A stretch of DNA of 32,000 bases from Trichodesmium erythraeum IMS101 (lineage in GTDB: Bacteria; Cyanobacteriota; Cyanobacteriia; Cyanobacteriales; Microcoleaceae), in contig NC_008312.1 in the NCBI RefSeq assembly GCF_000014265.1, positions 7,620,001-7,652,000 of the forward strand. Reading direction: 5' to 3'. Shown one piece after another: positions 1 to 32,000 of this stretch. The notes under the pieces are model-generated. The model had not been told where the DNA came from and did not search any database. It saw only the letters and a program-made list of their open reading frames with translations. The position numbers and the translations under genes are program-made. Numbering within the stretch: position 1 is the first letter of the stretch; each line of letters begins with the position of its first letter.

Positions 1-1452
1 CATCATTGTTAATAACAAGGGATTTTCTGACAATTGCTTAATAGCTGAAGAATCTTTAATTGCCCGTTTTAACCTTTCTCTTTTCCGCTCCTTTTCTCGC
101 TCATCTTGATAAGTCAAATCGTGCCAACGTTGAATAAAAGTTTCAATTTGTTCCGACTCCAAATCTTGCAATATAAAATGATAAAATTCTGCATCCCGGA
201 GTTTTTGTGGCTTATAACCAATTACCCGAGAAGTAACAATAACTTGCACATTTTTATAGTCATTAGTAAACCTATGAATATCAGTAATTATCTGTTCTCT
301 TTTGGCAAGCTCGAAAACTTCATCTAACCCATCAAACATCATAATTGCATTACCATTTTGCAATTTAGTATGAAGTTCTTCCTGAGGTAAATGGCAACTT
401 ACACCACTACCTTTTTCCAAAAAATCTAGAAAACTATTACATTTATTCTCATTATGGTTGCGTACATAAGTCCGCAGTTCAATTAATAGAGGAATTGGGT
501 TTAAAGATAAATCTTTCAGAGGTAATTCTGCCCATTGCAAAGCGATATATTGTAATAAAGTAGATTTACCAGAACCGGGGTCTCCCAGAATAACTAAATA
601 TTTATAGTTGTTATATTCTATTAATTCTAAAACTGAGTGAGTCTGTTGCTCAAAATACCTACGCCGGACACTTTTCAGTTGTTCTTGAGAAAGTTCTGCT
701 TCTAATTGTCTAGTGTCTCTTAATTTGGAGAGATATTCTTTAGGAATTTCATGTATTTGAGGCATAAATTCCTGAGATTCTCGGACATTTTGAGGAATAA
801 ACATTTTCCATAATTTCAATTCATTATAACTATAACCACTGGTCTCTAAACTTTCTAATTTGAGATTTCCATATTGTTCTAGGATTCCTTCTTGATATTT
901 TTTTAAGTCAAATTCTGGTCTGATTTTAATGTCTTTGTTTACAATCTCTTCCAGATTTTTTGAATCTAATATTGACCGTAGTTCTTGGGAATTTCGGATA
1001 ATATTTTTGACATTTCTCTGATGTTGCTTTGCTAGAAATTCCCAGTCAAAATTATCTGGTAAAGGTGGGTTTATTTGTTTCCATGAAATAGCCAGCTTGT
1101 GAGTATCTAAAATTTTGATTTTATTATCAAAAGCACTAATCAAAACCTCTAAAACAGATCCTTCTTTAATAAAAGATTTGAAATATTGAGAATACTTATT
1201 TAAGTCACTTTCACTCAATTCAGCATTTTCTAACTCTTGATATCCTAAGTCTAAAAAATCTTTAATTGCTTGTTTAGTAGCTTTTTTTAAAGGTTCTCCA
1301 TTTGCTATTCCACCAAAAGCATCAGAGAAACTTTGCTTAAAAAAATCTTTAACATAGTCTTCGGCAGCGCCCTTAGCTAATACTCCGACAACTTCATTCG
1401 CAATACATTTAACCGCTTCACTACTTCCCCAAGTAATTAACCATTCAATCAT
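1..1452 (-). CDS. NACHT-type STAND P-loop NTPase, N-terminal 484 codons (C-terminus lies beyond the left window edge)
   Basis: Own translation of the minus strand from ATG (complement of 1450-1452), MIEWLITWGSSEAVKCIANEVV..., stays open to position 1. It carries the canonical NACHT motif series: Walker A YLVILGDPGSGKSTLLQYIAL (complement of ~550-610), Walker-B-like NAIMMFDGLDEV, VQVIVTSR, and ENPLLLTMM at the edge. It is missing from the ORF track only because no stop codon lies inside the window. Confidence 0.85.
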   Translation of the reverse strand, partial: MIEWLITWGSSEAVKCIANEVVGVLAKGAAEDYVKDFFKQSFSDAFGGIANGEPLKKATKQAIKDFLDLGYQELENAELSESDLNKYSQYFKSFIKEGSVLEVLISAFDNKIKILDTHKLAISWKQINPPLPDNFDWEFLAKQHQRNVKNIIRNSQELRSILDSKNLEEIVNKDIKIRPEFDLKKYQEGILEQYGNLKLESLETSGYSYNELKLWKMFIPQNVRESQEFMPQIHEIPKEYLSKLRDTRQLEAELSQEQLKSVRRRYFEQQTHSVLELIEYNNYKYLVILGDPGSGKSTLLQYIALQWAELPLKDLSLNPIPLLIELRTYVRNHNENKCNSFLDFLEKGSGVSCHLPQEELHTKLQNGNAIMMFDGLDEVFELAKREQIITDIHRFTNDYKNVQVIVTSRVIGYKPQKLRDAEFYHFILQDLESEQIETFIQRWHDLTYQDEREKERKRERLKRAIKDSSAIKQLSENPLLLTMM

Positions 1453-2201
1453 AATTATTTAACATCATTGGTATAGTTATTATTAATTATAACCAAAAAT
1501 ATCTATTTGTAGTTACCCTTTAACATCAGTTTATTTAAGTAGTTCAGTGAGACTACTTGGACAAAAGAATTCATTAAACAGGTACATCTTAATCAGGTTA
1601 ACTGAAATGGTTTATACATAATTTTTCTAGTCTGATGCTATATTTCTATTCAGTTCCTCTTTTTTTCAATATTTACTCTAATTTCAGTTTTTCTTATTCT
1701 CTATTACGTTTATAATAAACATTTATAACCTTTGGTATAACAAAACTGAAATAGTGTATGATAAGAGGTTAGATATTCCTAAGTATTTTTGATGATTTAA
1801 ATTTTTATTTAAACATTTTATTGTAGCACATCTAGATTTATTTTGTGGGTAAGTTTCATGATTTAAGGTCTATTCCTCGACCCAACTCCAGGGAGGAGAG
1901 GGGAGAGATACTGTCCATACCCTAATAGGGAATGGGGTCTCAGGTCTAGGTCTTACTAGAATTTAAGCTAAGAGGTTTAACTACAATAATGAATGAAACA
2001 TGATTTTTAGAGTTTTATAATATTATGTATAAAAATTTGGTATAGTGAAATTAATCAAATTTAATTAAATTATAGCTATTTTCAGTAAACTATAAATATG
2101 GAGATGTTGCATGAAAACTTCTTACAAGATGATCATTTTTTTGTAATTTATTTATTGGCCTTAAAACTGTTGTAAATTATTATAAAAATAGGTTACTTTA
2201 A

Positions 2202-3740
2202 ATGTTAAATAACATATACTCCCATCACCAAAAAATCAGTAAATTAATAGGAGGAATATTATTATCAGCGATCACATTAACTAGCTGTACTCCCCAAAAT
2301 CAGACCCTCATACTCTCAAGCGGCGTTGAAGGTGGAGCATACGAGCGTATTGGCAGACAAATAATACATTCAGCTAGTGATGTTGGGAAAATATCTATTG
2401 ACGACAATATATCCCAGGGTTCACAGGAAAACCTACAACGCCTGCGCAATAGAGAAGCAGATATTGCCCTAGTTCAATTAGATGTAGCTAGCGAAGCTAT
2501 GAAAGCTGGACAAATACAAGCAGTAGCTGTTCTTGCTAATGAATATTTGCACCTCATTACCCTATCTGACTCGGAAATAAAAACTTTTCAGGATCTCAAA
2601 GAAAAAAGAGTTAGCTTTAGTACTCCTGGCAGCGGTACTTACTTTACTGCTAAACGACTATTCAGTGCTACAAATTTAAAAATCATAGAAGAAGAACTTG
2701 ATCTAGAACAAGGGTTTAATAAACTTAAACAAAGAGAAATAGATGCTTTAGTTTATGTCGGTCCCTTGGGAGGCAGTAAAAAAGTGAAAAGCCAACTAAC
2801 GAGTCCTCCTAGTCTTAAATTAGTTCCCATAACGACTTCTTTTATTAACTATTTAACTATTCAATTTCCAGAGTCATACCAAAGTACAGTCTTTCCCAAA
2901 GGTAGTTATATGCCTCTATCACCAATACCGGAGAAAGATTTACCGACTATTTCTACTGCTGCTGCTTTAGTAACTCGCCCTGATGTTAGCAAAGAAAAAA
3001 TTGCTCTTTTAACTTGGTCTTTGATTTCATCCTATCAAAAATACTCGTTATTTGATCCAGAATTTTCTCAGGACGACCCTGAGTCTTTGTTGAGTAATGG
3101 TTTACTATATCTCCATCCTGGTGCTAAACTATCATTTGAGCAAGGGGATCCTAGAAAAATTTGGATGCGTTACTTTGAGGAAAATCAAGACTTACAAGCT
3201 AGTTTTATTATTATTTTGTTTACAGGTATTCTCGGTTTTATGCTACGAATGTGGCGTCATAAACAGTGTAAAAAGCTGATTATAAATACCCATTTAGCTC
3301 TCAATGAAATAAGTATGTCTGCACAAACAAATCCTAGTAAAGCTCTTAAAGAGGTGGAAGAGTTAAGACACCAACATCGGTTAATGTTGGTTGAAGGAAA
3401 TTTGTCTAGAGAAGCTTATGAAAAACTAGAGCATATGACACAAGATCTTGCTAATAAGTCTCGAAAACTACAAGAAAAACAACATCGAAAAGATATTCAA
3501 AATACAATAGCATTAATTGATGAGTTTCAAAGTCTTTCAGGAATATGCCAAGAAAAAATGAGAGAAAGACTGGAAACTGCAGCTAATAAATATAGGGAAA
3601 TGTTATTATTAAATCAAATTGATATTCAGACTTACATTCATCTAAACCAGCAGGTTCGTTCCTATCTCAACCAAAATAATAATCATTATTATCAGGTTAA
3701 TAATAATCGTCATTTTCCTATAGGTTCAGAGGATAATTGA
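2202..3740 (+). CDS. TAXI-family-like periplasmic solute-binding lipoprotein fused to a TM helix and a ~170-aa coiled-coil/N,Q-rich tail
   Basis: Lipobox-like signal (LLSAITLTSC). The motifs GGAYERIGRQI and SQGSQENLQRLRNREADIALVQLDVA resemble the TAXI TRAP-receptor signature (GG.Y...G ... GS.eNl..l..geaD.al.q.D). A hydrophobic helix (ASFIIILFTGILGFMLRMW) is followed by heptad-like charged sequence. Confidence 0.55.
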   Translation: MLNNIYSHHQKISKLIGGILLSAITLTSCTPQNQTLILSSGVEGGAYERIGRQIIHSASDVGKISIDDNISQGSQENLQRLRNREADIALVQLDVASEAMKAGQIQAVAVLANEYLHLITLSDSEIKTFQDLKEKRVSFSTPGSGTYFTAKRLFSATNLKIIEEELDLEQGFNKLKQREIDALVYVGPLGGSKKVKSQLTSPPSLKLVPITTSFINYLTIQFPESYQSTVFPKGSYMPLSPIPEKDLPTISTAAALVTRPDVSKEKIALLTWSLISSYQKYSLFDPEFSQDDPESLLSNGLLYLHPGAKLSFEQGDPRKIWMRYFEENQDLQASFIIILFTGILGFMLRMWRHKQCKKLIINTHLALNEISMSAQTNPSKALKEVEELRHQHRLMLVEGNLSREAYEKLEHMTQDLANKSRKLQEKQHRKDIQNTIALIDEFQSLSGICQEKMRERLETAANKYREMLLLNQIDIQTYIHLNQQVRSYLNQNNNHYYQVNNNRHFPIGSEDN

Positions 3741-4215
3741 TTTGTCAAGTTTGTTGTTGTTTATGGTTCGGGTTTAGCTCTTTTTGTTAATTAATTACAA
3801 TAGCAAAATTTGGTGTATAACTTTGGTTTATAACTATTGAGTTATATTTGAGATTATTTAAATGACCATTAGCACTTCCAAATACGTTAAGAAAAAATAG
3901 TTGCTACACTTTTGAAACGATAAACAGAAAATATCAATTCGCATTTGTGGCCGTTATTTTTTCTGTGACTAAAAGTTTAGTCCAAAAACTGGTAAAACAA
4001 TACAAATAAAAATAACTCTTTTAGGGTAAGTATATCTCAAGATGTTAAGTTTTATTAACAAATTCAATATTTATGCTCAAACCCTTATGTTCTCGTTGCC
4101 AAAAATACACTACGAGGGTTTCAGAAGCTTCCTGAACCTGCCTTTTCTTCTTGGATATTTCCTGTTGCTAAAAATTTAATTGTGATATGATGTAGTCCAA
4201 AAACTAGTTGAGGAT

Positions 4216-5325
4216 TTGCTTATGACTATATCACTTCCCCCTAAAAATTCAGAAAGAAACCAAAATGTAGAGCAAATTGACTATTCAATTTTACAAAATA
4301 TTACTCCTGTAGCTAATGAAATTGACAGTAACCCACGAGAATTAGAAAAGGCTTTAATGAGTTTGGGAAAATCAGGTTTATTAGGACTACGAGTTCCTAA
4401 AAAATGGGGGGGTTTAGAATTAAATCAACAAGATTATTTTAATTATCAATTACTTTTAGCAAGACATTCTGGTGCGTTATCTTTTCTCCAAACCCAACAT
4501 CAAAGTGCAGCGGCAATGTTAGCATCAAGTCAAAATTATCAATTACAAAAACAATATTTACCCCATTTGAGCTACGGCAAAATATTATTAGGAATAGCCT
4601 TTTCTCAACTTCGACGCTCTGGGGAAGCACCTGTGAAAGCTGTTCCAACTACGGATGGATATTATATAGAAGGAGTTGTACCTTGGATAACTGGTTGGGG
4701 TATATTTCAAGAGTTTATTATTGCAGCAAAATTACCTGATGGTCAAGCAATTTTTGGTATGATGCCTTTTGTTGAAAATAATCAATTAAATGGCAATATT
4801 ACTTTCTCAAAACCTATGCAGTTGTGTGCTATTAATTCAACTAATACTGTTAGTGCTACAGTTAAGAATTGGTTTTTACCTAATTCACGTTTAGTTTCTA
4901 TTAAACCTAAAAATTATATTCAAGAAAACGATATAAAAAAAATATTATACTTTACTTCGTTTGCTTTAGGATGTGCTTTGGCAGGTATAGATGTTATGAT
5001 AGAAGTGTCAAAAAATAAATCTCTAGCTTTTATTACAGATACTATAAGTTCTCTGACAGCAGAGGTTAATCAATGTCGAAGTTCTATAGAATTAGCTAAT
5101 AAAAATCCTGACATAGATTTTGCTACAAAACTTAATCTTAGAGCAAAAGCTATTAATTTAGCTCAACGTTGTGCTACTGCTGCTGTTACTGTTTCTAGTG
5201 GAGCAGCAAATGATAAAAATAATGCGGCGCAACGGGTTTATCGAGAGGCTCTAGTATATACAGTTTCTGCTCAAACTACAGATATTATGGAAGCTACTCT
5301 CAAAACTTTAATTCCTAGATTTTAA
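4216..5325 (+). CDS. acyl-CoA dehydrogenase family-like protein
   Basis: N-terminal region LGKSGLLGLRVPKKWGGLELNQQDYFNYQLLLARHSGALSFLQTQHQSAA and C-terminal AQRVYREALVYTV...DIMEATL match the general ACAD layout at ~370 aa. The start (TTG versus the ATG two codons later) is uncertain. Confidence 0.6.
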   Translation: MLMTISLPPKNSERNQNVEQIDYSILQNITPVANEIDSNPRELEKALMSLGKSGLLGLRVPKKWGGLELNQQDYFNYQLLLARHSGALSFLQTQHQSAAAMLASSQNYQLQKQYLPHLSYGKILLGIAFSQLRRSGEAPVKAVPTTDGYYIEGVVPWITGWGIFQEFIIAAKLPDGQAIFGMMPFVENNQLNGNITFSKPMQLCAINSTNTVSATVKNWFLPNSRLVSIKPKNYIQENDIKKILYFTSFALGCALAGIDVMIEVSKNKSLAFITDTISSLTAEVNQCRSSIELANKNPDIDFATKLNLRAKAINLAQRCATAAVTVSSGAANDKNNAAQRVYREALVYTVSAQTTDIMEATLKTLIPRF

Positions 5326-5590
5326 CTAATACTAATTTTCTAAAGTCTGACTACAGATAATGTTTTAAGAATAAAATTATATCTTTTATAAACTTTAACT
5401 TACTGGCAACGGAAAGTACTGTAATAATTATGGAAATTTTATGCTATAGTCTAAAAGGTTTACCTATAATTACTAACTTTAAATAGGATTTTTCATTTTA
5501 CGGAGCACTCCAAAAATGTTAATTCCTATTTTTATTGTACAATTTTATATTTTCCGTAAGTCAAGATGTGCTTTTTAAACTGAAAATAAT

Positions 5591-6445
5591 ATGACAGAAG
5601 AAAAGATGCTTGGTTTATCACGAGTATTTGAGTGTGAAAATTCTCATCCTAGAGGTGATATTGTTTTTGTTCATGGGTTAGCTGGCCACCCCTGGGGGAC
5701 ATGGCATCCTCAAGGTAAAAAAAATAATCAAAATTTGGACTTTTGGCCTTTTTGGTTGGGGCAAGATTTACAGAAAGATGAAATAGCTGTTAATGTCTGG
5801 ACTTTTGGATATGATGCGCCTCGCTTTGGATATGTTGGTGAGGGCATGCCGCGTTTTGACTTAGCAAGTAATCTATGGGAATATCTAGATGTTAATGATA
5901 TAGGCGATGGCCCTTTAATATTTATCACTCACAGTATGGGTGGTCTGGTTGTTAAAGATTTAATTCGCACTGCTCAAAATTTTGATGAGAAAAAAGCTAT
6001 TATCCAACAGACTCAAGGAATAGTTTTTTTGTCTACTCCCCATCAAGGTTCACATCTGGCTAATTTAATTGATAATTTTAATGTCTTGACAAAAGCGACG
6101 GTTAATGTTAAGGAGTTGAAAGCCCATGGGCCTCAGTTACGGGACCTGAACGAATGGTATCGACAAAATATTGAAAATTTGAATATTAAAACTCATGTCC
6201 TTTATGAAACTAAGCCTATGGCTGGGGTTTTGGTTGTAGATGAGGATAGTGCTAACCCAGGAATTAAGGATGTTAAACCTGTTGCTGTTGAAGCAGATCA
6301 TAATTCTATTGCTAAACCTCGAAAAAATGATTTGGTTTATCTTTCCGTAAAAAAGTTTGTAAAAAAATATTTGGTGCCTCCACCTACACGACAAAAGTTA
6401 GAATCAATATATTTGAGGCCCCCCCACTCCCAAAATATTATGTAG
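5591..6445 (+). CDS. alpha/beta-hydrolase (esterase/lipase-type) module, probably the N-terminal effector domain of the downstream NB-ARC protein and cut off from it by a frameshift
   Basis: Oxyanion-type VFVHGLAGHP, nucleophile elbow ITHSMGG (GxSxG), later VVDEDSA and EADHNSIAKP as candidate Asp/His. The ORF ends at TAG 6443-6445, just after a C7 run (6419-6425). Confidence 0.8.
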   Translation: MTEEKMLGLSRVFECENSHPRGDIVFVHGLAGHPWGTWHPQGKKNNQNLDFWPFWLGQDLQKDEIAVNVWTFGYDAPRFGYVGEGMPRFDLASNLWEYLDVNDIGDGPLIFITHSMGGLVVKDLIRTAQNFDEKKAIIQQTQGIVFLSTPHQGSHLANLIDNFNVLTKATVNVKELKAHGPQLRDLNEWYRQNIENLNIKTHVLYETKPMAGVLVVDEDSANPGIKDVKPVAVEADHNSIAKPRKNDLVYLSVKKFVKKYLVPPPTRQKLESIYLRPPHSQNIM

Positions 6446-6516
6446 ACCGCCCCGAATACAGTGACAATTTAAAGGCTAATCTACTGATAGATTCATTAGA
6501 TAGGCCTGCTATTGTC

Positions 6517-9500
6517 GTGACTGCTATCCACGGTTTGGGTGCTGTGGGTAAGTCTACTCTGGCAACCGCTTTGGCTTATGATGGGGATGTACAATCTCGT
6601 TTTTGTGATGGTATTCTCTGGGTGACTTTGGGCCAAGAGCCTAATATTTTGCCTATGCTTGGTCGTTGGGTCCAGAAGTTGGGTGACTATGATTTTAAAC
6701 CGACAAGTGTGGAGGTGACTGTTAATCATCTGCGGATTTTGCTTTCTGATAAGGCTGTGCTTTTGGTGGTGGATGATGCTTGGAATTCGGACCATGCTCA
6801 AATATTTAATCTGGGTGGTCCCCGTTGTCAGGTTTTGGTGACTACTCGGGAAAGGGCGATCGCTGAGGCTTTGAGTGCTAAGACTTATAGTCTGGATGTG
6901 ATGACCTTGGAGCAGTCGATGTTGTTGTTGAGTGGGAGGTTGGGCCGTGAGATTTGGGGAGAGGAGGCTCGGCAGGCGGAGGCTTTGGTTCAGGAGTTGG
7001 GATATTTGCCTTTGGCTTTGGAGTTGGCGGCGGCTCAAGTTGAGGATGGTCTGTCTTGGGGTGTGCTGTTGGAGGATATTCAAGGAGAAGTTGCTCGGTT
7101 GAGAACGTTGGATCGACCGGGGGCGAGGGATGTTGTTGATGAGGCTAGTTTAAAACGGTTGAGTTTGACTGCTTCGTTGAATTTGAGTCTTAAGAGACTG
7201 GAGCCGGAAACTAGGGAGGGTTTGATTTGGTTGGGGATATTGCCGGAGGATGTGAATATTACTCAGGGGATGACGGCTGTACTCTGGGATATGGATGATG
7301 AGCGGGATGCCAGGGATGAGTTGGGGTATTTGCGGAGTAAGGCGTTGTTGTTGGATGGTGTGGCTTTGTCTGATGGTAAGAAGAGTTATCGTTTACATGA
7401 TTTATTTCATCATTTGGCTCGGAATTTGTTGAGTGCTCCCCTAAAGCCAAGGGGTAGGGGTGCTCTGGCGGGGTTGGGTATTGGTCTGGCTGAGGCTCAC
7501 GGAATATTTTTGGAGAAATATAGGAGGTTAACTGATAATTATCTTTGGCATACTTTGCCTGATGATGGTTATATTCATCAGCATCTGGTCTGGCATTTTG
7601 AAAGGGCGGGGATGATAGGGGATATTCATGGGTTATTGGGGGAGGAGTCGAAAAGTGGGGCTAATGGTTGGTATGAAACCTGCGATGGTTTGGGGCGAAT
7701 TGGGATTTTTATTACTGATGTGGCTCGTGCTTGGGAGTTAGCAGAGGTTGACTGGGATGAAGGTCGGTTGGCTCAAGTTGTTGGTTGGCAGTGTCGTTAT
7801 GCTTTGATCACTGCTTCTATTAATAGTTTGGCAGCGAATTTACGAAGGGAGTTATTGGTGGCTTTGGTTAAAAACAATGTATGGAGTCCTGAGCAAGGGT
7901 TGGCTTATGCATTACAAAAGCCAGATCTACTGGATAAAGTAAAATCTCTGGTAATGTTAGTTGATTATTTGCCAGAAAACTTCAAAAAACAGGCGCTTTC
8001 AGAAGCACTGGCTGCTGCTCGACAGACTCAGGATGAAGACGATCGCGCCAAAGCTCTCAGTGTTTTGGCTAAGAAATTGACACCAGAGTTATTACCAGAA
8101 GCTCTGGCTGCTGCTCGACATATTCAGTATGAAGACGATCGCGCCAAAGCTCTCAGTGCTTTGACTGATAAGTTACCAGAGTTATTACCAGAAGCTCTGG
8201 CTGCTGCTCGACATATTCAGGATGAAGACGATCGCGCCCATGCTCTCAGTGCTTTGGCTGAGAACTTGACACCAGAATTATTACAAAAAGCTCTGGATGC
8301 TGCTCGACGTATTCAGTCTGCATGCTATCGCGCCCAAGTTCTCAGTGCTTTGGCTGAGAAATTGATGCCAGAATTATTACCAGAAGCTCTGGCTGCTGCT
8401 CGACAGATTCAGGATGAAGACGATCGCGCCCATGCTCTCAGTGCTTTGGCTGATAAATTGACACCAGAATTATTACCAGAAGCACTGGCTGCTGCTCGAC
8501 AGATTCAGGATGAAGACGATCGCGCCCATGCTCTCAGTGCTTTGGCTGATAAATTGACACCAGAATTATTACCAGAAGCACTGGCTGCTGCTCGACATAT
8601 TCAGGATAAATACGATCGCGCCCAAGTTCTCAGTGCTTTGGCTGATAAATTCCCAGAATTATTACCAGAAGCACTGGCTGCTGCTCGACATATTCAGGAT
8701 AAATACGATCGCGCCCAAGTTCTCAGTGCTTTGGCTGATAAATTCCCAGAATTATTACCAGAAGCACTGGCTGCTGCTCGACATATTCAGGGTGAAACAC
8801 ATCGCGCCCAAGTTCTCAGTGCTTTGGCTAAGAAACTGACACCAGAATTATTACCAGAAGCTCTGGCTGCTGCTCGACATATTCAGCATGATAAATATCG
8901 CGCCCAAGTTCTCAGTGCTTTGGCTGAGAAATTCCCAGAATTATTACCAGAAGCTCTGGCTGCTGCTCGACATATTCAGTCTGAGCGGGGTCGCGCCCTA
9001 GTTCTCAGTGCTTTGGCTGAGAAATTACCAGAATTATTACCAGAAGCTCTGGCTGCTGCTCGACATATTCAGGATGAATACTATCGCGCCCTAGTTCTCA
9101 GTGCTTTGGCTGATAAATTCCCAGAATTATTACCAGAAGCTCTGGCTGCTGCTCGACATATTCAGTCTGAGCGGGGTCGCGCCCACGTTCTCAGTGCTTT
9201 GGCTGAGAAATTCCCAGAATTATTACCAGAAGCTCTGGCTGCTGCTCGACATATTCAGGATGAATACTATCGCGCCCAAGTTCTCAGTGCTTTGGCTGAG
9301 AAATTCCCAGAATTATTACCAGAAGCTCTGGCTGCTGCTCGACATATTCAGGATGAATACTATCGCGCCCAAGTTCTCAGTGCTTTGGCTGAGAAATTCC
9401 CAGAATTATTACCAGAAGCTCTGGCTGCTGCTCGACATATTCAGGATGAATACTATCGCGCCCAAGTTCTCAGTGCTTTGGCTGAGAAATTACCAGCAGA

Positions 9501-10248
9501 ATTATTACCAGAAGCTCTGGCTGCTGCTCGACATATTCAGTCTGAACACTTTCGCGCCCACGTTCTCAGTGCTTTGGCTGAGAAATTACCAGCAGAATTA
9601 TTACCAGAAGCTCTGGCTGCTGCTCGACATATTCAGTTTGAGGAAGCTCGCGCCAAAGTTCTCAGTGCTTTGGCTGAGAAATTACCAGAATTATTACCAG
9701 AAGCTCTGGCTGCTGCTCGACATATTCAGTCTGAGTGGGATCGCGCCCAAGTTCTCAGTGCTTTGGCTGAGAAATTACCAGCAGAATTATTACCAGAAGC
9801 TCTGGCTGCTGCTCGACATATTCAGTCTGAGTGGGATCGCGCCAAAGTTCTCAGTGCTTTGGCTGAGAAATTACCAGAATTATTACCAGAAGCTCTGGCT
9901 GCTGCTCGACATATTCAGTCTGAGTGGGGTCGCGCCCAAGTTCTCAGTGCTTTGGCTGAGAAATTACCAGAATTATTACCACAAGCACTGACTATTGCTC
10001 AAGGGATTAAGGATAAGGAATCTCGCGCCCAAGTTATCGTTGCTTTAGCTGATAAATTGACACAAATGCCAAAAACTGAACTTTACCCACTCTGGCAAGA
10101 CACCCTTCACGCCCGATCCCTCCGCACTCGCCGCGACTTACTCTTAGACATAAGAAAACTAACTCCCGTCATCTTTTATTTAGGAGGTCAAGAAGCAATC
10201 AAAAATACAGCCATTGCTATTCAAGAAATTTCCCGGTGGTGGCCTTGA
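6517..10248 (+). CDS. NB-ARC (APAF-1/R-protein type) STAND NTPase with a 22-unit helical repeat array; the annotated GTG start is probably artificial
   Basis: P-loop GLGAVGKSTLA, Walker B LLVVDDAW, VLVTTRERA, LGYLPLALELAA (GLPLA-type) and an MHD-like YRLHDLFHH, followed by 22 repeats of ELLPEALAAARHIQxxxxRAxVLSALAEK(L/F)P. The same frame is open upstream to 6331 with no ATG. It encodes PPLPKYYVDRPEYSDNLKANLLIDSLDRPAIVV, which looks like the missing linker and beta-1 strand. Confidence 0.9.
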   Translation: MTAIHGLGAVGKSTLATALAYDGDVQSRFCDGILWVTLGQEPNILPMLGRWVQKLGDYDFKPTSVEVTVNHLRILLSDKAVLLVVDDAWNSDHAQIFNLGGPRCQVLVTTRERAIAEALSAKTYSLDVMTLEQSMLLLSGRLGREIWGEEARQAEALVQELGYLPLALELAAAQVEDGLSWGVLLEDIQGEVARLRTLDRPGARDVVDEASLKRLSLTASLNLSLKRLEPETREGLIWLGILPEDVNITQGMTAVLWDMDDERDARDELGYLRSKALLLDGVALSDGKKSYRLHDLFHHLARNLLSAPLKPRGRGALAGLGIGLAEAHGIFLEKYRRLTDNYLWHTLPDDGYIHQHLVWHFERAGMIGDIHGLLGEESKSGANGWYETCDGLGRIGIFITDVARAWELAEVDWDEGRLAQVVGWQCRYALITASINSLAANLRRELLVALVKNNVWSPEQGLAYALQKPDLLDKVKSLVMLVDYLPENFKKQALSEALAAARQTQDEDDRAKALSVLAKKLTPELLPEALAAARHIQYEDDRAKALSALTDKLPELLPEALAAARHIQDEDDRAHALSALAENLTPELLQKALDAARRIQSACYRAQVLSALAEKLMPELLPEALAAARQIQDEDDRAHALSALADKLTPELLPEALAAARQIQDEDDRAHALSALADKLTPELLPEALAAARHIQDKYDRAQVLSALADKFPELLPEALAAARHIQDKYDRAQVLSALADKFPELLPEALAAARHIQGETHRAQVLSALAKKLTPELLPEALAAARHIQHDKYRAQVLSALAEKFPELLPEALAAARHIQSERGRALVLSALAEKLPELLPEALAAARHIQDEYYRALVLSALADKFPELLPEALAAARHIQSERGRAHVLSALAEKFPELLPEALAAARHIQDEYYRAQVLSALAEKFPELLPEALAAARHIQDEYYRAQVLSALAEKFPELLPEALAAARHIQDEYYRAQVLSALAEKLPAELLPEALAAARHIQSEHFRAHVLSALAEKLPAELLPEALAAARHIQFEEARAKVLSALAEKLPELLPEALAAARHIQSEWDRAQVLSALAEKLPAELLPEALAAARHIQSEWDRAKVLSALAEKLPELLPEALAAARHIQSEWGRAQVLSALAEKLPELLPQALTIAQGIKDKESRAQVIVALADKLTQMPKTELYPLWQDTLHARSLRTRRDLLLDIRKLTPVIFYLGGQEAIKNTAIAIQEISRWWP
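7990..10068 (+). repeat. 22 tandem in-frame coding repeats of 93 or 96 bp (31/32 aa) inside the NB-ARC gene
   Basis: Direct reading. Units begin GA(A/G)TTATTACCAGAAGC(T/A)CTGGCTGCTGCTCGACATATTCAG. Several neighbouring units are identical or differ at one base (for example the two DKYD units ~8560-8750 and the DEYY units ~9210-9490). The first and last units are more diverged. Confidence 0.95.
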
Positions 10249-10503
10249 TATCAGTTATCAGTTATCAAAAGTTAGAACAGACAAGCAGTTCCCTGGAACA
10301 GTTATTATTAATCTCATAATTAGGCTGTACCCCTAAAATAAATATTGGTCCGGCTAAAACCCAACTACAAAAAAAATAAAACCCTCCTAACATCATATCA
10401 AAGACTCAAGCCCTACTACAAACGAATATTTTTTTTAGAACTAAATATCCCAAATATGATATAAAGAGCTGAAGCCCTTCTACAAACAAAAACCAACAAA
10501 ATT

Positions 10504-11664
10504 ATGAAAACAAACACCCATAAAATACCCCCCCGTAACAATACAAAAACTACCACCCCAACCAAAAATCGGGGAATGTCAACCACAACCAGCATCCTAG
10601 ATACCCTACAGCTAGTTTTTCAAGCAGGAGGGCCAGGATTTTGTCAATTTGCCATTAATAACGCTTGTAACGCCAACTGCGGTTTCTGCAACTTTGCAAG
10701 AGACACCTTTCCTAAAGAAAAAACAAAATTTGTTAACCTTAATGAAGGATTAGACTCAATTAATATTCTATTTCGCGAAGGTATCAGATATCTAGTTTTC
10801 ACAGGTGGAGAACCAACCCTTAACCCCAACTTAATCTCATTTGTTGACCATGCAACAAGATTAGGAATCAAAGTTATGGTAGTAACAAACGGTGGGTTAT
10901 TAACCCCCAAAAAAATTGAGGCATTAGCAGACGCAGGTTTATCTAGTCTAATCATCTCAGTTGATGCCGCCGCTCAAGACATCCATGAAAAAAATCGTGG
11001 GTTACCTGGTGTCTGCAATAAAATAAAAGAAGCAAATCAAATCCTCAAAAATATTGGTATGTATTCCACCGCTTCCGTCACAATGAGTCATTTAGTTGAC
11101 TATGATGCATTGCCAGATTTTCTCACCTCCCTAGGATTTGAATCAGTAGTTTTTTCCTATCCATTAACAAATCTTGATTCTAACTTTTTAGGATATTCTG
11201 ATGCAGGTTTAGTCACTCATACCAATGAAAGTCTCTGGCAAGCCTACGAAAAAGTCAAGCAATTAAAAAAGCGATTTCGTGTAGTTAACCCCACTCTTTC
11301 TTTAGAAGAAATGCAGAGATTCGTCAAAAATGAAGAACAGCGTTATTCTTGTTTAGCAGGTTATCGTTTCTTCTTTCTTGACTGGGAATTAAACTTATGG
11401 CGTTGTCATTTTTGGCATGAACCAATGTGTTCTATTTATGAATTTGATAGCTCCAAATTAGTCAGAGATAATTGTACAAAATGTATGATTAATTGTTATC
11501 GAGATTCTAGTTTAATGCAGAATATTGCCGTATCAATGCAGGATGCTTATCAGTCAATTAAGAAGGGAAATTTATTAGATACAGCAAAAGCTTTAACAAG
11601 AAAAAGTAATGTTGATTCCCTGCGAGCAGTGGTAGAAGAATTACCTTGGATAATGCGTTTTTAA
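10504..11664 (+). CDS. radical SAM enzyme with a Cys-rich C-terminal (SPASM/twitch-like) region
   Basis: CNANCGFCNF (CxxxCxxC) and the FTGGEPTL SAM-binding motif. C-terminal cysteines: CLAGY...WRCHFWHEPMCSIY...NCTKCMINCY. The first 24 residues are low-complexity T/K/N, so the true start may be the Met at about 10576. Confidence 0.75.
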   Translation: MKTNTHKIPPRNNTKTTTPTKNRGMSTTTSILDTLQLVFQAGGPGFCQFAINNACNANCGFCNFARDTFPKEKTKFVNLNEGLDSINILFREGIRYLVFTGGEPTLNPNLISFVDHATRLGIKVMVVTNGGLLTPKKIEALADAGLSSLIISVDAAAQDIHEKNRGLPGVCNKIKEANQILKNIGMYSTASVTMSHLVDYDALPDFLTSLGFESVVFSYPLTNLDSNFLGYSDAGLVTHTNESLWQAYEKVKQLKKRFRVVNPTLSLEEMQRFVKNEEQRYSCLAGYRFFFLDWELNLWRCHFWHEPMCSIYEFDSSKLVRDNCTKCMINCYRDSSLMQNIAVSMQDAYQSIKKGNLLDTAKALTRKSNVDSLRAVVEELPWIMRF

Positions 11665-11689
11665 AGCCTCGGGGTAATCAAGGAATTTC

Positions 11690-12262
11690 AAAAGTCAAAA
11701 CTCAAAACCAGAAAGTAAAAAATCAAAAATAAAAAATAAAAAATAAGAAGTCAAAACTCAAAACTCAAAAGTAAGAAATCAAAAATAAGAAGTAAGAAGT
11801 AAAGGGTCAACTCCCCCCTTTATTTCAGGGGGGGAATTCAAACTTTAGAATGTAAAATTTAAAACTAAAAAATAAGAAGTCAAAAGTAAGAAATTAAGTT
11901 TTAAAAGTCAAAACTCAAAAGAAAGAAATCAAATTTTAAAAGTCAAAATTTAAAAATCAAATTTTAAAAGTCAAAACTTAAAAGTAAGAAATCAAATTTT
12001 AAAAGTCAAAAGTCAACCCCTTCCTTTATCCCAGGGGGAAAGTCAAATTTTAGAATGTAAAACTCAAAAGTCAAAGATAAGAATTCAAAAGTAAGAAATT
12101 AAATTTTAAAATTCAAAACTTAAAAGAAAGAAACCAAAAGTCAAAAGTCAAAACTTAAAACTCAAGATTTAAAAGTCAAAACTCAAATTTTAGAAATTAA
12201 AAATAAGAAGCCAAAAGTCAACCCCCCCCTTCTCCCCTGGGGAAAATCAAAACTTAGAAGAA
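11690..12262. repeat. A-rich nested satellite: degenerate 7-8-mers (AAAGTCA / AAAACTC / AAGTAAG) arranged as about three ~205-bp higher-order units, each with a C-run/G-run hairpin
   Basis: Hairpin cores: CCCCCC-N9-GGGGGGG (11813-11834), CCCC-N13-GGGGG (12017-12038), CCCCCCCC..CCCC-T-GGGG (12222-12242). Spacing is 204 and 205 nt. Each is followed by (T/G)TCAAA(C/T)TTTAGAATGTAAAA-like sequence. It lies between two convergent genes. Confidence 0.85.
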
Positions 12263-12294
12263 AATGACAGTGTTCAATATGCCTACTTTACTAA

Positions 12295-13107
12295 TTATCT
12301 ATTAATTATCAGACCAATAACAATAAAAACAATACCAATAAATCTACCCAGAGAAACCTTTTCTTTTAACCAAAACTTAGCCCCTAAAATACTACAAATA
12401 TAAGTTAATGCAGTTGCCGGACGAACAAAACTAAGATCTGCCCAACTTAACACTAAAATAAAAGATAAAAAAGCAATTGCTTGACAAAGAACACCCAGCA
12501 TAATCAAGGGATTTATAATCACTTTACCTATTTGCTCAAATAGACCATTGAGAGATTTAAAATTTACTTCTCCGACTTGTTTCATACCTCTAGCCAGACA
12601 TAAATCTCCAGTAGAATCAGCCAAAGCAATAATAGCGATCGCCCACCAAGTTTTAGACATATAAAAACTTAAAGATAATCCCATCAATAGGATATTAAAA
12701 TTATAACGTTGTCTATCTTCATAAAGACTTTTACTTAAACCAACAATAAATACACCAATAGTTATAATCAAAGTCCCCAAAAACCGCATATTGGAAATTG
12801 TTTCATCCAAAATCAACCAAGCAAATAAAGCATTTAATAAATAAGTTAAAGAATGGATTGAAAGTATATAACTTAGGTCAAGTTTAGAAAGAACAGTTAA
12901 GTATAAAACCAGGCAAAAAATCAGAGTAATTACTCCTAACCAAACCCAGAAACTTGTGAGTAAGTAAATTATGAATGGCATCCAACTTTCAGAGTTAACT
13001 AGATTAACTTCCCCAAAAATTTTCATAGCCTTGCTTAAGAAAATATCTCCTAAAACCTGAGTAATAATTAACAGAAATAGTAAGATAAAATTAGCCATAG
13101 ATAACAA
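12295..13107 (-). CDS. DMT-superfamily (EamA-like) membrane permease
   Basis: 270 aa, almost entirely hydrophobic helices in two similar halves (…GDIFLSKAMK… and …GDLCLARGMK…), as in two-EamA-domain transporters. Confidence 0.6.
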   Translation of the reverse strand: MLSMANFILLFLLIITQVLGDIFLSKAMKIFGEVNLVNSESWMPFIIYLLTSFWVWLGVITLIFCLVLYLTVLSKLDLSYILSIHSLTYLLNALFAWLILDETISNMRFLGTLIITIGVFIVGLSKSLYEDRQRYNFNILLMGLSLSFYMSKTWWAIAIIALADSTGDLCLARGMKQVGEVNFKSLNGLFEQIGKVIINPLIMLGVLCQAIAFLSFILVLSWADLSFVRPATALTYICSILGAKFWLKEKVSLGRFIGIVFIVIGLIINR

Positions 13108-13431
13108 GCATTTGTGTATTTAAACAACTTATTATTATAATCCCATTCAAAAAAATACTATACTTAGATAATACTTTAATTATCAAATTATTAATTATCA
13201 AATTATTAATATAGAATTTTTAACATTTTGGGGAACAATTAGCCAGACCTGGTAATCATGATTCTATTTTACGAGAGCTCCACAGAATGTTATAACCAGT
13301 AGAGACTTTCCATAGAAGTTACTACCCACCCTCAAGAAAATGTAGAAAAGTTATGAAGAAATAGTATTAGAGCAAATTCCAAACTAATGTGATAAAGTAG
13401 TCAAAAAAATTAAAAGGAGTAAAAAGAAGTA

Positions 13432-14532
13432 ATGCTTCAAAGAAATCAAAAAATCAAGAATCTACAAACTAATAGTTGCGATCGCTCATCCTCATTTGAC
13501 CTCAGAAAAATTGGTTTAAACCCGAACTTTTGGTATCCTCTAGCCCAATCAAAAGAACTAAAAAAAGAAAAACCTCATCAAGTTAGTTTTGGAGGAGAAC
13601 CCATTGTTTTAGTAAGAACAAAATCCAACCAAATATTCGCCCTAGAAGACCGCTGTGCCCACCGACAAATTCCCCTAAGTATGGGAGTAGTTTGTGGAGA
13701 AAAAATCACCTGTACTTATCATGGATGGCAATATGATCAGACAGGAAAAATCGCAAAAGTTTCCTATCTACCAAAAAATTGCTCCTTACCAAAAGGAGTA
13801 AAAAGCTATCCTTGCAAAGAAGCCTATAACCATATTTTTGTATTTCCTGGAAAAGTAGAATTAGCTGAAACCGTACCATTTCCAGAAATTAAAAATTGGT
13901 CTAATAATGAATATAAAACAATGTACTTTTCCCGTCGTGTAAACTGTCATTATTCATTTATGAAAGAAAATTTAATGGATATGAACCATCAATTTTTACA
14001 TCGAAAGTTTATGGGAAAAGTAAAACCAACAATCATAGAAAATTCTCAAGGAGAAAATTGGGTAGAAGCCAAATATAAATTCAGTGGGGAACCTCATCCA
14101 AGTGCCAACTTAGTATTAGCAGCCGGACGAAAAGAAGACTCATCCTCAGAAGATTTAGACTTTGATATTATGACAATTCGCACAGAATATCCCTATCAAA
14201 CCTTAAAAGTTTGCCCCCCAAATTCAGAAAACCCACTTTTAAACCTTTGGGTAGTTTATATTCCAGTAGATCAAGAACAAAAAATTAATCATAGCTTTGG
14301 AATGTTGATGATTCGTAAACCTAAAATTCCCGGATTAATCAATCTTCTCTGGCCATTAATGCGTTATTTTACTCAGGTTATTTTTACCGAAGATAAACTA
14401 GCAGTAGAAACCGAACAAAAAGCTTACGATATTCAGGGAGAAGATAGAAATCAAGAAGTATTTCCTTTGATACTTGATGTGCGAGAATTATTGTACAAAA
14501 AAGGAGTTTCTCTCTTTCCTAAAATCAAGTAA
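13432..14532 (+). CDS. Rieske [2Fe-2S] non-haem-iron oxygenase, alpha-subunit type
   Basis: Rieske motif CAHRQIPLSMG...CTYHGWQYD (CxH...CxxH) and mononuclear-iron-like ENLMDMNHQFLH. Confidence 0.75.
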   Translation: MLQRNQKIKNLQTNSCDRSSSFDLRKIGLNPNFWYPLAQSKELKKEKPHQVSFGGEPIVLVRTKSNQIFALEDRCAHRQIPLSMGVVCGEKITCTYHGWQYDQTGKIAKVSYLPKNCSLPKGVKSYPCKEAYNHIFVFPGKVELAETVPFPEIKNWSNNEYKTMYFSRRVNCHYSFMKENLMDMNHQFLHRKFMGKVKPTIIENSQGENWVEAKYKFSGEPHPSANLVLAAGRKEDSSSEDLDFDIMTIRTEYPYQTLKVCPPNSENPLLNLWVVYIPVDQEQKINHSFGMLMIRKPKIPGLINLLWPLMRYFTQVIFTEDKLAVETEQKAYDIQGEDRNQEVFPLILDVRELLYKKGVSLFPKIK

Positions 14533-15047
14533 ATACCTATATAGCAATTAGGAATAATTTACGAGATATTTAACAACAATAGGACTAACACAAAATCAAC
14601 TTATCTAACATTCTCCCCTTGCAGATAGGGTATTATTTTTCCATGATTCTACATTCATTAAGATGACATACATTGACAATATTGCTATAATAGAAAATCG
14701 TGTTAAAAATATTTGAATATGAAGGCGATAGCTTTCATATATAATCTGTAAAGGAAAACAAGTTTTTAACCTCTTCTTAAACTAAAATCTTGAGGAGCTG
14801 AGGACTTCACAGAAGTAGGTTTATAAGATAGAATTTCGTGATTTGAACCAAAATACATAAACAGCAAAAATCAGATTAGTTCATAGGAGAACCTAAGAGC
14901 TAATTTATAAAGACAATCTAAAAAAAGTATTGCTCAAGTAAAATAAAGTGTTATTGTCTATACCAGTGTTATAATCTATCCAAACTTAGTATGATCGTTA
15001 GTAATGAGTTGCCCGCGAATTGTCCGACGGCGATCGCTGAGCCTCCA

Positions 15048-15090
15048 TTAACTTAACAATGTTAACCATACCTTAACCATACCAAAATCA
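15048..15090 (+). promoter_or_regulatory. Pho-box-like direct repeats (candidate PhoB/SphR site) upstream of phnD
   Basis: GTTAACCA-TAC-CTTAACCA-TAC-CAAAATCA (15061-15090) has exact 11-nt phasing and is preceded by CTTAACAA (15052-15059). This fits the cyanobacterial Pho-box pattern of 8-bp PyTTAAPyPy(T/A) repeats with 3-nt linkers. It sits ~110-150 nt upstream of the phnD ATG. Confidence 0.55.
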
Positions 15091-15198
15091 CTTGAATCAT
15101 TCAAAGTGGGAACTACTAAAGTCCTTGCAACCTTAGCCTGGCTATAAGTTGGGGCAAGGCAGTTATGTCGCACTTGTTTATTTAATGCTAGATATTAT

Positions 15199-16134
15199 AT
15201 GGAGTCATTAACCTATATGTTACGACGTAATTTTTTGTATGCCTCACTGCTTACTCTATCTTTTGCAGTTATTTCATGTAATCAAAGTATTTCTGATAAT
15301 CAAACAGCTAGTTCAACCAATACTACAGACTCCCGTTCCGAATTAATAATGGGGTTAATTCCGGCGGAGAGTAACGAGGAAATGGTGGAAAAGTTTGAGC
15401 CGATGCGGGCCTACATGGAAAAGAAACTAAATCGTCCCATAAAAGTTTTTACTGCTACTGACTATGCCGGTGTGATTGAAGCAATGCGGCAAGATAAAGT
15501 TGATATTGCTTGGTTTGGTCCTCTATCATATGTATTGGCGGAACAAGAAGCTGGAGCAGAAGCATTTGCTACTGGAGTTCGTACAAAAACTGGTAAATCT
15601 ACATATAAAAGTATATTAGTTGTTCCAGGAGATTCCACTGTTCAATCAATTCAGGATTTAAAAGGAAAAAATGTAGCATTTGTTGATCCTGCATCTACTT
15701 CAGGTGGGTTAGTTCCCTCTTACTTAGTGTTAAAAGCAACGGGTCAAAAGCCAAAAGATTTCTTTGGTAAGCTTACCTATGCAGGTTCTCATGATGCAGC
15801 AGGAATGGCTGTAAAAAATCAAACTGTAGATGCAGCAGGTACTAATGATATTACTTATAACAAAATGATCAACAAGGGACTAATTTCCGAAGAGAGTAAT
15901 CGTATTTTGTTGGAATCAGAACCAATACCAGGTTCACCTTTAGCTTATCGTCAGGAATTAGATGAGCAAACAAAGAATAATATTCGTGAGACAGTGTTAA
16001 ATGCTCATAAAGATATTAAAGTGACTGGTTATGGGGATCTTTTGAATTATGAATCTGCCACTCCCAAAGACTACGGGGTTGTCCGCGATATGATTAATAC
16101 CCTGGGAATCGGTCGTGAGGAAATCCTCAAGTAA
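15199..16134 (+). CDS. phnD: phosphonate ABC transporter substrate-binding lipoprotein
   Basis: Lipobox (SFAVISC). PhnD-type motifs: GLIPAESNEEMVEKFEPMRAYMEK, DIAWFGPLSYV, FVDPASTSG, YAGSHDA. It sits in a phn operon. Confidence 0.85.
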   Translation: MESLTYMLRRNFLYASLLTLSFAVISCNQSISDNQTASSTNTTDSRSELIMGLIPAESNEEMVEKFEPMRAYMEKKLNRPIKVFTATDYAGVIEAMRQDKVDIAWFGPLSYVLAEQEAGAEAFATGVRTKTGKSTYKSILVVPGDSTVQSIQDLKGKNVAFVDPASTSGGLVPSYLVLKATGQKPKDFFGKLTYAGSHDAAGMAVKNQTVDAAGTNDITYNKMINKGLISEESNRILLESEPIPGSPLAYRQELDEQTKNNIRETVLNAHKDIKVTGYGDLLNYESATPKDYGVVRDMINTLGIGREEILK

Positions 16135-16995
16135 TAGAGGAATGGTTAATGACTATAACTCTGGTATAGTAGGGCTTTAATAAAGTAACTATTATTATGT
16201 ATAAAAAGCTTTAATAATAGTCTTTTGTATCTTCTGCCTTCACCTACTAAGTAGGGTTTGCTGAAAATTTTTTTTTAGGAAGAGAGCATTGACTTAATTC
16301 TAGAATAACTACTTAATACGTTAAAAAGCATGCCATTATACTGCCAATAACCACAAATAAAATCCATCATAACTAAGCTCAAACTGAATAATAAGCAGAA
16401 AAGCCTGATGGATCAACACGGAGGTTATAGCAGATGGTGTTACAATTGGAGGTTAAGTGTGACCGAATGCAGCTTACACAGATGGTTGTAAATCTAATAC
16501 CAGTAAACTTGGAGAAATTTTTACCAATCAAACAAAACCTCTTTATCCTTGGATGAAAAAAGGCGTTAGTTAATCAAGGCATGAAAAGGAAAATTGAATA
16601 ATTTTAAACATCTGTTATTCAATAGTTTAGCAATTACCAAAAAATACAAATCATACCCTAACTTACCAAGGTCAAACGCCAATATAAATTTAAGAAATGC
16701 GGTCGGCTCGACCGTGAATGTCTGTGGATGAGTAACCGCCGACGGCCTCAGTTGAAGCAGGAAGTAAATATAAATTTGTTACGTTATATGACGCTTTGTA
16801 TCAGTTTTATAGAGCAGTCAGAAGTCACTAAAAGTAATGGTAAGAATTGCCCCTTGATTTTCCGGCGTGGTCAGTCTGAAACCCTGATTGTTTGAGGTTA
16901 AACTACCAAAAAGCCAGTTTTTTTCAAAAAAGGCTATAGCCTCTATATGTCAATGCTTTGAGAATTAATCAGCAAGCCCTCATTACTTAACTATT

Positions 16996-17778
16996 ATGTA
17001 TGTAATTCAAATCAATAAAGCAACTAAGACCTATAACAATGGAACAATAGCAGTTCACCCTACTAGTCTCAATTTTGAGCCAGGAACATTTAACGCTATT
17101 CTCGGACCTAGTGGTGCAGGGAAGTCAACTTTGTTACGAATGATCAATGGGTTGGAGATACCAACTACAGGCGAGATCATTATTCAAGGACAAACTTTAA
17201 CGGCTAAAAATTTGCGTCAAGTTCGATCACGCACAGCAATGGTGTTCCAACAGTTTAATCTGGTGGGTCGTTTGAATGTAATGACCAATATCTTAACTGG
17301 GCGTTTGTATTACATTCCCTGGTGGAGCAGTATTTTGTATATGTTTGGCCAAAGAGATTGGAAAATTGCTCAGTGGGCACTTAATAGAGTCAGCCTAAAA
17401 GAAAAAGCTTGGGAACGGGTTGACCGACTTTCAGGAGGACAACAACAACGGGTAGGTGTAGCGAGGGCTTTGGCACAGCGCCCAGAGGTGATTTTGGCTG
17501 ATGAACCCGTTGCTAGTCTTGATCCAATTGCAAGTGAAGAAATCATGGAGTTACTCAGGGAAATTTGCCGTCAAGATGGGATAACCATTGTAGCAAATCT
17601 TCATCAAGTATCCCTGGCTCTGCGCTACGCTGATCGCGTTATTGGTTTAAATAAAGGACGTGTGGTCTTTGATGATTCCCCACAGGCTTTATCTAACAAC
17701 AAGAACACTTTACGCACAATTTATCAGAGGGAGGATGGTAGTGTAGATGATACCTTGGAAATGGCGGTTACCGACTAG
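16996..17778 (+). CDS. phnC: phosphonate ABC transporter ATP-binding protein
   Basis: Walker A GPSGAGKST, ABC signature LSGGQQQRV, Walker B ILADEP. The PhnC-typical FQQFNLV...NVMTNIL region is present, and phnE follows directly. Confidence 0.85.
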   Translation: MYVIQINKATKTYNNGTIAVHPTSLNFEPGTFNAILGPSGAGKSTLLRMINGLEIPTTGEIIIQGQTLTAKNLRQVRSRTAMVFQQFNLVGRLNVMTNILTGRLYYIPWWSSILYMFGQRDWKIAQWALNRVSLKEKAWERVDRLSGGQQQRVGVARALAQRPEVILADEPVASLDPIASEEIMELLREICRQDGITIVANLHQVSLALRYADRVIGLNKGRVVFDDSPQALSNNKNTLRTIYQREDGSVDDTLEMAVTD

Positions 17779-18544
17779 ACATGGATTTGTACCCCTATCC
17801 TGGGGATTGGGTTTGATTTTGCTGCTAGGGGCATTAGGGTCAACAGCAGTACTGATAGAATTGGATGTCTTACGGTTCCTAAAGTCAAGTGGTAATTTCT
17901 GGCAATTTTTTGGTCAATTGCTGACTATGCCAGATTGGACTTATATACCTAAATTATTACTGAAGATGCTGGAAACTATCGAAATGGGTATTGTTTCTAC
18001 GGCGATCGCTCTTTTGTTTAGCTTACCTTTGGGAGTACTTGCAGCCCGAAATACCTCACCACACCTAGTTTTATATCATTGTATTCGCAATGTTCTCAAT
18101 TTGATGCGTGCCTTACCGGAGTTAGTTTGGGCGTTGGTATTTGTTTCAGCTGTAGGTTTGGGGCCTCTGCCTGGGGTAATGGCACTTATTTTTGTGACAA
18201 CAGGCTTTTTGGGGAAATTTTTGGCAGAAAGTATAGAAGTAGTGGATGTTAATGGAGTTACTGGGGTTAAGTCTACGGGAGCTGGATGGTTGCAAACCTT
18301 AACATTTGCAGTTTTTCCCCTCGCTTTACCAGATTTTATTGGCACTGTTCTTTACATTCTAGATCATAACGTACGAGCCGCAACAATTTTAGGGTTAGTA
18401 GGAGCTGGAGGTATTGGGTATGAGTTAGTGATGAGCATGCGGTTATTTAATTACGGTCGTTTGATATTAATTGTTGCAGCCATTTACATAGTGGTGACAA
18501 TATTGGATCGCTTTTCTGATGTGATTCGGAGTCGGGTTATTTAG
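17747..18544 (+). CDS. phnE: phosphonate ABC transporter permease
   Basis: Multi-TM protein with PhnE-type motifs (MRALPELVWALVFV, GFLGKFLAESIE, AATILGLVGAGGIGYEL). The 32-nt overlap with phnC suggests the real start may lie further downstream. Confidence 0.8.
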   Translation: MIPWKWRLPTRHGFVPLSWGLGLILLLGALGSTAVLIELDVLRFLKSSGNFWQFFGQLLTMPDWTYIPKLLLKMLETIEMGIVSTAIALLFSLPLGVLAARNTSPHLVLYHCIRNVLNLMRALPELVWALVFVSAVGLGPLPGVMALIFVTTGFLGKFLAESIEVVDVNGVTGVKSTGAGWLQTLTFAVFPLALPDFIGTVLYILDHNVRAATILGLVGAGGIGYELVMSMRLFNYGRLILIVAAIYIVVTILDRFSDVIRSRVI

Positions 18545-18580
18545 TTAATTACTTATTACTTTTATCTACCTTGAGGTATA

Positions 18581-19378
18581 TTGATGTTTAATTCGTCATT
18601 GAAATTATTAGACTTACCACCCGCTCCCAGAAATTGGGTTCCTTTGTGGATGAGTCTTGCTGTTTTCCTCATTGGAGTCATGATTTGGCATCTTGGACTA
18701 TCTTTTGGCAGTGTGATCGTAGGTATTGGTAATATTTTTGAATATCTCAGTCGTTATCTTAATCCCGACTTTACTGATGGGCCAAGATATTTGATCCTGA
18801 TGCTACAAACATTAGCGATCGCTCTTTGGGGTACAGTATTAGCTTTTCTTACCAGTTTTTTACTCGCACCTTTGGGAGCAAACAATCTCTCACCACACCC
18901 CTTAATTTATCAGCTTATCCGGGAGTTATTCAACTTTATGCGGGCAATGCCAGACTTGATGCTGGCGTTAATTCTGGTTATTATTCTGGGGCTGGGTCCA
19001 ACACCTGGTATTCTAGCATTAGCAATACATACTTCGGGATTTTTAGGTAAGTTTTTTGCTGAGAGTATGGAACGAGTAAATGTAGGTATTTATGAAGGTT
19101 TACGTTCTACTGGAGCTAATATATCTCAAGTTGTTATCTTTGCAGCAGTCCCTTCAATATTGCCAGAGATAGTAGGATATACCCTTTACATCTTTGATCG
19201 AAATGTCCGAATGGCTTCGGTTTTAGGTTTAGTAGGAGCAGGTGGTATTGGTTTGGAACTTCACGATAATTTACGTTTATTTCGGTACAACCAATCTGCA
19301 GCACTGATTTTAGTGATCCTTGTTAGTATTGTGCTTATTGATTATCTTTCTAGTTGGATACGTCGGAGAATTAGCTAA
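18581..19378 (+). CDS. phnE: second phosphonate ABC transporter permease
   Basis: Paralogous to the previous ORF (MRAMPDLMLALILV, GFLGKFFAESME, ASVLGLVGAGGIGLEL). Its stop overlaps the phnG ATG (TAATG). Confidence 0.8.
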   Translation: MMFNSSLKLLDLPPAPRNWVPLWMSLAVFLIGVMIWHLGLSFGSVIVGIGNIFEYLSRYLNPDFTDGPRYLILMLQTLAIALWGTVLAFLTSFLLAPLGANNLSPHPLIYQLIRELFNFMRAMPDLMLALILVIILGLGPTPGILALAIHTSGFLGKFFAESMERVNVGIYEGLRSTGANISQVVIFAAVPSILPEIVGYTLYIFDRNVRMASVLGLVGAGGIGLELHDNLRLFRYNQSAALILVILVSIVLIDYLSSWIRRRIS

Positions 19379-19842
19379 TGGAACAAGTCGATAATCAATG
19401 GTTACGGGCCCTTACAGCCCATGCTCCAGAAATAGTGATTCAACTAGCAGCTCGACTCACCGAAAGTTGGCAAGTTAGTTATGAAGCTGTTCCCCAAACA
19501 GGGTTGTCATTATTGCAACTACAGGATAGTGTATTGCACGAACCCTACTACTTGGGAGAAATTCCCTTATCAACGGCTTGGGTAAAGTTAAAAATAGGCA
19601 ATGGGCAGAATTATGAAGGAGCAGCCCAAGTAATGAGTGATGTGCCAAATTTAGCCACATCATTAGCAATTTGTGATGCCATTTTTGTGAATAAACTGGA
19701 AGGATGGCAAGAGGTTGCAGATTTAATTGAAAGGGGACAGGTAATTCGCCAAGAAGAAGATAACTTGCGGGGGGCTATACTGGCAAAAACCAGAGTAGAT
19801 TTTTCCTTACTAAATCAGGAGGAAAGCGATGCTGAAAGTTGA
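19378..19842 (+). CDS. phnG: C-P lyase core complex subunit PhnG
   Basis: ~150-aa protein at the conserved position directly before phnH-phnI-phnJ. It is translationally coupled on both sides. The call rests mainly on synteny and size. Confidence 0.7.
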   Translation: MEQVDNQWLRALTAHAPEIVIQLAARLTESWQVSYEAVPQTGLSLLQLQDSVLHEPYYLGEIPLSTAWVKLKIGNGQNYEGAAQVMSDVPNLATSLAICDAIFVNKLEGWQEVADLIERGQVIRQEEDNLRGAILAKTRVDFSLLNQEESDAES

Positions 19843-20407
19843 TTTGCCTGGGATTTGGCAAGATGAAGTACAGCAGCAGATTTTCCGTCAGTTGCTCAAT
19901 TGTATGAGCTTACCAGGGACAATTGCTGATTTGAGTTCATATCTGGGAGAAAGTACTGCTTTAATAGGAGTTTTAGCTGCTTTATTAGACAATACAGTGA
20001 CTCTCCATGATACCCATGAATTAATTGGCCAAAGCGATCGCCATTTTTTAAATAGCCCTACTGCACCCCTAACAGAGGCACGTTTTATCGCAGTAGATGG
20101 AACTAATGCTCCTGATACCAACTTTAACCCTAGTTTGGGAACCCTTGCTAGTCCAGAATTGGGAGCAACAATTGTAATTCAAGGTCAGCACTTGGGAAGT
20201 GGTGAATTAACTTTAAGTTTAACTGGACCAGGAATTTTATCTGCCAAGGAAAACAAGGTAGCATTGAATGGGTTCCATCATGGTTGGTTTTCTCGCCGCC
20301 AAGAATGGATAAGTGCTTTTCCTTTGGGAATTGATCTGATTTTGGTGGATGTTACACAAGTAATGATTATTCCCAGAACAACCCAGACAATTTTAAATTT
20401 GGGATAA
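19829..20407 (+). CDS. phnH: C-P lyase core complex subunit PhnH
   Basis: ~190-aa protein between phnG and phnI. The N-terminal FRQLLNCMSLPG is PhnH-like. It overlaps phnG by 14 nt. Confidence 0.7.
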   Translation: MLKVDLPGIWQDEVQQQIFRQLLNCMSLPGTIADLSSYLGESTALIGVLAALLDNTVTLHDTHELIGQSDRHFLNSPTAPLTEARFIAVDGTNAPDTNFNPSLGTLASPELGATIVIQGQHLGSGELTLSLTGPGILSAKENKVALNGFHHGWFSRRQEWISAFPLGIDLILVDVTQVMIIPRTTQTILNLG

Positions 20408-20498
20408 CTCTAGGGTGGCTTGCTTACGACGTAGCGGGTTTACACCACTAGTCTTCTCCTAGCTAGTAAAATTTAGCAGAAATAAAGAGGATAAAAAA

Positions 20499-21593
20499 GT
20501 GGGATATGTTGCAATCAAAGGTGGAGAAACCGCTATTTCTGAAGCGATCGCTTTATTGGATTTCTTGCGGGCTAAGGATAGTAATGAACCTCCTTTATCA
20601 ATTGGAGGCATTCAGCATCAGCTGCACGCACTCCATAGCCGAGTATTATCAGAAGGGGGAATATACCATCCCAAATTAGCAGCCCTAGCAATTAAACAAA
20701 ATGCTGGAGATACTTTAGAAGCAGCTTTTTATCTGCGTGCTTACCGTTCCACCTGTCCTCGGATTGGTATTACCCCCCTGCAGAAAACCGAGCAGATGCG
20801 CTTAATTCGTCGTATTTCCGCTGCTTTCAAAGAAATACCCGGCGGACAAATGCTAGGTCCTACCTCTGATTATTTGCAACGGTTATTTAGATTTGAACTA
20901 TTAGACGAATCTCCCCAACGCTTCCAGCAAATTGCCAAAACATGGTTGCACAACATACCAGATGAGTGTCTTCCTACTAGTTTCCCCAAAGTCCTGGATA
21001 GCTTGCGGGCACAGAATTTACTACCACCTGTAGAAACAAAACTCCATCAACCCTTTGATATTACCAGGGAACCCCTAGTATTTCCAGTTCCCCGTTCTGC
21101 AGCCTTAGCTACCATGTCTCGTGCTGAAACCGGTTCCCTATTAGGAATTGCCTATTCTAATATGCGGGGTTATGGTGATATTCACCCCACTGTAGCAGAA
21201 TTACGTGTGGGTTATTTACCTGTACTACTACCCCATCCTATTTCTGGAGAATTGATGGAAGCGGGTGATGTGTTAATGACAGAGTGCGAAATTGTCGCCA
21301 TGTACGAAGCACCAACTAAGGATAGCAAACCTACCTTTGGCTTAGGCTATGGTGCTTGTTTTGGGCACAACGAAGTCAAGGCAATTTCTATGGCAATTCT
21401 TGATCGTGCTTTGCAAAAAGGGCAGCAACAGGGAGTAGAAAATCCTTCAGAAGACCCAGAATTTGTCCTCCTCCATGTTGATGGGATTGAATCAATGGGA
21501 TTTGCTTCCCATTACAAAATGCCCCACTATGTAACTTTTCAGTCTGATTTAGATCGGTTGAGAACGACCCAAAAAAAAGGAGAAAGCCTATGA
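20499..21593 (+). CDS. phnI: C-P lyase subunit PhnI (ribosyl-triphosphate-phosphonate forming)
   Basis: GTG start preceded by AGAGGA. The opening MGYVAIKGGETAI is the typical PhnI N-terminus. 364 aa, with an ATGA overlap onto phnJ. Confidence 0.85.
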   Translation: MGYVAIKGGETAISEAIALLDFLRAKDSNEPPLSIGGIQHQLHALHSRVLSEGGIYHPKLAALAIKQNAGDTLEAAFYLRAYRSTCPRIGITPLQKTEQMRLIRRISAAFKEIPGGQMLGPTSDYLQRLFRFELLDESPQRFQQIAKTWLHNIPDECLPTSFPKVLDSLRAQNLLPPVETKLHQPFDITREPLVFPVPRSAALATMSRAETGSLLGIAYSNMRGYGDIHPTVAELRVGYLPVLLPHPISGELMEAGDVLMTECEIVAMYEAPTKDSKPTFGLGYGACFGHNEVKAISMAILDRALQKGQQQGVENPSEDPEFVLLHVDGIESMGFASHYKMPHYVTFQSDLDRLRTTQKKGESL

Positions 21594-22537
21594 ATTCCAT
21601 TGCCAAATCATTCCTTCCTGATATACAGCCTAATTTATTAGCAGTTAATTCCCAAGACCAGAGCCCCACCTATCAATTTGGGTTCCTCGATAGTTTTGCG
21701 AAAAAGGAAATTCGCCGTAGCTTACTCAAAGCTGTAGCTATTCCTGGTTATCAAGTACCCTATTCCTCTCGGGAAATGCCTATTGCCCGTGGTTTCGGCA
21801 CTGGTGGCTTGCAAATTACCTTATCTCTTTTGGGCAAAGATGATGTTTTGAAAGTTATCGACCAGGGCAGCGATGAATCGGTAAATGCTGTAAATATCCG
21901 TAATTTTATCAGCAAAACTTGTCCGGGGGTATCCCTCACAAAACATACTCCTGAAGCAACTATCATTCAAACTCGTCATCGCATCCCTGAGTTTCCTCTC
22001 AAGTTAGGGCAGGTGTTAGTACTACAAGTACCTTACCCAGATCCATTGGTAATTGTGGAAGCTAGCGAAGCCAAGCGCAAACAAATGCATGGAGAAGGGG
22101 ATTATGCTAGATTGTGGGTCAAACTCTATGAAGATATGGTTAAATTCTCTGAAATTACCATTTCTCATCGCTATCCCACTCGCATTAATGGACATTATGT
22201 TATCGATCCCTCTCCCATACCTCGTTTTGATGTACCCAAACTCCACCAATCTTTTGGACTACATCTATTTGGAGCGGGACGAGAAAAGAAAATCTATGCA
22301 GTGCCACCATTTACTGATGCTCAACCCCTATGTTTTGAGGATATTCCCTTTCGGGTGGAGAATTTTGACGATGTTGATGGCCGTCGTCGTCCCTGCCATC
22401 GTTGCGGTTCTACTACCAGCTTTTTAGATGAGTTTCTGGATGAGCAAGGTAATTGTATTTATCAGTGTTCTGATAGTGACTACTGTAACACAATGTTGAT
22501 GCAAGCAAAGGAAGATAGTTATGCAACCAATTCTTGA
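21590..22537 (+). CDS. phnJ: C-P lyase catalytic subunit PhnJ (radical SAM-dependent C-P bond cleavage)
   Basis: Conserved YQFGFLD...KKEIRR, AIPGYQVPYSSREMP and GFGTGG, plus a C-terminal cysteine cluster CHRC...C...C-x5-C consistent with the PhnJ Fe-S and catalytic cysteines. Confidence 0.9.
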   Translation: MNSIAKSFLPDIQPNLLAVNSQDQSPTYQFGFLDSFAKKEIRRSLLKAVAIPGYQVPYSSREMPIARGFGTGGLQITLSLLGKDDVLKVIDQGSDESVNAVNIRNFISKTCPGVSLTKHTPEATIIQTRHRIPEFPLKLGQVLVLQVPYPDPLVIVEASEAKRKQMHGEGDYARLWVKLYEDMVKFSEITISHRYPTRINGHYVIDPSPIPRFDVPKLHQSFGLHLFGAGREKKIYAVPPFTDAQPLCFEDIPFRVENFDDVDGRRRPCHRCGSTTSFLDEFLDEQGNCIYQCSDSDYCNTMLMQAKEDSYATNS

Positions 22538-23351
22538 AGTCCGGGAACTGAGTCAAATTTATGGTCCAGGTTGTCCAGCTTGTTTTACTTCTACTGGTGC
22601 CCAAGTTAATACTAATGTTTGTCCACATTGCGACACTGTTGTTGCTATGCAGCAAGTCTCTTTTGATTTGTATCCAGGGGAAATTTTAGGAGTTATGGGA
22701 GAATCTGGGAGCGGTAAATCTACTTTAGTAAAATGTCTTTATTTTGACCAAATACCTACAAAGGGTCAGGCTATATTTTGGGATAAAGGTAAGCCCCATA
22801 ATTTATTTGAACTCAACGCTGCTCAACAGCGATGGCTGAGAAATCACTGCTTTGGCATGGTATATCAAAACCCCCATTCTGGGTTGAATTTTCAAGTTTC
22901 GGCAGGAGGTAATATTGCTGAAAGATTGTTGATGTCTGAAATGCTTAACTATGGTGTTATTCGCGATCGCGCCCGTTCTCTTCTCAGTCGCACTGAGGTA
23001 TTGATAGAGCGGATGGATGAACTACCATCTAATTTTTCGGGAGGAATGCAACAGCGAGTGCAAATTGCCCGTGCTTTAGCAACCGATCCCCCCCTTTTAT
23101 TTTTAGATGAGGTGACAACAGGTTTGGATTTGTCAATACAAGCAAAAATTCTGGATTTAATTCTAGAAATTCAACAACAGCTTAGGGTGGCTATGATAGT
23201 TGTTACCCACGATTTGGGCGTGATTCGGCTCTTGACATCACGGACTTTGGTAATGAAGTACGGACAAGTAGTGGAAACTGGATTAACTGATCAGGTTTTA
23301 GAAGATCCCCAACATGCTTATACTCAGCAGCTAGTATCATCAGCTTTATAA
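22521..23351 (+). CDS. phnK: C-P lyase-associated ABC-type ATPase PhnK
   Basis: Walker A GESGSGKST, signature FSGGMQQRVQIA, Walker B LFLDEVT. The C-terminal LEDPQHAYTQQLVSS is PhnK-typical. It overlaps phnJ by 17 nt. Confidence 0.85.
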   Translation: MQPILEVRELSQIYGPGCPACFTSTGAQVNTNVCPHCDTVVAMQQVSFDLYPGEILGVMGESGSGKSTLVKCLYFDQIPTKGQAIFWDKGKPHNLFELNAAQQRWLRNHCFGMVYQNPHSGLNFQVSAGGNIAERLLMSEMLNYGVIRDRARSLLSRTEVLIERMDELPSNFSGGMQQRVQIARALATDPPLLFLDEVTTGLDLSIQAKILDLILEIQQQLRVAMIVVTHDLGVIRLLTSRTLVMKYGQVVETGLTDQVLEDPQHAYTQQLVSSAL

Positions 23352-23357
23352 ATAACT

Positions 23358-24101
23358 ATGTTGAATTCAAAAGCCCAACAAGCAAGAGTTTTATCAATCA
23401 AAAATAATTCTCCTTCAGACTTAATTTTACAAGTGAAGGAGCTGACCAAAAACTTTAACTTGCACGAACAAGGTAAAATTTTACCTGGTATCCCAGCAAT
23501 TTCATTGACTGTGAAGTCTGGACAGTTAACCGCCTTAACAGGAGTTTCGGGAGCGGGAAAATCTAGTTTATTGAAATGTATTTACCGCAGTTATTTGCCT
23601 CAGAGTGGAGAAATTCATTATTATACAGCAGAAGGAAACTGGATTGATATCGCTACTGCTAAAGAATATGAAATCCTAAATTTGCGGCGCCAAGAAATCA
23701 GTTTTGTTACCCAGTTTTTGCATTGTCTGCCTCGTCAAACAACTCTGGATGTGGTAGCTAGACCCCTATTTGATTTGGGATATGAACGTTCGGAAGCTAG
23801 GAATAAAGCAGCAATCTTATTAAAAAAAATGCAGTTACCAGAAAGGTTGTGGACAATTTCTCCAGCTACTTTTTCAGGAGGGGAAAAACAGCGAGTTAAT
23901 TTAGCTCGGGGAATAGTGTCGTCTCCTCGTTTGCTTTTACTGGATGAGCCAACAGCTAGTTTGGATGCAGATACCAGTCAGTTAGTTATTGAGTTGATTC
24001 AAAGTGTTAAACAAATGGGTGCTGGAATACTTGCGGTTTTTCATTCTCCAGAGTTAATTAATATCTTAGCTGATAATGTGGTAATGGTTGAATCAGGTTA
24101 A
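23358..24101 (+). CDS. phnL: C-P lyase ATPase subunit PhnL
   Basis: Walker A GVSGAGKSS, signature FSGGEKQRVNLA, Walker B LLLDEPT. It occupies the conserved position after phnK. Confidence 0.8.
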   Translation: MLNSKAQQARVLSIKNNSPSDLILQVKELTKNFNLHEQGKILPGIPAISLTVKSGQLTALTGVSGAGKSSLLKCIYRSYLPQSGEIHYYTAEGNWIDIATAKEYEILNLRRQEISFVTQFLHCLPRQTTLDVVARPLFDLGYERSEARNKAAILLKKMQLPERLWTISPATFSGGEKQRVNLARGIVSSPRLLLLDEPTASLDADTSQLVIELIQSVKQMGAGILAVFHSPELINILADNVVMVESG

Positions 24102-24228
24102 ATAATTTGAGGGAAAGTAAACATTAAAATGTTAGTTCTTATGAAGTTTTATATTGGTTTGATGAAGCAGTTAAGCAATTGTGAATGAGTAAATTATTTA
24201 ATCCAAAATCTAAAATTTTCTAGAAGCT

Positions 24229-25377
24229 ATGAAAACTTATCTTACCCACTGTCGTTTAATTACTAATAATGCAGTTGTTGATGATGCTGCTGTGTTAATT
24301 GAAGATGGATATATTGTCGCTATCAATCCCGAATTTACTAACAATGTTGAATCTATTTCCCTAAATGGTCAATATTTATTACCTGGGTTAGTAGATCTTC
24401 ATTGCGATGCCATTGAAAAAGAAATTGAACCTCGTCCCAATGCTTTTTTCCCTATGGATTTTGCGATCGCTCAAATAGATCGAAATAATGCTGCTGTTGG
24501 TATTACCACACCTTTCCATGCTATCTCCTTTGCCTATGAAGAATTTGGCCTTCGCAACAATGAAAAAGCAGCTCAAATTGTGCGTTCCCTCCACAATTAT
24601 CAGCCCCAAGCATTAGTTAATAACCGGGTCCATTGTCGCTACGAAATTACCGACCCTACAGGGCTACCCATTTTGCTTAATCTGTTGCAGTCAGATGACA
24701 TTCATTTGATTTCTTTTATGGACCATACTCCAGGACAGGGACAATTTAAAAATGTGCAAGCATACCAGGATTATTTGGCCCGCGCATACAACAAATCTGC
24801 TACAGAAGTCGAAGCAATAGCCCTCAAAAAAATCGATCAAGGAGCAGATGCTCTGGAACGGGTAAAAACTTTAATTTCCAAAGCTTTATCTTTAGGAGTA
24901 CAAGTTGCTAGTCATGATGATGATAGCCCAGAGAGAATTTCTAGTATGCAGGCTTTGGGAATACATCTTAGTGAATTTCCGATCAATCTTGAAACGGCCC
25001 AAGCTGCTAAAAAAGCCGGACTCCAAACCATATTTGGTGCCCCTAATTTACTACGGGGACAAAGTCAGAGTGGTTCAATAAAAGCCATAGATGCAATTAA
25101 ACATCACGTGGGAGATATTCTTTGTGCAGATTACTCACCTGCAAGTTTGCTGGCAGCAGCATTTCGAATTCCTGAATTACTTGGTTGGTCATTACCAGAT
25201 GCAATAGCCCTTGTTACACACAACCCTGCACAAGCTGTAAATCTTAGTGACCGCGGTGAAATTGCTATAGGCAAACGGGCTGATTTAATTGTTGTACAGT
25301 GTCCTCATGGCTTTCCTCAAGTAACAACTACTTGGGTTGGGGGGCGAATTGTTTACCAATGTCATTACTCAAGATAA
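24229..25377 (+). CDS. phnM: amidohydrolase-superfamily PhnM (ribosyl methylphosphonate triphosphate diphosphatase)
   Basis: LPGLVDLHCD metal-binding start, SFMDHTPGQGQF and SHDDD motifs, ~380 aa, last gene of the phn block. Confidence 0.85.
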   Translation: MKTYLTHCRLITNNAVVDDAAVLIEDGYIVAINPEFTNNVESISLNGQYLLPGLVDLHCDAIEKEIEPRPNAFFPMDFAIAQIDRNNAAVGITTPFHAISFAYEEFGLRNNEKAAQIVRSLHNYQPQALVNNRVHCRYEITDPTGLPILLNLLQSDDIHLISFMDHTPGQGQFKNVQAYQDYLARAYNKSATEVEAIALKKIDQGADALERVKTLISKALSLGVQVASHDDDSPERISSMQALGIHLSEFPINLETAQAAKKAGLQTIFGAPNLLRGQSQSGSIKAIDAIKHHVGDILCADYSPASLLAAAFRIPELLGWSLPDAIALVTHNPAQAVNLSDRGEIAIGKRADLIVVQCPHGFPQVTTTWVGGRIVYQCHYSR

Positions 25378-25452
25378 ACAGATTTATTTGTAGAAATTTG
25401 CTAGATGAGATTTGCTTGATAATTGATACCAATGTGAGTATCTTTTTTTAAT

Positions 25453-25540
25453 AGGACTTACAGAGCAATCATATATATAGCGTATTTTTGGCTATAATTT
25501 CAGATATTAACACTAATTATAGTGTCTTTGCATAAGTCCT
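25453..25540. mobile_element. 88-bp MITE-like element with terminal inverted repeats AGGACTTA(C/T)
   Basis: AGGACTTACAGAGC...TTTGCATAAGTCCT: the two ends are reverse complements over about 9-10 nt. The 5' ~35 nt recur at 30511 (AGGACTTACG...CAATATATATAGCGTAT). Confidence 0.5.
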
Positions 25541-25596
25541 GTTGAATTTAGTATTATATTATTAAATTTGACTTTAATGCATTAGTTAATTTAATA

Positions 25597-26973
25597 ATGA
25601 CTAACTTTTCTTGGACTAAACAATAGTATCCAGTAGCTCCTATAAACTATTTAGATGCTTCTCATCCAACCCCCATAACTTTACTTGGTAAAAAGCTAGT
25701 AATTTGGAGAGACAAACAGCAAAAATGGATAGCAATGGATGATACTTGTCCCCATAAATTGGTGCAGTTATCTTTAGGAACTATTAATCAGAATGGAGAC
25801 CTAATGTGTCGCCATCATGGTTGGTGTTTTGATGGAGCAGGTAAATGTACAAATATTCCAATGTTGAGTGATGAAAAGGCTTTAAAAACTGCTTTTAATA
25901 GTAAGCGATCGCAAGTACAAATATATCCGATTCAAGTCCAACAAGGATTACTTTGGGTATGGCCAGATAATAGTTATACTGCTTTTGAAGATTCCACTTC
26001 AAAACAGCCTGCTGTGATGCCAGAATGTAAACTTGATAGCTCTTCAACAGATTGGTTTATGTTAGAAGTTCCTGTTGGTTATACTGTCTCTCTTGAAAGT
26101 AGTTTTGATCCTTCTCACTCCCAATTTTTGCATGAAGGAATTGCGGGTTTTTCTCCAGAAAGAGCTATTCCTATGGAACATTTTGAAGTATTCGGAAAAA
26201 TGTCTGCTGAAGATGGTTTTACCTTAAAACATTCTGGTTATAATGTTTTTAACAAAGATATGGATGCTATGCGAAAATTTACCCCGCCCTGTTCTAATAC
26301 AACAATTTATGAATATTCTAATGGTAAATCTGCTTTATTTCAATTGTATTTTGTGCCCACTAAACCAGGTTATTGTAAATATATTACTAAGTTTATTTTT
26401 GATGCAGTTCCTAAAAAAAATAACTTCTGGATGGAGCTACTACCAAAGTATTTACTTACTGGCTTACAACACTCATCTAATAATAAGTTAAGTAACCAAG
26501 ATTTATCAATGATGTACTCCCAAGCTGTTAATGAATCAGCACGAAATCAAACTTGGCAAAAATCTTATTTCATGCCCGCATTATCTGATGTTGGTATAGT
26601 TACTTTTCGTAAATGGTTAGATGAATTTGCCGGGGGAAAACCTGAATGGGAAGGAGTTATAGAAACAGGTTTTAAAGAATTAAATGATGAAGAATTATAT
26701 GACCGCTGGCACAGACATACAAAGCATTGTCCTAGTTGTCGAAAATCTTTAATTTTGATAGAGAAAATCCAAGATTTTTGTCAAAATTTTACGGTAGTTT
26801 TAGCACTTTTTGCCTTGTTGCTAATAGCAATAAATTTGCCAACAAAAATTATTTTTATCCCTGTTTTACTAGCGCTATTAAGTTTTATTTCTTCTTATAA
26901 ATTAGACTTAATACGACATAGTTTTCTCAGCAGTATTCCGAAAAAAGGTTTACCTGTAGTCAAATTGTATTAG
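25597..26973 (+). pseudogene. PaO/Tic55-type Rieske oxygenase interrupted by an in-frame amber codon at codon 10
   Basis: ATG 25597 gives MTNFSWTKQ-TAG(25624-25626)-YPVAPINYLDASHPTPITLLGKKLVIWRDKQQKWIAMDDTCPH, in the same frame as the track ORF 25735..26973. Rieske CPHKLVQLSLG...CRHHGWCFD, iron site DPSHSQFLH, PaO-type C-terminal CPSC and TM helices. The stop sits where this family has Trp (W-Y-P-V). Confidence 0.75.
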
Positions 26974-27011
26974 AACAGTAGATAACCGAAAGTCGTAAAA
27001 ATCCCAAAAGA

Positions 27012-27662
27012 ATGTGACAGAAGAGAGTCTGCTTGGTTTATCTTCAGTATTTAAGTGTGAAAATTCCATCCTAGAGTTGATATTGTTTTTGTTCATGGGC
27101 TGGCTGGCTACCCCTGGGGTACATGGCATCCTCAAGGTAAAAAAATAATCAAAATTTGGACTTTTGGCCCTTTTGCTTGAGGGAATATTTACAGGCAAAT
27201 GAAATAGCTGTTAATATCCGGACTTTTGGATATGATGCGCCTCGCTTTGGATATGTTGGTGAGGTAATGCCTCATTTTGACTTAGTAAGTAATCTATGGG
27301 AATATCTAGATATTAACGATATAAGTAATCGCCCTTTAATACTTATCACTCACGGTATGGGTGGTCTAGTTGTTAAAGATTTAATTCGTACTGCTCAAAA
27401 TTTTGATGATAAAAAAGCTATTATCCAACAGACTCAAGGAATAGTTTTTTTGTCTACTCCCCATCAAGGTTCACATTTGGCTAATTTAATTGATAATTTT
27501 TATTCCTTGACAAAAACGACAGTTAATGTTATGCAATTGAGAACATATGGGCCTCAGTTACGGGACCTGAACGAATGGTATCAACAAAATATTGAAAAAT
27601 TGAATATTAAAACTCATGTCCTTTATGAAACTAAGCCTATGGCTGGGGTTGTGGTTGTAAAT
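27012..27662 (+). pseudogene. degenerate paralogue of the 5591-6445 alpha/beta-hydrolase module
   Basis: Nucleotide-level alignment by eye to 5591-~6245 with several 1-nt indels, a GAG to TAA change (tatttaagtgtg) and the nucleophile codon AGT changed to GGT (ITHGMGG, ~27354). Homology stops abruptly at ~27660, where IS-derived sequence starts. Confidence 0.85.
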
Positions 27663-28440
27663 TGGGAACTACTCGAACCTCTGCTAGGGAAACGTCTCTC
27701 AACCAGGGCCAAAACCAAATGCTAATCTCACAGAAGCAGTAAGTGGTATATTCTATATCTTTTAGTCTGGTTCTCATTGGGGTTCTTTGCCCTAGGAGCT
27801 ACCACCTTGGCAAACTGTGTCAAAAAAATTTCGTAAATGGCACGGATATGGCGTTTGGGAAAAAATCAATCATACTCTACGGCGAGAGACAAGAGTCCAA
27901 AAAGCACGAAATCAAGAATTTACTTTAGCAATTCTTGATTTTGATATGGTAAAAGCCATAGCAAAAAGGGGGAAGTATATGGCTTAGATGGTGGTAAAAA
28001 AGTAAAAGAATCTAAGGGTCATATCTTGGTTGATACTCAAGGAATAAATAGTACTAGGAGTAGTGGTAAGTGAGGCAAATATGGGAGAAATCTTAGGGGC
28101 TAAAGCCCTGGTGATGGAACAGGGTGAAAATATTCTAGAAGGACGAATTAGTTTCTGCTGAGTCTGGTTATAGAGGAGCGAAATTGGCGATGGCGATCGC
28201 AGACCTGATTTCAGCAGGAGTCGAAATAGTCAAGGGTAATACTCAACAATTTAAAGTCTTACCTAGAGGATAGACAGTAGAGAGAACTTTTGGATGGCTT
28301 CAGAAGTAACCTTTAGCTGTGGAGTATGAACAACTACCTCAGATAAGTGAAGCTCTAATTTAGACTGCAATGATTAGATTGATGTTAGGAGGACCTGGTA
28401 CTAAAAACTCAGGCCCTTCTTAAGATTTGTTTGACAAATA
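27663..28440 (+). mobile_element. IS5-family DDE transposase remnant, 5'-truncated with many frameshifts and stops
   Basis: Piecing frames together gives WELLEPLLGKRLSTRAKTK / ANLTEAVSGI.Y / FRKWHGYGVWEKINHTLRRE / AILDFDMVKA / GLDGGKKVKESKGHILVDTQG / VERTFGWLQK / EYEQLP...AMIRLMLGG. This is the characteristic motif order of IS5-family transposases. The right boundary is approximate. Confidence 0.75.
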
Positions 28441-28975
28441 GTTTCTCATCTCAGATTATTCATAACATTTATTTCAAATGCTTTAGTAGAAACTAATACT
28501 CTAGATAGTCAACTTCTAGAAAAAAAAGTCAAAATTTGGCATTATTTCAAACTTGCTGATTTATAAAGTAAATATGAAGTGCCTGAACTCTTTACTATAC
28601 TTAAGCTTGGTAGTAAGTTTAATTAATTTTTGCCAAATTACTGAAAGCTCAGTTTACCAATCATCTCCCAGAGTCTTTTTAAATCCTTAGTTTAACTGTA
28701 CTATTTTAAACTTCTGTTTTTGCTACACATATAGTATAATTATAGTTTATTAATTATTCATAATTTTAAAAAGTAGTTTTATAGGTAAAGCTTCCAGATT
28801 TTGTCTAAAAATTTTCATAATTTGCTGATTTTTAACTAATAGTAGGGAAGCTCAAACTAAACTCTAATGATAAAAAAAATAAGGTCTCAAAGCTTTGGCT
28901 TCAGCCAGAAGTACTCTGATAGAAATTCTCTATTAGTCTTTAAAAAGTAACTCAGAAAAATTATGAAAGAACATC

Positions 28976-30172
28976 ATGATAGACTATAAATCCACTTTTT
29001 TGATTATTACATGGTTTACTTTCTTTTGCTTTTCTCCCACTGCGAGTAGAGCGACAATTGATGATTCCAGCATAGGTAAATTTAGTAATCGTACCTTGAA
29101 AGAAACAGAAAACGTACAAGAATCTCATCAAGTTAATTTTCTAGTTCCTCTATATATTGCTCAAGATGGTGACTCAAAAGCTAAGGAATATCAAAATAAA
29201 AAATCAAATTCTTCTGATTCAAAAGTACTATTACTAATTAGTTCTATCCTCAAAGCTTTAGGAAATCAAAAAACACTATTTCTTTTGATAAGTATAATAT
29301 CTGTTCTAGTCACTAGCATAGCGGTTTTCCTTTTACTCAAGTTGTTTGACGATAATGAGCCTAAAGATTTAGATCCAGAGGAAATATCAGAAGTAAATTC
29401 ATCTGATTTAAAAAATAACTATCCTCAACTCAATAGCCAAAAGTCCTCAGTATCTTCCGAAAACTATTCCGTGGCTTATACTGAAAATTCTTTAGATTAT
29501 TTTGTTCCTGAAGCACAAAAAGACTTAGGGGAAAATACTTATGTACCAATTCCCCAAAATAGCTCCAAATCACATTATCAATATCAAGAAATTGAAGCAG
29601 AAACATTTCCTATAGTTGAGAGTAATTCTTCTATAGATCGCAAAGAAGATAATAACTATGAGCAAAAAGAAACTCAACTAAATTCATCAAAAACAATTGA
29701 TAAAAATTATATCGTTCAAGATTCTAACTTTGACAATATTACTCACAAAAATAATTATTCTTGGCCTGAAGTTAATATTGTTGAGCAGTTGATTCACGAA
29801 TTGCAAAATTTTGATCCTAATAAACGACATCAAGCTATTTGGAAGCTTGGTCAAAAAGGAGATTCTAGAGCTGTTCAACCATTAGTTAATTTACTCATAG
29901 ATTCTGATTCTAAACAGCAAAGTTTAATTTTAGCAACTCTCTCAGAAATTGGTACTAGAACATTAAGACCAATGAATAGAGCTTTAGCAATATCACTACA
30001 GAATGATAATGCTGAAGTAAGAAAGAATGCTATCCGAGATTTAACACGAATTTATGAGTTAATAATTCAAAGCACCAACTTATTACAACAAGCAGAGTAT
30101 GACTCAGATCCAGAAGTTGAAGAAACAGCAAAATGGGCTTTAAAAAAGTTAAATAGAACCAATATAAGATGA
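28976..30172 (+). CDS. membrane-anchored protein with C-terminal PBS-lyase-type HEAT repeats
   Basis: N-terminal hydrophobic signal, low-complexity S/N/K region, TM helix (LFLLISIISVLVTSIAVFLLL), then DPNKRHQAIWKLGQKGDSRAVQPLVNLLIDSD..., NAEVRKNAIRDL and DPEVEETAKWALKKL, which are typical HEAT_PBS units. Confidence 0.55.
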   Translation: MIDYKSTFLIITWFTFFCFSPTASRATIDDSSIGKFSNRTLKETENVQESHQVNFLVPLYIAQDGDSKAKEYQNKKSNSSDSKVLLLISSILKALGNQKTLFLLISIISVLVTSIAVFLLLKLFDDNEPKDLDPEEISEVNSSDLKNNYPQLNSQKSSVSSENYSVAYTENSLDYFVPEAQKDLGENTYVPIPQNSSKSHYQYQEIEAETFPIVESNSSIDRKEDNNYEQKETQLNSSKTIDKNYIVQDSNFDNITHKNNYSWPEVNIVEQLIHELQNFDPNKRHQAIWKLGQKGDSRAVQPLVNLLIDSDSKQQSLILATLSEIGTRTLRPMNRALAISLQNDNAEVRKNAIRDLTRIYELIIQSTNLLQQAEYDSDPEVEETAKWALKKLNRTNIR

Positions 30173-30382
30173 AGGGAATAGAGAATAGGAAGTAGAATAT
30201 TGACTTGATCAAATAGTAATGGTTGAGACAAAATTCCAAGTATTTGAGGTACAAATATTAGGTAGTCCTGTATAGTAATGCTAAGAGACTGTTTGTCAAA
30301 AAAAAGCTAAAGATGGCCATGAAAAAGGATTGAAGGTAGGAAAATCAAAAAAATAATGATCACTGTCAAATAACTATCGTGA

Positions 30383-30510
30383 AAATCTTTAGCCATAGCT
30401 CTAAGCCCTCGTGAGTGGGAACTACTCGAACCTCTGCTACCGAAACCTCTTTCAACGAGGGCTAAAACCAAATGCTAATTTCACAGAAGTAGTAAATAGT
30501 ATATTATATC
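30383..30510 (+). mobile_element. 5' fragment of the same IS5-family element as 27663-28440
   Basis: KSLAIALSPREWELLEPLLPKPLSTRAKTKC-stop. Positions 30416-30510 align almost base for base with 27663-27757. The fragment ends where the AGGACTTACG repeat begins. Confidence 0.65.
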
Positions 30511-30585
30511 AGGACTTACGTAAAGACAATATATATAGCGTATACTAAAGAGACTGATCGGTCTATAATTTATAGCGATCGCCTG
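30511..30585. repeat. partial copy of the AGGACTTA-type MITE-like repeat
   Basis: AGGACTTACGTAAAGACAATATATATAGCGTAT...CTATAATTT parallels 25453-25500. I found no matching right-hand inverted repeat, and the extent is uncertain. Confidence 0.4.
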
Positions 30586-30719
30586 AAAAAAACATGATCA
30601 TAACTAATACTAAACATAGGATAGTATAATTACTTTTAGCTCTATGATATATGAACCTATCCCACTAATAAAATGCGATTAATCCAAATATTTATAGTGG
30701 CGATCGCTACAATTGCTTC

Positions 30720-31520
30720 AATACAAGCAGAAATACGCTCCCTTTGTACAACTAGGCAACGATATTTAGGTTGATACTAGGCAAAACAACCCTCTTATTA
30801 AAAATGAGGTACAGAAAATTTGATCGCATTTCCTAGTTTTTTTTGCCTTTCCAAAGTCGTTTTAGCATTTGAAGTCTAATCCCTCTTCCATACCTTGCTT
30901 ATCTTTGTCGTTGACAATGATATCCTTTCTCAGTGGCAATGACTTAGAATTCTTTACGTGGACGACCTCCTTTATCAGTTTTCAGATTCGTACTATCAAT
31001 TTACCGGAATTAGCTGTTATTTTTCATTGCCATTAGCAGGGGTAGTACAGTTAGCTACTGGTTATCCATTTCCTAGGATCAAAGTATAAATTCAAATCCC
31101 CTTCCCTTTATGGCAGCAAGCTACATCCTCTCCTTCACCCTGACAAAGGGGAAAAATAGCCCTCCACGGCTGCGGAGCCATAATTGATTAGTCCTTAGTT
31201 TTCTGCAATTCCTAGAATTTGTCCTTGTAGGTTTTTGAGAGTTCCATCTTCTTCCCAACGCTTCAGCCATCTGTGTGCTGAACCCTTGGAAGCCCAAATC
31301 TCTCAAGTTGTTACATAACAACAACGATAACCTGTTATTTAGGCAGTGAGAAGGATATGATTGTAAATATGGAAATGGAGTATGAGGCATATCTTTACCT
31401 CTTTTTTCTGGTGAAATAGGAAAAATATCTTCAAATAATTTCCATTCTATGTCACTTAATCCTTCAAATATAGCTGAGATATTCTTTCAATTTACCATAA
31501 CTGAGTAAGGCTTATCGTGG
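30720..31520 (-). mobile_element. second, different IS5-family transposase pseudogene (multiple frameshifts and stops)
   Basis: Minus-strand frames give, in order: EGLSDIEWKLFEDIFP...RGKDMPHTPF, IWASKGSAHRWLKRWEEDGTLKNLQGQILG, SAAVEGYFSP, GEDVACCHKGKGI, LILGNG.PVANCTTPANGNE, DKGGRPRKEF, VIATEKGYH. This matches the IS5-family order (LSD.EW, GS...HRRF..W...G, iDgs...akkGG, kGKG, D..G.Pl....AN..E, GRPR, aDKgYd). Boundaries are approximate. Confidence 0.6.
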
Positions 31521-31698
31521 AATAGGCTTTGGGAGTAATGTAATCAATATTTTACCTCTGGTTGACGAGTTCCATTTTCTCTGTTTTACTTCCCCATTGT
31601 TTTATTTTAATTTTTTTTTACAGATACTCTCTAAAATATCAAGTTTCAAAAACTTTTTATGACTAATTATCAGTAATATAATATAACTACTGACTGCA

Positions 31699-32000
31699 TT
31701 AACTGATTCTCAACAATACTCTCCTCAACACATCTTGACTTACCTTATCTGTCACTGTAACTGATCCTATTCCAGTAGGTAAAACAAATCGTACCTTACC
31801 TGCTTTTACCTTTTTATCTGTCTGTAAAGAAACCAAAATATCATCAATATCCAAGCCATCCGGAAGTTTGGTTGGCAAACTAGCTTTTTCTATCAAGACT
31901 AACTGACGGCGATCGCTCTGCTCATCCCACATTCCTAACTCTAATGCTAACCCACTTGCTGCCACCATCCCAATACTGACCGCCTCACCATGAGTCACCG
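31699..32000 (-). CDS. aroB: 3-dehydroquinate synthase, C-terminal part (continues beyond the right edge)
   Basis: [23 protein letters not shown]...[12 protein letters not shown] matches the conserved HGEAV.IGM metal-binding and C-terminal helical region of AroB. The ORF is open to the window end. Confidence 0.7.

Follow-up and report, generated by a model that had tools for sequence, protein, structure and literature searches.

The window (the whole 32,000-nt stretch analysed here, taken from the genome of Trichodesmium erythraeum IMS101) carries an NLR-like locus whose halves lie in different reading frames and, judged by substitution ratios, are kept under selection across three genera, mostly without an ordinary start codon for the sensor half. 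We tentatively favour the reading that an all-in-one NLR was split long ago and has been maintained in that state, its sensor half being made by -1 slippage as a fusion to the upstream hydrolase.

The upstream half has the following features.

5591 to 6445, plus strand: ORF1, 284-aa alpha/beta-hydrolase (ABG53902.1 / WP_011614196.1)
5927 to 5944, plus strand: nucleophile elbow THSMGG, with Ser115
6233 to 6250, plus strand: VVDEDS, with the candidate acid residue (D217 or D219)
6296 to 6310, plus strand: DHNSI, with the candidate catalytic His237

The AF2 model of ORF1 (pLDDT 74.6, pTM 0.78) adopts an alpha/beta-hydrolase fold. Nearly all of its best 50 Foldseek matches in the PDB are serine hydrolases, lipases or thioesterases (probability 1.00, E about 1e-6, TM 0.4-0.6), rank 15 being a designed protein cage; a sequence search of the PDB with the hydrolase returned no relative. 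The first-pass annotation had proposed a Ser-Asp-His hydrolase. The fold, Ser115 (kept in 14/15 aligned family members) and His237 (nearly invariant among the 15) agree with this, but the acid residue varies among the same members and ORF1 scores under every curated Pfam cut-off (DUF7379 24.2 bits against 33, PGAP1 19.4 against 24.3, DUF676 16.0 against 20.3, Abhydrolase_6 20.4 against 26.3). Homologues do pass, P0140 with 26.7 bits for DUF676 and P0132 with 30.5 bits for Abhydrolase_6, and in PADLOC ORF1 matches the DUF626_VIII model (2.2e-21) and LmuA (1.9e-6). On its modelled structure ORF1 is an alpha/beta-hydrolase, and we assign it to the PGAP1/DUF676 type. The native domain ends at about 6366, the final ~25 codons reading out of frame the leader of the downstream NB-ARC half, which is laid out as follows.

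6331 to 10248, plus strand: NB-ARC / HEAT-like open frame, offset -1 from ORF1
6484 to 7032, plus strand: Pfam NB-ARC match (E=3.4e-19, 69.5 bits against a cut-off of 23.5)
6532 to 6558, plus strand: Walker A, GLGAVGKST
6760 to 6783, plus strand: Walker B, LLVVDDAW
6832 to 6852, plus strand: sensor-1 TTR motif, VLVTTRE
7000 to 7020, plus strand: GLPL-type motif, GYLPLAL
7387 to 7407, plus strand: LHD (MHD-like) motif, YRLHDLF, beyond the Pfam match
7993 to 10058, plus strand: HEAT-like two-helix solenoid of ~22 units of 31-32 aa (Tandem Repeats Finder, AF2)
10066 to 10245, plus strand: C-terminal cap MPKTELYPLWQ...ISRWWP, common to the Okeania and Trichodesmium homologues

The full NB-ARC motif set and the ~22 helical repeats claimed by the first-pass annotation are both borne out. 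The STAND NB-ARC (AP-ATPase) motifs are complete and in the expected order from 6532 to 7407, and the domain matches AfsR, APAF-1 and plant NLR chains in the PDB with E values down to 1.8e-17. Tandem Repeats Finder reports a 93-bp unit in 21.8 copies (8000-10058, 90% matches), modelled by AF2 (pLDDT 91.4) as helix pairs every 31-32 residues; the best natural structural matches are the HEAT-type solenoids of the PP2A A subunit (TMq 0.54), SF3B1, karyopherin-beta and CAND1. In Pfam no HEAT, ARM or TPR family matched the window protein at E<=0.1, the repeats finding only sub-threshold matches to unrelated families, and one homologue (P0005) has a precomputed HEAT_2 match. Across the 20 clean units codons are identical at 14/27 aligned positions, and variation clusters at unit positions 14-17 and 20, which are hypervariable loop positions. 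A diversity-generating retroelement was rejected as the source of this hypervariability, there being no template copy elsewhere in the window and no reverse transcriptase in the 20 ORFs scanned.

The first ATG, GTG or TTG of the NB-ARC frame is GTG 6517, which opens a 1243-codon ORF running to 10248 in a different frame from ORF1. We rejected it as the true start, since it stands only 5 codons ahead of the Walker A glycine and would drop a conserved leader with dN/dS of 0.04-0.25. The only near-cognate codons 5' of that leader are ATA 6367, ATC 6403 and ATA 6409. The absence of ATG, GTG and TTG ahead of Walker A is common to 7/10 lineages, the window included, an ATG for the NB-ARC gene occurring only in an Okeania subclade (3/10 lineages).

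The same -1 offset and the same hydrolase stop were found in all 10 distinct Trichodesmium, Okeania and Dapis junctions compared; a metagenome scan gave 2 loci only. The same 284-aa ORF1 is present in IMS101, strain GBRTRLIN201 and 3 further assemblies, with many metagenome assemblies among the carriers, and the sampled members of its 95-member cluster are mostly 284 aa. Between the window and its relatives (dS 0.40-0.54), dN/dS is 0.11-0.24 for the hydrolase half and 0.19-0.37 for the first 560 codons of the NB-ARC half; by these ratios purifying selection acts on both halves. Moreover, ORFs of 1200-1778 codons are still open in AT-rich genomes. As judged from these comparisons, the split predates the divergence of the Trichodesmium, Okeania and Dapis copies.

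Two other readings can be set against these data. The first, which takes up the frameshift placed at 6419-6425 in the first-pass annotation, is one gene with a recent lesion or sequencing error in the C7 tract there, and one added C does give an uninterrupted 1552-aa ORF. It is nonetheless most improbable: the finished IMS101 genome, the independent strain and several Illumina assemblies all agree, as does the sampled 95-member cluster, the offset also occurs in relatives without any C tract, and upstream of the tract selection already acts on the NB frame. The two ORFs are instead the conserved arrangement of all three genera. The annotation had also reasoned that consistently separate, independently initiated orthologues would speak against a single protein; the ORFs are separate in all, but an ATG of their own is confined to the 3/10 Okeania lineages. 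The second reading, that in T. erythraeum only the hydrolase functions and the NB-ARC/HEAT half is a silent, unexpressed relic, is unlikely. The missing canonical start would suit it, as would a decayed hydrolase copy within the window, an Anabaena locus of the same family (L035) that has two frame breaks and looks decayed, and a genome reported to be only about 60% protein-coding (PMC4143802). Against this, a 1305-codon frame has stayed open in a 32% G+C genome, every NB-ARC motif is intact, the repeats keep the codon identity given above, dN/dS of the NB-ARC half is about 0.24 against Dapis, which likewise lacks an ATG, and the split is older than a divergence at dS about 0.45.

The same hydrolase family is commonly found fused in frame to NB-ARC and other STAND NTPases, and two such fusions (P0298 and P0415) involve the same NB-ARC subfamily. 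Descent of the locus from a single tripartite gene is supported by these comparisons, and so is the effector, STAND NTPase and repeat-sensor logic that the first-pass annotation had read into it. P0008 and P0010 run from the first ~10 hydrolase codons straight into the NB-ARC leader, and the hydrolase start thus serves to translate the sensor half in those lineages. An in-frame paralogue (L008/P0132) has one extra base in the run equivalent to 6349-6355 and reads KKVCHKIF, which is the protein that a -1 slip in the window gene would yield.

The sequence around the frame change contains the following elements.

6349 to 6355, plus strand: A_AAA_AAG heptamer, in register with the hydrolase frame
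6361 to 6367, plus strand: A7 tract, a second in-register heptamer (A_AAA_AAA)
6412 to 6432, plus strand: conserved NB-ARC leader FEAPPLP(KYYVDRPEYS), read in the -1 frame and spanning the C7 tract
6419 to 6425, plus strand: C7 tract, the frameshift site first proposed

Frame-specific dN/dS over 6410-6442 is 0.04 in the NB frame against 2.96 in the hydrolase frame, and over 6368-6409 it is 0.12 against 1.14. The NB frame is thus already selected upstream of the C7 tract, and therefore the switch is placed, on sequence evidence, in the A/T runs at 6349-6367. Because selection on the NB frame extends from about 6368 (dN/dS and codon-phase counts), translation would have to enter it upstream of every canonical start. 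The break that the first-pass annotation saw at the C7 tract is real but its site lies elsewhere: the tract was found only here and in one close relative, whereas the offset is common to all 10 clade sequences.

Both heptamers fit the X_XXY_YYZ pattern of -1 sites, in the register of the upstream frame and at the place of the frame change. Slippage is well established for A_AAA_AAG and A_AAA_AAA, and transcriptional realignment for A tracts longer than 7 (PMC3711429). An A_AAA_AAR heptamer equivalent to 6349-6355 is present in 9/10 clade sequences, the exception (L004) combining a broken hydrolase with an ATG of its own. However, by a rough estimate from the share of variable third positions, this retention is not beyond chance (p about 0.18), as the heptamer encodes a conserved Val-Lys-Lys in AT-rich genomes. 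Moreover, no stimulator was found with it: no conserved RNA structure lies 3' of the heptamer, where RNAalifold gave 4 weak pairs (-0.11 kcal/mol), the single-sequence fold was no better than shuffles (z=+1.05), and no Shine-Dalgarno-like element was seen by eye on the 5' side. The very low rate normal for unstimulated slippage in canonical translation, 1e-4 to 1e-5 in vivo (PMC9307594), also counts against slippage.

Three homopolymer tracts less than 80 nt from the junction raise the question of a phase-variable contingency locus, in which A6, A7 or C7 length changes in the DNA would toggle one full-length gene in subpopulations. The A tract at 6361-6367 does vary among natural Trichodesmium populations, being A7 here, A9 by direct reading in L087 and A10 as deduced for P0243 from its 'KKKL' reading. 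However, A9 and A10 both arose by frame-keeping substitutions (TAT to AAT to AAA), every sampled allele and every related species is in the same 'off' frame, and neither the 10 clade junctions nor the members sampled from the 95-member cluster included an in-frame allele. We regard this explanation as very unlikely.

Under the reading that we favour, the ancestor would have been an all-in-one NLR-like conflict sensor with an N-terminal PGAP1/DUF676-type serine hydrolase as effector, an NB-ARC switch and a HEAT-like solenoid whose hypervariable loops act as sensor. The sensor half would have moved into the -1 frame when one base was lost from the A/T runs where hydrolase and linker meet (6349-6358), in the ancestor shared by the Trichodesmium, Okeania and Dapis copies, and selection has since kept the split. 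Standard decoding gives the free 284-aa hydrolase, and a -1 slip would give a minor full-length hydrolase-NB-ARC-HEAT product with the ancestral type of junction restored. Either the ribosome may slip, at A_AAA_AAG (6349-6355) or A_AAA_AAA (6361-6367), or the polymerase, on the A7 tract. By analogy with other NLRs, a ligand on the repeats would release the NB-ARC for nucleotide exchange and oligomerisation, and the clustered hydrolase, active on a lipid or ester, might bring about the death or arrest of an infected cell in the filament.

A further reading, which we consider possible yet less likely than -1 slippage, has the NB-ARC/HEAT protein translated alone from ATA 6367, ATC 6403 or ATA 6409, with the hydrolase as a partner in trans. 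The Okeania subclade has a true ATG at the codon equivalent to 6367, gene-caller annotations for Okeania hirsuta begin at ATA or ATC, and in L004 an intact NB-ARC gene adjoins the broken hydrolase. Since an ATG arose within that subclade, one member of which no longer has the hydrolase, a covalently attached hydrolase is not needed for the sensor half to work. Many genes of the hydrolase family stand alone, and other family loci (L029, L034, L046 and L048) have hydrolase and NLR as a pair with matching amyloid-like motifs, a published concept (bioRxiv 10.1101/2020.01.06.895854). At the junction of the window, however, no coupling motif is common to the hydrolase tail and the NB-ARC N-terminus: a paired amyloid motif of BASS type was sought, and the tail YLVPPPTRQKLESIYLRPPHSQNIM and the leader IFGASTYTTKVRINIF are dissimilar, overlapping-frame readings of the same DNA, the tail with dN/dS of 1.1-3.0. 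Nor is the 6367 codon kept as a start in the 7 ATG-less lineages, where it reads ATA, ATC (as in L092) or AAA (as in L087) and aligns with an internal hydrophobic residue (I/V) of the terminal helix of in-frame relatives. Near-cognate initiation is, moreover, inefficient. If the halves do act as two proteins, the locus would be a dated natural case of an all-in-one NLR becoming a two-component system.

Two neighbouring features of the window had been noticed in the first-pass annotation, a NACHT gene and a decayed copy of the hydrolase (then placed at 27012-27662), and both were recovered here.

1 to 1452, minus strand: 5' part of a separate STAND gene, NNH2 + NACHT
27014 to 27680, plus strand: decayed hydrolase paralogue, pieced from three frames

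The full product of the former is seen in L001 (1345 aa, with HEAT_2 matches). The latter reads THGMGG, its nucleophile Ser replaced, and ends before the His.

The 'all-in-one' NLR-like proteins of filamentous and multicellular bacteria have the same order of effector, NB-ARC and repeats. The novelty claimed for this architecture in the first-pass annotation was overstated: comparative genomics had already documented alpha/beta-hydrolase proteins of this kind as well as gene pairs of hydrolase and NLR (Dyrka et al. 2020, bioRxiv 10.1101/2020.01.06.895854), and alpha/beta-hydrolase effectors are known from NTP-dependent conflict systems (Kaur et al. 2020, PMC7159879). The architecture is already surveyed and common in filamentous cyanobacteria; the new element is the conserved frame break. 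Our literature search found no experimental characterisation of this hydrolase/NB-ARC/HEAT-like family, and searches by accessions and guessed locus tags found no transcript, protein or other report on the locus. The closest NB-ARC relatives of the window protein have TIR, CHAT or EAD11 N-termini, and the hydrolase family elsewhere forms in-frame fusions with NB-ARC-TPR, NACHT, AAA_35 and WD40 modules, or carries bDLD, EAD9 or amyloid-like coupling modules. Unlike the 'all-in-one' NLRs, the window has effector and NTPase in different frames, an NTPase half without a canonical start and a distinctive 31/32-aa HEAT-like array outside the Pfam HEAT, ARM and TPR models.

Fungal SesB-like NLRs have highly similar internal repeats with hypervariable positions. 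Likened by description, they too place a predicted lipase/esterase-type alpha/beta-hydrolase N-terminal to a NOD and repeats; they differ in kingdom and in repeat type (ANK, TPR, WD), and we know of no frame split among them. The SesB hydrolase is named in bioRxiv 10.1101/2020.01.06.895854. APAF-1 and AfsR-type ATPases are the best relatives of solved structure by sequence (E 1.8e-17 to 7e-17 over ~300 residues), yet the window protein has neither a CARD nor a SARP DNA-binding domain, and the NCBIfam AfsR match is partial (equivalog, 83 bits against a cut-off of 1430). Avs and bNACHT follow the same logic, in that a STAND NTPase is joined to a cell-killing effector and to a repeat or domain for sensing, but the NTPase of the window belongs to the NB-ARC clade, and among the PADLOC 2023 models there was no Avs or bNACHT match, only DUF626_VIII and LmuA on the hydrolase and a spurious Drt5. 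The junction shares its heptamer, in the correct register, with programmed -1 sites (E. coli dnaX A_AAA_AAG, Thermus dnaX A9, IS3/IS1 transposase fusions), and a short standard and a long shifted product from one mRNA, as in dnaX and IS recoding (PMC3711429), is predicted here. In contrast to those sites, the window showed neither a hairpin or pseudoknot downstream nor an SD-like element upstream.

Relatives in Moorena, Symploca, the Coleofasciculus-group and Spirulina carry at the same junction an in-frame stop followed by a conserved hairpin, for which Rfam has no family. Such Moorena-type junctions suggest that recoding could extend beyond the -1 slip proposed here. No homology between the window junction and this element was found, the Moorena stop-hairpin covariance model R1 having no match in the window at E<=1. 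An Anabaena junction (L035) with an in-register A_AAC_CCT inside a 25-nt overlap is weakened as an independent second -1 case by another frame break before the repeats, the gene probably decaying, and the tail of Nostoc P0154 was rejected as an out-of-frame NB-ARC leader, there being no NLR downstream. It is possible, though less likely than not, that recoding is a designed feature at the effector-NTPase junction of a cyanobacterial NLR-like gene group, by which one mRNA would yield full-length sensor and free effector in a ratio that is fixed and low. The route would be a -1 slip in Trichodesmium, Okeania and Dapis or stop readthrough in the other four, and a low ratio might keep a dangerous self-activating receptor scarce while the effector is stocked.

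If slippage does make the full-length protein, translational or transcriptional recoding would set the dose of a prokaryotic immune receptor, of which we know no earlier case. NLR-like STAND proteins are abundant in multicellular cyanobacteria. Trichodesmium fixes nitrogen on a globally important scale, and its blooms collapse by regulated cell death; in this organism an NLR armed with a hydrolase could plausibly serve as executioner or as anti-phage sensor.

The split gene consists of two overlapping open reading frames.

Open reading frames of the split gene (window coordinates)
5591-6445, plus strand: ORF1, the hydrolase gene, 284 aa, ABG53902.1 / WP_011614196.1 by exact-sequence look-up
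6331-10248, plus strand: NB-ARC/HEAT-like frame, offset -1 relative to ORF1, open from 6331, with its first ATG/GTG/TTG a GTG at 6517

ORF1 and the -1 frame overlap by 115 nt, and exact-sequence look-up gave ABG53900.1 and ABG53904.1 as the neighbours of ORF1. In conceptual translation the hydrolase-frame tail of ORF1 reads YLVPPPTR and LESIYLRPPHSQNIM, and the NB frame reads IFGASTYTTK and INIFEAPPLPK. The first-pass annotation had joined both frames into one tripartite NLR-like gene, broken at the C7 tract 6419-6425. An identical 284-aa ORF1, complete with the out-of-frame tail, is found in the finished IMS101 genome, in strain GBRTRLIN201 and in two other assemblies. Most members read from its 90%-identity cluster (95 members) are also 284 aa long, and every fetched cluster sequence that reaches the junction has the same tail. 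Moreover, comparison of 10 distinct junctions (Trichodesmium, Okeania, Dapis and related MAGs) revealed the -1 offset and the same hydrolase stop in all 10, whereas the C7 tract is limited to IMS101 and one close relative. The two frames are also under different selection along the junction.

Frame selection across the junction (window coordinates, plus strand)
up to ~6348: hydrolase frame, with 67 of 117 variable sites at its third positions (codon-phase counts)
6368-6409: dN/dS of 1.14 in the hydrolase frame vs 0.12 in the NB-ARC frame
6410-6442: dN/dS of 2.96 in the hydrolase frame vs 0.04 in the NB-ARC frame

Therefore, the frame switch lies within 6349-6367, a stretch of A6-G, T3 and A7 runs, and not at 6419-6425; a lesion or sequencing error at the C7 tract has next to no probability. 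In-frame relatives (proteins P0124, P0132, P0292 and P0293 and locus L060) read ...LSV(K/V)K(F/V)Cxx(I/V)F(A/T/G)(S/F)S... at the junction, which the window fits only as the hydrolase frame up to KK followed by the -1 frame from (V)CKKIFGAS. In the first A run, the paralogue L008/P0132 is longer by exactly one base. Taken together, these readings place the ancestral lesion as a single-base loss at 6349-6358. Further along, TTAGAAT (window 6398-6405 region) is invariant at the DNA level in 10/10 junction sequences, translated as V-R-I in the NB frame and as L-E-S in that of the hydrolase; eight have a G just before it, so that most have GTTAGAAT. Its TAGAAT resembles a -10 promoter hexamer, and a transcript beginning at this site would offer no canonical start from which the conserved leader could be translated.

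Both halves of the gene are maintained. In comparisons of the window with Okeania and Dapis loci (dS 0.40-0.54), the hydrolase has a dN/dS of 0.11-0.24 and the first 560 NB-ARC codons one of 0.19-0.37, and NB-ARC-frame open lengths of 1200-1778 codons persist in the window and its relatives. These values together exclude a recent pseudogene, and we consider it improbable that the NB-ARC/HEAT half is a silent, unexpressed relic. No ATG, GTG or TTG occurs in the -1 frame between the upstream stop (6328-6330) and GTG 6517, which follows a strongly conserved leader and precedes the Walker A glycine by five codons. An ATG at the 6367-equivalent codon is confined to the Okeania SIO subclade (3/10 junctions); elsewhere the codon is ATA (five sequences), ATC or AAA. 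This codon aligns to an internal Ile/Val in the last hydrolase helix of the in-frame relatives.

How, then, might the sensor half be made? We tentatively favour -1 slippage. A_AAA_AAG (6349-6355) lies in the hydrolase frame, with A_AAA_AAR in 9/10 lineages, and IMS101 has a second hydrolase-frame heptamer, A_AAA_AAA (6361-6367), both in the right register for a -1 slip. A slip at either would yield ...LSVKKVCKKIF... or ...KKFVKKIF..., the junction of the in-frame relatives. Ribosomal frameshifting and transcriptional realignment are established for such heptamers and for A tracts of more than 7 (PMC3711429). Read from DNA, the second A tract varies in natural Trichodesmium populations, being A7 in IMS101 (KKYL) and A9 in locus L087 (KKNL; about 2705-2713), and the KKKL reading of protein P0243 implies A10. 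Thus, in other populations it reaches lengths known for transcriptional slippage. As the tract grew by substitution (TAT to AAT to AAA), the frame was kept; phase variation of the gene seems very improbable. Several points count against a programmed site: we found no conserved RNA structure downstream of the heptamer and saw no SD-like element upstream of it, slippage without stimulation is normally rare (PMC9307594), and the encoded Val-Lys-Lys can explain why the heptamer is conserved.

The main rival to slippage is independent weak initiation at the near-cognate ATA or ATC, giving two proteins, which we judge rather unlikely. In its favour, the Okeania subclade has clearly arrived at a two-protein state; its locus L004 has a disrupted hydrolase beside an intact NB-ARC gene. 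Two NB-ARC proteins, P0008 and P0010 (Okeania sp. KiyG1 and an ENA contig), begin MT(E/Q)QNMPGLS, the first ~10 hydrolase residues, with the hydrolase N-terminus fused straight onto the NB-ARC leader. An internal deletion has taken out the hydrolase and brought its start codon into frame with the sensor, and therefore the sensor is translated from that start there.

Two loci deserve separate description. In L004 (1-720; Okeania sp. SIO3B3) the hydrolase is interrupted after residue 170 by a ~129-nt insertion, and the start of the contig holds an inverted duplicate of its C-terminal helix; either genuine decay or misassembly at the contig end could explain the break. In L035 (Anabaena sp. CCY 0017) the hydrolase and the NB-ARC subfamily are those of the window, also with a -1 offset, but with an overlap of only 25 nt (6939-6963) that holds an in-register A_AAC_CCT. 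This copy is probably decaying, because a second frame change (8486-8660) parts its NB-ARC core from the repeats.

A different junction is seen in Moorena, Symploca, Coleofasciculus-group and Spirulina loci, where one in-frame stop separates the hydrolase from a downstream STAND NTPase. The stop, TAG or TGA, has a C immediately after it in every case, and a conserved ~45-nt element comes next.

Sites of the stop and ~45-nt element (locus coordinates)
L021: 1196-1240
L030: 6832-6876
L028: 2265-2309
L037: 6832-6876
L049: 6889-6933
L054: 6949-6993
L044: 1791-1835
L057: 6850-6894

The 5-bp hairpin of the element is paired in 8/8 sequences, with two covarying pairs, and the element has no Rfam match. 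A stop-free in-frame linker in L049 (8916-8960; …IHIYEHKSSESEPKKLNPP…FVGR) retains 3/5 pairs and lacks the hairpin, and therefore the hairpin goes with the stop codon. In Moorena no ATG, GTG or TTG precedes the Walker A Met in the post-stop NB-ARC frame, which purifying selection nevertheless maintains (dN/dS 0.2-0.45). The stop and hairpin are a candidate for stop-codon readthrough or for a module-boundary element. They are a second hint of recoding, or of another junction-specific mechanism, in this gene class.

The domain assignments of the first-pass annotation largely stand. The second frame encodes an NB-ARC module (Pfam 69.5 bits vs a cut-off of 23.5) with all five canonical motifs in order, and this module is closest to the solved structures of AfsR, APAF-1 and plant NLRs. 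For the proposed alpha/beta-hydrolase, the assignment is supported by the fold: ORF1 falls under every Pfam cut-off (DUF7379, PGAP1, DUF676, Abhydrolase_6) and no PDB sequence relative was found, whereas the best PDB matches of its AF2 model (pLDDT 74.6) are almost all serine hydrolases, lipases and thioesterases. PADLOC matched ORF1 to a hydrolase model (2e-21) and to the Lamassu LmuA model (2e-6), but no Avs or bNACHT model was matched. Ser115 (THSMGG) and His237 (DHNSI) are near-invariant across the hydrolase family. The claimed C-terminal helical repeats were recovered as a 93-bp unit in 21.8 copies, predicted by AF2 (pLDDT 91) to form a solenoid with two helices per unit, closest to HEAT proteins and followed by a ~60-aa conserved cap. 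Across 20 clean units, codons are identical in every unit at 14/27 aligned positions, while positions 14-17 and 20 take up to nine different residues. Such a pattern is that of repeats under concerted evolution that keep a hypervariable surface, and it fits a binding or sensor role. Within 8089-9972, variation at positions 14 and 17 takes the form of NNT codons (TAT, GAT, TCT, GGT, CAT, TTT, GCT) between flanking codons identical in 20/20 units. No template copy of the variable region was found elsewhere in the window, nor a reverse transcriptase among 20 scanned window ORFs. The G+C content of the NLR gene (6001-10000) is 43-48%, vs 30-33% in the flanks, with GC skew up to +0.455 over 7001-8000; both could stem from the amino-acid composition (rich in Ala, Leu, Glu, Arg and Gly) or from a foreign source.

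Novelty of the architecture, as proposed earlier, is not upheld, since all-in-one and two-component hydrolase NLRs are known from comparative genomics (bioRxiv 10.1101/2020.01.06.895854). Alpha/beta-hydrolase effectors have also been noted in related NTP-dependent conflict systems (PMC7159879). A 2026 systematic study of defence STANDs places the closest Apaf-1 homologues in cyanobacteria, and its main text does not contain the words hydrolase, lipase or phospholipase. Hundreds of proteins from cyanobacteria, bearing TIR, CHAT or EAD11 N-termini, form the closest set of NB-ARC relatives (60-78% identity). The hydrolase family is fused in frame to NB-ARC-TPR in Trichodesmium MAG_R03, Moorena and Hyella, elsewhere to NACHT, AAA_35, WD40 or metallophosphatase-GAF modules, and in P0298 and P0415 to the same NB-ARC subfamily as in the window. 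Some members carry bacterial Death-like domains or EAD9, and others amyloid-like tails matching the neighbouring NTPase. In L029, L034, L046 and L048 the hydrolase tails and next-gene NTPase N-termini share a (R/H)SGG(V/A)YF...(I/V).GD(V/F)V.G.Q.K-type motif, more divergent in the L046 tail (NCTNFKGSVNIGGDFVVGQQNKF), which looks like the paired amyloid-type signalling motifs of two-component bacterial NLRs.

The gene pair shows no synteny, adjoining an acyl-CoA dehydrogenase-like gene in Trichodesmium and glgB in Okeania. The NACHT gene and decayed hydrolase copy reported earlier are both present.

Other features of the window
1-1452, minus strand: NNH2-NACHT gene, a separate gene
27014-27680, plus strand: decayed hydrolase paralogue pieced from three frames, with THGMGG replacing THSMGG, ending before the catalytic His
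15199-25377: phosphonate uptake and C-P lyase cluster, phnD, C, E, E, G, H, I, J, K, L and an amidohydrolase-type phnM

A 237-aa version of the decayed paralogue from metagenomes (P0249) has an intact N-terminus and the same truncated end. The phosphonate cluster, complete and a few kb downstream of the NLR, is the known Trichodesmium phn operon and unrelated to the frame split. The remaining genes nearby serve metabolism or transport, and therefore the region is no typical defence island.

In summary, the earlier observation was partly confirmed and its interpretation partly supported. Among filamentous cyanobacteria such an architecture is nothing unusual and belongs to a known but uncharacterised kind; the new element is a conserved frame split without a canonical start. 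This unusual, selectively maintained split makes slippage-dependent expression of a bacterial NLR a testable proposition.

Follow-up and report, generated by a model that had tools for sequence, protein, structure and literature searches.

The tandem repeat array that ends an NB-ARC gene of Trichodesmium erythraeum IMS101 is suggested here to be the ligand-sensing domain of a STAND/NLR-type ATPase, in which a homogenised scaffold carries a ridge of variable residues under selection. We put the probability of this reading at about 0.65. The gene lies in a window of 32,000 nucleotides, by which we mean the whole stretch of DNA analysed, and positions are counted from its first letter. The parts of the gene, and those of the hydrolase gene just upstream, are listed below; the motif names of the NB-ARC protein are those usual in the family and are what we take these segments to be.

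5591 to 6445, plus strand: alpha/beta-hydrolase ORF of 284 aa, lipase-type (DUF676/PGAP1/DUF7379-like), the likely effector
5927 to 5944, plus strand: nucleophile elbow of the hydrolase, THSMGG
6233 to 6253, plus strand: candidate catalytic Asp of the hydrolase
6290 to 6307, plus strand: candidate catalytic His of the hydrolase
6331 to 6445, plus strand: overlap of the hydrolase with the open NB-ARC frame, a candidate −1 frameshift or transcriptional-slippage site
6349 to 6355, plus strand: slippery heptamer A_AAA_AAG, aligned to hydrolase-frame codons
6361 to 6367, plus strand: slippery heptamer A_AAA_AAA, aligned to hydrolase-frame codons
6517 to 7989, plus strand: NB-ARC NTPase module and helical region (winged-helix / APAF1_C-like)
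6532 to 6558, plus strand: Walker A, GLGAVGKST
6760 to 6783, plus strand: Walker B, LLVVDDAW
6832 to 6852, plus strand: sensor-1 (TTR), VLVTTRE / VLVTTR
7000 to 7023, plus strand: GLPL-like motif, GYLPLALE / GYLPLAL
7390 to 7416, plus strand: MHD-like motif, RLHDLFHHL
7990 to 10062, plus strand: repeat array, 22 units of 93/96 bp (31/32 aa)
7990 to 8085, plus strand: unit 0, diverged
9970 to 10062, plus strand: unit 21, diverged
10063 to 10248, plus strand: conserved cap at the C-terminus, QMPKTELYPLWQDTLH...ISRWWP, with stop codon; pLDDT of the cap is low in the single-sequence model

Translation of the ORF at 6517-10248 gave 22 units, from 7990 to 10062, each of 31 or 32 amino acids, with the consensus ELLPEALAAARHIQ-xxxx-RAxVLSALAEKL-P, and Tandem Repeats Finder (TRF) reported a single array at 8000-10058 (period 93, 21.8 copies, 90% matches). 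Units are numbered 0 to 21; units 0 and 21 are diverged and the 20 internal units were used for statistics. The first-pass annotation had described 22 tandem 93/96-bp units with a stated order of four-residue patches, a residue after RA that is Q, H, K or L, and a linker of varying length, and all of this is found exactly as read, the linkers being P, TP/MP or PA. Adjacent units identical in DNA, which it had also reported, are present as well (6 and 7, 13 and 14), and units 4 and 5 are one base apart. Its claim that variation is confined to a small patch is borne out in that differences are concentrated at codons 15-18 and 21, where nucleotide identity among the internal units is 0.626 (63%) versus 0.959 (96%) over the 25 codons of the scaffold. 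Site by site, diversity is 0.4-0.7 in the patch and 0 at most positions of the scaffold, where synonymous diversity too is low (pS 0.03-0.05); codons 12, 22, 28 and 30 vary as well, more weakly. With a mean identity to consensus of 0.87 over about 620 amino acids (mean pairwise amino-acid identity 0.82, 20 units), the array shows high internal repeat conservation (HIC), which is defined as Psim of at least 0.7, or more than 85% identity over at least 100 amino acids. The patches are composed chiefly of D26, E19, Y13, S8 and W3, their net charge over the 22 units is −39, and the pI of the array is 5.4.

Identical neighbouring units and the mixture of 31- and 32-aa linkers are traces of recombination, and units with identical flanks can have as many as 8 of 12 patch nucleotides different. 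The SERG-DEYY pair is indeed shared by units 10-11 and 12-13, from which duplication of a two-unit block had been deduced; that origin is supported only in part. The two pairs differ at 5 of 186 nucleotides, in codons 21, 28 and 30, a period of 189 scores no better than 93 in TRF, and shuffling of single units accounts for the pairs equally well.

Replacement and silent changes were counted along a minimum spanning tree of the 20 internal units, a heuristic that ignores recombination. The variable codons have 41 nonsynonymous versus 3 synonymous changes (omega 2.45, one-sided p=0.08; a cruder count gave 33 versus 1), and the scaffold has 20 and 6, its omega of about 1.15 reflecting the variation at codons 12, 28 and 30. 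The comparison with neutral expectation that the first-pass annotation called for comes out in favour of its reading, and is marginal as a selection statistic inside this single array. In three independent homogenised arrays belonging to this repeat family, omega at these codons is 4-9 (L014, p=0.013; L027, p=0.003; L006, p=0.011), with scaffolds at 0.4-0.7, and in the old, diverged arrays L001, L002, L021 and L022 the variable codons are at 0.6-0.8. Codons 15 and 18 are always NNT, their first two bases having changed repeatedly, and since the third bases are invariant the excess is one of amino-acid change and not of mutation rate. Codon 17 keeps C in 13 of the 22 units, and the patches are consistent with descent from a single GAT-GAA-GAC-GAT through first- and second-position changes. 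The pattern fits selection favouring new amino acids and not a locally raised mutation rate, and by this heuristic the HIC trait of variation at few positions under positive selection would be present.

In AF2 models (pLDDT 80 for the whole array, 92 for 8 units) each unit has two helices, and the predicted units stack as a HEAT-like two-helix alpha-solenoid. Foldseek placed CAND1, karyopherins, mTOR, SF3b1, PP2A-A and VPS35L among its top matches, and the best superpositions (TM about 0.6, 8 units) were with PP2A-A and VPS35L, which are HEAT solenoids. The array is like the HEAT alpha-solenoids of the PP2A A subunit, VPS35L and karyopherins in its two stacked, antiparallel helices per unit, but its unit, of 31/32 aa, is shorter and much more regular and has no significant Pfam HEAT match, the HEAT-type profiles falling below cut-off (HEAT_2 15.6 bits against 27.7, HEAT_UF 17.7 against 30, Laa1_Sip1_HTR5 22.7 against 27). 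Matches to TUDOR and other higher-scoring profiles were rejected as sums of short repeated fragments. DSSP of the AF2 models places residue 15 at the end of the A-B turn, residues 16-18 in the opening turn of helix B, and residue 21 one turn on. Family-wide entropy peaks at positions 17, 18, 21, 25, 12, 15, 24 and 28, and positions 17, 18, 21, 24, 25 and 28 lie within 60 degrees of a single direction on helix B (permutation p=0.00035; 309 units, 30 loci), with conserved hydrophobic positions opposite this variable face. The first-pass annotation had asked whether the variable positions line one face, and by DSSP and helical wheel they occupy the A-B turn and one face of helix B. Units being otherwise identical, the variable residues would therefore line up into an unbroken, exposed ridge that runs the length of the solenoid and is acidic, with much Tyr, Ser and Trp, as judged from secondary structure and helical periodicity.

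The gene itself is a member of the STAND / NB-ARC (AP-ATPase) NTPases, by profile and by the presence of all five motifs. Pfam NB-ARC (PF00931) was matched at E=3.2e-18 (66.4 bits, cut-off 23.5) over residues 3-172, in agreement with the earlier assignment of an NB-ARC protein in a bacterium; the AfsR NTPase region in NCBIfam matched the ORF at 5e-23, and APAF1_C in Pfam only weakly. PADLOC has no model for this protein and gave no match, and the neighbouring genes, for transport, radical-SAM and phosphonate functions, showed no obvious defence island. Nearly all of the 370 homologs found are NB-ARC proteins of cyanobacteria, and the C-terminal cap also ends homologs P0003, P0052, P0065, P0092 and P0153. 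The repeat family is large, with about 2,000 sequence clusters at 50% identity, and is attached to NB-ARC, NACHT, AAA_16 and KAP NTPases. Many cyanobacterial STAND proteins carry the same unnamed repeat with the same positions variable, in arrays of 17-28 units that are the norm in homologs, complete genomes included, and homologs swap N-terminal death or effector domains (TIR, trypsin, caspase, CHAT, EADs) on a shared NB-ARC-repeat body.

Relatives that are about 98% identical in DNA carry wholly different patches; in unit 0 the patch differs at 7 of its 15 nucleotides, on a background of 2.1% (p=1e-8). GBRTRLIN201, an independent T. erythraeum assembly made from another sample, matched window positions 3511-9258 with 2 mismatches before its contig ends inside the array, and has units 0-12 in the same order. 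Both mismatches over these 5.7 kb turn unit 11 into the sequence of unit 13/14, a further trace of recombination. Since the two T. erythraeum assemblies share about the first 12 units, turnover is not fast at strain level. The substitution pattern, the related arrays, the variation on one face and the patches of relatives together support the view of a diversifying recognition surface that the first-pass annotation had put as a question.

It is proposed that unequal recombination between units, through duplication, loss and gene conversion, would keep the scaffold near-identical while selection favours amino-acid replacements in the ridge, so that binding specificity could change quickly and the fold would not. 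By analogy with Avs proteins and with bacterial and fungal NLRs, the array may bind something non-self, most probably a protein of phage or other foreign origin. With the ligand bound, the NB-ARC module would be set free to oligomerise, and the oligomer could then activate the lipase-like alpha/beta-hydrolase encoded just upstream, which is probably joined to the NB-ARC module via a −1 frameshift; cells of the filament would then die or stop growing. Ligand binding by the ridge, the nature of the ligand, the activation mechanism and the role of the hydrolase are modelled here on those better-known systems.

The hydrolase ORF is identical to T. erythraeum IMS101 ABG53902.1, and matched several alpha/beta-hydrolase families of Pfam weakly and the PADLOC models DUF626_VIII (1e-22) and LmuA (1e-7). 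A conserved A_AAA_AAG site lies where this lipase-like effector ORF and the NB-ARC frame overlap. The latter frame runs open from 6331, with no ATG, GTG or TTG before 6517, and the first canonical start, GTG at 6517, cuts the strand AIVVTAIHG that precedes Walker A. The −1 peptide matches the N-termini of paralogs. L033, L034 and L041 share the two-frame layout, and layout and slippery site together persist in four taxa despite an identity of only 76-79% between their NB-ARC proteins. Past the A-runs, Trichodesmium and Dapis have 6 differences in the −1 frame and 12 in the hydrolase frame, by a hand count from translations. The overlap suggests a −1 frameshift fusing hydrolase to NB-ARC, and from the reading frames a complete P-loop domain would need either this shift out of the hydrolase frame or initiation at a non-canonical codon; without the shift, the NB-ARC protein might start inside the pre-P-loop strand and be non-functional. 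More tentatively, and with the odds against it, the full receptor (hydrolase, NB-ARC and 22-unit solenoid) could be made only when the ribosome or RNA polymerase slips by −1 at 6349-6367, giving mostly free hydrolase and a small amount, open to tuning, of a sensor-fused form. Were this true, recoding would set the dose of a bacterial NLR, and we know of no NLR for which dose control by recoding has been described together with a rapidly re-specifiable acidic recognition ridge.

Other explanations of the array were weighed against a selected recognition surface. Concerted evolution with relaxed constraint would make the repeats a scaffold or spacer whose turn residues drift, with no recognition-driven selection, and the variable residues do occupy a turn and the start of a helix, places that are often little constrained. 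The within-array omega, only 2.45, and the values below 1 in the diverged arrays also lean this way. Drift, however, predicts an omega of about 1 and not the 4-9 of three independent homogenised arrays, and homogenisation should erase neutral patch differences, which are large here beside identical flanks; moreover the same positions vary across the family on one helical face, and the composition of the patch is not random but favours Tyr, Trp, Ser, Asp and Glu. We regard this account as unlikely. Targeted rewriting of the patch by a diversity-generating retroelement (DGR) or other local mutator has a precedent, as DGRs diversify putative sensors of multicellular cyanobacteria (PMC10907252, PMC7159879), and the NNT codons 15 and 18 superficially resemble the NNC/NNT of DGR variable regions. 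Yet the ORFs of the window that were scanned include no reverse transcriptase, no template repeat was noticed across its 32 kb, and a DGR has one variable region where there are 22 tandem variable sites here. Third positions beside the most variable bases are invariant, the synonymous rate of the patch is not clearly raised, and changes affect all base types, beyond the possible adenines of one template, so hypermutation is hardly credible. Much the same can be said of a TALE/PPR-like code in which each unit reads one nucleic-acid base through its variable residues. TALE repeats are formally alike, being near-identical two-helix units of about 32 aa with a hypervariable inter-helix turn, and TALE-like repeats of 33-35 aa read DNA bases with a two-residue hypervariable loop; but the patches here are strongly acidic, as the charge and pI given above indicate, TALE, PUF and PPR matches are absent by sequence and by fold, and the variable set runs along helix B.

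Doubts of another kind concern the integrity of the locus. Near-identical 93-bp units are hard to assemble, many database homologs are 'partial' and end within the array, the GBRTRLIN201 contig breaks there, and the ALOHA_ZT_67 MAG has 3 units only, possibly through assembly collapse, all of which would favour a mis-assembled length or unit order. Against this, the flanking proteins match IMS101 records on one 7,750,108-bp contig, taken as a finished genome, most units are made unique by their patches, and homologs typically have arrays of similar length. The agreement with GBRTRLIN201 speaks against an artefact over units 0-12, in answer to the uncertainty of copy number raised in the first-pass annotation, and for the array as a whole we think mis-assembly quite improbable. 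A decaying pseudogene, its frame broken and its array neutral, is given equally little credence; the lack of a canonical start before 6517, and the truncated strand that a start there would leave, speak for it, but the 3.9-kb frame has no stops, the catalytic NB-ARC motifs are all intact, four taxa retain the layout of two frames with its slippery site, and after the A-runs the hydrolase frame is less well conserved than the −1 frame.

As a proposed ligand-sensing array, the Trichodesmium repeat has much in common with fungal NLRs: the tripartite layout of alpha/beta-hydrolase effector, STAND NTPase and superstructure-forming repeats, units above 85% identical to consensus, few variable positions with an excess of replacement changes and, by secondary structure, probably on a predicted binding surface, and signs of unit shuffling. 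It differs in its bacterial host, in its 31/32-aa HEAT-like unit, which has no Pfam model and is not WD40, ANK or a 42-aa TPR, in the separate, overlapping frame of its effector, and in that RIP, which contributes in fungi, does not exist in Trichodesmium. An N-terminal effector, STAND NTPase and C-terminal helical-repeat sensor are likewise found in Avs and bacterial NLR-related STAND proteins (Gao 2022; Kibby 2023; PMC13581612), and the characterised sensors bind phage proteins, leading to cell death. Those sensors, however, are diverged TPR-like or beta-propeller domains recognising conserved folds, whereas the Trichodesmium units are near-identical with hypervariable patches. Internal identities of 80-90% have been reported for WD40/TPR repeats in NLRs of multicellular bacteria, Actinobacteria and Cyanobacteria (bioRxiv 10.1101/2020.01.06.895854; PMC13449251, section 12); this is the same phenomenon, for which the same evolutionary regime was proposed, and the novelty that the first-pass annotation implied for a bacterial setting does not hold. 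Those surveys used SMART/Pfam WD40, TPR, ANK and LRR repeats and left out HEAT-like ones, so that this repeat family was invisible to them, and its variable positions and omega are new relative to them as far as we found.

The device of fungal immune receptors, a self-homogenising rigid scaffold with a few fast-changing contact residues, would also be at work in a marine, bloom-forming, nitrogen-fixing cyanobacterium, and on a kind of repeat that the domain databases miss. Because the family is large and unannotated, surveys based on WD40, TPR, ANK and LRR repeats undercount such bacterial receptors. With 31 well-predicted residues and five or six designable positions, the unit is also an attractive natural scaffold. 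Programmed cell death is known in Trichodesmium erythraeum. The gene offers a system in which to ask what such receptors sense, whether cyanophage proteins or non-self filaments, and it could tie these receptors to programmed cell death in this cyanobacterium.

Translation of the ORF at 6517-10248 delimits 22 units (numbered 0-21) of 31 or 32 residues each, with the consensus ELLPEALAAARHIQ-xxxx-RAxVLSALAEKL-P, and Tandem Repeats Finder likewise places a single array at 8000-10058, with a period of 93, 21.8 copies and 90% matches. The first-pass annotation had read this stretch as near-identical repeats whose variation is concentrated in a four-residue patch. The order of the patches that it gave is exact on translation, and it was also correct that the residue after RA varies, that the linker varies (P, TP(MP) or PA) and that some adjacent units are identical in DNA (6 and 7, 13 and 14; units 4 and 5 are one base apart). 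Its suggestion of a two-unit block duplication, drawn from the double occurrence of SERG-DEYY, is possible but not demonstrable, as 5 of 186 nt differ between the two blocks and a period of 189 fits no better than one of 93. Units 0 and 21, at the ends of the array, are diverged, which is usual for edge units where an array is homogenised. Over the 20 internal units, DNA identity is 95.9% over the 25 scaffold codons as against 62.6% at the variable codons 15-18 and 21.

The genes at and around the array are those of an NMT1-like binding protein, an acyl-CoA-dehydrogenase-like protein, the hydrolase, the NB-ARC protein, a radical-SAM protein and an EamA transporter. The hydrolase (DUF676-type) and the radical SAM flanking protein match ABG53902.1 and ABG53904.1 of T. 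erythraeum IMS101 exactly.

Features of the array locus and its surroundings (window coordinates)
5591-6445, plus strand: lipase-like alpha/beta-hydrolase, the candidate effector
6349-6355: canonical −1 slippery heptamer A_AAA_AAG (GTA AAA AAG), in register with the hydrolase codons
6361-6367: canonical −1 slippery heptamer A_AAA_AAA (GTA AAA AAA), in register with the hydrolase codons
6517-10248: ORF of the NB-ARC gene
7990-10062: array of 22 units
11688-12000: AT-rich tandem repeats, intergenic between the radical-SAM and EamA-like genes, with periods of 7, 14, 28, 35, 56 and 63 (TCAAAAA-type units)
15199-25377: phosphonate (phn) uptake and C-P lyase cluster (phosphonate-binding protein, ABC ATPase, permease, PhnI, PhnJ, PhnM-like amidohydrolase), farther downstream and with no connection to the array finding
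28976-30172: 398-aa ORF with a Pfam HEAT_2 match (8.6e-13), a HEAT-repeat protein of the ordinary kind, whose sequence is not related to that of the array

The repeat unit has no stop codons in a second frame, which is the source of a shadow ORF. The ORFs at 9101-9991 (+) (296 aa) and 6496-7083 (−) (195 aa) were rejected as genes, being frame shadows of the repeat array and the NB-ARC gene.

The first-pass annotation had also proposed that the patch is a diversifying recognition surface. Substitutions placed on a minimum spanning tree built from the internal units show an excess of replacements in the patch, with 41 nonsynonymous changes to 3 synonymous ones at the five variable codons (omega 2.45, one-sided p=0.08) as against 20 and 6 in the scaffold (omega 1.15, a value inflated because codons 12, 28 and 30 are moderately variable). 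A cruder count of replacement versus silent changes in the patch gave 33:1. Codons 15 and 18 both end in T (NNT) in 22/22 units (GAT, TAT, TCT, GGT, CAT, TTT, GCT); their first two bases have changed many times and the synonymous change of T to C never occurred, and codon 17 retains its C in GAC, TAC, CAC and TGC. From this codon-position pattern the patches appear to have arisen recently from a single ancestral patch near GAT GAA GAC GAT, through first- and second-position substitutions. Such a pattern is what selection for amino-acid change would predict, and not what would be expected of a local mutator or of ancient divergence. An origin by a diversity-generating retroelement (DGR) or by hypermutation was rejected because the codon-position pattern does not fit it and no reverse transcriptase was found among the window ORFs scanned; the neighbourhood within the window also has no transposase or recognisable defence island.

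AlphaFold2, run without an alignment, predicts a regular two-helix solenoid for the 814-residue C-terminal region (mean pLDDT 80); the prediction for eight units has a mean pLDDT of 92 and a pTM of 0.81. Helix A occupies unit positions 3-11, the turn 12-15 and helix B 16-29. With Foldseek, the whole array matches the HEAT solenoids CAND1, karyopherins, mTOR and SF3b1, and eight units superpose best on PP2A-A and VPS35L (TM about 0.6), with no TALE, PUF or PPR protein among the matches. The face on which the variable residues lie was judged by the helical periodicity of helix B. The variable positions 17, 18, 21, 24, 25 and 28 fall within 60 degrees of one direction, and the conserved positions 16, 19, 23, 26 and 27 are separated from it by 120 degrees or more (permutation p=0.00035). 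With identical units, equivalent positions must fall into a stripe that runs the length of the predicted solenoid. Asp, Glu, Tyr, Ser and Trp are abundant in the patches, whose net charge is −39, and a stripe of this acidic, aromatic-rich character is consistent with a surface that binds a basic protein partner and speaks against a reading of nucleic acid. A TALE-like code was rejected on the patch charge together with the fold search.

The T. erythraeum MAG GBRTRLIN201 matches window positions 3511-9258 (5,748 nt) with two mismatches, its contig ending inside the array. The order of units 0-12 is therefore independently confirmed, and over those units the array, whose copy number the first-pass annotation had called uncertain, is not an assembly artefact. 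The match further shows slow turnover at the strain level. Both mismatches (9092 and 9114) are in unit 11, changing L to Q at codon 21 and D to E at codon 28, and both turn this unit into the sequence of units 13/14, which is owed either to conversion of one unit by another or to an artefact of short-read assembly. In Trichodesmium sp. ALOHA_ZT_67 (L033 3001-4938) the flanks have 97.9% DNA identity and there are three units (patches SDKE, SEYD and NDTG) versus 22, the last being of the homogenised type, where the array of IMS101 closes with a diverged one. The shorter array is either a real contraction or a collapse in short-read MAG assembly, and since collapse may account for it, copy-number polymorphism is a possibility only. 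An ENA contig (97.6% identity) has an array that begins SEWR, YEGN, and none of the patches named for these two relatives is present in IMS101. In unit 0, which is positionally orthologous, 7/15 patch nucleotides differ against a background of 2.1% (p=1e-8). Exact-pattern scans of JGI metagenomes for patches returned 0 matches and then 4 single unrelated matches.

For the NB-ARC part 370 homologs could be detected, nearly all in filamentous cyanobacteria, with varied N-terminal modules (effector-associated domains, TIR, trypsin, caspase, CHAT). The label 'partial' is common among them because their contigs stop inside the repeats. Arrays of the same repeat as in IMS101 were found in 32 genomic loci, with up to 28 units and at least 15 in 19 of them. 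Scaffold nucleotide identity is 0.96 in the window array (20 internal units), 0.95 in Scytonema hyalinum (L014), 0.90 in both L016 and L027 and 0.59-0.67 in the lowest arrays, so that the IMS101 array is extreme in its homogenisation and not unique. In homogenised related arrays omega is 4-9 at the corresponding patch codons (p=0.003-0.013), and their scaffolds give 0.4-0.7; where arrays are old and diverged it is <1 at these codons, the signal being saturated. Shannon entropy, taken over 309 units, is highest at positions 21 (3.53), 17 (3.51) and 18 (3.25), followed by 25, 12, 15, 28 and 24, and positions 3, 13, 19, 23 and 26 are almost invariant. A scan of 1.84 billion representative proteins gave 1,997 clusters at E≤1e-10, typically of proteins of 1,200-2,000 residues with C-terminal repeats, which also occur behind NACHT, AAA_16 and KAP NTPases. 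No model in Pfam or NCBIfam covers the repeat (HEAT_2 reaches only 15.6 bits). Pfam matches on the array (TUDOR 8e-11, PUS7L_N 5e-11, Phage-MuB_C and others) were rejected as homology, being short fragments repeated 20 times with additive scores. A PDB sequence search returned only designed helical-repeat proteins (E about 0.004), and a protein search with the array only distant relatives among the top 120 listed.

The junction of the hydrolase and NB-ARC frames raises the possibility that effector and sensor are made as one polypeptide. Translation shows the NB-ARC frame to be open as early as 6331, 62 codons ahead of its first canonical start (GTG 6517), and to overlap the hydrolase frame for 115 nt (6331-6445) up to the hydrolase stop at 6443-6445. 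A −1 shift would give ...NDLVYLSVKK/VCKKIFGASTYTTKVRINIFEAPPLPKYYVDRPEY..., and the −1 peptide matches the paralog N-terminus MFTTSSYTRIVKINMFQTPPIPRYYVDRPEY; at a Trichodesmium MAG locus (L002) NDLVYL runs in frame into this paralog-type sequence. The two-frame layout is also present in ALOHA_ZT_67, Dapis BLCC M126 (L034) and Okeania SIO1H6 (L041), and the first A6 run is kept in 4/4 taxa, as A_AAA_AAG in three and A_AAA_AAT in Dapis. The 7-C run at 6419-6425 was rejected as the frameshift site, since the NB-ARC frame is open, and matches its homologs, before that run is reached, which puts the frame change at or before the A-runs 6349-6367. A programmed −1 frameshift, or transcriptional slippage, fusing effector and sensor is a reasonable hypothesis and the candidate suggested by the sequence. 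No RNA stimulator was predicted downstream of the slippery site (MFE −8.3 kcal/mol, z=+1.1), and it is possible that the NB-ARC frame uses a non-canonical start in place of a frameshift, or that the split of the two frames is tolerated.

Composition also shifts at this junction (5591-10245), GC3 being 0.26 in the hydrolase, 0.15-0.29 in the flanking genes and 0.45 (GC 0.47) in the NB-ARC/helical part. This suggests that the effector and the NB-ARC-repeat body differ in their history, whether by a swap of modules or by a horizontal origin. Close hydrolase homologs in Moorena producens JHB (L039) and Nostoc sp. (L040), of about 55-63% identity and 275-310 aa, stand alone without a downstream NB-ARC gene, and a few others carry a fusion to AAA-like (PF14516) domains; the effector therefore moves from one context to another.

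All NB-ARC motifs are intact, and the gene reads as a putative NLR-type receptor with the array as its sensor. The exposed acidic, aromatic ridge of the modelled array is probably the ligand-binding surface. Unequal recombination and conversion would homogenise the scaffold, and selection would favour replacements on the ridge. By analogy with Avs, bacterial NLR and fungal NLR systems, ligand binding may trigger oligomerisation of the NB-ARC domain, which would in turn activate the lipase-like hydrolase.

The homogenised-repeat regime is well described in fungal NLRs, including the Podospora sesB-like hydrolase/NB-ARC/TPR and sesB-like/NACHT/HEAT genes (PMC4986451), and has already been noted in bacterial NLRs, for their WD and TPR repeats (bioRxiv 10.1101/2020.01.06.895854). 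A survey across the domains of life covered WD40, TPR, ANK and LRR repeats and explicitly excluded HEAT-like ones (PMC13449251, sections 12, 20); neither Kaur et al. (PMC7159879) nor the STAND survey of 2026 (PMC13581612) describes the regime. The IMS101 array is alike in regime to these fungal and bacterial NLRs and differs in that its repeat family is unannotated. It is therefore a further case of a known regime.
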